Positions 1 through 64,000 of a stretch of 64,000 nt of DNA are shown here, in pieces. Origin of the DNA: Marsupella aquatica. Lineage: Eukaryota > Plantae > Marchantiophyta. The stretch lies in the NCBI GenBank assembly GCA_973895155.1, contig OZ316893.1, forward strand, positions 12,168,359 to 12,232,358, read 5' to 3'. The notes under the pieces were generated by a model. The model was not told the origin of the DNA. It did not search any database and was given only the letters and a program-made list of their open reading frames with translations. The stretch's first letter is position 1. The number at the start of each line of letters is the position of its first letter. Both the position numbers and the translations under genes were made by a program.

Positions 1-606
1 GTCCGTCCCCAGCAATATCATTGCGAAACCTGCAGCGTTTCGGATTCAAGTACCAATTATGCTTCACTCGGTACACTTCTTGGGGACTTTGTCAAGATCT
101 GTCAACATTTGCGACAAGTTTTCAAGAGGCTAGAAATTGAAAGCAACTTGTAAACAGCAGAATTATCCCCACAATTTGTCAAAGTAATGGTTTTGCTACA
201 TCTCACTGAGTTGTACTCCATTGACATAGGAGATGTTCGAGTAACATCAATTTGAAAGGGGAGACTGAATTTGTCAGCCCTCACCGAAAATTCCTCGCCA
301 CTTCAGGATTTTGTACAAATTGAGAGTGTAGATGTCGAGGGTGTTGACTCTGCTGGCAGCATAGCAGGCATTCAAGCCTACAGAATCTAGAATCAGCTGA
401 CCGTTTAGGAGGAATGATTGACACTCGGGAGCTATGACTCACTTCGATGCCTATTTTCTAAAATAACAAGAAAAACACTCGAGATTTAGGGGGCTCATAC
501 CTCAAAGGATGAATTCTGGGAGAACAACACAACTTCCAGGTGGAGTGCGTCATGGTATTTGGCATTAGATGTCTGAACAGGAGAACTTGGGAGAAAGAGC
601 ACAGAA

Positions 607-750
607 GACTGAAAGACTAGGATTCCTTATAGAGCTCAGACTAGAAGACTAGGATTCCTTATAGAGCTCAGACTGAAAGACTAGGATTCTTGATTGAGCT
701 TCCTTATCGAGCTCACAATGAAAGACTAGGATTCTTGATTGAGCTCAGCT
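607..750. repeat. Short tandem array of ~30 bp units (GAAAGACTAGGATTCCTTATAGAGCTCA)
   Basis: Four imperfect copies of aagactaggatt(c/t)...gagctc visible directly. Confidence 0.8.
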
Positions 751-1890
751 CCTTTATTCCAATTCCAGAATGGGACATCAATTTAGTCCATGTCTATGCT
801 GCACTGCTGTCTTGCTTCTCTCAAGTACATTCATAAAGCATTGTCTCAATAAAATCTCCTAATGGATCAAATAGTATGAGGAGTACATGTGAATAATGAC
901 AAAGAGAATGCACTTTCTCTAACTTACACCCCCAAAAGGGAACGAAGATGTGTGGCCCTAAGTACATCTTATCTCTAACTAATCAAGCTTTAAAACCTAA
1001 CCCAAGTAAGGCCAAAATAACAATTGAAAACTAGAGTCAATACTTTGTCACACTGGGTATTTAATGCCTAGTAACCAAACCCACTTGCCCGGTTTGGACT
1101 TGCCGGAAAGTGAGGGGTCTGGACCCCGTCATCCATCACACCTGGTTGTCACAACCGCCCGGTCACCCAGGGTCAGGGTTGCGGCCAGGTGGTGGGGTCG
1201 GGCCTGGTGGCAGGATGATCAGGCCAGGCTGGGCGGCGGGAAGGGGTTTGGGAGTCTAGGGGAGTCGGGGACCGGGCCGGAAGGGAAGGGAAGGGAAGGG
1301 AAGGGAAGGGAAGGGAAGGGTGGGAACAACAGGTCAGGGAAGGGGAGTCCGGGGGAGCCCCAGGCTGGGCCGGGAGAGTTCGGGACCGGTTGGGGAATAC
1401 AGGCAAATATGCGTCATTAGGCCCCTTTTTGGAACTGTAATGTGAGGAGTTTATGGGTTGGGCAACTCATAAACCAAGTTGGGTTGGAGATGCTCGCAGC
1501 ACTGGGAGTGAGAGATTTAGTAGTATTCTTGTCTTGTCTTGTCTTGCCTTGCTATAAAACAGAGCACGTGGAGGTGCACTGCAGGAATTTTGGGCCCCTC
1601 TAATAAGCATAGATATGATAGAATGGTGCAAGGCTGCAACCTGTTTCGAGCTTTTCTGAGAAAGATTCCTGCTGATTCTCAAGGACAGCATGAGTGCTAC
1701 TGAGTGCTGACCAATGACTGAATTGAAAGTCTCACTTCCTGGAAAGAAGAAAGAATTTTCTGGAGTCTGGACACCCACAAGACAATGGAGGTAGTGATTG
1801 CTCTGAGCCAGTGGCCTTCGCTGTTCGGCAGTGAAATCAGCTGACTCTATTCGTTGGTCTGAATGAGATACTTTTCTTTCAATGCAATAG

Positions 1891-1892
<2 letters not shown>

Positions 1893-1934
<42 letters not shown>

Positions 1935-2032
1935 TTTCTTGGGGTTTTTGGAAAGGAGGGGAGAAGTGAGATGGTGGGACTCTACTCGTCGGTCTGAAGT
2001 AGATGGTATTCTCTTAGTGCAATACAGAAACT

Positions 2033-2078
<46 letters not shown>

Positions 2079-2228
2079 TCGGGGTTTTTGGAAAGGAGGT
2101 GATGATAGAGATGGTCTACTCGTTGGTCTCAAGTAGATAGTATTCTTTTAGCACCAATCTAGAGAAACTCTCAGAGAGAAGGGGTTTCCTCGGGGTTTTC
2201 GAAAGGAGGGGAGGAGGAGAGAAGAGAG

Positions 2229-2237
<9 letters not shown>
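1893..2237 (+). repeat. (GA)n tracts plus a triplicated ~130 bp unit covering the AK6 start-codon region
   Basis: ggggtttt(t/c)gaaaggaggg...gagatggt occurs at ~1941, ~2081 and ~2192; GA microsatellites at 1893-1930 and 2037-2071. Confidence 0.8.
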
Positions 2238-4133
<1,896 letters not shown>

Positions 4134-5044
4134 GTATCCACTATCCATATTCCTATTGTGGATTAAATTTTGAACGGAATCCAGACTTGGTGCTATGTTT
4201 GAGATTGATTCTAAAGGTCACTCTGGTTGGCAAAGCTGTACGTTTGTGCTTCTGTGCTTGAGTTATTTGATCGTCTTATCTCAGACTAGCAAATATTACC
4301 TGTACAATCAGCTGTCCTGCAATTAAACGCACTTGTACATGTCAGTGCCTGCCCTCCTTCACCCTCCCTGCACCGGTTTAACCGGAACCAATCCACAACT
4401 GAGTAGTAATTTAGTGTTCGCCCTATCACATACTTTCCCTTGATAGCCAGTCTCATGCAGTGCTTTTCCCAAGCTCTCAACGGCCTATACTCGATCCACA
4501 TTTAAAAATCTCTCTTCGGATCCCCACTACACGTAAATGCCTGTCAGCCTCATAAGAAACATTGCACCTTTGGTCAACATGGAATCAATAGAAAGCTGGT
4601 AAACAATTTACATCAGAGCGTCTTGCATGAAAGATTGAGATTACTCCTGTAATGTACTGAAATCATGAAACTGCCTGCAATTTTAGGCATAACGAAATAC
4701 CCCTCTTGTTTTCCTGGCTGCACTCTGTTCCATAACTTTGCTGGACCCAAATTGTCGGACAACGTTTAGAAAGGATGACCACCTTTCTACGACCGACCAC
4801 ATACTTTAAGGGTCCAGTTAGCTCAGCTGTTACGTGGTTCTGATACCGACTGTTTCCAACCATGGCAACACGGATAGAACCTGTGAAGGGAGCCAACTGT
4901 CTCGCCATGCACACTGCGAATGTCAAGGGCCTCATTTCTTTCTGCATCCGGCAGTTAGATTCAAGTGAAGGTGATTCAATGAAATGACTGGACAGCAGTG
5001 GGGTACGGGTAGGGAGCCCACCAATACGAGGAATAGTGCACAAT

Positions 5045-5092
5045 GTGGAGGACATCCGTAATTACGTTCTCTAAATTACGGATGTCCTCCAC
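5045..5092. repeat. Perfect 19 bp inverted repeat with 10 nt loop
   Basis: gtggaggacatccgtaatt (5045-5063) / aattacggatgtcctccac (5074-5092). Confidence 0.9.
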
Positions 5093-8000
5093 TCTAAATA
5101 GTCCTTCGAATGGGTCTCACTGGCTTCGTTCTGAATTATGTATTGTGTACTTGCAATTATTGGATTGATCTGGCTTAAGTTCTGATCAGTATGAGTGTCC
5201 TTTGTTTAAGGCATTTTGCTCTTGAACGTCACCTGGAATCTAGTCTACAAGAAAGGATCCCATCTGCCAGAATCTGATATTGCAATACGAGCTCATATAG
5301 CCGTTTGTTAGGCCTTGTCAAAGGTGGAAGTCTAGATTACTGTAGATCTCTTGTGTTGTTGCTTTGGAAGAAGCAGACTGCACTCCGAGACCTTGATTTT
5401 CAGGAACTGATTCCGTTATGAGAGTATAAAATCGACATTCAAAAGTGCAAAAGCGGAATTAACGTTTGTCTTGTTCATACAAGGTTACAGTTTCCTTTCC
5501 CTGCATAAATTTTGGGTTGAGAGATTATTTGTGTGATTCGACCACCAACACGGACGTCTCTGTGTACTCCCGTAGTACATGCATTTCGGAATGTCAATTG
5601 GAAAATCGCTTTCAGCATTTGCATGATTGACATGAAAGGAAGCGAAAACATTTTCGTCCCATCTGAAGTACAGTTGGTGAGTACTTCACGACGATTAGCG
5701 AGTACCTCTTCACAACACAGTCCCACATGAGACACATGGTGCCCCAAAGACAGTTTAAGACTGTGTACGTGATTTTGAGCCCCCACAACAGTTGGATTCC
5801 GTCAGCACATGCTTCATAACCACCATTTCCGAAGTCAGAAAATATCAAAACAGCGCAAGCACTCATCCACTGCTCCGTTATCACTTTTTCAGATTCCTGT
5901 TGTACTAACTTTCATTGTGGAAGCAACCCTAAACTCATCACAGTGGAGATCATGAGGTTGCTGCGACAAGTAAACAAATCTCCTCATGCAGACTCCGTTC
6001 AAGGTAATAGGACGACGTGAGCTTCTCCGCCTGATGGAGAGCCACTTTCCCACATGAGACATTGATGAGGAGACCGTAGTACAACTAAACTCTCCGTCAG
6101 TTTCAGAACACTATGACAGACGCAGAATCATTTCATCCCCTTCTTTCCACGAGAGATGGCAGAGAAAATCCACGAACTGTTATTGTTCTATGCTGGATTA
6201 TTCTGGCAATTCTGTTTCTCTGAACACGAGCAGAGTCTACAGTACAATCATGCAATAGATCCGTCTGATGATTGCCCCATAGGCACAGAACAACTTACTT
6301 CCTCCATACATTAACGACTGGAGTACCTTTATCCGTTCTGTTGATCCATTGATGAGCTGGATTTAGAGCTTGATGTAGGTACTCTCCCGTCTGTGGGGCC
6401 AACTAGACAACAACTTACTGTATATTATCCTTCGAGGAGATTGAGGGTGCAAAACAGAGAGAGTACAGCTCGAGGAATGTCAGCTCCGATGACGGCAATC
6501 ATTTACCATCATGCCACTTATTATTTCGATTGTTTCTTCAGACTTCGCAGCATTTAGAACCTGCACTTGCTGTCAGAACTGATCTTGACTCAAATTTGCA
6601 TTTACTTCACATTGAAAGAATGAATTTGATACCTTCTTCAAAGGCTGTTTCCCCTTCCTTTAGTTATTTAAATTGATTTGACACACAGAATCCAGGGAGG
6701 GCTGGAGGCCTTATTTACGGGTTTTTTCTTTAGACTGCCTTCTTTACGGGTTTAGACTGCCTTCTTTACTGGTTTAGGCATTCACTATTGGTTGTATGAG
6801 TGAGGGTTTAGGCATTCACTGTTGTTGATATGGGGGGTGAGGCTGCTGGTGTTATGGACTCTAGTCAAATATTAGTGTGACCCTCCTATGTAGTTTGCTC
6901 AGGAGCTCTACCAGACTTTTCAGTTTGCCTACCAGTAGGGTTTAACTCTTCAATTTTTTATTGTTGCTGTCTAGCCGGGACTCTTGGGATTTTGGGCTCG
7001 ATTGGCTTCCTGGGTTTTTCCATGTTTCCTCTCCCTCCCCTCCACTACTAATGATTTCCTCTCCACTACACTCCTATCTGAGCCATAGGGGCCAAATGCT
7101 GCCTTTTGAAAATATTGTTCAGACATCTGTCTAGTACCATAATGTCCATGCCTTGCACACAATTGTTGTTGCAGCCATGTGGTGGTTGTGAATTTAAAGT
7201 GTTGTCAAGAATGGGTACACAAGTTTAGTGACTGTGCATAATTGTCATTCCAGTCATGTTGTTGAGGCTAGTAGGAAGTATCCTTTTAAATACTGAGAGC
7301 CAAGTCTCTACACCCTACCTTCAACAATTTGCTATCATGGCCATGTGCGGACTTGGGTGTAGAGCAAGGCCTTATCCCCTAGCTTCTGTCTTCACCTTTC
7401 TATACAACAGATGTCCGTAGGGATCAAGAGGGCTCAGGCAATCACAATTCTTTGCAGGGCTGAACTGTTGGTTTGGGGGCCTCTAGGAAAATTCCTCTTT
7501 GTTGCAGTTTACCCCTGCCAAGGCTTTACCAGGCTTTTCAATTTGCTGCTTGGTAGGAATTTAGTTTGCTTTTATGGGGACTCTTATAGGGGGCTTTTGG
7601 ACTCTTTGGTCATCATAGTTTTTCCAGGAGTTCTTCCCTTGTTTCTCTCCTTTAAGGGGTCTCTTGCCACTGGGATCCACTTTCCAATTTGATGCATTTT
7701 GTTCTTTGGCCAAGTGATATCACTGTATATATACTAAGGGCCACCACATTCAAGTCATGGTGGATCACTCAAGAGCCAAAAACCCCTAGAGTCCCAAACA
7801 AAGGTTTAGAACAAAGACAGACAAGGATTGTAGCCCTATTGAGCACCTATTTAATTAATCCGTGGACCCCCATGTTCATCCAAAGAATGTGTGTGTGATG
7901 AAGTGAAATCAATTTCCAGCAAGGCGGTAACCGCTGGTTTGGAGTCTCCCGATGGTCTTGGTGTGTGCTCGTACAAAAAAGAACCCTCAAAAGATAGAGG

Positions 8001-8509
8001 AGATTGATCTGGTTGAGAAGATCTCTCTGGTTTATCAAATGAAAGATTGAATGTGGAAGAATTAAGTTTTTAGACAGTTTTCGCTTACACATTGGAGAAA
8101 TCGTATTTTTACCATTCCTAATTGATCATCGATGAGTTACATTGAGCGATAAAAAAACATTACCGTCACAAGACAAACTGGAGGACAACACTCAGTTGTT
8201 GGCAAAAGAACGCTTGTCGTTTTGGTGGAAGAACGAACAAAATGGACGAGCCATCACTTCACATGAAGGTTTTGTAGTTTTTTTATTTAAGAAAGTTATG
8301 GTGTGAGGGGGAGACCAGCGATTGTTTCTTCGACATAGAGGCTACATTTGGCGTCAACCTGTGTTCAGAGTGAGCTTTAGTTGAAGACTGGAGGGATGTG
8401 AACAATTCAAGCCGAGAAGCAAACATTGCGGACAAGCGATGGCGACGTAATCAAATAAATCAATTTGCAATGGCTAAGTTTGTGACGATGATGAGATTTA
8501 ACATCTTTT

Positions 8510-8990
8510 AAATCGAGAAAGGGTTTCCAATGAGCCTCAGATTGACAAAATTTGTCAAATTCCAATTCTCTGCCTTTCTAATAAATGTGACAATAAGAAA
8601 TTTTGATCATGAGTTCATGGATTCTTTTAGCTTTCCAACATTGAGTCCGACATTGACAAATTTCATGTCAGATTTTGTCACGATACTAAAGAGATCATGA
8701 GGTTTTCAATCTCTCTAGCTTTCTAATGTGAGACATTGAGAGTATTCAAATTAGAGAGATTATAAGTATCCAAATTTCTCTAGCTTTCCAATGAACCCTA
8801 ACATTGATAAATTTTGTCAAGTACTAAGGAGATGATGAGTTTCTAATTTTACTCTAGCTTCCCAATGAGTGTGACATTGAGAGATTTTATCAAGATATTA
8901 CTAAAGAGGTCTGAGATTCTAAATCTTGATCTTGAGCTTTCCAATGAATCAAACATTGACAAATTTTATCAAGTACTAAGGAGATTGATT
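8510..8990. repeat. Degenerate ~60 bp tandem array (TAGCTTTCCAATGA..GACATTGACAAATTTTGTCAAG), probably a transposon subterminal repeat
   Basis: About 7 recurring (g)tttc(c/t)aa(t/c)...acattga units. Confidence 0.65.
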
Positions 8991-10693
8991 ATTTAGGTTT
9001 ACAATGTGGAGCCAAAGGGGTTCTAACTATGTTCATTTATATCGATTGGTTATTTTTCCAAACTTGCAAACATTTAAAAAATACAAGCATTTTGATATAA
9101 AACATTGATATATCATTGATGAATATCATAATGGTAACTTTATTTTACTAAATAACATCTCTTTGTTTGTATTCTGGTTTTTTTATGCTTAATATTTATG
9201 GCTCGGAGCCCCAAAACTTACATTGCTTTTGCCACAAACATGAATGTGTGCTTTTGCTACTGTCAAAAATATTATCTGTCTTGTTTGTGGCTGGTTGTGC
9301 TGATGTGGCGCAACTTCATGGCAGGGAATTTGCCAGGGACCTCTCATGGGGGTCCATAACTAAAAATCCTGGTAGAGCTCTGGAGTAAATCATATAGGAG
9401 GGTCACAAAGAGCAATTTGACAAGAAGCCTTAACACCAAAAGCCTTGGCCTTCAGGATGAATGATAGTGAGTGCCCAAGCCTTCATTAGAGCCCAAAGAA
9501 ACCACTGAGTGGGGGATGAGCCCTTGGCCCTAAGCAACAAATTACAAAAGCCCAAAATAATAAGAATAGGGTGAACAACCAAGTGGAAAACAAAAGAACA
9601 ATGTTTCTTTGCAGATTGTTAAACAATAAAATACACATTTTCAATCACTGCTTCTACAAGCCAAATTTGAATGAGTTTGTTTATTCAAGACACATGTCCA
9701 AATGATATAGAATGAGCCCATAATGAAAGGCCGCTGGCCAAAATTTTAATGACATCGTAAAATCGACACGTGCCCAGAGTGTATAAAACGAGCCCATAAT
9801 ACTGGAAGGGGACTGGTCCTAAAAAAACAGAAAATGCCGGGAAAAAGAAAGTCACACGTGTACACATTGGATAGAACGATCCCTTGATGAGAGGGCACTC
9901 GCCCTTCAAAAACAGAAAATGCCAGCTTCATGAGATAAAAGCGAACAAGATAAAGCCTTCACAAAGTGCTGGATAGGGACTAGATAATGCCTCTTGCTTG
10001 GTGGGGTGGGACTGTGGAAGGCGGCTGGGTAGTTTTTAATGTTTTTTTTCTTTCCAACACGGTACCCAATGTCTTTATGTGTATAAAAAACATACTAAAA
10101 TATTCCATATATAAGTTTATTAGATTTATTTGTATGTTATATCTATATTAAAAAATAATCATGAGATTCTAGCTCATGTGTATGGTTGGGTGAAAAACTT
10201 GATTTTAACTGAGACAGGATTAGGCCACGGTTCTCTCACACGGAAACATATGAAATGATACGAGTCTAAGCACGACAAGATCCAAACCAAAGAATGGTCA
10301 TTTTTAAGGGTGTTTTTTTCCACGAGGGTGCTAATGTCAATTTCTGTAAAAGCAACGATGCTAAGAATTCCTCACCAAATTTCCTAATTAATCTCTGACC
10401 TTTATACATTTCTGAATATAGGGATAACCGTCAGATTATTGGGATGTGTCTAGGAAACAGGAAAAACCTAGCTAATTTTTGCCAAAGTGGCAATGACTTT
10501 TGAGTGAAGTGGAATCTGGCAAATTTTTGCCAACTAAAAATACACTGATGGGTTGAAAGACCTCACACGAAACATATGAAATGAGAGGAGTCTACTGACC
10601 ACAAGATTCAAAGTGAGAAAATTCATGTGAGATTCATTTCTTCAAGAGAACAAAGAAAGGGAGGTATATACTTGAAGGACCCCAAAAAATCAG

Positions 10694-10775
10694 AAGTGTT
10701 AACTTGATGGAACCCTTCGCCATTGATAGACCTTAAATGTACCCAAAGTCTGAGGGGTTCCATCAGGTAACACTT
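10694..10775. repeat. Imperfect inverted repeat, MITE-like; related segment at ~11600-11740
   Basis: aagtgttaacttgatggaacccttcg vs tgaggggttccatcaggtaacactt; the internal ccattgatagacct is shared with ccgttgatagacct at ~11673. Confidence 0.55.
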
Positions 10776-12339
10776 TTCATTGTAGGGCTCTATATAGCAC
10801 ATACCTGGAATAAAGGAGCAGTGAATCCAAACATTCTGCAGCCTTTAAAGTAGAGCTATCATTACCAAGCTCCCATCCAGCCTAGTCGATGACACATTCA
10901 ACACGGCAACAAGCTTTTTCATTGAAGGCAATCATATCCAGAATATTAGAAAGTAAAAGAAAGGGACGAATCTTACGAACAAATCTAGGAGGTGATCTAG
11001 GAGGTGAATACATTGTGTCAACGACAAAGGACAGGAAATTGAGGTAGATGGAGGCTTGAAACGAATAAAGCAATCACCCACTTTGGTGGTGGGCTCTTCT
11101 CCTCCATGGCCACGCGCTTTGGGACGTGGGGGGGAGGGGGGCGGTGGGAACATGTTGAGGTCGACTATGGTAGCATGGGCATGGGTCAGTCAAATGCTAA
11201 GGGTTGGTTTACACGAGGTAGGGGGCACTTGTGACTTTCCTTTGTTCACTTTGTTCACCAAAGCAAAAGCGGTGGATGGCTTTCTAAACACAGTCTAGAC
11301 CCAAAAGCATTTGAAAAGAAGTTCAATGAATGAATAAATTTAAGAAATGGCGCCCAGTGCAAAAATTTGAACTCCCAAAATTGGTGGGCTGGAAGAATTT
11401 GCTAAGACCCACTCCGCGTAGAAATGACACATTATTTGGCCAGCGCCTTCCGTGCTCTGGCCCTGATAACATGATAAAGACCTGAGAAAAAGAGGAATTT
11501 ACACTGATATCCAGCCTATGCACAAGATAGGATCCTGGTAAACCTCTCCTGTAGTTTTAGGGAGAGAGATATGCTTAGTAGACCTCTTTCCGGAAAAAGT
11601 TTGCTTAATCAACCCTCTCGATATTTTTCCCCAATCTGGACTGTTGATAGACCTTTCGATCTCAGATCTGGACCGTTGATAGACCTCAGGGGGTCAATCA
11701 AGTAACAAGTTTCATTTTGGGGGTTGATCAAGTAAATACCTTGTTTTAGAGACGGCTGTGAGCCAAAACCCCACTGCCAACCTGGACTGGGGTTATGAGA
11801 TTTAGGCCCTTCTGGCTAGCCTGCCTGGATTGTCATATATTTTCAGACACAATTCTCTGGTCAAAATATAACAAAACTACACTCAGGGCTCAAACTTGAG
11901 TTGATCCACAGCCACTTGGGGGTCATGGTTGTAATTCCCTGGGGGGCTCGGATTACATCACCGTGGAGTTACCCTCCAAGTATAGGGTAATGACTGTTTG
12001 GTCTGGGGTTATTGGCATATAACCTTGTGACCAAAAAGAGAGTAAATGTTGACTGAGGTAACCCAGAAGTTTTTCTGAGTTTTTATGGGAATAGGTTTCA
12101 GAGTAGAACTCCATCCCAAACACTCATTATCACATCTAATACCTGTTCAGGATAAGACTTTCAGGACACAGGGTTATAGAAATGATAATATCTAGTAGTA
12201 AAGATTACACACCTGGAAATGGTAACATTTAGTAGAAAAGGTTACATACGGTATCTTTGGGTTATAGAAATGGTAACATTTAGTAAAAAAGTTACATACT
12301 GGTATTTTTTTTCTTGACAGGAATTAAGTTTCCAAGAGG

Positions 12340-13060
12340 TGATGGCACCGTCAACCACTACTGTGACGGCACACCGTCGTCTGCCGTTGGTCATTCCATG
12401 TGATCCCCACGGGCCCTGACAGCGAAGCCCGAATCATTTCCTCCTATCTGCATGCCAGCCCGTCCCTCTCCATCCCATTCGATCAGACTGACGAACGTTT
12501 TGCCGTTCCTGGGCAGACACCGTTCGTTCCCGAGGGTCAAGGCGACGGCACATCATCGCCAGCCCGTCCGGTCAGACCGTCAGACTGACCAGCTTCTTCC
12601 CTTCCTTTGTTCGGGCAGGTGATTAGTCCATTCTCTTCGGTCGGACTGACAAACGTTTCCTAGTTTTGCCCGCGGGCACACAGCGCGTCGCCGGCCCGTC
12701 CCTATCCCGCACACTCGGTCAGACCGGAGAACTTCTCTCCCTCTTTGCCCGCGGGCAACAGATTTGGGTCCAGCCCGTTCGGTCAGTCTGACGAACGTTT
12801 TTCACTTCTTTTCTTGGTAGTCTTTATGGCAAAGGAAAACCAAAGGGCACAACCTTTGTTCGGTTTGCCCGCGGGCAGACAGCTCGTACCCTTGGCGAGT
12901 CTTTATGGCAAAGGAAAACCAAAGGGCACAACCTTTGTTCGGTTTGCCCGCGGGCAGACAGCTCGTACCCTTGGCGACGGGAAATAAAATCATCGCCGAC
13001 TCAGCCCGGACCCTCGCTATCTCTCACATTCGGTCTGACCGTCAGACTGACGGACTTAGA
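12340..13060. repeat. GC/CpG-rich repeat cluster containing an ~80 bp direct tandem duplication (~12819-12977)
   Basis: agtctttatggcaaaggaaaaccaaagggcacaacctttgttcggtttgcccgcgggcagacagctcgtacccttggcg occurs twice; recurrent ggtcag(a/t)c..ac and tttgcccgcgggca motifs. Confidence 0.8.
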
Positions 13061-14753
13061 GCATCTCCAAACGTTGCTGCAAATACCTGCCTGACAACAT
13101 TTTTTTGTTAGTTTATTGTAAATAGGAGAATTGATCAAATGAGAACGACCCATGCCCTTATTGAATAAATTTTACTCCACATTAGAAATAACATCACCTT
13201 AGTCTCAATCCTGAAAACTTAATTAGTAGCCCTATAGAAAGTAAAATTGTACATTAGGGGGCCTCAATATTGAGACAGCTACATTTATGGGGCTTCTGTG
13301 CCAAACTAGTCAGAAAAATGAAGGCCAGCCCTTACACTGGTTAACGCAGTAGCCACCCATCTTCAGGGTTTGTAGGAGTGTTGACAATGTCAGCACCTCA
13401 AAAAGACTTCAAGGGAACAATATTATGCACCAGCCTCTTTGCAAAGCACCTCCATGCACGAGCAAACCCCATGATCAGGCAGCGACAAACACCATAATCA
13501 AATGCAAGAGGACTCTGGCAAGGAGTGCAGCTTTGGTCAGTGCATTTTCATTCTGATAATCAAATGCAAGAGGGCACCAACAAGGAGAGCAGCTACTCTG
13601 GTCATTTGGGCGCCATGGGACCTTTCAAAATCGCAGTCCCTAAAGTGAGAGTGCCTGGGACACATGCCCATAAGTGTAAGGATGGTGTATATTGTCTCCA
13701 AAACACAGGTCCAATAACCCTGTGTTTGAAAGTCTGATAACCTTAAGGTAGCTTTCCAAGACCTTGGAACCTTTTCCTTTTTTTCTGGAGTGATCAAGTT
13801 GGACGTGACTTTTTGCCTTAAAATAACTTGGTTCAGTCAACACCTACTTACAATAAGGCTTTCCAGTAATGGTTGGAAAAACTCTTATGTAGTACCCACC
13901 CAAGCCAAATGAGAGAGCATAGCTTTTACCTACCATAGTGATGATTAGGTTTGTGCAGACTATATTAAACACAATTGTGTGAAAGTTCATAGTCCTTTGC
14001 ATTATAGCGTCATTTCTATACATCCTACCAAGTGAACCTTTTTGTTTCTTTCCAAAGAGTGTGTATGGCTGGAATTTTTTTCAAAATGCAGTGCAAAAAG
14101 GACCAAATTTTCCTTGTACCCAAAAATTAGGTTTTGATCAGCTGGCAAAAACTTCCCACAGCGGCTCACTGAAAAAGAAAGTGAGAAAGCTGGTTTGAGA
14201 TGCCCTATTTGGCCCCCTGTCTCCAGGTTTGGAGCCATTTGCACCCTCATATATAATTCAGGCCCCTAGCACATGCTGCAGGCCACCTAAAATCTGCTTT
14301 TCCAAAAAATTTCAAACATTACTGACTCGCACAGTCAGTGCACCGTTGCCCGCTAATGTGCTGTTGCCCTTCAAGATCGAGTGATCGGCGCCATTCTAAA
14401 ATGGGTGTTGACTTGACCCACAGGCACATATTGTGATCCATCCCCAACACCCCTAGATTAAGTTTGCCTGAAAAGTTGGGTTCTGGTCAGTATCACAGAC
14501 AGAAATTTCCCCCTGCAGCTCACTGACAGATGTTAAGGAGCTCATTTGAGATGTCCTACTGGAGCTCCTGTCTCCTTGGTTGGAGCTTTTAGTGGAAGAG
14601 TAAACATTTTCTTAGTTAGAGAGGGGGCCAAGCATAGGACAATGAAGGGAGAGCAAAAATGGTCCAAAGAAGACAAACACTAAAGAAGAGGCAAATGCAA
14701 ACCCCTAAATCTAGAAAGAGGAAAAATGAAAACAAGTGTAAAATGTCATTTTT

Positions 14754-15018
14754 GTTTTTAAGTATATTGCCACTAAAGATGTTTGAATTTACAATACTGT
14801 CACAGTAATTTTTTTGTATATACAAAAATGTCATGTTTTAAGTATATAGTTCATCAATTTTTTTGTATATACAAAAATGTCATGTTTTAATTATATAGTT
14901 CATCTGGTTACCTTGGTGAACTTGTCAGCCATATACAAAATAATGACATTTTTATGAATACAAAAAAAATGGCAGTATTGTTAATCAGACCATCTTTAGT
15001 GGCAAAGTACTTAAAAAC
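14754..15018. mobile_element. AT-rich MITE-like foldback with ~80 bp terminal inverted repeats
   Basis: gtttttaagtatattgccactaaagatg... matches the reverse complement of ...catctttagtggcaaagtacttaaaaac; inner arms tttttgtatatacaaaaatgtcat / atgacatttttatgaatacaaaaaaa. Confidence 0.7.
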
Positions 15019-15164
15019 TGTTTCTATTTTATTCACAAGGCAGAGTTTAGGAAGTCAAGCACCGGGAAGCCTCTGCCCTCGGCTCTTCACAAGAGATGCC
15101 GTCACGCCTGCCTGAGGAGCTCAGTGACTCTCATTGAATGATATTATTACATCAGTTATTTGGA

Positions 15165-15375
15165 GGGCTGCAAAACAAAGAGTCTATCACATGCAAGTTG
15201 TTAAACAAAGAGTCTATCACATGCAAGTTGTTTTGAGTGCTGCAAAACAAAGAGTCTATCACATGCAAATAGAGTTGATAACGACTTTTTTTAAGGGCGG
15301 CAAAACAAAGAGCTGACCACATGGAAGCTATTATGAGGGCTGCAAATCAAAGGGCTATTATGAGGGCTGCAAATA
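15165..15375. repeat. Tandem repeats AAACAAAGAGTCTATCACATGCAA (x3) and related GGGCTGCAAA units
   Basis: Directly visible; they explain the repetitive KQRVYHMQ ORF. Confidence 0.8.
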
Positions 15376-17054
15376 AAAGTGTTTCACATGCGAGTTGGCT
15401 CCAAATCTGCAAGTTTTTTGGCATCTCAATATATAAGTCAGGCCCCCTAGTATAGAAAAGAAATGGTGGTGGCACTGCTGCTCTTGTGCTTTGCATGCAA
15501 ATTGAATGATGACTTTCACGGAGGCACCTCTATGATGCTGTAGTGCTGTACACTCTAGAGTCTAGAGGAGATTTGCACGTAGACGAAGTGACGAACCATT
15601 CCGTTCGATTTGGTGGGCTGGATAGAAACCTGCACAATCATCTCGCGCTTTAAGATGTGCTTCTACAGAAGCGTAATCGGCCTCTGCTGTCATTTGAGAG
15701 TTTCCCTCGCTCCGCTCCTCTCGCATCTGCTCCACTGCTCTCCGAGCGTTGTGGAGGGCTAGAGAGTGTTTCGTCTCGGTCCAATCTGAATGCCCAACCA
15801 ATCTGCCTTTTCCTTGCAAATGGTGCTCCGCATCAGTTCTCATTAGCGTCTCTCTTCCTCCTCTTTTCTCTCCCTGCCAATCGGCCTTTTCCTTGGATAT
15901 GGTGCTTCGCCTCCGTTCTCTTTAGAGTTTCCCTTTCCTTTCCTTTCCTTTCCTTTCCTTTTGGTGGGCTAGATAGTGTTCCTCTCCAACCTGAATGCCT
16001 GGCTGTGCATTCATGGATCTTCTTCTTGGAATGGGTTTCCGCGTCCGTAGGCATTACAGGTACCCTCTCCTCTCCTCTGCTCTTGCTTGCCCATCTGCCT
16101 GCCTGCATTTGATTTCGTCGTGGAGAGGCTAAGGTAATGTTGAGATGTGAGTGGCGGCTATCACTGGAGGACGAGGGGTTGTAGACGGACTGAGGAAAGG
16201 ATTTGGTGGGCGAAGAAGAGAGCCAGAGAGGAGAACGCCTTGACAGTATTGACGATGCTGATGGTGACTGTGGATGTGCTAGTGTGACGAAAGCGTCGAT
16301 GAGTGCAGTGGATAGAGTGAGTTCCCATGCTTGCTGCGATTAGAGTGGGTAGGTGAACATTCGGGATTAAGACGATACCCCTTGAAATTGGGCTAAGGAA
16401 ATTCTTGACAAGGTTTAGCTTCGCTGCTAGAACAATGGAACGCAACAGAGAAACTACAGAGACCCTGAGAAAGTCTGTAGACTGAAAATTTTGAAGAGAC
16501 GTCGGGTTCTTGATTTTCGGTCGAGAGATGACCTGTGAATAGTATTGCAAGGATGGATGTGCTTGGTAGATGACCGACAAGAAACGAATTCCATGATAGA
16601 CCGATGACTAAGAATCCCGAAGTTGAGTTTTAAATGTGACGTGTTTTCTGGGTTTCCGTCTTATCTTGCTGAGGGTGATGACGGTTGTTGTGCTGTAGAT
16701 TGTACTCGTCGGAGATGACTGAGGAGGAGAAGGATTTTGTAGTCGGCGGACAGGGTAAAGTGGTGAAGAAGTTGACAATGAAGTGAACTGGTGCAGATGA
16801 GGTTTGACAAGACATGACGTGAATCAAGAAGATGTAAAATAGGATGATTAGTACGAGGGTTCACTCTACCCAATGGGATGACAAGGAAGGACACAGCGGG
16901 AGATTGTTATCGGTGACCTCGGCAAGTACGTGAGGGGGGGACGATCGCTAAGTTCGGACCGTACTCCTGCTTGGGCATCTTCATAAATGCCATTCTGGAG
17001 GTAAACTTGTGGTTAGTAGCAGCAAGGGACGGGGATTCTTTCAGTCGGGGTTGA

Positions 17055-18341
17055 ATGAGGTTTACGAAACAGCAGAGAGGTTCTGGAAAGATAGCGAGAA
17101 GCGGTGGAGGACTAGGACGGAAACAGGGAGAAGAATTCTCTGGACATAAGCTACAAATGGAGAATTTGATCGGCTCCATGACGTTGGTGTTGCAGCAGCC
17201 AGATGTTGGTATTGAGGAATTGGAAGGAAGGGTGTGGAGCGAACTTCCCGATGAGTTGGTGGACAGAGTTCTGGCATGTCTGCCAGTCCCCCTCTTGCTC
17301 CAATTGCGCTGTGTTTGCAAGAGATGGAACTCCCTCATCACCTCGGCCCCTTTCCTCAAGCTGCAAGCTGCAGCACCCTATTCGGGACCACACTTCCTCG
17401 TATTTGAACTGCAGAAGCCTAACAATTGGGGAGCTTATGACGCCAGGTTGCAAAAATGGTACACCGTACCTCTGGATCCGTTAGAAGGCGAGATTGTCAT
17501 GTCCATGGCCTCCGATGGAGGTCTGCTCTGTAAGGTGGTTCGCAGTAATTGGATACAGGGCCCGACTTGTATTGTGCTCTCCAATCCGGTCACCAAGTGC
17601 AGAAGAAAACTTCCCATGACGAGAGTTCACCTGACCCCAACATGGATTCCTAGCTTGGTGGTCCTCGTCGTGGACCAAGTGAGAAATTCGTTCAAGGTAG
17701 TGGTGGCAGGATCTAAGGGCTGTCCCCATGGGCTCAACTGTCTTTGTAGGGTCACTGAGGTCTATGACTCCATATCTGATCGGTGGGAGACTACAGGAAA
17801 CCTCCCGCTGGGTTACGTACTGCTAGATCCCCCTTCGTATGTGGTCTGTGGAGGTCACATCTATTGCATTGCGAGCCGTTTTGAGGAAGACTTCATTCTG
17901 GTGGCCTATGATCTGGAGCGGAAGATGTGGAATGAGATCCCCTTGCAAATGCCCAATCTTCGTAAGTCGCAACTATTGCTGTTTGAGAGGCGGGGATCTC
18001 TCGTCCTGGTTCAGCTAGCAGGGGGTTGTTATGGAGTGCCGGAAATTTACACATGGCAACCAGGACATCGTGCTGCATGGGAGTGGAGCCCCGTTAATGC
18101 ATTGTTGCCCAGAATTGGTAGACGGTTTGAAGAGCTCTTCAGGTCTGATCCAGACCTGGCCTGCGGTGGTAAAGGAGACCTGATTTTTTTCGTCTCTCAC
18201 AAGTGTCATCGAGCATGGCTGTATGATATGTCTCACAGGACTTGGACCATCACGCCTGTGAGCAGATTCCTGACGCTGGACCATAAACCTCCTCTGTTGG
18301 CTGTCCCATTCGACTTTAACCTTCAGCTACTTAGTCCCTGA
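17055..18341 (+). CDS. F-box protein with C-terminal kelch-like/F-box-associated beta-propeller, intronless; the true start may be ATG 17157
   Basis: 428 aa ORF with F-box WSELPDELVDRVLACLPVPLLLQLRCVCKRWNSL, then SDGGLLC, NPVTKCRRKLP, TEVYDSISDRW and AYDLERKMW, typical of plant F-box/kelch proteins. Confidence 0.9.
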   Translation: MRFTKQQRGSGKIARSGGGLGRKQGEEFSGHKLQMENLIGSMTLVLQQPDVGIEELEGRVWSELPDELVDRVLACLPVPLLLQLRCVCKRWNSLITSAPFLKLQAAAPYSGPHFLVFELQKPNNWGAYDARLQKWYTVPLDPLEGEIVMSMASDGGLLCKVVRSNWIQGPTCIVLSNPVTKCRRKLPMTRVHLTPTWIPSLVVLVVDQVRNSFKVVVAGSKGCPHGLNCLCRVTEVYDSISDRWETTGNLPLGYVLLDPPSYVVCGGHIYCIASRFEEDFILVAYDLERKMWNEIPLQMPNLRKSQLLLFERRGSLVLVQLAGGCYGVPEIYTWQPGHRAAWEWSPVNALLPRIGRRFEELFRSDPDLACGGKGDLIFFVSHKCHRAWLYDMSHRTWTITPVSRFLTLDHKPPLLAVPFDFNLQLLSP

Positions 18342-19359
18342 AAGATAGTGATGTTCCAATTTTGTACACCTTTCTGTTAGGACCCACCTTGTCACGACAG
18401 TGTGACTGTGCTTGAGTGACCCTTGCTCTCCTCCACGCGGCCTCTTCGTCGTCGAAGAATCTCTATGTAATTATAAGAGTTGTTACAGTCACCACAATTC
18501 CTTGCGTTAGAATTAGAAAAGTCATTCAAATGCTACCCTTGTAAAATTTATGTGTTGTAGTGACATATCTCAAGAGCAAGTGCTGAATTCGTGATCACTT
18601 TACTTTGGGGGATCGTATGGTTGTCTCGTGGCAAATCTTTATTCAGTTGCAGATTTATCATGAATGAAATTTCTTTTGGAATGCAATTTTATTCTGCGAG
18701 ACCCACTGACTCAAGAGGATTAATTATCTCGAGGTCTGATTGAGGTGTAGATAGAGGCAGGTGCTTGTTGCCAGTTCCCGTAATTCCATCATTCGGTTTC
18801 TGTCCCTTTGTATAACCTCTGCTCTGATGAATCCCAATGTCAGACGTGACACAGCTTTGTTTTGATGTCATTATCTTGGAGTGTGATTTCAATGTTAACG
18901 GTTACATTTGAATACATCTCATTAAGATTACAGAAGAAATCTGAAGCCAAGTCTTACAATGTGTCGTCCACCAAGTTTATGTCGGTGCTCAAATCTGAAG
19001 ATCCGAACAGGGACAAGGTTAAGAAATGGAATTTCTCTGTAAAGCATTATGTTTAAACATTCCTTTGTAATGAATGCAAGGAGAGAAAACTGAATTTTAA
19101 TGTTCCAATATTCAATTCTATAATGAATCTGCGGTTGCAATGACTTACAATTTGCACCATTTTCTAGCTTCGTTGGTGACTCCCAAGTGGAATAGGAGCA
19201 TTTGTCTCAGATGGAAAGGTATAGCAGGAAAACTTATCCATGTCTCTCAACTCTTGGAAATGTTCAGCCTGGACGATGTGTAATGCTGAGATAGTAGTCT
19301 CACACGAAGACTGACCTACGATATGCCAAACCTTTCTTTCTGCTGCCGATCATCATCGA

Positions 19360-19905
19360 CTGTGGGTCCTCCTCCCATACAAATGAGCTCTCCAGCAGAA
19401 TGATCCACACCTACTGCAACTGAATTCAAAAGACTCGAATGATACTAGGGAAGGACCCAAGAAAGCTTCGGCCAATCGAAAGTTTTGCCTGAGTGTTTAC
19501 AACTGAATAAAAATGCAAGTGACCGTGCAAAAAACTCGAATGATACTAGGGAAGGACCCAAGAAAGCCGGCCAATCGAAAGTTTTGCCTGAGTGTTTACA
19601 ACTGAATAAAAATGCAAGTGACCGTGCAAAAAGTTGAAGGGAATTAGGCAGAAAGTTGAAGGACTGTGGGTCCTCCTCCCATACAAATGAGCTCACCAGC
19701 AGAATGATCCACCTACTGCAACCGAATTCAAAGACTTGAATAATATTAGGGAAGGACCCAAGAAAGCTTCGGCCAATCGCAAGTTTTGCCTGAGTGTTTA
19801 TGCAAGTGACCGTGCAAAAAGTTGAAGGGAACTAGGCAGAAAGTTGAAGGGGACTAGGGAAGGAAACAAGAAAGTTTCGGACAATCGAAGGTTTTACCTG
19901 AGCAT
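19360..19905. repeat. Mosaic of locally duplicated 60-120 bp blocks
   Basis: tagggaagga(cc)caagaaag..ggccaatcg..gtttt(g/a)cctgag occurs 4 times; gactgtgggtcctcctcccatacaaatgagctc occurs twice. Confidence 0.85.
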
Positions 19906-22900
19906 TGACATCTGAATGAGATTCGAAGTGTTCGCCTATCTTCACCGTTTTGCAAAAGGTTTTCGGCTAGCCTGTGGGAGACTACCATGTCAAAGGTTGT
20001 CACATCTTTATCGTGGGCTGTAGATTTGATGGGGAGTAGTATTGGCAACCCTCTGTTTGAGCAATTCTGTAAACTGTTCTTTCATAGTTGTGATATTTCA
20101 GTCTGATTCTACTTGTTCATTGCGAGCATTGATTATACAGTCAGCTCCTCTCGGTGGAACTGTGCACTTTGAAGGAACTATGTGCATGCCTCTTCTAGCC
20201 TAGGGTTTTTGGTGACCTTCTGCAGGACTCGGGAAACAATTCGCCTGCACTCATTATTTAATTCTTGCCTGGAACTTCATTGCAATCCATTGAATAGCTC
20301 ACCATTTGCAATCAGATTTAATCACATTTCCAACTGAGTGGATCGTGATAATTTGAATTCCAGCAGGGATACGGTCGAGAACAAAATGTTTGTCCACCCT
20401 CGTCTGCTTCACACACATTGATCTTCGCCACCTGATTCGTAGTTCTACGTGATATCTGTGGATAGATTTTCATTCAATCCATTTAAAGAGCAATACTCTC
20501 ATTCCAATCAGAAGAATCTTAAGATGTGTACTCCTCTCTTCAAACGTCCTTTAGAAGCACGCATCTGATATGAACCTGCAAATCTAGTGACGGTAAAGAA
20601 GGAACAAGGTATATGGTTCTCTCTCTCCGCAAAAGTGACTTTTTGGAGGTGGAGGATCAGATCCAGGGCATGGTGTGGATGCTTGAAGAGCATCTCTAAC
20701 CCTTACTGTAAATGGGTGTTGACAGAACCCAGTAACTAAAATGCAAAAAGTTATATCCAACCCATTCACGTTGACTCTATCTGATTTTCAGGGACTGGGT
20801 CTTTTGGGGGGGACTGGGTCTTTTGGGGGGCACTGGGTTTGTACGTGGAAGATAATTTGCAGTTTTGACTTTCGGTTAAAGATTATAACCTACTGTGGTT
20901 ATAATCTGAACTGAATGGCGCAAACTGGCAAAACCAGTACCTATCCTAGTCACCTGCTAGTGGTCTCCTCTTCTGGCCACCAATGGCCGACCATCTGGAA
21001 TTGCACAAAGGCAGTAGAAATCCAGTTTTGGAGGCGAGCGACCTCGTGACAAAGGGTTGCCCAAGAGACTCTGAAAACTCATACTCAATTTGGGGACATT
21101 AGTAATTGGTTTTGCCTTGCTAGCACCCTTCCTTGCCTGCAAGCATTCCTGCTTTCATCTTACAAACCCCTACTACACGGCATAGCTCCCTCTGGAACAT
21201 GAGAACCCCTAAACATTAGGCACAGAGTAGAGAAACAACATCACTAGCCATAAGAAATTAAGGCCTAATCACTTCAAGCAGCAAGAAAAATAGAGTAGCA
21301 GCAGATCATTTCCCTCAAGTTTCACTCATACTGTACTCATCCTTCCTTTGCAACATCAATCATCAAGACTCTTTATGGCCAACGAGGTCAATTGTCAGAA
21401 AGGGATTGTCAACCTCAAAGTATGATGGATCTTAACTTAGTAGTAATGGTATGGACAGAAAAAATTATGGACTACAAAATTCATGATCCATAACTTTTTG
21501 CCATAAAGATTGGTCTATGTCATGACCAACCATAAGTTGATGGAGAGGCTAGTGAAGTCAAAAACTAAATAAACTTTTATGCAACCCTGTTTTGTCTATG
21601 GCCAATGACAAAACCTCATAGTTTATGGCCAATAAACTCTTATGGCTGTGAATTTTTGGACGTCTGATACATGCAGGGCACCTTCATAAGTAGCTTGTAA
21701 GGGTTTTGTCCTGGCCGCAAAACCATTTATGTCCCCAATCTCACTTACAGCCCTACCTTGACAGACGCTACTAGGGGGTCTCAATCTTCTTTGTCTTGCC
21801 TCCAGTTGTAGTCAAGGGTTTTGTCCCAAAAGAAAAGGTTAGGTGGACACTAAAATGCTTGTCCGCACACTCCTGACCGTAGACCATAACTGCTACTTTG
21901 GGGACAAATTTTTGTTCGCGGACCTGAAGGTTTGAGACACTATTATTAACCCCCCACCCCCAAACACCCCTCCAGCCCAAGGGCTACCCTACACATCAGC
22001 CAAAGAGTACATCAACAACATCATTAGAGAGAGAAAAACACTTGATGGGAAAGAAAAAAAACTTACAAGGCCCCATGGTTTGCAAGAGACTCCCTGGGCC
22101 CCCAGGTCCTGTAGCCCTTGCATATCCCCTGCAACCTCACTCTCTCTAGCCCTAGCTTGCAATGCTCCATGGTTAACCAGCCTGCACCAAGCAACCCTAG
22201 ACAGTGTCCCTAACAAGTTATTTGTTAAGCTGTTTCTTTTTGTCCGAGTGGCAAATCTCACCTGGTGTTTCGGAAGATTCTGAAAATATTTCTTATGTAT
22301 ATATCTTAGTTTAATTTCTGAACACTATTTCTCCCTAGATATAGAGAAACGGTCAGATTCTGCCAAATAGAGTATGTGGCTAGATGGGAAAGTAGCGAAT
22401 AAACTTGCTAATTCCCTCCAAAGGTGGCTAACACTGTCTAGTGGGTGCAATATGGCAAATTTTTGCCCTTAAAAATACACTACCTTCCCTTCCCTTCCCT
22501 TCTTCTGGGCACCACATTGCACCATGTACCTTGGCATTGTAGGGGCTTCCTTGTGTCCTGCAGAAAAAGGGCAAGAGGCAAACAGGAAATTTTGGGGTTG
22601 CACTATGTCACACCATTCTAGGTAGTGTTAGAGTGTATCGTACTATCTAGATCTGTATGTTTGGTATGTGTGCTATATGAGCCGATAAGGTTCCGTCAGG
22701 TTTGTATGAGAGGGTACTTCTCACTTGTGAGGCATTGAAAGGTCATCTTTCAATGTTGAGCCTTGGAGAGAGAGGAGCTTGAGTGTGGCTATGGTGATTG
22801 TGAGCTCTGCTTGTGTAACGTGGATTCCTTGAGTAGTGCAAGGTGCGTTGGCTTGACATACATGTGTGATCAGATCGGTGCGGGATCAATGGGGTATTGT

Positions 22901-23189
22901 TGACCGGGATCATTGTGCCGATTCTATTGAGATTACATTGAAGATCAGGAGCTTCAAACTCTGTTGTGCGGACAGAAGCTCAGTCTGAGTTTGTCGTTGA
23001 CGATTTGCGGTAGATCGAATTGATTGGAGCTGTTGTTTTGATCCATGGTACCTTGGATCGTGGAGTGGATCGTCGGTATTGTGATCCGCTATAGTCGGTG
23101 TTGAGAAGTTTGTCTGTGATTTTTGCTGCCATTTGACGGACAGTATGCTGTTGTTCGCATTTTTGTGAAGTAGATCGAGCCTGTTGAGG

Positions 23190-23425
23190 TGCGGATGTTG
23201 GTAGATCGGGCTTGCATCGTCGTCTTATGCAATTCTGTTGGGCCGATCTGCTGTTTTTGCAAGGGAAACACCGGATGTTGGTAGATTGGGCCTGCATCAT
23301 CATCATATGCAGATCTGCTGTTTTCGCGAGGGAAACAGCCACGGATGTTGGTAGATCGGGCCTGCATCGTCATCGTATGCAGATCTGCTGTTTTTGCAAG
23401 GGAAACAACCGTGGATGTTGCTGAA
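23190..23425. repeat. ~69 bp tandem repeat (3-4 copies) in the 5' LTR/UTR region of the retrotransposon
   Basis: ggatgttggtagat(c/t)gggc(c/t)tgcatc...gatctgctgtttt..c(a/g)agggaaaca is repeated. Confidence 0.85.
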
Positions 23426-24647
23426 TTGCGCAACGACACTGCCTGTGTAGCATTTTGCAGAACTTGCATGTCAACCTCTACGTTTTGTTGAAGAAACAGA
23501 ACTTCAAATGTTGTTGTTTTGGTAGCGGATGCGGGCTGCTGCTGATCAGAGCGCGGAGGCACTATCGCCTGCGTGTTTGCGAAGGGAAATGACTTGGGAA
23601 TGTTGCCCATTTTGCGAGGGCTGGATCGCGGATTCGCTACGACTGGGCTGTGCGCCAACGCGCTGCATTTCTGTGAAGGAAACTAGAGGCCGAAGTATGG
23701 ATGTTGCCGAATCTGGAAGTTGGGTCCGGCGTAGCGAAGCGTTGCGAGCGTGAAGGGCTCACTCCTTGGCTCATCTCGGTGTTTAGAGGTTTCGAGGCAA
23801 CTCGTGGTTACTCGGGACATGAGGGCGAAGCAGGCAGGCCAGCAGCTGGTACGTGAGGAGTAGTTGCAAGCTGCTGATTTGGAGCGGCCATTTTGGTGCA
23901 TAACTACAAGTGAGAGGTCACCCATCCCAAAGCTATTCCTTCCCCACGCGCTTAACTATGTGGTTCTTAAGTGCTCTTGTGTACACACACTCTTTTCCAC
24001 TTTGATGTTAATGGAATGAGCACCTAGGCATTTTATACACATTCTAGTTTGTTTAGATTGCCATTTTGGGCCAAATCATAAGCTCTCTGGAGGTTTTTGA
24101 TGCTTCTGAATCCATCAAGATGCATGGATTAAACCAATTGTGCATGGATCCTTAGCTACGACATTGAACATTGAGAGGCCTATTATGAAGGTCCTACATT
24201 GAACATTATGAACATTGTTTGATTGATGTATGATCACTATTGATGTGGAGAGTTATTGTGGATCTCTTCTTGTTGATTGGATCCTCTCCACATATGCTTC
24301 TTGTTTATGCGCCATGTTAGTTTGGCGTGGGCGCTTGATTCTATAGGAGTGATCCGGGTTTGCAACCGGACATTCTAGTTGTGCTACGTATTTCTCTCCT
24401 GATGATGTTGGAGTGATGCCCAACATATCATGGTGAGTGCTTGTGTTACTGACAGGGACAGATTGCCCTTAGGGTTAACATATAGATTAGGTTAGGTTGG
24501 TCACCACGGATTCTTCTGACGCTGCTGGGTTACCCGTTGGACGACGGACCGGTTTCACTCAGAGTGGGGCGCAGTTTCGACCAGTGACATTGGTAGCAGT
24601 CAACAGTCAGCAGCACAGCTTCAGATAGTGATTCTGACGAGGACTCT

Positions 24648-26650
24648 ATGAGCAATTCTCCTCGTCATCAGGTGATTGCACCTTTGTTGTGGGATATGGA
24701 AGAGATGTACGGGGCTACGAAGGGCCCACAACGATACTCTGGTGCAATTGGCACGATTGATCTGGATGACTTCATCCAGGAGTTTGATACGTGGTGCGAT
24801 ATGTAGACATTGCATAACGCCACGTTGTTAACCCCTTTCATGGCATGGAAGGGATTATTTTAGCATTTGGAGGGGCCACCCATGGATGACTACCATGAGT
24901 TTTGGAAGGCTCATTTGGTTGAGATTGAGGCATGGAGGCAGCATTGGTCGCCTAATTATGTGTCCATCACCTATGGCACTAGTGCGGCTGCCCAACCCAT
25001 TGCCACAGCTGCTGCTTCTTCTAGCAGCACTAGCCAGAGTGGCACACCATCCACCAGCAGCACTCCAGCAGCATCCACCGCTACTTCTGCCGGTGTGATT
25101 GTGATAGGGATTGGAGCTGCACCAACATTTAACCCTATGGTGGAATTCTTTGAGGTACTGAAGCAGAATTATCAGGGTGTGAGAACTGATAAGTTGAAGG
25201 GTCTCCAGGAGTTCCAGCGCAAGACTGGAGAGAGTCTACGTGAGGCATACACTCGTATGCGCAGATTGATCACTGACACCAAGGGCGTGACAGAGGCTCA
25301 GGCAGTCCAGTTTTGGTATGCAATTCTAGACAGAGAATTGCGATGCAGAGTGAGAGATGTCACTCTACTTAGGGATGCAGATCCCACATTAACAGTTGTT
25401 TTTACCCTTTCTGAGCGTATTGAGCTCAATATGGTGAATGAGAAAGGTGGTGACTTTTGGATTTGCCAAGGAAGCACCAAAGGCTGCATCTATATCCACA
25501 CCACAACCTACTACACGGAAGTGCCAGAGGGAGAAGCCTACTGCACGAGAGTCTACCAGCTAGAGACCTGTGCCCTCTTATGCTGGACAGCAGTCAGGAT
25601 GTTGGACCTGTGGTGGGGATCATGCATAGGGATATTTCCCAGATCATAGAGGATTAGGGGGAGCATCAGCGCCTGATTAGCGATAGTGTGATCACTGTGG
25701 AGCTCCTGGACACACCAATGATAGGTGTTTTTCACTCCATCCTGAGTTACAGAGAGGAGGAGGATCCCGTACACATGATCAGGGAAGAGGAGGTAGAGGT
25801 GGTGGACGTGGTCGTGGCATGCCACATGCAGGAAGACAAGGAGGTGACGCTGCCCCTACTATAACCATAGATCCAAATGATGCTAAGATTGCTCAATTGG
25901 AGCAACAACTAGTTGCCATGGCTAGTTCCCAGGTAAGACCTACTTCTGGTGATGGGGCATCTACATCCTATGGACCTTCCACATCCCATGGTCCTTCCAC
26001 ATCTTATGGAGCTGATGGAGACCTTGCCACCATGGGATTCATGTGTGGCACTACACATATTGATGCATTAGCAGCTTTGACACGTGGAGCAGCCAAAGCT
26101 CTTGAGCCCCGAGGAGCAGTAGTGAAGTTAGATCCACAGAGGGGGGATGCACGTCGGCAGACAAAGCTTCCTCAGTCTTTTACATTGTCAGAGACAGTTC
26201 AGACTGCCTCTATGAACCCGGTTCGGACAAACCCTGGCGTGGGTAAGTTGGCAGAATCAGGTAGTGATGCAACAGGGATGATAGGTACCTTGATGGGGGC
26301 GGCTACTGCCATGGTACGCACCCCATTATTTTCAGCGACAGACATGCTGAACTTGGGAGTTGGTCCTGCAGAAGTGTTCAGATTGGCAGCTACACTCTGT
26401 GAGCACACTCCAGTGGTTGCTTCCCATGCAGAAGTAACTTGCAGAGTTGAAGCAGTGAAGACCATGCCACCTACTGCTACTAGTGAGACATGGCATGCAG
26501 CAGCAGCGAGGTTGGTGGATTTACCAGCACGCCCTGCATTTGAGAGGACTAGGTTTAAACCTAGTGTTGTATCATTGGATAATCGGAGTGGTATCTTCCA
26601 ATTAGTTGGGCCTTCTAGAGCAGTATACCAGCCCGGGATACCAGCCAGAG
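24648..26650 (+). pseudogene. gag: gag region of the gypsy element with two zinc knuckles
   Basis: Retrotrans-gag-like FQRKTGESLREAYTRMRRL; knuckles CWTCGGDH (25600, degenerate) and CDHCGAPGHTNDRC (25687-25728, C-x2-C-x4-H-x4-C) followed by an RGG-rich tract. In-frame stops at 24804 and 24861, frameshift near 25445. Confidence 0.8.
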
Positions 26651-26995
26651 AAGGTGTTATTGGATAGTGGTGCTCAGCCCTTGATGTTGGGTAAGTCTGC
26701 CATACGTGGATTGGGATTGTGTCCAGAGGATTTGGAGGATTGTCCCTTTCTCATTCATACTTCATTGGGGGGACCTACACCTACACAGCACATTACCAGG
26801 AGACCTCTTGATTTGAGGATTCAGGAAGGTCATACCACAGATAGCTCACAAATACAGGCGCGAACTATTTTGACTAAGACAGAGTCATATGATGTGTTGG
26901 TGGGATGTACAGTGCTCTACCCCATGGGATTTATTCTTGATTTTTGTGAGGAATCAGTGTCATATAGACCTGATTGGCAGTCAGGAGATGCTTGA
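26651..26995 (+). pseudogene. Retropepsin-type aspartic protease of pol
   Basis: KVLLDSGAQPLMLG (catalytic DSG at 26663) and downstream YDVLVG. Confidence 0.9.
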
Positions 26996-27349
26996 TTGAG
27001 CAAATTGCCAGTGAGATTTAGTGGACCTATGGGAGGCCCTAAATCCACACCATTGTCTTTGGCAGCATTCAGTGGTGTAATTATTGGACCTGATGATTTG
27101 ATTGAGGATAATGCGCATGCAGTAGATGTTCTACCATTGGAGGAGTCTCATGAGGAGCACATCATGCGGGGATTACCTATTGGCAGTGTTGTGCCACCAG
27201 TGTGGGGCACTGCACAGGCAGTAGCATGATTGGTACATAATGCATGGTGTCATGCTTTTGCACCACAGTCAGGAGCAGAGCAGTCTCTTGTAGATGGACC
27301 GGTGACTTTTTCACCATTAGATACCTCTCCTATTGCTTGGCAGTATCCA

Positions 27350-28300
27350 CCAGAGGGTATTTGTTTGTTGGATCTTTTTGGTGGGATTAGCACTGGATTG
27401 GCTGTTGTTCTTCAGGCAGGAATTCCTGTGCGTTGTTATTTGTATGTGGAGACAGATGAGACAGCACGGAGGGTCTCATTGTGACATATGGCTATGTTGG
27501 TGGATAGATATCCACAGTTGCTGCTAGTGGATGTTGTTCATGGTTATCAACATGCACTACCTGCTGATATTTCATTGCTGGGGGTGGATCATCTGCATCG
27601 TGTTGGCCCCATTGATTTGGTGATTGCTGGTTGGCCATGTCAGGGCCAATCTAGAGCTGGCGTTGGGCATGGACTTATGATCCACGCTCTGCATTGTTTT
27701 GGGAGATGTTACAGGTGCTGTGTCATCTCCAGCTACATCAGACACAGTCTCCAGCATATATTTTGGAGAATGTGCCATTGTTAGGTGATGATTGTAGTTG
27801 GATTGTTGCCAGTGTTCACCAGGTGAGGTCTTGGATTGGACCTGCTGTGTTATTGGATGCTGCATGTGTGGGTTCTCGTGCACATTGTCCACCGTTGTGG
27901 TGGACTAATTTGATCCCATGTGAGGTGCTAAAGCACATATTTGACAACATTCCATGCTCACCAGCCTTAGTGGTGGATGATATTTTGGACCCAGGGTGTC
28001 ATGCACAGGGTGTGACCCACTCTGATTGCCATCCATTGGCAATGGTCAATGCAGTTGGGCGCCCATGTTGTGCATTACCCACTCTTGTAAGGCACTCTGC
28101 TTCATATGCATTCAGAGCAGGTGGCCCTGGACTTGTGTGGGACATAGCTCTCCAGTAGTTAGTGGAACCTACTACTGATGAGAGAGAGCGTGCTATGGGA
28201 TTTTTGACTGGCACCACTGCAGTTGCCTCTCTGTCAGAGGGTTTGCGGCGCCAGGTTCTTGGTCAAGCAATGGATCTGAATTATTTGACTTGGATTATCA
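27350..28300 (+). pseudogene. C5 cytosine DNA methyltransferase catalytic domain (DNMT3/DRM-family-like, non-permuted) embedded in pol
   Basis: Motif I LLDLFGGISTG (27371), II YVETD, IV IDLVIAGWPCQGQSRAG (PC at 27635-27640), DPRSALF, VI YILENVP (27766), VIII DAACVGSRAHCPPLWWTN (27856), IX ERERAMGF (~28180), X RRQVLGQAMD (~28246). Stops at 27482 and 28156, frameshift near 27675. Confidence 0.92.
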
Positions 28301-28643
28301 GCTTGGGAGTAGCTGAACAGTTGCGGATGTGCTCTGCTGGAATTACTGATTGTCCCTTGGTGAGCTTGTGGTCCACTGAGACAGTATTGACCATAGCTGG
28401 GGGCGAGCAGACAGTCCATGGACCTATGGCAGGATTGGCCAAGGCTGGCAGATTGTTGAGCAGGAAGGGATTGCTCAATCTACTACTAAATAGCAATCAT
28501 CGGCTATCTCTTCTACCCTACAAAGAGATATTAGGGATTTGGTGGAGAGTTGGGAACCACAGCTTGGCCCTAAGTTGACAGGGGAGGAGAGACGTTGCAT
28601 GCATTGATTCCTGAAGAGTTACTGGAATTGTTTTGCATTTAGC

Positions 28644-29520
28644 ATGAAGGATTTGGGGACATTAAAGGGTCCTGGTATTCAGATTGAATTGGCTAGTGAT
28701 GCGCCAATCTTTCGTAGGCCATACCATTACAGTGACATGGAGAGAGCTCAGATTCAAAGTAGAACTCAAGATTTGTTGGAGGCTGGATTGGCAAAGATTT
28801 CATATGGGGAGTATGCATGTGCCACAATGATGCCAGCCAAGAAAGATGTGCATGGCAATTACATAGATAGGCGCATGTGTGATGATTACAGACCCATTAA
28901 TTGCCAAACAAAATCTGATAGATATGCCATGCCCACACCTGAGGAGATCTTTGATGCTGTGGGGCATGCAAAGGTTTTCAATTCATTGGATCTGAGGGCA
29001 GGGTACCATCAGCTTCCAACTAGGCATGCTGACAGGTCCAAGACAGCATTCTGGGGGATTGATTCTTATGGCAAAGATCGTTTGTATCAGTGGTTATTCT
29101 TACCATTTGGGTTGAAGAATGCACCAACTGAGTTCCAGAGAGTCATGGATCGAATCCTTGTAGGTTTGGATTTTGTCAGATGTTATATTGATGATATTTT
29201 GGTCTATTCTTCTACTATGGAAGAACATCAGTAGCACTTGCAGATTGTGTTGGAGAGATTGAGAGCACATGGGTTGAAGCTCCATCCTAGCAAGTGTAAG
29301 TTCTTCCAAGACCAGATTGAATATTTTGGCCACACTATATACCCAGGGGGATTGGGTGTACAACAGACTAAAGTGGAGGCCATTACACAAATTCCTTGTC
29401 CTACTGATGTGAGTAGAGTTCGTGCATTCTTGGGATTGGCGAGCTACTACAGGAGGTATGTTAAAGGATTTAGCCAGTTTGCTAAACCTTTGACCATACT
29501 CACTAAGTTGGATTAGGAAT
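28644..29520 (+). pseudogene. Reverse transcriptase (gypsy type)
   Basis: RMCDDYRPIN, DRYAMP, SLDLRAGYHQL, LPFGLKNAP, YIDDILV (29184), KCKFFQDQIEYFGH, VRAFLGLASYYRRYV. Confidence 0.97.
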
Positions 29521-29599
29521 GGATTTGGGGTGATGACCAGGAGCATGCCTTTCAGGAGTTGAAGCAAAGGTTGGCATCATCCCCTATTTTGAGAAGACC

Positions 29600-29970
29600 C
29601 ATTTCATGTAGACCATTTTAGCTACACACTGATTGGAGTGGAGTAGGTCTTGGAGCAGTGCTGACTCAGAAGGATGATGAGGGGAATGAGTTTGTTGTGG
29701 CTTATGCCAGTAGATCAAACAATTTAGCAGAGGCTAAGTATAGCTCTTATGAGGGAGAGTGTTTGGCAGCTGTGTGGGCTGTTGCACACTTTTGTTGCTA
29801 CTTGTTTGGTAACCCCTTCACCTTGATCATCAGCCTCTTAAGTGGTTAATGGAGTCTGACAAGCTTACAGGGAAGCTTGCACAATGGGCATTGTTGTTAC
29901 AGGAGTATGATTTCCAGGTGGTGCATAGGCCTGGAAAAGTGAACTTGGATGCAGATGGATTAAGCCGCAA
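29600..29970 (+). pseudogene. RNase H domain of pol
   Basis: LHTDWSGVGLGAVLTQ, VVAYASR, YSSYEGECLAAVWAV, WALLLQEYDF..HRPGKVNLDADGLSR. Confidence 0.93.
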
Positions 29971-30329
29971 TCCATGTATCAGTCAGCAGGATGAGACTGG
30001 AGCCAGATGGCATGATGAGTCAGATAAGGAGATGGTGCCAGGATGGCATGCATCTGCCTTTCTTTGTTGGGTGCCAGAATATAGTGGATCTGTGGACTCT
30101 ACCTCATTGGATGGAGTGGATGATGAGTCTTCAGATGTGGATGTTGGTGAGGTAACTTATGGACAGCAAAATATTCACAATGATGTGAGAGTGTTGGAAT
30201 ATCTGCGCAGTGGTTCTATTGTTGGCAGTGTTGATGCCAAAGAACGTGACAGGGTTCTACAAAGAGCCAAGAGGTTTCGATGGGAGGGAAACCATCTTTT
30301 GAGAGTACTGCATGATGGTAGGGTGTTGG

Positions 30330-31270
30330 TGGTACCAAAACCATCACAACGAGTACATTTGGTGCGACATGCACACAAGGAGTTGGGTCACTTTGGTGTG
30401 AAGCGCACTTACAGCTTGCTGCAGACACAGTATTGATGGCGTGGTATGCACACTCATGTCTAGCAGTTGATAGCTAAGTGTGTGGTATGTGATAGAGTGA
30501 GAGCATCATTTAATGCTCCCACTCCCTAGTTGCACCCGTTGCTGATCATGGGTTTGGGATATCGTTGGAGTTTGGATTTTGCTAGTCCATTACTTACCCA
30601 ACGTCATAATCAGTATGTTTTGGTCATGGTGGAGCACTTCTCCAAGTGGATTGAGCTAGTGGCGTTGCCAGATAAAGCCAGTGGAGGAGTTGCTGCTACA
30701 TTTTTGGATCGTGTACTCAGTCATTTTGGAGCACCAGTTGAGATGTTGACTGATCAGGGAACTGAGTTCCGTGGAGAGTTTGAGAGTTTTTGTGAACAAG
30801 CTTTGATTGATCATTGTACTACCTCTCGTGATCATCCTAAGGCAGATGGATTAGCTGAGAGAGTTGTGCAATTAGCTGAGAGAGTTGTGCAAACTGTGAA
30901 GAGAGGATTGCGTAAGTATGGCTTGCAAGTTGGTCATTTGGGAGATTGGGATCTCCAGCTACCTTGGTTAGCTATGGGCTACCGTTTCAGTCGGCAAGCA
31001 TCACTTGCATCCTTCTCACCTTACTTTTTGCTCTATGGTAGAGAACCAGATTTGCCAGCAGCTATTCGTCGTGATGCTGCACCAGTTGTGAACTTGGATG
31101 ATCCTGATGTTTGGGTCAAGGTGTGTTTAGAGAGAGCATGGGTATTTCAGAGAGTGATGCCCATGGCTTTTGACAACCTTGCCATTGCCCAACATCGTGA
31201 TACTTTGAGGTATGCCACTATTCATGGAGGAGGTTACCGTGCAAGCATTCGACGATTTCATCTTGGTGTT
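30330..31270 (+). pseudogene. Integrase (HHCC zinc finger plus DDE core)
   Basis: H..KELGHFG...CVVC, WSLDF, VEHFSKW, LTDQGTEF, ADGLAERVVQ and FSPYFLLYGREP; the ttagctgagagagttgtgcaa 21 bp tandem duplication lies at 30851-30892. Confidence 0.95.
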
Positions 31271-31488
31271 ATGTTTATTTGCAGCAGACAGCACCCACGA
31301 CACTTGATGTGACCGCAGGCCGGACGATCTTATGTGTGCGTGAAGTGTTACCTTCTGGTATTCTGATGTTGGAGGGACGCGATGGTATGGTTTGGAAGGA
31401 TCATGTGCGCAACTGTGCACCATGTCACCTTCCCAACATTGATGGTACAGTAGATCCAAGCTTGGCACATGTTCATGCTGGCTTGAAA

Positions 31489-31629
31489 TGTATGTTGTGT
31501 GGATCTGCTCAAGGAGCAGCTACTATGTTGATTTGTGATAAGTGTTCTAGAGGATGACACATGTCATGTTTGACACCACTATTGCAGGTGATTCCTAGTG
31601 GATCATGGTTGTGTCCTCAGTGTCGGTGA
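31489..31629 (+). pseudogene. PHD finger at the C-terminus of integrase/pol
   Basis: CMLC..MLICDKCSRG*HMSCL..PSGSWLCPQC is a Cys4-His-Cys3 pattern with the conserved W-x-C-x2-C. It is interrupted by TGA at 31555 and ends at TGA 31627-31629. Confidence 0.9.
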
Positions 31630-32534
31630 AGCCAACTAGTTATCATTTGTGTTCTCTTGGCAGATATGGATTGCAGGTAGGTGATCGATGGGACTCACTT
31701 GCACTCGGCCTCCTGATCTTCACACCTAAAAAGGTGTATATCAACCTTGTAGAACTCATGGCTAGCTAGAGTTAGGGGACCTTACTCCTAGCTAGGGGGG
31801 CGATTGTGGGTTTTGGACATGTGTGGACATGAGTTCCACTTGTATTCCATTCTCTTGTGTTTGTGATGTGGCAGTGTGATTATGTCTGGATGTATGTTGT
31901 GTAGCGATGTGTATGCGCACGACAACTAGGGCAGCAACCCTTCCCCATTGTTTTTTTTTTGCACCCAGAATGCAATGAGTTGGGTCATGGGATTTTTTGC
32001 CACTAACTTGTACAGTCCATACACAAAATTGGTCTGCACCAATGTTATAGGATGTTGAGTTAACCCATGGGCGGGGTTGCGACCCCGTCTCAAATCAAAA
32101 CCCCCCTAAGTAGGTTAATTTTCCTAACCAATGTTCTGACCCATAGTGACACTCCAATGGTATGGGCATCTCAAAGTTGCCCTTCCCTAAAAAGTTTTTG
32201 ATCAACTGCTGTGCAAAGTTCCACTCTGCAACCCCACTAAAAATGTATACACCATTTTGGTTAAAATGAGTCAGTGTTTTTTTCTTTATGGAACCTAGTC
32301 ACATACCCCCTATCCCAGAATTTGACAGTACTCATAATAACATATTCATCTAATAAAACTATACAAAGAATATTCTTAGAATCTTCAACTTCAATATACC
32401 TGGTGACATTTGCCACTTTAGGAAAAAAGAAAACTTTAAAAAAATAAGTTTGCAAGGACAACAGGGCTGCTGGGAACTATGCTGGTTGGCTATGGAACTG
32501 TGTACTACCAACTTCCCCTGAACACAGCCCCCAG

Positions 32535-32775
32535 GCATTGTGCTTGAGAATGGATTTTTTTAGGTCTTAAGAAAAAGTATTGTTTTTCAAACACAACGTG
32601 ATTTTAACACAGTGTCAGGGCATTGTGTTTGAGTTGGACATTGTGTTTGAGATTTGACCCTGGACTATTCTACATTGAGCACAGATAGTAAAAAATTTAA
32701 AAATTATATGACAATGCCATTATTCAAACACAACGTGATATTTAAACACAATGTCCATTTTCAAACACAACATCA
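32535..32775. repeat. Cluster of direct and inverted AAACACAA/TTGTGTTT motifs, MITE-like
   Basis: tcaaacacaacgtgat occurs twice; cattgtgtttga occurs twice and pairs with aaacacaatg. Confidence 0.5.
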
Positions 32776-33341
32776 CACAAATACAAAAAAAATGAAAATA
32801 CATGGTCAAAACTTGAATACAACACCTTGGGTCTACTATTCTAATAGAGCTCCCCATGGCCCACTATTTGAATACAAGGCCATGACCTTGTGTCTGGGAA
32901 AATAGTGTCCCAGTAAAATAGTAGGGGTTACCCTGACTGGGTGCCAAGGAAGGTGCATGGGCTGAGAAGGAGAGGCCCCATCAAGTCTTTTATTTTTGCC
33001 TCTCATTATTATCGAGGAGAAAGGCTGAGGACATTCTAGCAGCTAGAAAAGAAGCAGTGCATCATTTTCACTCGTACAGTACTCAGATCCGTCTTCGCAA
33101 CATTGATCGGCTAGACGCATAGCGTTCCTTCAGGTTTCTCGCGTACAATACTCGGATCCTTCTTCGCAACATCAATCGGCAAGGCGCAAATAGCAAGGAG
33201 ATCCTTTTCCATTCCATGTGAGTCTCTGCGTTTCAGCGATCGATCTCGTCAGCCCTTTCTTCTTCCGTTTGGAGTCCGGTGCAGGGTTTAGGGTTTCGTC
33301 TTCGTGTGGGTCTTCGGCCATACCCAACTTCGGCGGTTGAG

Positions 33342-33506
33342 ATGGCGAAAGGAGCAGGAGTATGGAACAGAGTCAGAGAAACCATCGCCAACGAGGTCCA
33401 GGACGAGGAGAGGCTCGCAGCCAACTTGAGACTGGTCCGCTCGGTGGGTCTCTTCCTTGGCTCGGTTCTGGTGATGCGGAACTTTGGTGAGCTGATGGCT
33501 GTTTGA
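33342..33506 (+). CDS. TOM5: Mitochondrial import receptor subunit TOM5 (54 aa, single exon)
   Basis: MAKGAGVWNRVRETIANEVQDEERLAANLRLVRSVGLFLGSVLVMRNFGELMAV fits the plant TOM5 pattern (..DEE..A.N..L.R..G.F.G....MR.(F/Y)G(D/E)LM.V) and size. Confidence 0.88.
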   Translation: MAKGAGVWNRVRETIANEVQDEERLAANLRLVRSVGLFLGSVLVMRNFGELMAV

Positions 33507-34478
33507 ATGCAACCATCTCAACGCACAGCAGAGCGGAGCGGAGCCGAGCAGAGCAGATATCTGCATTGAGAATCGAAGACTATGATGACGTTTTCGTCCC
33601 CCGCAGTGGGAGACTGTGTTTACGGCTTGGGACGTTTCTGTCATGCAAATTCATAGAGCATCTTTGGGTCTGATGATATGACAGTTTCATCGCTTGCAGT
33701 CAGGGTTTGTTCTCAAGACCGTGTTTACAGTTTGGGATGTCTACGGCCTGCAATTTATATGCTGGACTACGAAATTAAGATTGGGTATTTCAGATGACAA
33801 GATTTTGCTCAATGTCTGGAACTGTGGATACCCTCATTGGTGTGCAGGCACCGTGGGACTTTCCAAATTTGATGTAGTAAAAAGGGCAAGAAATAAACTT
33901 ATTGTGTTGTTTTCTGTGGCCACTCATTTTGTATGAAATGCAATGTCGAAGTTATAATGGTCTCTCGTACGAAAATTGCTGCCGGCATATTCGCTTCTCC
34001 TCTAAGAAGGGAGTAAGTAGGTATTCTATAAATGGTCTAGTGCGAAATACTAACCTACTGATCTACAAGACCTGTTGCACTTTGATTTCGGACAGTTGAC
34101 TCTGGAACGTGTTTGTGCATTGTTCATTCCTTTGCTACAATCCTTCCATGCATCCATACATTATTTGTTCATCGTCCACTCTGGACAAGTTCACATCTTC
34201 CGTTTTGTTACGATAGATATCGTCTTCTTTTCTTCGTCCTTGTGTTCATTTATGCTTCATTGGCCATCCATTTAGGGCCACTTACATGGTGGGTTCGAAG
34301 GAGCTAGACATGTCAGTTGTGAATGACCCTTAGTTCACACTGCTAGATTGCGTTCCGGGTTGTACTTATGTCACCCTGTCTGTGAGTTGCATTTATGCGT
34401 CAAAGATGCACATTTTGAGTGTGGTGAAACTTTGGTCATGCGAAAGTTCCTGTAACAGGTTTCTGCACGTTAGGGGCA

Positions 34479-35107
34479 CTTTACAAGACGTCGGGGGCCG
34501 TTCGCTTCCTTTTCTACCAAAGCTGAGCCAGCAGCAGTTTCACATGCTAAAAACAGTATACCGGGGCTAATAGAGAATTTAGAAGACTTTTATTGCCCCC
34601 GACGTCTTGTAAAGGGAACTCTGGCCAGTGTAGCTAGAATCATTGACTAGAAGATAAACTTGGGACCCGCTCCACCTGAATCTTTGGCTAATGCTGGCTA
34701 ATCTTTGGCTAATGCTGGTTCCTGTGGGTCCGCATTTATTGAAAACTGCCCATAATAGGAATGGACCAAGCGGCCGGATGAAGGGACCTCCAACCGAGGT
34801 GGTCTAAAATTCTGGACAAAAAAGAGCTCCACGTCGGCAAAAGTTGGGCTGCCCATAATAGGAATGGACCAAGCGGCCGGATGAAGGGACCTCCAACCGA
34901 GGTGGTCTAAAATTCTGGACAAAAAAGAGCTCCACGTCGGCAAAAGTTGGGCCCCACTGAAGTCCATGTAGGATCGGCAGAATCAATGAGCAAAACTGCC
35001 CCTGACGTTTTCTAAAGTGAACTCCAGCACTATCTCCCCAATGGATGGCCCGGATTGGATCTTGGATGTCAGAAAAGTGAAGGAACTGCCCCCGACTTCT
35101 TGTAAAG
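34479..35107. mobile_element. Putative non-autonomous DNA element with 20 bp TIRs, an extra internal TIR and a 103 bp tandem duplication
   Basis: ctttacaagacgtcgggggc (34479-34498) is inverted at 34595-34614 (perfect) and 35088-35107 (1 mismatch); 34746-34848 is duplicated at 34849-34951. Confidence 0.6.
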
Positions 35108-36371
35108 CCACCCTTAATTCACATTCACGTGTTATTGAAACGAGATGCACTTTGACAATGACGACCGTTCTTGTTTTGGAACGCTGATGCCCGTTTATGC
35201 GATATATATTGCAGTTTTGGCACATACCCAAAGTACTGGCTTCGCATGGCGATGTAACTGGTGCACTGTCTTAGATAGAGATACTCATTTAGTGACTAGA
35301 CTAGATCCACTTTCTACAGTAGGATCCTTGACGGTCGGAAAATTCAGGATACTCTCTTTGGTACTCGTTTATAGCTTCTAGAGAAATTCCTCTGCGGAAC
35401 TGTCGGGCTATTTTGGTTGCTTGGGTTTTTACTTGGTATTTCCTCCCCGTGGTTTGGGACTCCGGGGAGACTCTCGGGCGCTTTGGCTTGTTTGCGTTTC
35501 CTCAGTTCTCCCCTTTATTGCGTTTCCGGCCTTAGCGATCCTGTCTCCACTTAGGAGCTTTTTGTACTGTGGCAACATGATATAACATGATTTGTATCGA
35601 AATATTATAAATCATGTTACACTGTATTGTCACTCTGAAATGAGCACCAGGTAGTTACCGATGCTTGTATTCTAAAGAAAGGTACTCAGCCCTAGTGGTG
35701 GCTGAATACTCACTTCAGGTTTTACCGGCAGCAAGTAATGACGATTTTTTCATTCTCTCAATCGAATGATGAGAAAATGTTGTTACTGCTACAGCTTCTC
35801 ACCTCTTTGCAGAAATTCTAGTCGACGCTTTGATTTATCATGGTATGGGATTGGACAAGCTACCAGGATGTTATATAATGTTAGTGTGTAAGGAAATGCA
35901 GAATGGGTGGAAAGGGTTTGGACTCTCATATGAGTCTGATCTGAACTGCATTGAATTAATCACACTACTGTAGGTATCCGGAAGATGCACGGAAGTTGAA
36001 AGCTTGTCTACTGCATTCTGTGGGTGAAGAGTTTGATTATGTATATTCCGGCGTGAAGAACTCACGAAATTTACGCAAAAGTTTAGATTCAGTAATGTAC
36101 AGTACAAATTCCCTCGTGTGGTAACAACTTTCTAGAGGCGAACCGATCTTTCTCAACATGTTACTCGTGATCATTACTTCCGCTTTTGAAGCCACGTTCA
36201 GCATTAGTATGATCAGTCTTGTGTAAGGAAAATTGGTGTGCTTTTTGTTATCGGCCACCTGCTTTGTGACGAGAAGTACAGAAAATTGAAGTTCTGCCTA
36301 TTTTTCTACAACTCTAACCGCAGTATCACTCCTAGATGCATATATCCATCCGAAAGACGAAAATTTCTGCT

Positions 36372-38662
36372 CTAATCGGTTTTTGGCTTTCCATCCACAT
36401 CTACAAACCCAGCAAAGTTCCCTGAGTCCTTTCTATCCTCCATTGCTGAAGCTGAAGATTCTCCTGGGATTTTGTTGACTAATCTCGATTGCTGCTGATC
36501 ATTGGCCTCAACTACTTGCTGCGCTTTCTCCACTAAAGTATTAATCTGGTCAGCCAAGACTTGTGCTTCAGTCTCTTGTGTAAAATCGTCTTCGCTTTTG
36601 ATTTGAAGATCCTGCACGACAACAAACAGCAAGCTCGTCAACAGCTGAATGCTGTGCGACAAACAGATCTATCCGGAGAGCAAGTTGCTTACAAGAATAA
36701 CGGTGCTTATTCTAAATTATTGTGGAGGCCCTCGATTGACGTTGTCCGATTTCTAACCTCTGTGTGTGACTATATTAAACAGTTGCCCTACATATTATTG
36801 TGAATTTGACCAGCTAGGTGCGAGAGTTGTCTTCAAAGACCTGCCCATGACGCCAATAATACTCCATCATTGAAACTCTGCCCATAATAGTATTCAAAGT
36901 ATCCTGGAGAGGTTGTGGGATAGAATCGGATTAGATACGGGAAGCTGGACCACGCGTGAGCCACAGGGTGCAGAGAATCATAGAAACATCTGAATGGAAG
37001 AGCATAATACGAATACTGACCCTTTTTCCAGACCTCCAGAAAGCAGCATACCAACTATCACGAAAAAACATACCTTTGTGAAAATGTCGAAAGCTCCCTT
37101 TGAGTCGACTTTTTGCATGACATCTACAGCTTGATCCTACACACGTTTATAAGATAGTATAATTTAATATAGATAAATTATAACACGACCTTTGCTGCAC
37201 TCGAAGAAAAAATTAATTCCCAAGACTCCCTCTCAAAATCTCAAATCCCAATCAGCTGACTACTATGATCATTAATTTAAACAGGATCTGGTATTACAAG
37301 GACTGCTGAAGTTGTTTAGTACACATTAATCCCGCTGGTCAAAAGATTGCTTAAACCACCTTCAGAGCAAACGAAGTACAACGGAAAAATCCAATTCACC
37401 AGTTACATATTCTCTTAAAATCTCAACTCCCAATCAGCCATATATCATGGTTATTCAAGATAAAGGGAAACTGGTGTAATATGGGGACTGTTGAATTGAT
37501 TTACTGAACAATTATCTCACTGGTCAGAAGATTGTTCAAACCATCTTCAGAGTAAACAGTACAGTCACACAATCCAATTTACCAGCTTAAAAATATATAT
37601 CGTTTAAGCTAGAAGACGGTAAATAAAAACCAGTGAAAGCTTTCGGGTGAGAAGTAAGACGATGACGAATAGAACACCTCAATCAGCCTTAGATTCTACA
37701 AAGGATCATCTGTGTGAGATGACATCAACTTGTCTCATCCTTGAGCAGTAGAATAGGGACATTGACAAGACCGCCAGCAAAATGATCTGAGAGGATGAAC
37801 CCAAGCTGAAACGGGATGAACTGAATAAAAGAACGAACAGTGCTAAAGTAGAGATCTAGATACACTGCATGACCATCATAAATATCTCAAATGCCTCCCA
37901 ACCTCTCGCCATTGCTTCGCACGTAGATGCATCCAGGAAACGGTCGTTGTCGAGTGTCTTCCTCATTAACTAAATTATTAAAGTGCTCATTTCAAGCATC
38001 TAATCTTACTTGCGTTTGTTGCAAATTGACGACTTACTAGTCAAAGAGAACTCCACATTCTTCAGACTGGCAATACAACTTGCAGAGGTACTTCCTTGCA
38101 CAGAGAGACCTAACTCTTCACACATTATGAACATCACCACAGTAGTTGACCTAACAACCTCTTTGCAGATAACGTGAGGACCGAAAAAGCTTTCTACCCT
38201 CAAGCTTAACGCCCTCACGAGCTCGTGCTCTCCCCCACAGAGAAACCAGCAAGGCCATCAAATGCAAATAAATGGCTCCAACACGTGGGAACGAGTCGAG
38301 TTGAATAGAAAGCATACCTTCGCATCATGGATTTGCTCAGCGTCCAGTGTAAGAGGCTCGGTATTTATTGAAGAATGCCTTGACCCTGGAAAGCCTGTCA
38401 TCTCTGTGTGGTAGGATGCTTCTGAGAAGTCAAAGCTAGGAAATGAGGAACGAAGATGTTTTTGATGCTGATGAAGGGCCTCCTCGTTGCCCTCAGGAGT
38501 AGGAGTAAGTTGCTGGTCCCTGGGTACTCCCGGGTCTGAGGTAGGCTCCTGTTCTAAAGCTATCTGCTGTCCGAATTCTGTTTGCAATTTGGGAGTAATC
38601 TGACGGTCGGGGCCTGTATCCTGCTCTTGAACTAATTGCTGGTCCATTATTTTTCTACTCAT
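36372..38662 (-). CDS. Hypothetical Q/E/S-rich protein, ~194 aa; join complement(36372..36611,38318..38662)
   Basis: Two protein-like ORF segments (MSRKIMDQQLVQEQ...EQIHDAK and DLQIKSEDDF...GKPKTD*) join in phase 0 through AAG|gtatgc and gtgcag|GAT; no family recognised. Confidence 0.4.
37230..37585. repeat. Diverged ~180 bp tandem duplication
   Basis: aaaatctcaa.tcccaatcagc...ctggtca.aagattg.t.aaacca.cttcagag.aaac...aatccaatt.accag occurs twice. Confidence 0.75.
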
Positions 38663-40226
38663 GTGATTCCAGGTAGGGCCTACACAAACAGAGAGCAGTG
38701 GGTTAGAAAACTGAAGCAAGAGAATCTTCCTTGAGATCAAAGCCAACCCATAATTTAGTCTCTGCAAACTGAAATCATTTCTAAGACCTGACTCAAGGAC
38801 CAATCTGCGCTTTCTACCAGCAATGTTGGCCATGTTGGCCGTTGTCACATCGAGTGACATGGAGCGACTACCCGTCCTATTCTCGTATTTCTCACTCTGA
38901 AATGATGTGACTTGACAGCAAATGGTAGTCTGCCCAAAGTTAGTTAGACCATCGTTGATACCCTTTCAACAGCAGGAGCCTGTGTGATGTACACAGCTCG
39001 GATTGAAGTGACTGTATCAGCACATTGATGACAAGATTGATTTCTCTCTTCTCATCTACCTCAAACCATCAAATACTTCAGGTTGAATGCATCTGTCAAC
39101 AGGAGCCACGAATGAATCACGAGGAGCATTGACTGAACAAGTCATATCCCCCTCTCATCCACCATGGAATAGTCCTTCATACTTTCTACCTCTACGCTAA
39201 GCACTGGCAAGACGAATCGTCCATTATTCATTTCTCCTAGGGATTTGAGAACTTTTACGAGATAATCCCTCTTTTCCCACGACCTCTTGCCCTCTCCCTT
39301 TGAATCTGCGAGAACTTTTACGTAGCAATGAGTTGTGACTATACAACCTTCTACACACAATCCTGACGATTTGTAAGACAGGAAGGACTAGGTCGCAATT
39401 TCCCTCAGTAGCATCCGCGCAAGAAGAGAAAAAACACGAACACCCTGTCATCACAGATTCAGGTGTTTCTCAACGACAAAATACTTTTTCTATTTCAGTG
39501 GATCGAATCAGTCTCGGAACAGCTGACCGGCAGGAAGATGGACAAGTTTTGGCTCCCTATTCCACTTTTCGAAACACTCCTCACATCTTTGGAATATAGC
39601 ACTGTCGCACGAGAATAGCAGGAAGATTTCAAAATCTCGAAACGACGTTTATCCCAAAGAGCCTTCAAATCACACAATCAACTCATCGGCCACATTATAC
39701 GCTCATCAAGCTATATTTCAACTCAAGCCGTCCCACGAACGAAAACTCTCATTGCTTCTTTTCTTTCCAGAAATCGACGATGTTCCCCAAACCTCTTGAA
39801 AACGATTCCACTACAAATATATCTGGCGGAGTACGGGTTCATAAAAAAATATTAAAAAAGCCCGATCAGTGACGGATTAGTTTTTGCGCTTATCCCATCT
39901 GTCTTTAAAACCGTATCGACTGATGTTGATCTACTTTTTCGCAGTGAATCACCGCAGCAGCAATTATCCTCTCATTTAACAGCGCGTGACAACCGTAGGC
40001 CCTCTTAAGGATAACATGCCGCCCACTCCGTCTGTCTAACAGCACTGCTGCCATATATCGAAGGAACGAATAGACTACCGAAGTAATCCATCTGCTTCTC
40101 TCAACTGAAACTGAAACCAATCCTAAAAGCTTGAGTACTTGTTAACCATCCCCAAATATAATGAGTAAAAGTTGATCACTGCGCCAACTACATTCTCGCA
40201 GTAGGCTTTTAGGGTGAAATTCGCGA

Positions 40227-40412
40227 CCAAACTGTTAGCTCTCTAGGAAATCACAGAGAACCTCTTTCTTTCGAACTATCTTTCAAAATCTCAGGGCATC
40301 TCTCTCTTCAATCACGCCGACCAAACTGTTACCTCTCTAGGAAGTCACTGCGAACCTCTTTCTTTCAAACCTATCTTTCAAAATCTCAGGGCATCTCTCT
40401 CTTCAGTCACGC
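40227..40412. repeat. ~93 bp tandem duplication
   Basis: ccaaactgtta.ctctctaggaa...tatctttcaaaatctcagggcatctctctcttca.tcacgc occurs twice. Confidence 0.85.
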
Positions 40413-43400
40413 AAGAGGGAGAAGAAATCAGATCCCCATATCTGACCTCTGATTGAACATCCAGCGCACCCCAAATGCGCTGCTCTTCTACCCATTGACG
40501 ACAGCCGACTATGCAAATCAATTGCTCGATCGGTAACGTACTAGGAAAGGAAAACGACGCAGCTAACCCTCTGTTCCCCTTTCCCGAGTATGCTTGCAGC
40601 AGAAAGAAAAACTTCACGAACCACCCTAGGGATCATCATGGTAGTAAGGAAGTTGAGTCTCGAGAAAAGTAACCCTTCATGCATCATCAACGCATCCGTG
40701 GAGCATCCGTTGGTAACGTCACCAAATATCCATTTCCGAAGTTTCTTGCAGACAACACATTTCAGAGACCACTCCATCCTCGAGAAAAAAATGAATGCGT
40801 CTTCCATATGATCCGTCCGAGACTCTCGTCTACAATCCTAATTCACACTTGGACAGCACCCGTAACTCACACATCAAGATCCAACCACAAGCTGGGGAGC
40901 ACATCCACTGGATGACAAACCAACTGATCGAGAAAAATCGGCGTGCACAACTCACCCTTTTCTCCGGTTCTTCTCTAGATCAAATCCTTCCTATCTTTCG
41001 TTCCTTCGTTCCTTCGTTCCTCCCTCCGTTCCTTTCCTTCGTCACTGTCTGATGTGTCACAGAAGCTGTTTGTCTTCTTGAAAGAGAAATTCCAATAGAA
41101 TCCAGCAGAGCGAACCGTACAGATTGATCGTTCAGTACAGAAGTCCGATTCTCGAGCGTCCTTTCAATTCAGCCTTCTCTTCCGCATAACCAGCAGTAGC
41201 AGAAGCGGTCTACGTCGTCGTGTTCGTGGTCGTGGTCTGGGTCTGGAGGTATCACTATGACTTCTCTACCATCACCCTAAACTACTCATCATCAAGCAAA
41301 AGCAGAGCTCTTCCTCGCTCCTCCTCTTCCGTCACGTTCTCAAAATAAGCAATTCACAAACGAACAGCAGCAGCATCCACAATGCGCGAGAGAAAAACCC
41401 AGTTTGGATTCTGTAATCTAGATCTCCGAGACTCCTATATACTCTACAGTGTACACGTTAGCGCTTCGAAATCGATCGAAAACTCGATCGTTCCATTCTC
41501 CGAATTGGCTGTAGACGAAAGGACTCTCGTCACCGACGGAGCCAAGTGTCACTGACCAGATCTGCAGGTGCCACGCAACCCCACCAGGATTTCTTTCTGG
41601 CCTGCGATTGGACGGAGGGAAGGTGTCACTCGACCCCGATTGGGTCCGATCAAGGGGTCGATGGTGACTCATCGCTGGCAGGCTCTGCCTGGGTCGCGGG
41701 CAGTGGTGGACCAGGGCGTGTCGGATGTGCAGGCGTGTCTTGGCAAAAGGACTGACAGATTTGGCCCAACTTTTAATAAACTTTTTGTTTTTCGTGAACC
41801 AGGGTTAAGACTTAAGAATTTGGCAGAACCCATATGAGTCGGCAACCTGGTGAGAGTGAATGGGCGGGCAACACCTGCCCTCCAGCCTGATGGCAAACAG
41901 GCCTTTGCTTATTAGTAGAGCAATTCCCACCAGCGTATTTTTTAAGGTATTTTTTAACGTTTTTTATTTTAAGGGGGTGCTACTAATGTGAGGGAAGAGA
42001 TGTTAGGAATATTCATTGTCAATTTTTCCTGGATTACATCCTGACAATCTGATATCCTTAGATTTATGAATGACCCTTAGATTCTGGCAAGTGGAAAATG
42101 GCACACAAAAAATGTAGCGAAACAAGTGACTAACACTTTTGGGGGAGGTGGAATTTGGCTGAAATTTGCACCTGAAAATTACGCTGATTCCCACCTGTCC
42201 CTCAAGAATGCCCAGTTGCGGATCACTTTTGTGGTCAGCCCTCCCTACTCTTGGCTATTTATCCCCGCTAGCCCAATACAAGTGTGAACCCCGGGTCATG
42301 GCCCATCAGAAGTTGTCTCCCGCATGCCAGAAGTGATGCATTTTGGGGTGCAGTAGAGATTTGCCTGCCAAAGTTGGACCGCAGCAACACTCCATTCTTG
42401 AGACACCTGGATGGCCATGGCGATAAAGAAATTGGCAGAATGTAGCTGAGAGGGATACAGATTTGGGTGGGGCTCTATTCTGGACACTCTGCCAAAGGTT
42501 AGTGGGGACACCCCTCTCCTCTCCATGAAGGCCAACACTGGGCTGCAAATGAACCTTACAAAACGCACATCTACAATTATTGTAATCTTTTTGCCTTCAA
42601 TCATTGTTTCAATTCCTGGGGGAGCGAATTAATGTTCTATACTTATAGAGAATATAGAGGATTTTCAAAGGGCAGTAGATGTATTCAATGTTTGTAAGAT
42701 ATTAGGACATCTACAAGGAAAAAAAATGGATTCTGGCAGATCACTCAATAGAAATTTAAGCTTTTTTGCCTCACTGAATTCCAAAACATTTGCAAAAAAA
42801 TGAACATGTTTGGCAAAATCTTTGTTTGTTAGCAATTCAAATAGCACTACATTGTCATCATATCTGATTGTACTGACAAATGTCTAGTTGCTAGAGGGGA
42901 CTACATTTAGTTTTTCAGAGTAGCTTCAGGGTTAATAGATATGATGTCCACTACTGACTATCTAACCGAGGTGACAGCGTGGATGTAATTGATGTAGTTC
43001 AGGTTGAGACAACTCAAATTGATAACGACTGCCACTGGAGACTAGATTTAGGTTCAGGAAACTTCGGAGGAACAGATAATGACTTGTCAACTACAGAACA
43101 TCTAATAGATGTCAAGGCTTGAATGTAGTTGATTTAGATCCCGTTCACTACGACATAGTGATATACCCTGACTGCCTGTTCTTTGAAAGCATGTAGGAAG
43201 AAAACTCACCAAAATGTATAATTCAGGGAAAAACAAAGTACAATGAAAGGAAAGAAAAAGAGGGGCGAGGGACATACAAGCCCGTCGCCTGTTCATCAAT
43301 TTTTTTTACGGTCTAAAGTGACTCCCCACATGCTGCGTCATTTTTTGAGATTCACCCTGCCCCAAATCCCTGTTTCCCACCTACATCCCTAATTTCAGTT

Positions 43401-45589
43401 AGGCCCCAAGAGTCACGGCTGAGAGGTTTCATTACCTTTTCATACCTTCCTGGCCAAGAGTGACCTGGTTCATCTGGGTTGCAAGCTCAATGGGAGTGGT
43501 CCATCCTTGGATTACTTTCCTAGCCTAGACATTGAAGAGATATTTGTGTAAATTTAAAGAGTATTTATGCAATTTTGGTGACTTGTAGAGTTAATTTGAT
43601 GATTTCCCAAGATTGTTAGAGGGAGGACACGTTCGTCAAGGAGAGTGGTGTCGGAGAACCCTGTATTGGTCACATAAACTCCAGCTCAGTGGGCAGGGAT
43701 TCTTATTTTAGTGTAGTTTGGATAATCTCCCCAACTTTGGGCTTTTTGGCCTACCAATCTGATTTTTCCCTGATTTTTTCCTGATTTTTTAGCACAGCAC
43801 GTCAGACACCATTTGCTCGTTGTGATCTAATGACAAACCTACAAAGAACGATTTGTGGCAACTAGAGTCCCACACTGACATGGTTGTCATTAATGTGCAG
43901 ATAACTATTGATGGGGAAAGATTTTTTCGTTAAAGGACGACACGTTGTTCCAAGAGAGTGGTTCTGGAGGTCCGCCGATCTATCTCCCGAGTTGCTTTAT
44001 TTAAAGAGGGGAGTCATACCAACACTAATAAATGTCATTGGGGAAGAATTCAATAATCCTTTGGAAACGAGTTGGTACACTCGATTATTTAATTCTTCTT
44101 TATTGCCCCAAATCTAAATGGACGTTTGAGTTTCTTTTCACTTTCTTGTTTCTGGCTCTTTAATACAGAGTTCAAATTTGGTGGGGTATTATGAAACTTC
44201 GTAGGAAGGGGGATATGAAACTTGTACTCTACTCGCACTAACAATAGTAAAATGAAAAAACCTCGTAAGCTTTGAGTGTGAAAATGCCTCGTTGCGAGCC
44301 AATCATGGTCACAAGGTTGTGGGCTATTATGACCTGGTCACAAGGTTGTGGGCCATAACCTTATTATATTCTAAACCCTCAGGCTCTTTGGTCTTATGTT
44401 GTTTTTTCCCCTTCATTGCCTGTCTTCCATTTTGGCCATTTTTGCTCTTCTGCAGTGTTATATATAAAACTGTTGGTTACCATCAGGAGTTTGAACCAGA
44501 AGCCACAACCACAATGTATCTAAATCAATCCAATTTATTTGGAAGGCTGTAAACCCACGTCACAGCCTCCAGGAAACAGGTAGTCACAGCCTGTGCAAAG
44601 GTTTTTGCAGAAGAGCGCCTAAAAACAGTGACCCTAACCCTTCTTTTGTCCACCCTCTCAAGTGGCGGGCTTCAAGTTCCAGTAGGAGCAAGGCTTCCTC
44701 TTACCACTTCTTCACTATACATTCCACATGGAGTGTGACACCCTTAACATTGTCACCTATTCATATATACACTTCCCACTTCCAAAAGTTTTTTATGGGC
44801 AAATTTAGACTTTCAATTTCTCCCTTGAAATGCAGCAGAATAGTCACTCTGACACCCTTCATACATTCCGTTTTCACACCTGGGTTCACCTCTTCCCACT
44901 TCCAAACGTTTGTGCCAGCAAATTTTGACCTTCAATTTTAGCCTTTGATATGCAGCAGAAGACTCTATTCTTGGGCTTGTTTTAGAAGTGTTTTGGAAAG
45001 ATCTTTCCAATGAATATAATGTCGCCAAATTGGGAGAGCTATGGATTTTCAACCTTGCTTTACACACTTCCTGCTTTTGAAAGTTTTGTACTGAGAAATT
45101 TCCTGGCAAAGCCCCAAACCTTGGGTGGGTTTACAAGCATGTTTGCACAATCCCTCCCTGCCGGTGGTTCACTCTGCTAACACTGTCCTTGGAGGGTTCA
45201 CCTTATGAAGTTGTTGGATACCCAGTGCAAACTCCCCTATTAAACCATCCCCTCTCAAAAGAATAGGAAGCTCAAAAAAAATCACCAATCATGCATGAAC
45301 ATATGACATGATGAATCATGAAATGACATGAGGCAATTCTTTTTGAATGGTTACCCCCCTTATTTATCTTCTCCCTACTTCTAAATACTTCCCAAAATTC
45401 AATAAGACAGCCCTTATTTAGTTTTCCTAGAATCAATAGGACACCCCTTATTTGGTTTCCTAAAATCAATAATGTGCCCCTTATTTAGTTCTCACATGAC
45501 ATTACATTTTTGTGGAAGTGACCCCCAAACAATGTTATGCCTGCCCACAAATTCAATCCCTCGAGTGGGAACCATAAGTTCTAGTCTGC

Positions 45590-47450
45590 ACCCATTTCTT
45601 ATCCTGAGCTTGGAGGGTATTGACAATCTTGCGCGGCGCAGGTTGCACATCAGAAAGTGGAGGCAGCTTTGGACGGTGGGTGCTTCGAATTGAAGCACAA
45701 CTTTGAAAAGCTTGCTACATCTTGAACTATCTAACGGGGTGCTTGATGGAGTCTCTCGTCTGCTCGCATTTTCTGTCATGATCATGGAGGGATCTCGATC
45801 TTTCCCGGCGAAGTTTTATTTCAGGAACTAGACGCAGCTTTGGAAGGTAGGTGCTTCAAAAGCCCGTTCAGAAGCTTGCTACATCTTAAACTATCTAACG
45901 GGGTACTTGATGAAGTCAACGGATGGCAGATTTTCACTCGAGCAATAAACCCTGGAAACCTGCCGAATGGTATATCACTGCGCCTCAGCCAGAATGCATT
46001 GAATCGAAATAACTTGGAGGACTTGGTCTCCTGGATTTGGTCAAATTCTCTTGTGAACCTCGTCATGGATGGCTATTTTACATACTATTGGAGCAAGTTT
46101 GGGGCTTGGCATATGCGTCAAATAATGGCCCCGGGACTGGATTGGCATTGAAGTGGCTTGCTCTCAATGACAATCTGTTGGGGAACAGGGCGGTTGATGG
46201 TTTGTTTAACCTGGCCAACTCAGATCTGTTGCCTCAGTTGAAATAATTGTATTTGGGAATGAGCAAGGGAGTAGATTTCATAGCTTTCCAAACAAATTTG
46301 GAGAATACTCAAAGGTGCCCGCCTTGGCAGCCTGGAAGACACTCATTTGGGTAGGAAGTCCAGGAGGTGACTTAGCTGCAGAGCCATTGTACGTGCTTAC
46401 TGTGAAAATGAAGGCCTCACAATCACATTTTGAGGTTGACTGGAATCAAGTGAGTGACCGTGGATTGAAAACAAAGGTGAATGAGTACAGGGTTGGGATC
46501 ATTTGACTCAGCGGTTTGAAGAAGGATAACAAAGACCAACTTGCGGACTTAACACCCCTTACTCTTGCAGTTTTCCTTTGTGGGAACCACATTGCAAGGA
46601 GCTCTGACTCACTAGCAACTCATCCACCTAAGGGCCGTCTTGCATGTCCAAGGTCCTTTGATTTTTGGCCTCAAATGAACTCGTGGTTTCTCTAAACGAA
46701 GTGACAAGCCAGCAGTCCTGATGGCATCTTTGGAGGATATGCAAGGGCAAGGGCCGGAAAATTTCCGGCCCTTGAGGTCCCGAACTTTGAACTTTGAATA
46801 AACCAAAATGGCAGTACATCCCTGACTCAATAAGCACTTCACACATAAGGTGTTCTTGATTGTGTTTAGATCCTGGGTCCGCACTTTCTCCCGACATCTG
46901 TGGGCTGCTAAGGGTTGCATTTTTTAGGACTCTTGCACATGCAAGACAGCCCTAAGTAAGGAAGCGCAAACCAGAGGAATATAATGAAGACAACTTGAGG
47001 AGAGGAATATGATGTTGACTCTCTGGGATATAGCAGGTCAGGAGGAACATCATGTCCTGCAATCTTGCCTGGTATGTTCTTTGCTGATGTGGGATTAGCA
47101 AGCGGGAGAGCCACAATTTTTGTTCTTGACGTGAGAGAAAGTTTCACAAAAGGTGTTGATAAAGAAAAAAAACGCGGATCACAATTTAAGATGGTGTTGA
47201 TAGAAATCTTTTGGGAAATTGTTTCGTGATGTACCACATAATTATTTGTCTTGTTCCATTTTCATTGGATGTCCAGTTTATTACATGGTTTCAACAATTG
47301 AAGGACTATCTATTTGGTCAAGCTCAATCACTGGTGCAAAATGTTAGGGTGCCGAGGGTCTATTTTAAACTTCAAGAGGAGTTGAAAAGATGGCCACAAG
47401 TTGATAAGAATAGCCATCTTCCTATTATGACTTGAGAGGCTTTTGATAAG
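45590..47450 (+). pseudogene. TORNADO1-like LRR-ROC-COR (ROCO) pseudogene, 3' truncated
   Basis: RNI-type LRRs (LKSLLHLELSNGVL, LRLSQNALNRNNL, LKWLALNDNLLGNRAV); G1-like VFLCG (46570); G2 TRGI (46970); G3 LWDIAGQEEH (47021); COR-start VPRVY...PIMT*EAF (47349-47444); multiple stops and frameshifts. Confidence 0.75.
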
Positions 47451-47489
47451 CACGTCAATTTGAAGCGGAAGGAAATTCCATTAAGGGGA

Positions 47490-49640
47490 ACAATTTAAAT
47501 GCTGCAGCATTGGCCTTGACTAAGATTGGTGCAATAATTCAAATTGACCAGAAGTTTGGACAGAGCCCAAGAATAGGAGCGTAGTGGTCCTCCACCCAGA
47601 ATGGTTTTACAGAAAATTTGTGGGAGAACTGCTCCTCCCAAAAGAAATGCTGGAAAGAGGTTGCTCTGTGATAGTGAATGTTGATGGATAAATTCCCACA
47701 TACCGGTTCCAAGGCTACTTCAAGCTTGTGCTGGTAGGAGGTACTCTAAGTCATGATCATGTCTCGATGCTAGAACGAGTGGGTTTGTGTTATACGAAAG
47801 GTAACGACAAACTGTCGTATCCGGCAAGGAAGAGGAAGCCCCAATAGTTGGCTTTGAGGTTGGGCAGGGACGGGGGCCACGGGTACTAGATTTTGGGCCT
47901 TGGGTTGGGCCTGCCTTTCCTGGGCTGGGAAGACCCACCTGGCCAGGATGAGCTCGGGCTCATTGCACCGGGGAAGAGTTTGGCGATCAAAATGGGCGTA
48001 CCACTCCATGATGATTTCTATGTGGCTGGCCAAGTACGCTTTTCTCCCGAGGAAAAGGGTCTTTCTTTGTCACTCCATCTCTTCGTGGAACGTCTTGACA
48101 AAACAAAGCCCACTTCCTAGGCCGGTAATTCTCTACCTAAATTACATGGGCAGCGGATATCTCTCCCTGTGGTTCCATCATGTGGAGCGCATACCGCTGA
48201 AGCTCTAGTCGCTTTGCTACCTCCGGAATGATGCATGTCCACATAAGGAAGCCATTGTCAACCGACCCCCTTGGGTGTGAAGCTCGATGAATGGTACTTG
48301 GCTCTCTTGCCCCCTGGTGCCCGTGACTCTACCCAATCCTTTCCTTTGGGTAAGCCAAAGATGAGCTTCAACCGTGCTTTGTTTAAGGACATCGCTCGTC
48401 CTTGCGCACGGGTTTCTTGGCAAGCCTCATCAAAGTTTTGGATAAACTCCGTCATGTCCGTAGTACTTGCAAGTGTTCCAAAGAAGAGTGGAGACTAAGG
48501 TGCTCAAATCCTTGGGTCTTCAGGTAACATGCATGTTTTGGGTGGATGATGTTTTTGTGGACATTCTCCCCCATGCGATGCATGGTCAATTTGGCCACTG
48601 CGACAGTGGCTACGGATAAGCCAGCTACTGTGGCCGGCTCCTTCTGCTTCCTACCCTGAGAATGGTTATGGGGGTGACTTGTAGAGGGGGACAACTCTCC
48701 ATCTTCCCTCTCTGGTGGTGACGGTATTGCTCCCGCCGTTAATATTGGCGCCGGGGCCACAACCGTGATCGTGTTGTCCACTAGGGCTGTCTCCTGGGTT
48801 TGAGCTTGCTAGGACGGTGGCATGGTACCCACCACATGTTGATGAGTACCCGGTGGGTTGCGGACAAGGGGGGGCCTCCTCCTCATCCAAGCTCAGGTTG
48901 ACCACGTTTGCCACAAATTGCACCCGAGCAGACAGTGCGACTGGTGGTGGAGAGCTGTTTGAGGGGGCCCAGGGTGGCGTCTGCGCCTGGCCTTTCCCAA
49001 GAAGGTTGGCTGCTGGTGTTGCTGGAGGGGGGGCCATTGGGGCGGATGTCAAGCCATAGACTGAGGCCGTGCTGAATCTAGGTTGGCCGAGTGACCGTGC
49101 TTTGGCAAATATGACATCAAAATGGTGTCATTGTAAGTCGATGGTCCTGGGGATCCCGAAGACCTTTTTGGGGAGGCGGAGTATGGCTTCTCCAAAGCCG
49201 ATATACTTTTCTCCGCCGAGGAAGAATTTGCTGATCTCCTTGTCCCTACAATACTTGCTTTCAAATGGGAGCCCAAAATCAGTGATCCAGGTGGCCTAGC
49301 AGACGAGCGTCGTTCAAATGCTTCTCAACTTTGTACCTTCACGGGTTGGTCTCAACTAGCAAAATGACAAGATGGCCTCCTATCAAAAGAAACTGGTACC
49401 AAAACCGGACAACTAAACTAGATAGAATAGGACCAGACATATGGCAATGTATGTAAGGCAAGCTGGATCACTAAGTGTGGAATGAAGGAGATGGGCTCAA
49501 AGCTAGCGCGAGGAGTGAACTGGTGAAGCAAAGGCAAGGAAAGCTTGAATGTCTTTTATACCCTCGTAGTGCATCAAACGATTGGCTCCTCCTGCTTGTG
49601 ATAGGCCGAGCTTATCATGTCTAAACTTGGGGGTCTCACT
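47490..49640 (-). mobile_element. Degenerate LTR retrotransposon remnant (LTR/PBS-like end, gag, protease-like)
   Basis: On the minus strand, TG start at 49638, PBS-like TGGTACCAG at ~49401-49393, gag-like MTEFIQNFDEACQE..KLIFGLP, and protease-like VDNG...IIPEVAKRLEL (~48260). Confidence 0.5.
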
Positions 49641-52600
49641 ATATGGATGTTTACCCATCACTTGCGTCGTTTTTAGGTCTCGGACCCCCTAAAATGTAAG
49701 AAAAAATTTTATTTTTCAACCCCTATAAAGTTAAAATATTTTTGAAATATTCTAAAAATTTGGTTATAAGGACTCTAATGTTCTTATAAATCTCAAAATT
49801 TGATTTAAAAGACCCTATTGTTCTTCTCAAAAAATTCTTAAGTCTTCATTTTGAACCAATAAAATGACCCTATACTTCGTCGCACGTGATGTAACATTTT
49901 GTTGGAAGTGAAACCCCCGAGCGTCTAAAGCACACCGGTCACTCCTCTGGTCTAGGTTGGAGCATGCCAGATAGCTGCTACCGGATCAATTATACGGACC
50001 TGAGGCTGACTATCATAACGAGCTCCTAATCCGGCGGTAAGTCAGGTGTCGCGCCGCCAGCCCTAGCGTGAACCTCCATCATTACCGGCCTAATCATCAT
50101 GACTAACTAATTTTGTGTCGTTATGCTAATAACTACGGACTCCTATGTCTACTTCGTACGTACTAAATACAGATTAAGCCGTATTACTGATTACCAGCCA
50201 TGCTGGCCGTGTCACAAAAACTTACCGATGCAAGAAATGGGCAAAGGAGTGAGAAAGCCATCATTTCCCACAACTATCTCCAAGAACACCATCTGTGAGA
50301 TGCAAAGTGATGACAATCAATCAACTCACCACACTGGTAGAGAGTATGTTTCATACAAAACACACAACGTCAGAATCCAAAAATTGAAATCTTTGCTGCC
50401 TCATGTTTCAATTCCCTTCCCCTGTTTCTTTGTTCACTAACTCAACACTTTACTGATCCTGACTTGTGTGGTCTTGATCTTTTATCAAGTTTTGTTTTGT
50501 TTTGTTTTGTTTTGTTGGTTTGGTCTGTCTGGGGGTTTCTTTTGGATGATTGAGAAATCAGTTAACTTCTCCTTGTCCGACTGTTTTGCTTCTCCCTGAA
50601 GTATGTGCACATGTACTTACTTGCAGGTAGATAAATAAAGCTCCCTGTTTCCCTTCAAAAACAAAAAAATAAATCAGCCACATTAGCAAGAGAACAGGAT
50701 ACCAGAACTAGGCAGACATAGAATTCAGTCATTTTTTAGCATTAGATTGCTGGAACACTTTTTTAGCGGTCCACATTGGATATTGGCCCCAAAGTCTTGC
50801 TTTGATTGCAGCCCAGTGGTTCTCAACACCACATGACAAGCTCACCAGACAAATTCACTCTGGAGCATTTTGATTGCATAATCTGGGCAACCTGGAGGGC
50901 AAGGAGGCAGAGACTGAAGTCTGGCATCTTTCATCTGGTGGGCCGTGTCTAGCTACAGATGACCATGAGAGGGCTGCAATTCCTGTGACTCTGTTTCCGC
51001 GATTACAGGTGGAACTGGCCCAAGATTTGAATTTCGGTGGTTGTGAGGGCAGTCCGTACAGAGCAGGAAAATCCTTTGTCAATTAAGGTTGGGGAGCTTT
51101 TGATATTGATATAGTTTGATGCGGATGCTTCAGATCTCGATAACGATAGCATAACATTCTCGTGAAAACTGTGGATCCCACAACGGGGAGCTTGGCACCA
51201 GTTCAGAGTGTTTGTGAGAGAGTGCAGAAATTGCAGCGGTTTTGTTTATTTGTTTTTGCATGCTGTCCAGGGTTGAAATATGACACAATGGTCATTAAGC
51301 CCTGGACTGCCACCGAACAGACTCATACGATGGCTGAGGGCGGCTGATACCACTATGAGAGGTCAAGGTTCTTCTGCTGCAGGACCGACAATACTCAAGC
51401 TGGTGGGTTAGTGGCTATGCTGTGATCTACCTTTCGGATGCTGAAATGAAAGAGGTTCTGTAGTTCAAGAATGGGATCAAGACTGGGGCTGATTAAGGGA
51501 CAGATGATGATGATGTCTCTGATGGGGATGCTGAAGAGACTGAATGGACCGATTACTGTTAGGACTTCGAGTTTTCTAAAATCGCAGAGGACCCAGATGT
51601 CTCTCTATATGGGGTTGGCAACTGAAAACTCATATATGTCCTCACAGCAGTTGAAGAGAAAAAAGAAATAGAATGAGGTTTTGTCGGAGCTTGCTGCTGA
51701 GTGGAACGATGAGACTGGGGGGCTCTTGGCAGTAGATTCATTGCGAAAAGTCAAAGAAGTTGAGGAAGAGACTGGCTCCAATGCACTAAGTCTGGGTAAG
51801 GAGAGCACTGCTTTCGGAGCTGATCCTTAGAGGTGGCCATGACAGTCGCTCACTTCTTGATAAGGCTGTCTGACAAGGTGAAGAAAGAACTCTTGTTAAA
51901 GATTCAAGGTTACTACTCATTCGAAATGCAGAGAATGAGAAAAGCGGACCCAAGTTCCAAATTTTGATAAACACTCTCGGGATACTATACTAGTTTCAAA
52001 GATACTCTAAAAGGACCTTCCGGAAAGAGTATGGACTGCACTTTCTCTGAGTCTCAATTTGATGACGGCAAACTGCACTGGGACAAAAAGACTGACAACG
52101 GAGATCCAGGTGCCTCCGAACAACTAACAGATGTAAAAGAGAGACTGATCACGGAAGGTCATGGAAACGTTCGTACCACCCACCAACTAACAGATGAAAC
52201 ATGAAATTGATCGCTGAATGTATAGTTCGTGATCTGAATTTGGATTGGGTAAGTTTTTAGAGGGGACTAGATTAACGAGTGTTGCTCGCTGCACAAAGCA
52301 ACGCCTCAGCAGGACATCGGAATATAGCTTAACCTAGGGTGGCTAGGAATCAGAACCTTAGGTACACTTTCTCTTTCTCTGCAATGGAGAATGGGCTATG
52401 AGATTGAATCTTTAACAAGAGTTTTTTCTTGACCTCTTCGATTAGCAAGAGAATTTTAGTCAGCATGTCAGTCCCTTCAGCTTTTTCTGGCGTAGAGCAT
52501 GACACCCTACACATAGACAGCTTCACCGGAGATCCAGGTGACGTCGCAAATCGTTGTTTGATAAATACAAGAAAGAGAACAGTGGCTGGGTAATCATATT

Positions 52601-53717
52601 GGCCCGTGCAGATCACAGGGCGATTCTTACATATTTTCTCACTAAAACTTCCATCTTTCAAGTCATGCCTCGTGGAGATGAGAAGATACGAACGAATGTC
52701 CATGCACTTGCAGCTTCTCGCTGGCCCAGTGTGAACACTGCGCATTTGCAAGAAAAACCGGTGTATCGGTGTATCCCTCTTTGGCGTACTGTTAACAACC
52801 TCTACCACCGACCACCTGGTTTTAAACCTACTTTTGTTTAATAACTCACGAATGTCATTTCCCACGTTCTGTCCAAAATCTCCTTTCAAGCCAGGACAAA
52901 AATGGCGGAAAAGAGGCTAGTTTTGTCCTCTCTTTGGTGAGAGTAGAGGTTTCAGAACCACTTGTTAATTCTGCGGTCATAGGTTTGCTCAACGAAGGTC
53001 ATAGGAAGCCAACGAGAAGTGTCGACGCGAAAGAGTTTTGTTGACTCTATTTGTTAGCAACCTTGAAGACCCACCACCTGGTATTAAACCCTACGATTGT
53101 TAAGAACCACCTATTAATTCTGTGGTCATGGGTTTCCTCCTAGACGAAGGTTAGTGGAAGGAAAATCGAGAGCGACACCTGAAGAGTGTCACCAGATTGT
53201 CAGAAAATTGGGTGATGAATCAATCTTTACTTCATATCAGAACTGAGGTTCCCTCTGGCATTTCCGAACTCTGGACTACCCAGGAAAAAATTGATTACAT
53301 CTAAGACCTCTTTTATATTTTCAAAATTGCTAAATGTAACACTTTCATGATATCTAGCATGGACGCTCAGACTCATTGTTCATCAACCTACCTCACCAGA
53401 TGAGACGAGGTCAGCCAGGTAAAGACATAAAAAAGAGAATTGTGAATAGATGTGAACAAAATAGGACGACCAGCCACGTGTGATGTACAATTTGTTTTCA
53501 GGTTCACGAATCCAGCCTTTAACTATCAGAAATTGATGGTAGGAGCTGCCGACGTAGATGAAAATCTGTCCAATTTACCATCACCCGGAGAACCCACTCG
53601 AATAAAAGTTTGGGACTGCGATGAGTGGATGGAGGGAAGAATGGGAAATGCCAGCTCTCTAGCTGTTGGTGAGTTCACAGATAAAATTGGTTGCATTGCT
53701 GGTGAAGGATTAAGAAG

Positions 53718-55625
53718 CTATACTGGAACGAAGGGATTCATCCCAGGCTGGAACGAGAAGGTAGCCCATTTGTTCTTGAAAGAGCCGTCGGCACATGCAG
53801 GTGCAGGGAGGCAGCTCCACTCTCGATTCTGTACATTGAGCTCCACAACAGAGCTGCTGGCAACCTGTGGGTCACCGAAGTATATGCAAGCATTGTCACT
53901 AGCAAATAGCGTGGACGTAGCGTACATGGGTTCAGGGGGCCCTCGCGAGACTTCTCTGATGTCCAGAGAATCTGGATCCAGCTTGTACACGATGAGAGTA
54001 TTCCTCAATGTGTTGTGACTTAAGTTAGTGGTCCACCAAGTAGGGTGTACATGGAGGACCACCATTACGTGATTTTGACAAACCAGTAGCTCATAGGTTT
54101 CAATCTCATGCAACATACTTCCAAAGGGGTGATGAATGTTGGTCCAGGTCCCATCGCTCACGTTGTAAGACAGTAACTTCATCACATCATGGAAATCATC
54201 CGGGTCATACTCCATGACATACAAAACTCCGTTCAGGTATACACTGCTGGTGTTGCAAAGAGTTGCGCTTACCGTGGACCGTCTGATCGTCCAGACTTCC
54301 ATCCGGGAGTCATAGAGTTGGAAGAAGACTTTGGTGGGTTCTCTGTCATCTTTGGTGATCAGGAGCACTTGGTAGGCTTCAGATCCAATCGGGAGTAAGT
54401 GAATCTCCTTCGGGTATGCCATGTCCGGACGAGATGGAAGCCACCTCCAGGTTCTGGTCACAATATTGGCGACAAAGACCATACTGCGGTCGAAAACTCC
54501 GCACATAAGGCTTCCTGCTCCTCTGAGCCTGTTGGTTGAGAACCAGTTGCTTAAGCCCTCCCTCTCGAATCTGAGAGGCATGCTTTGCCATCGGTTGTAC
54601 TCTCGATCATAGCCCACCAGACACTCCTTCTCGATGTTCAAGATGATAGGGCAGTAGTGCTTCCACTTGGCCGACACGGCCCTCACCTCATCCTGAAACA
54701 CCAAGGCGTCTGGGCTGGCGGAGAAGTTCGTGTTCCATGACTTGTTCAGCACACGCGTTTTCAGAATCTCTGGAAATGATATCATTGCGAGGATCTTCTC
54801 CACCAATTCGTCCGGCAACGAGATCGCCTTGGTGTCAATCGGGTTGGGACCAACTTCGTCTCTTTCCCTCCGAAGCTGCTTTCTCCGAGAGTGAACGACA
54901 GCGCTTGAGACAGCCACAGAAATCCCATGCTTATCCTGTCCTTTCAATATCTCAGATACTAAATTCTCCCCATCCTGCCTGTCTTGTGCTCTCCTCCAAA
55001 AACCAAAAATTGGGCTCCTATTGAACCTTGTAGTCCTAAGACAGTCCTGATCTGGCACCTCAATTTCTGCCTCGTCTCCCTCGGGTTTCCTCTGCCTAAA
55101 CCTACACGCCGAGCTCATCCCAGCCACCCCAGAAACCCTGCGAAGCTCATCATGTTGCTTAAATTCTGCTACCTCTACTTGACACTCATTTCTCAAAGCT
55201 TTTGTGCTTTGGGGGAGTCCAGGGGCTACACCACACAATTCCTGCAGGAATTTTGATTCCTGCTCTAAGAAAGAAATCTTCCCTTCTACATCCAGCTCCG
55301 CATGCATTCTCCCACCCTCACAATGCAGAACTATGTAGTTGTTGTTGCTGCTGCTGCTGCTGCTCCCAATCATTGACTCTGCTTTCGTGCAGTGTTGTGG
55401 ATCTGAAAGAATGATCTTCTCAGATGTTGCTGCCTTCTCTTTCTTATCGGCTTGCCCAATGGAATCCTTCATGTGTACGTCAGATATCTGTGTGCTGCCG
55501 CTATAGCTTCCAAGAGGCGGAACCATGGAACGGCATCCGCTCGCGAGCTCCGGTTCTGTTTGCTCCCCATTATCATCATACTCGTCTCGATTCTCAAAGA
55601 CGGTGGGGGATCCCCTCACGAGCAT
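53718..55625 (-). CDS. F-box protein with long low-complexity N-terminus and kelch-like/FBA C-terminal domain, intronless, 635 aa
   Basis: Intact ORF with F-box ISLPDELVEKILAMISFPEILKTRVLNKSW, then GAGSLMC, VANIVTRTWRWLP, LYDSRMEVW, SVYLNGVLY and SYNVSDGTW; ends with FSFQPG. Confidence 0.9.
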   Translation of the reverse strand: MLVRGSPTVFENRDEYDDNGEQTEPELASGCRSMVPPLGSYSGSTQISDVHMKDSIGQADKKEKAATSEKIILSDPQHCTKAESMIGSSSSSSNNNYIVLHCEGGRMHAELDVEGKISFLEQESKFLQELCGVAPGLPQSTKALRNECQVEVAEFKQHDELRRVSGVAGMSSACRFRQRKPEGDEAEIEVPDQDCLRTTRFNRSPIFGFWRRAQDRQDGENLVSEILKGQDKHGISVAVSSAVVHSRRKQLRRERDEVGPNPIDTKAISLPDELVEKILAMISFPEILKTRVLNKSWNTNFSASPDALVFQDEVRAVSAKWKHYCPIILNIEKECLVGYDREYNRWQSMPLRFEREGLSNWFSTNRLRGAGSLMCGVFDRSMVFVANIVTRTWRWLPSRPDMAYPKEIHLLPIGSEAYQVLLITKDDREPTKVFFQLYDSRMEVWTIRRSTVSATLCNTSSVYLNGVLYVMEYDPDDFHDVMKLLSYNVSDGTWTNIHHPFGSMLHEIETYELLVCQNHVMVVLHVHPTWWTTNLSHNTLRNTLIVYKLDPDSLDIREVSRGPPEPMYATSTLFASDNACIYFGDPQVASSSVVELNVQNREWSCLPAPACADGSFKNKWATFSFQPGMNPFVPV

Positions 55626-55662
55626 TGCAATCTCTCCTCAGGAGTGTCGTGCGCATTCAGGA

Positions 55663-56150
55663 TTCAGAATCGTCGGATTCCCTCTTGCCAACAACGCTCG
55701 TCTTGATGATGATCACCTGTCTTTTCGAGTGTCAACTTGACCTTAAACCCCGTTTCAAGCCCCTGCTGCAAAAATCAGGAAAGCTCAGAGATCATCAGAT
55801 GGCCCACAACAGTTTCCTGCTGACTTCAGAATCGTCGGATTTCCATCTTGCCAACAACGCTCGTCTTGATGATGATCACCCGTCTTTTCGAGTGTCAACT
55901 TGACCTAACATCCCCTTTCAAGCCCTGCTGCAAAAATCAGGAAAGACCAGAGATCATCACATGACACACAACATTCCTGCCGACTTCAGAATCGTCGGAT
56001 TTCCATCTTGCCAACAACGCTCGTCTTGATGATGAACACCCGTCTTTTCGAGTATCAAATTGACCTAAAACCTCCCTTTCAAGCCCCTGCTGCAAAAATC
56101 AGGAAAGCCCAGAGAACATTCGATGGCCCACAACAAATTCCTGCCAACTT
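55663..56150. repeat. ~161 bp tandem repeat x3 directly upstream of the F-box start codon
   Basis: ttcagaatcgtcggatt..tcttgccaacaacgctcgtcttgatgatga...gctgcaaaaatcaggaaag starts at 55663, 55825 and 55985. Confidence 0.92.
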
Positions 56151-57629
56151 CACCTCTAATCCTTGCGTTGGTACAAATGATGGAAACCAGGCCGAATTTC
56201 TCTACCTTGTCCAAGATATAAAAAACGTGGTTGACGAATCAACATTCCTTGATCCCAATAATGGAACGAGAAATTGAGAGGATCCACTAAGACCAGCCAA
56301 GCAGAGCAAACGCAGTGGCTCACCAAGAACTGCCGAATGAAACGTTCGGTCGGTGGGAGATGGAATTCTATAGCAGCAACGCCTGCTCAACCGAGTCCAA
56401 CTCCTCTCAAACCTTGAATCGCCATTTTCCTTCCGTTCCCTTTGTCATTCCAGAGTCCGGAGTCCAGACCGTGCTGGTTACAATCAAGGTTGCAAAATCA
56501 TCCGTTGCAAATTCAACCGTTGCAAATTATCTGATTTCATTTTCGCTGGTCTATTCTTCGAATCCACAGAGAGAGAGAGAGATGATTGCCCAGCGAAACC
56601 CACTCACTCACTGCCAACCTCAGCCTCTGTCAGTTGAGCTGCCGAGAAGCAGATTACTCGTGAGCGAATAATTGAATTCAGCTTCGGAATTCGCACCCAA
56701 ATTCCGAATTCGCTGTCACTCGCTCGCCTCGTGTTCCTCAACCGCGGAGGTTGGAGCCTGTAGCCTGTGAATCCCTGCTCTCGCACCTGGCTGCTCCTCC
56801 TCGACCATTACAACTTCTTTGAGACTTGGCTCCAGACTTAACTACATGCGCTAGATGATGGGAAGGCGGTCAACCTTTGACTCCATTGTGGTTTTGGGGT
56901 GCCAATCACTTTTAAGACACTGATGGTGGACCTGTCTTGCTTTCTCCTCAGAAAATCTCCAGTAACTGGCTGACCCTTCCCTCCCTCCCTCCCCAATTGC
57001 AGCTTACCTCCGCAATTGCAGCTTGCTCGTCAATAAAACTTTCCAGGCGCGTTCCTTTCTGGATCTCTTGCCATGCTCTGCCCTCTTTCAAAGGTCACAG
57101 CTGTTGTGTCAAGTTTGCTTCGTCTGGGTAATCAGCCTAGCGCCGTCTCCGTCCCCTTTCCTCCAGCAAGCAAGCTCCGACGAGTCTGTTTCCTGAACCG
57201 CCATCATGTGCTCTGGAATCGAATTTGACCTGCGGCAGTCTCGTTGATGCAGTTCGAGGAACCACTAAGAAAGACTTATTATTCCTCTCCTTTCCAACAC
57301 GAAACTCTCCTTAGAATCTCCGTTTTGGATTTTTCTTCTCCCTGTCAGCGAGCGCGCGAGTCCACCGCTCGGGTCCCTCCTTTCTCTCTCGCTGCCTGCA
57401 CCCGAACGAAAGACTCTCGTTTCTTTGATTCTTGAAGGCAAGACTTGAGCTCTCTGTGGACAGGACCAACACTGTGCTCCCTGCATAATAATATAGAAGA
57501 GTCTGCTCCTCGCTTTTTGCTATGGCGGCTCGGCTCGGCTCGTCTCGGCTCGGCTCAGCTCAGCCCGGCTCGGCCATACCCACCTCTAGAATATCCACTA
57601 CTGGAGGAGTGCATGCTTTATGGCAAAAG

Positions 57630-57747
57630 CAACACCCCACTAGCGCTTGACTTAGAGTAATTTGTTCAGCAAAGTAATTGGAATGTTTGCCAACACCCCA
57701 CTAGCGCTTGACTTAGAGTAACTTGTTCAGCAAAGTAATTGGAATGT
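57630..57747. repeat. 60 bp tandem duplication
   Basis: caacaccccactagcgcttgacttagagtaa.ttgttcagcaaagtaattggaatgt occurs twice. Confidence 0.9.
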
Positions 57748-60700
57748 AGATAATTATCTTGCGAACAAGTAATTAGCACACAGAACTATGTGGTTCACTT
57801 TAGATGAGGCTATGTCAGCGGGAGAACACAAGAGCTTTGCTACACCCTAGGCTCGTTGTCCATATATATCAAGTCTTTACAACATAAATTCTCTCTATCT
57901 CTCAAGTGGTTTTCTAGTAATGAGCCTTAGTTCTTTCTCACAAACAAACACTTGCTTGTGTACATAGAAGGCAACACGACTAATTTAACCAAGGACTAAG
58001 GTTAGCCTAACTATGACTATAATAGTACCTCTAGACCAAAAAGTAAATGCTTAGCATAATTCAGGGTTAGTCATGTTGGCCTGCTCCATAAGGTGGATTT
58101 GGTTTCACCTAGGTCTCAGGGCATAAATCATTTTATTCATATTTATAAGTGGAAGGAATTCTGCTCACCCATAAGTGTTTGTCTCCTTCTAGAGGGTTTG
58201 CACTTCTAAATTTGTCATTTAGTGCAGCCCCCTTTACATCACGTACAATTGTACAAAAAGTCCAAACTGGTTGGAACAAAGGAAAGAATGGAACATCTTG
58301 CAACTATCCAAGGTTTGTACTTATGGAGTGCGCACTCAGAGGCAGGTCACTCTACTGCACTGTACTCTCGTGACGAACGAAGAAGTGTAGCATTCAGTCT
58401 CATCTACAGGAAGTCTTCCCACTGACAGTAAGGGTGGCTTTACATGTAGAAGTCTTCCCAATGGAGGAGGGCCACTTCTTGCTCTAAAGATAGACTCCTT
58501 GCCAGAAATCTTTTCAAATGAAATTAGGTAAATGCAAATTCCTTTGAATGAAGGAGCCAGATTCCAAAATTTTAGACCAAAAAATGGTCCACCTCCATAC
58601 GTACATGACCCTGGATTCTGGATTCCAGAATTCTAGACACAAAAATTACTTCACATGATCAGTTTCTTGGGTCCCACTCCTTGCCATGTTACATCCTTCA
58701 ACACCATGCCTGAATGGGCCCTGAGTTCTCATAAATCCAACTACAAATATTTTCACTCATTATACAGTCCTATCAAAGCCACCCTGGTATGCATGCACCA
58801 ACAAGTTCAGTTCTTCTCACTTCTCATGATCTTCCTACAAGGATCTGCCCCTCCTCGCCTTGTTGCGGCTCGTCTCGACTGGGCTGGCAATCCCCAATTC
58901 CAGTGCCAGGATTGGCCTGGTGGGCTTTCAGAACCCAAGACCCTACTCCAGTTCTGAGCTCCTGTACTCTTGGTGAAGTAGGGGCCTATTGCTTCTTCTT
59001 ACACCGTGATATTAAGTTTGGATTGTATAATGAGTAAAGTTGTACATGGTTGGGGCTGGCTTTATAAGAACTCGAGAGCCCAGTCAGTGCTGATGTTTGC
59101 CTATCCTACATGGCAAAGCAGTGGGCCCAAGGAAATGCTGGCGAGGAGAGCTTATTTTCTCCTCTTTCTAGGTTTTGGAATTTGCATTTGTAGTCTTAGT
59201 GTGACTTTACTGTTTATTCTCTCTGACGTTAGCTCTTTTGCTTTTACTTAATTATACTTTGTCTTGATCTTTTTTGTGAATTGGTCCATTTTGTGCTTGA
59301 AAATTGGAAACACTATTTTTCACACAAAATTGTATACCATGGAGTGAGCATGCAGAGAGAAGGAGAGCATGTGGGTGGTCAGGGCTTTCACGAGGGGGTC
59401 TGGCCTGTGGGAGGCGAGTTCACTCACTGACCTCGCCCCTCTCCTACAGCATCCTTGGGGAAGGAGGCAGTCAGGCCGCTCCGCAAAAAAAGCCATGGCC
59501 AAAAGTGTGTTTTGGACTTTGGTCACGAGTGGTACAGTAGGACTTTTGCAAATCAGTCACTTTAATTCCCAGAAAACCTTTGTGAACTTGACCAGATCCA
59601 AATCTGCAAGGTTTTCAAGGGCCTCCTAACTGGTTTCCTGCCTTTGGGATAGCGTCTCTCTTTTGGAAGCCTTTGTATTTTTGCCAGCGTGCAATACTTC
59701 GATACGTCAAGGAGAAAACAAAATATCTTTGCTCACAATGATTAGCACCAAAAAATATTATAGCGGTGATAAACGCGCTATTTTCCACCTCTCCTCAAAC
59801 TTTTTGTCACTTTTAGCTAGAATTCGATAGGTTTCTTTCTCCCATGAACCAGTTTCCCACCTAGCCATACGCCCCAGTAGCCATTAAATATATTGAGATC
59901 TAACGCTCACAAAATAATTTAAGAAAAAAACAAATAAAGAGCATTCTCCTTCACATTGGCTGACATCCTTGCCACATTGGTCAAAAAGGAAAAACCTTAA
60001 GGAATACCCTGGTGCCATATTAGGAGAAAACAAAAACGCACTAGTTGAGAATGATGAGCACTTATGGGAACTCATGTCTTTGAGATGTTGTCTCCCAACG
60101 GGTTACCTTTTGTTGGTTTGGCAGTGTTCCTTATAAAGGGGAACAAAAGCAATTATGGGTGCTACCCAGCTTATTTTTTAACGTTGTTTGTTTTTAGCCA
60201 ATGTGGCTAATGTGAGAGCCTCTCTAAGCTAGGAGATGCTAGGAATATTCTTCACTGAATAGGGCATCTCAAACCACAGGTCCACTAAAAAAAACCTGTC
60301 CCAAAAGTTGCTTTCAGTCTGCGAGTGTGTGCACAAGCACTTTTGATTATCATGTTGCCATTGTTTTTTCCGGGGAAAACTCCCTTGACCACGACCGGAG
60401 GCAAAACGAAGAGTATTTGAGACACCCTGAAGAGTTTGGTTTCAACAAGGTTTTAAGCATTTGACCATTTGTGGTCCGGCCTGTTACTCCTTGGTTTATT
60501 ACTGGGTGCCACTTTTCACATGAGTAAAGTGAAAATGAAGCTCCAATAGAACCTAAGTTTGTCAAAATGCTCCCATGGATTTTTGCAATTCAGATGGACC
60601 ACATTTTACTCTCAATGTCGCAAAGAATATTCTTACTTAGTGCCACCAGATGGTGAAATTTTTGTTTAGGGTCCATGGGAGTGCCTCAAGGAGAACTACG

Positions 60701-62955
60701 GGCTATCTTGCATGTGCCATGTCTTCAAAAACGAGGCCCTTACGAACTCCTGAATTGTAGGCAAAATGGGACCAAGTATTTCATTTTGTTTATATGAGAC
60801 TAAATACAAGATTACAAGGTAGGGAGGGTTGTCGCCCTTGCCCTTTGAAAGTGCATTTGGTTTTAACCGTGAAGACTGGTTCAAGGAGGGAGCGAGACAG
60901 GAAAGTCTTGGTCAATCCCATAGTTCCATCTCATCACGCATAGGGCCCATTATTTCATGACCCTCATATGCAAGACAGCACTAAAGTGTCTCCTTAAAAA
61001 TAAAAATAAAAAAATAGAATGACGAGGCATACTTGCATAATCGCCGTCACGAGCTGAAGTGACGTGAGACGGCTGCTGTATCAAGTCTGCTGTACTCTGA
61101 GTGATACCTTACTACGGTACACAGTACACTGGCGAGCAGGACCAACGGTGGTGACGTACTGTGGTTGCAGTCCGGACAACCGTAGCGTTTTCGTTCCGCG
61201 TCTTCAGAACGTTACATTACAGTGCAGTACCTACAGGGTGTAATGAACTTCGTACCTCAGACTGTATCGTTTTTCGAGTGATGCGAGTGCTTTAATTAAT
61301 TCGGAACCCACATGAATTATTAATTTATTATGCACTGGGAAGCTCCACACAATCGAGAACGTAGGAGCGGAAGAGGCGGCAGGGCAATGTTTATAGATTT
61401 TTTTGAACACATGAATCACATTGGAGTGCAGCATTCTGTGGATGAGTGATGGCCTATATGCATGGATGATATAGCATGGTATTTATATATCACGTGCCCA
61501 AGGGCAAAAAGGGCTGAACAGGGAGACATGAGCCCTAAGAAGGGAAGAAAATATTTTAAAAGATGATATTGCATGGATAGTCAGAGGAAGAGCAATGGAT
61601 GATAGAGGGATGGTATAGAAGCTGCTAATATGGTGAATACATATATTTTGTCTTATTGAGATTTTTTGTCATGTATTTTTATTAAATTTTAGACCCTTTT
61701 AATTTTAGGTGTTCTAGAGTATTTTGAATTTATTTTGGCAGCCCCCTTACAACTTTTAAATTTTGTGAACTCTTGACAATGAAACCAATTTCTCCACCAC
61801 TTGAACAAAATATTATCATGAGTGAGAGAAATGATTGGCAGACACTTTATTTACACTATTTTCTCCTTCTAGTTATGCTCTTATATTTTATTTATTTTTC
61901 AGATCATTACAAGACAAAAAACCAAGAATGTTCCAGAATGAGCAGCTATATAATGGGTAGCAGTATAATTGGATGGTAAAGGGAATATTTTGTTTTTTAT
62001 TCTAGCCTAGATAAGCGTGTATTTGTTGTTTTATTTACATTAATTCACATCAAATATAATTCATTTGTTTTTTAGTCCCTTCACTTTTTGCAGTTTCTAT
62101 TTTTTTCACCCATACAGCCACTCCAAGTTTGAATGACGTCCACTGCATAAAAGGCGGAGGTAGAACATTGTATGTATTGTAGTTAGTGATTGCACATCAA
62201 TTCCAAAAGAAAGACTCCACATTGCAAGAGGAAAGATGAATCATACACTCTGCATTGATGTTTGGGTGCTCCTACAAAATATTCTCAGTTCCTTAACGCA
62301 GTTATCAGAACCTTTAATTATTGCTAAACTTACGTCTGTCATGACATATCAAACTTAGGCGAATAAAGCTGTGCAAGCTGCGTTTTGATTAGTAAGGTCT
62401 CACACAAAATTGTTCATGACCTATCAAACTTATTATAGTGGCTTTACAAGAAGTCAGGGGCCCATTGCTTCTGTTTATTCACTATGAGATCAAATCTGGA
62501 TGGTGGACTTATCTCTACAAGCACTCAAGGGCCCACTCAGATCTGGTATCTACCAGTGAGTACTACATGGCAAGGGACTTGCAACAACTTGCACTATTGG
62601 CAGGGGCAAAATTTTGAAGCCATAGGCACATTTGAAACAGTACCATCTGCCAAGGTATTCTATAATGAAAGCAAACAGGAATTTTGTTAGCGAGGGGAGT
62701 GTTGTTAGCGAGACACTTGTGGTATTAAATTTCTTTTGCTTTTTGTTGCCTTTTATATTTTTTGTCCATTTTTTATGACTCCAGATGGGTAGTGCGATCC
62801 CTAGCAAAAAGAGGAGTCCCCAAAATGAATGTTATCAACCAGGTTACTGTTAACAAGGCAGTTGCTTATAGAAAAATTAGTGGTCATGTGAGGAAAATTT
62901 TTGCTCATGTGAGTAAAATTTCTACAGTTTCCTCGCAGGCTACAATGACCCCCAA

Positions 62956-63295
62956 CTGACCCACTAATAAAGGGAGAGAAACAAAGGGAAACCCCAGAGA
63001 GTCCCAACAAGAACAAGGCAAAAGAACTAAAGCCCTAATGAGTGACAAATGTGCATTTATGGTGCATGTTTCAAGTGTGGGGTTTGGGGGAAGTGAGGAC
63101 TGAGGAGTACCGGACCCTCATTTTACCCGATCCTACTCCTCAGTCCTCACTCCCCCAAACCCCACACTTGAAGCATGCAGGATAAATGCACATTAACCTC
63201 ATTTTGTCACTCACTAGCGCTTTAGTTATTTTGTCTTGTTCTTGTTGGGACTCTCTGGTTTTCCCTTTGTTTCTCTCCCTTTATTAGTGGGTCAG
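62956..63295. repeat. ~340 bp foldback (two ~155 bp inverted arms, ~25 nt loop); MITE or hairpin-RNA locus
   Basis: ctgacccactaataaagggagagaaacaaagggaaa...gtgaggactgaggagta pairs with tactcctcagtcctcac...tttccctttgtttctctccctttattagtgggtcag. Confidence 0.9.
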
Positions 63296-64000
63296 GTGGA
63301 TGTTTCAATTCCCTCCCTTGAGTGGGTCCTTTGGATACTGTGCACGATGACATAAACGCCACCGTATCGTGACGCAAGTGTGATGAGATTATGAGAATCA
63401 CGAGATCTGCTTGAAGTCACGAGCCACTAGTCATCAGCTACAGACTAACAAGACTGCTCCCTGGCCTACGATTGCTACATGGGTAATAAGTTGCTGGATG
63501 ACGACCTACAGATCCCAGCTGACGACAGCTGAGCTACAAGGGTTCGGAAAAGTCATACAGTCGTTCGTCTACTTTACATACCAGCAGGACCAAAGTAATT
63601 GAGGGACTGGGTTTGAAGTGCACCCGTTTTCATGCCCTTTAATTGTGAGCACTTTGTCGATAGATGTCTTCACCTCTCTCCTTCAGACAAGTGTTCCGTA
63701 AAAGTTGCGAGAGGATAAAGAGTTCTCATGTATGGTTGGAATACTTTACATACAAGCAGGACCAAAGTTTGAGCACTTTTTTTGGCAAATGAAATCGTCA
63801 GCGGGAACTCGGTTTCCATCACGATTTTCTACCCTCGAAAGGGTTATTTATTTGTTTTTTCAGAGCACAAAACCCTGAACTTACTACTCGGGACTTGCAC
63901 CCAGGATCTAGGCTTTGACCATGAGATACATCTCAAGTTAGTTCTTGAAAAGAGAACAAGAGGTACAAAAATTTCTCATACTCGGAAAAGTCGTAGTTCT

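Follow-up and report, generated by a model that had tools for sequence, protein, structure and literature searches.

A decayed Gypsy-type retrotransposon of Marsupella aquatica represents a bryophyte family with a DNMT3-like domain ahead of a conserved, putatively leaky amber stop

The window, the whole 64,000-nucleotide stretch of Marsupella aquatica DNA analysed here, contains a dead Ty3/Gypsy-type insertion of 9319 bp (22606..31924, +). Our preferred reading, to which we assign a probability of roughly 0.55, is that it is a dead copy of a bryophyte Gypsy-type family whose first frame, Gag-protease-DNMT3, ends at a leaky UAG, with the methyltransferase (DNMT) made at capsid level, packaged, and methylating the element's own cDNA before integration. 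Elements of this kind are already known (KnitGypsy-Dnmt3, PMC5890265; this and the other papers are cited from parts of their text); the occurrence in land plants and the stop-codon arrangement appear to be new. A literature search found no report of DNMT-bearing retrotransposons in land plants. The features of the insertion are as follows.

22602..22605, +, left 4-bp target site duplication, ACTA (sequence at boundary)
22606..31924, +, whole element, with TG...CA ends and the layout A-coding-PPT-B
22606..24695, +, 5' repeat A and long 5' untranslated region (the 3' end of A is undefined, with a single A in the window)
24696..26649, +, gag with zinc knuckles, broken (PF03732, E 0.004, under the cut-off)
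26639..26968, +, aspartic protease with LLDSGA (profile and motif; contiguous with Gag in relatives)
27344..28320, +, DNMT3-like C5 cytosine methyltransferase, motifs I-X linear (motifs; unbroken relative)
28491..28499, +, conserved amber stop followed by CAA-TCA, a CAR-YYA context of TMV type, closing the Gag-PR-DNMT frame and in frame with RT
28494..29908, +, reverse transcriptase (YIDD 29184) and RNase H, broken (PF00078, 4e-18; PF17919, 1.5e-21)
30332..31345, +, DDE integrase (zinc finger, core and C-terminal part), broken (PF17921; PF00665, 1e-13)
31480..31626, +, PHD finger at the integrase C-terminus (PF00628, 1e-10)
31792..31803, +, polypurine tract (PPT), identical to the tract ahead of B in L030, L035 and L111
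31804..31924, +, 3' repeat B with terminal CACGACA (blastn match to B of L030 and others)
31925..31928, +, right target site duplication, ACTA (sequence at boundary)

The element is classed as Gypsy-type from its enzymes. It has the order protease (PR), reverse transcriptase (RT), RNase H (RH), integrase (IN) with a DDE integrase, TG...CA ends, a target site duplication (TSD) in the 4-6 bp range, and a polypurine tract before the 3' repeat. It is not filed as a canonical LTR element because two identical flanking LTRs are absent. DIRS, PAT and Ngaro elements, which are not known to make a target duplication, were rejected as families, as the DDE integrase and TSDs are present and neither main ORF of L035 or of L111 matched a tyrosine recombinase family. 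The Gag shares 60% identity with Marchantia Mp_4g09160 over residues 1-240 and 40% over residues 240-634. The nearest solved structures to the PHD finger are the PHDs of CHD4, DPF2, ATXR5 and KDM5.

Among the 11 TGTCA sites in 18000-24700, only that at 22606 has an ACTA left flank. The element start at this site matches 12 of 15 letters downstream of B in another copy and is the best match within the same interval; in the window a loose end lies at 31924. Depth, which covers the element from 23500 onward, shows repeated DNA there. The copy is dead: across 7 aligned segments its frames are interrupted by 19 stops and shift at least 6 times. Its CpG o/e is 0.27 versus 0.55 in the remaining window, which can be explained by host methylation.

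The sequence-only reading expected paired LTRs in the family; split repeats were found instead. Neither paired LTRs nor a 5'-3' repeat pair occurs in the window, where the layout is the short form A-coding-B. Relatives L030, L031, L043, L050, L051, L074 and L080 have split repeats in the order A-coding-B-A-B, and other relatives are A-coding-B. A 4-bp TSD is present in 8/9 full-length relatives tested, and the B|A joint in relatives looks like two abutted integrase ends. A TGG-type primer binding site directly after A was found in none of six relatives examined, the end of A being undefined in the window. The A-B-A-coding-B form was seen at 0/25 5' ends. A symmetric cut of a simple two-LTR circle at either joint predicts this form too and is thus unsupported.

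All motifs named by the sequence-only reading were located between protease and RT, in canonical, non-permuted order: LLDSGA at 26657 (Asp 26663), DLFGG at 27371, YVE at 27443, GWPCQG at 27629, ENV at 27766, SRAH (motif VIII) at 27874, ERERAMGF at 28180, LGQAMD at 28258 and YIDD at 29184. PR, linker and the N-half of the methyltransferase (MTase) do share a single frame interrupted by TGA, with three such stops found. The DNMT is disrupted by TGA 27482. Beyond the earlier description, its frame also shifts near 27677, in the interval from motif IV to motif VI, and TAG 28156 interrupts it; another shift near 28448 and the in-frame TAG 28491 lie between the MTase and RT. The suggested PF00145 match failed for the window fragments (13.9-14.4 bits against a cut-off of 22) and held for the unbroken relative's domain (3e-14). 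The window fragments are not chance matches, because the MTase C-half as query matches 54 of 1385 candidate proteins at E<=1e-3 (best 9e-99), the majority annotated PF00145. The top PDB matches of the N-half are DNMT3A (E 3e-4), and the C-half alone gave no PDB match. For the AlphaFold model of the unbroken relative's DNMT (pLDDT 90.5), DNMT3B and DNMT3A are the top structural matches (E 9e-19). The linear motifs and this predicted structure bear out the proposed resemblance to the DNMT3 family, and a DNMT3 fold is predicted for the domain. The catalytic motifs PC, ENV and HRxR are retained.

The MTase had been placed inside a continuous Pol. In the window subfamily, however, the DNMT closes the Gag-PR-DNMT frame at a conserved UAG before RT, and the order downstream of the UAG is RT-RH-IN-PHD. 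The CAR-YYA context after the UAG is perfect in the window (TAG CAA TCA), L034 (TAG CAG TTA), L035 and L111; these four represent two or three independent lineages. The two unbroken relatives consist of exactly two frames with a single UAG between them: 1369 aa, TAG CAG TTA and 1047 aa in L035, and TAG CAA TCA followed by 1047 aa in L111. By chance, CAR-YYA follows 3/786 window TAGs and 32/10459 locus TAGs. In the Sphagnum-type loci (41 examined), the stop is kept at 31/32 anchored sites, with CAA next in 30/32. The Sphagnum-type context, CAA-CCC, agrees at 5/6 CAR-YYA positions, the final A missing in 32/32, and an AUG lies two codons past it. The NCBI Sphagnum model P0053 ends at the same residue, and of the 38 proteins that contain both PR and a complete DNMT, 26 terminate 14-142 residues past the DNMT, without RT. 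Conserved RT sequence begins near residue 25 of the Pol frame. Signs of a stimulatory RNA stem after the stop are mixed (z-scores -0.8 to -3.0, five sequences).

The TMV UAG-CAR-YYA signal gives readthrough of about 10% (PMC2754532). The bryophyte arrangement shares with TMV-type readthrough the in-frame UAG followed by CAR-YYA and the in-frame downstream ORF (PMC2754532, PMC2194720). As in soybean SIRE1 pol/env and MuLV gag/pol (PMC2754532, PMC2194720), a suppressed stop would set the ratio of two products. Unlike in TMV, SIRE1 and MuLV, the bryophyte stop follows Gag-PR-DNMT, which would put the protease and an enzyme cargo on the abundant side.

The proposed mechanism builds on the observed domain order, in-frame stop with CAR-YYA, co-inheritance with RT, purifying selection, 4-bp TSDs and split repeats. 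As with the TMV signal, a fraction of ribosomes would probably decode the UAG and continue, to give a rarer Gag-PR-DNMT-RT-RH-IN-PHD product; the Gag:Pol cut-off would thereby fall after the DNMT, not before the protease. The DNMT would likely be as abundant as the capsid, because it ends the Gag-PR-DNMT frame ahead of a conserved UAG and putative readthrough signal. Not every member needs such bulk expression, because a fused subfamily lacks a stop between DNMT and RT (10/28 linked loci are fully open and 18/28 have scattered stops or shifts). The protease would probably free the DNMT within the particle. The DNMT may then, on balance, methylate cytosines of the new cDNA, and the insertion would arrive pre-marked. 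At slightly below even odds, the PHD finger of the integrase would read histone H3 tails for site choice, and the integrase would cut the abutted B|A joint of a circular or joint-bearing cDNA.

Tentatively, the DNMT may instead work beyond the particle or non-catalytically, with host chromatin, the insertion site or element RNA as its target, or serve as a DNA- or SAM-binding decoy; we regard this as distinctly less probable than the preferred reading. It would agree with the inactivity of the Klebsormidium domain in yeast, a result that its authors call inconclusive (PMC5890265), and with the weak CpG depletion of the unbroken relatives. These have CpG o/e of 0.55 and 0.78; because they are not strongly depleted, they show no clear footprint of long-term CG self-methylation, and CpG depletion is not diagnostic as a self-methylation mark. 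The DNMT of chlorophyte-type members sits between RNase H and integrase, which would fit action at integration. Weighing on the other side, purifying selection has preserved motif VIII, ENV and the catalytic Cys, and Gag fusion is the customary route into the retroelement particle.

In a further, unlikely alternative, the element does maintain the DNMT but obtains Pol by splicing or from an RNA with an internal start, not by readthrough. Copia splicing and the Tca2 junction promoter are precedents (PMC2194720), an AUG lies 3-5 codons past the stop in Sphagnum-type and L034 copies, and four NCBI models fuse DNMT to RT. These four gene models, however, join at differing places, and the first Met after the stop in L035 and L111 is residue 117 of the Pol frame, within RT. 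Readthrough fits better with the frame retained across the stop and with the letters after it, which vary and covary within the CAR-YYA consensus.

Relatives were found in Marchantia polymorpha (more than 10 annotated models of the family), Calypogeia, Sphagnum, Closterium, Klebsormidium and chlorophytes. The single locus obtained from prokaryote genomes, L111, is most likely plant DNA within a cyanobacterial assembly. Viral contigs (30 loci) gave only distant phage C5-MTases, with 25-43% identity over short stretches. The eight stop-bearing rows are split from all others by one branch in the DNMT tree (SH-aLRT 93) and again in the RT-RH tree (100); these were quick IQ-TREE runs with SH-aLRT as their only support measure and without host plant DNMT3. 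Of 60 retro-DNMT rows, the Klebsormidium nitens model branches off deepest, in a tree with the phage C5-MTases as outgroup and without host DNMT3, which omits three rows of the earlier DNMT tree (one duplicate and two long branches). The DNMT dN/dS is 0.08-0.23 between subfamilies versus 0.04-0.14 for RT, indicating purifying selection, and 0.21-0.53 among decayed copies inside a subfamily. The window copy by itself is too decayed for the Pfam cut-off, but the idea that this copy alone captured a host DNMT3 gene, or received one as a nested insertion, is refuted by the equal DNMT position in Marchantia, Calypogeia and Sphagnum proteins and in the loci retrieved, and by the congruent DNMT and RT trees. 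A DNMT depth similar to RT depth in four runs (depth is not a copy number) and the lack of an intron or internal duplication also speak against it. The sequences thus support the proposal that the MTase is integral to a Gypsy-type element, as a DNMT3-like domain inherited together with it and kept under purifying selection.

The precedent of DNMT-bearing retrotransposons in a charophyte and dinoflagellates was confirmed in PMC5890265, which leaves the role of the enzyme open. KnitGypsy-Dnmt3 of Klebsormidium nitens (de Mendoza et al., 2018, PMC5890265) shares the Gypsy domains, an intronless, non-permuted Dnmt3-like domain with conserved key residues, purifying selection, and A-coding-B-A-B DIRS-like repeats. 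The K. nitens model KFL_013780020 (GAQ93235.1) has zinc knuckle, protease and DNMT in the order found here, with a DNMT 35% identical to that of L035. By contrast, the bryophyte family has land-plant hosts and many copies. It may also differ in that its DNMT in the stop-bearing subfamily ends the Gag frame before UAG-CAR-YYA, whereas PMC5890265 places the DNMT in the Pol ORF; the sole K. nitens model is partial and also ends just past the DNMT. The fused subfamily resembles KnitGypsy-Dnmt3 in having the DNMT within the Pol ORF. A PHD finger, a 4-bp TSD and an end-joint motif are not mentioned in the available text of PMC5890265, which regards the DNMT acquisition as specific to the K. nitens lineage. 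Because of the conserved stop between DNMT and RT, the window element is filed as a relative, not a member, of KnitGypsy-Dnmt3. SymbioDIRS-Dnmt3 of Symbiodinium likewise carries a Dnmt3 domain, which methylates CG de novo in yeast, and A-coding-B-A-B repeats; it differs in its tyrosine recombinase (a DDE integrase here), dinoflagellate host, and shared ORF for DNMT and RT (PMC5890265). Host plant DNMT3 (PpDNMT3b; Yaari et al., 2019, PMC6453930) and human DNMT3A/3B share the linear motifs and the predicted fold, with a target-normalised TM-score of about 0.8, although identity to human DNMT3 is about 21% and the element DNMT is carried in a mobile polyprotein. Troyka LTR retrotransposons share the Gypsy-like domain order and were rejected as the family, having CG..CG ends, 3-bp TSDs, ordinary LTRs and animal-only hosts versus TG..CA ends and a 4-bp TSD here (PMC12440569). 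The available part of the REXdb survey (PMC6317226) does not mention methyltransferase, PHD, Marchantia or Sphagnum, and so offers no lineage name for the element.

The presence of the family in land plants, among them the tractable Marchantia polymorpha, makes the question of the enzyme's role testable. The stop arrangement predicts the amount and place of the enzyme, a point that earlier work did not address, and the combination of split repeats, 4-bp duplications and a DDE integrase suggests that element ends are defined in an unusual way. Split-repeat elements would escape annotation tools based on paired LTRs, and their models may be confused with host DNMT genes in bryophyte methylome studies. 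More speculatively, these elements could form an ancient Gypsy-type clade of chlorophytes, charophytes, liverworts and mosses with its own de novo DNMT3, in which the bryophyte branch shifted the DNMT ahead of a leaky, TMV-like stop, on the side of the capsid, for many copies per particle, placed a histone-reading PHD on the integrase, and integrates by cutting an internal end-to-end joint of circular cDNA, not primer-defined ends. If so, the pairing with a PHD would recreate the way in which host enzymes combine DNMT3 with a reader, each new insertion would already be methylated on arrival, and Marchantia polymorpha would have in these elements a DNMT3 activity so far left out of account.

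The DNMT3-like domain lies in a decayed Ty3/Gypsy-type retrotransposon on the forward strand (22606–31924). The sequence-only reading had placed a protease, seven methyltransferase motifs and a reverse transcriptase (RT) in this order, and motif reading located each of them in the window:

26657, protease LLDSGA
27371, methyltransferase motif I
27443, methyltransferase motif II
27629, methyltransferase motif IV
27766, methyltransferase motif VI
27874, methyltransferase motif VIII
28180, methyltransferase motif IX
28258, methyltransferase motif X
29184, RT YIDD

The protease, the linker and the N-terminal half of the methyltransferase share a single frame, as had been described, with three TGA stops within it. 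A TAG at 28156 and a frameshift close to 27677 further damage the methyltransferase of this copy; across the whole element, in-frame stops number 19 and the frame changes at least six times. Compared with the window, contigs of other copies show length differences at 27676 and 28448, indicating that the frameshifts at these sites are private to the window copy. The window DNMT fragments fall below the Pfam cut-off in the profile search, but the DNMT domain of an unbroken relative matches the C5-methyltransferase profile PF00145 at 3e-14. The C-terminal half matches 54 proteins among 1385 candidates (best E 9e-99). In a PDB search with an unbroken relative, DNMT3A, 3B and 3C rank ahead of bacterial enzymes and DRM. 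A DNMT3 fold is predicted for this relative's domain, the modeled structure (pLDDT 90.5) matching DNMT3B and DNMT3A with an E of about 1e-18. The DNMT in this element is real and was correctly spotted.

The element starts with TG, ends with CA and has an ACTA flank on each side. Among 11 upstream TGTCA sites, 22606 is the only one with the ACTA flank and is the best match to the sequence after the 3′ repeat in another copy. No LTR pair was found in the window. In four public runs, read depth of the element is far above that of its single-copy 3′ flank and is similar across DNMT and RT bins. These values give no copy number; they indicate a repeated family in which most copies include the DNMT stretch. 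The 5′ region contains three imperfect tandem repeats of 70–80 bp each (23192–23431), with a CpG o/e of 0.77 compared to 0.27 in the coding part. Other features predicted in the window are:

2163–3713, forward strand, exons of a P-loop gene (PF13238), presumably adenylate kinase 6-like
17055–18341, forward strand, intronless F-box/kelch gene (domain search), with 82% identity to a Calypogeia fissa protein, against 48% for Marchantia and 44% for Riccia, which makes a leafy liverwort the likely host
33345–33506, forward strand, short ORF with no Pfam match in the profile search, which we take to resemble plant mitochondrial TOM5
53718–55637, reverse strand, intronless F-box/kelch gene (domain search)
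62952–63299, nested inverted repeats forming a MITE-like hairpin of roughly 350 bp

The DNMT had been regarded as an integral pol domain. It does belong to the retroelement, but a stop separates it from RT in most close relatives, whose proteins end without RT because an in-frame TAG precedes the RT frame in the DNA. Among 38 proteins with a protease and a full DNMT, 26 are Gag-PR-DNMT proteins ending without RT. The remaining 12 are eight proteins of a fused subfamily and four Marchantia/Sphagnum gene models, which differ in their junction site and are probably prediction artefacts. In the related metagenomic locus L035, a 1369-aa frame is followed by TAG CAG TTA and a 1047-aa RT-RH-IN-PHD frame. 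Locus L034 likewise has TAG CAG TTA. TAG CAA TCA precedes a 1047-aa frame in L111 and recurs in the window, where the TAG (28491) is in frame with RT. CAR-YYA after UAG is described in the accessible parts of two papers as the TMV readthrough signal, with about 10% efficiency (PMC2754532, PMC2194720). Of the 786 TAGs in the window, 3 have this context, as do 32 of the 10459 TAGs counted across the loci. In the stop-bearing Sphagnum-type loci (41 examined, 9 unanchored, 32 scored), the stop is kept at 31/32 anchored sites and followed by CAA in 30/32, with the final A of CAR-YYA in 0/32. Pol might alternatively be produced from a spliced or internal pol RNA. The first Met beyond the stop is residue 117 in both L035 and L111, well within conserved RT sequence, which argues against ordinary AUG initiation of Pol. 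Judging from these codons, the conserved stop is likely leaky, placing the enzyme on the Gag side.

Relatives were identified in Marchantia polymorpha (>10 models), Calypogeia fissa, three Sphagnum species, Closterium, Monoraphidium, Haematococcus and Klebsormidium nitens. In the metagenome scan, 295 of 600 candidate stretches were confirmed and the best 80 kept. Another retroelement domain is present in 84 of 150 listed cluster representatives. The DNMT and RT-RH trees of the same 47 rows, covering retroelement DNMTs and leaving out host DNMT3 sequences, agree on three groups, each with two label changes, the minimum possible. The DNMT is thus co-inherited with RT, and this agreement, together with relatives in Marchantia, Calypogeia, Sphagnum and green algae, rejects a one-off capture. 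Between subfamilies, dN/dS is 0.08–0.23 for DNMT, confirming purifying selection, and 0.04–0.14 for RT; for decayed copies of a single subfamily it rises to 0.21–0.53 and 0.08–0.61, respectively.

We infer that most ribosomes would halt after Gag-PR-DNMT while some continue into Pol, and that the methyltransferase would hence be packaged at capsid level. The protease would free the putatively active enzyme, which may methylate the cDNA ahead of insertion. The CpG o/e of unbroken relatives (0.55 and 0.78) and the inactivity of the Klebsormidium DNMT domain in yeast weigh against self-methylation; DIRS-borne DNMT3 domains were active, according to the accessible part of that study (PMC5890265). 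The DNMT could alternatively act on chromatin, on RNA, or as a decoy.

The relatives have the layout A-coding-PPT-B-A-B, where A and B are split repeats, and combine these with a DDE integrase; 4-bp duplications occur in 8/9 full-length copies tested. A single terminal B is found in the window and five loci, and this short form could result from B-B recombination or a smaller circle. The internal B|A joint in 15 loci (L030:10344, L035:8653, L111:7048 and 12 others) reads CA(C/T)GACA-NN-T(G/A)TCA(C/T)G, that is, right end motif, two bases and left end motif, a near-palindrome of both element ends. The spacer is GC in 6/15 loci and elsewhere mostly transitions of GC. Comparable junctions, with the two ends abutted, occur in certain bacterial insertion sequences. 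The polypurine tract primes at B rather than at the left end of the element, so both ends cannot be primer-defined. Most simply, integrase would cut a joint of this kind. A symmetric cut would predict an A-B-A-coding-B form, and its occurrence in 0/25 of the 5′ ends examined argues against such a cut. The integrase C-terminus is a PHD finger (PF00628, 1e-10), closest to those of CHD4, DPF2, ATXR5 and KDM5. Many PHD fingers of this group read unmodified H3 tails.

The fused subfamily (L041–L080), from a metagenome series shared with Sphagnum-type loci, has a DNMT about 40% identical and joined to RT without a stop, yet shares its split repeats, terminal motifs and 4-bp TSDs with the stop-bearing copies. 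Of 28 linked loci, counted without L064 as a different type, 10 are open throughout, and scattered lesions interrupt the others. A third architecture, RT-RH-DNMT-IN-PHD, has the DNMT downstream of RNase H and ahead of integrase (L044:7997–13117, L046:602–3964, L047; proteins P0133, P0143). Named members come from Monoraphidium neglectum and Haematococcus lacustris. In both trees a single branch splits this type off from all other rows, and no other multi-domain form is as common among the 150 listed representatives; a literature search with Monoraphidium returned nothing on it. The 2311-aa protein P0352 carries RT, PHD, PCIF1_WW (PF12237), DNMT and RNase H, and the relatedness of its DNMT to the family's suggests domain exchange with a different retroelement class. 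L111:1–9285 holds an unbroken element whose ends overlap circularly; its contig is deposited in a cyanobacterial genome assembly and probably represents contaminating plant DNA.

The window element is a relative of an already described class, that of KnitGypsy-Dnmt3 from K. nitens (de Mendoza et al., 2018), whose accessible text treats the DNMT as a K. nitens acquisition and states an A-coding-B-A-B repeat layout like that of the longer relatives above (PMC5890265). In a K. nitens model, zinc knuckle, protease and DNMT follow in the order seen here, with 35% identity to L035 in the DNMT; the model is partial and likewise stops directly behind the DNMT, and the published figures may bear on the Klebsormidium ORF layout. 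Retrotransposon DNMT3s of 'streptophytes and dinoflagellates' are noted, with reference to the 2018 paper, in the accessible part of PMC12344493, whose supplements could list bryophyte copies. No such element appears in the accessible parts of PMC11982613, PMC11244446, PMC6453930, PMC9516144 and PMC6317226. Full-text searches outside subscription journals and Repbase returned the name 'KnitGypsy' from the 2018 paper alone, and no report of a DNMT-bearing retrotransposon in land plants. Three aspects are new: a range that takes in land plants and green algae, a likely leaky stop by which the enzyme would fall on the Gag side, and ends that may be defined by the joint.
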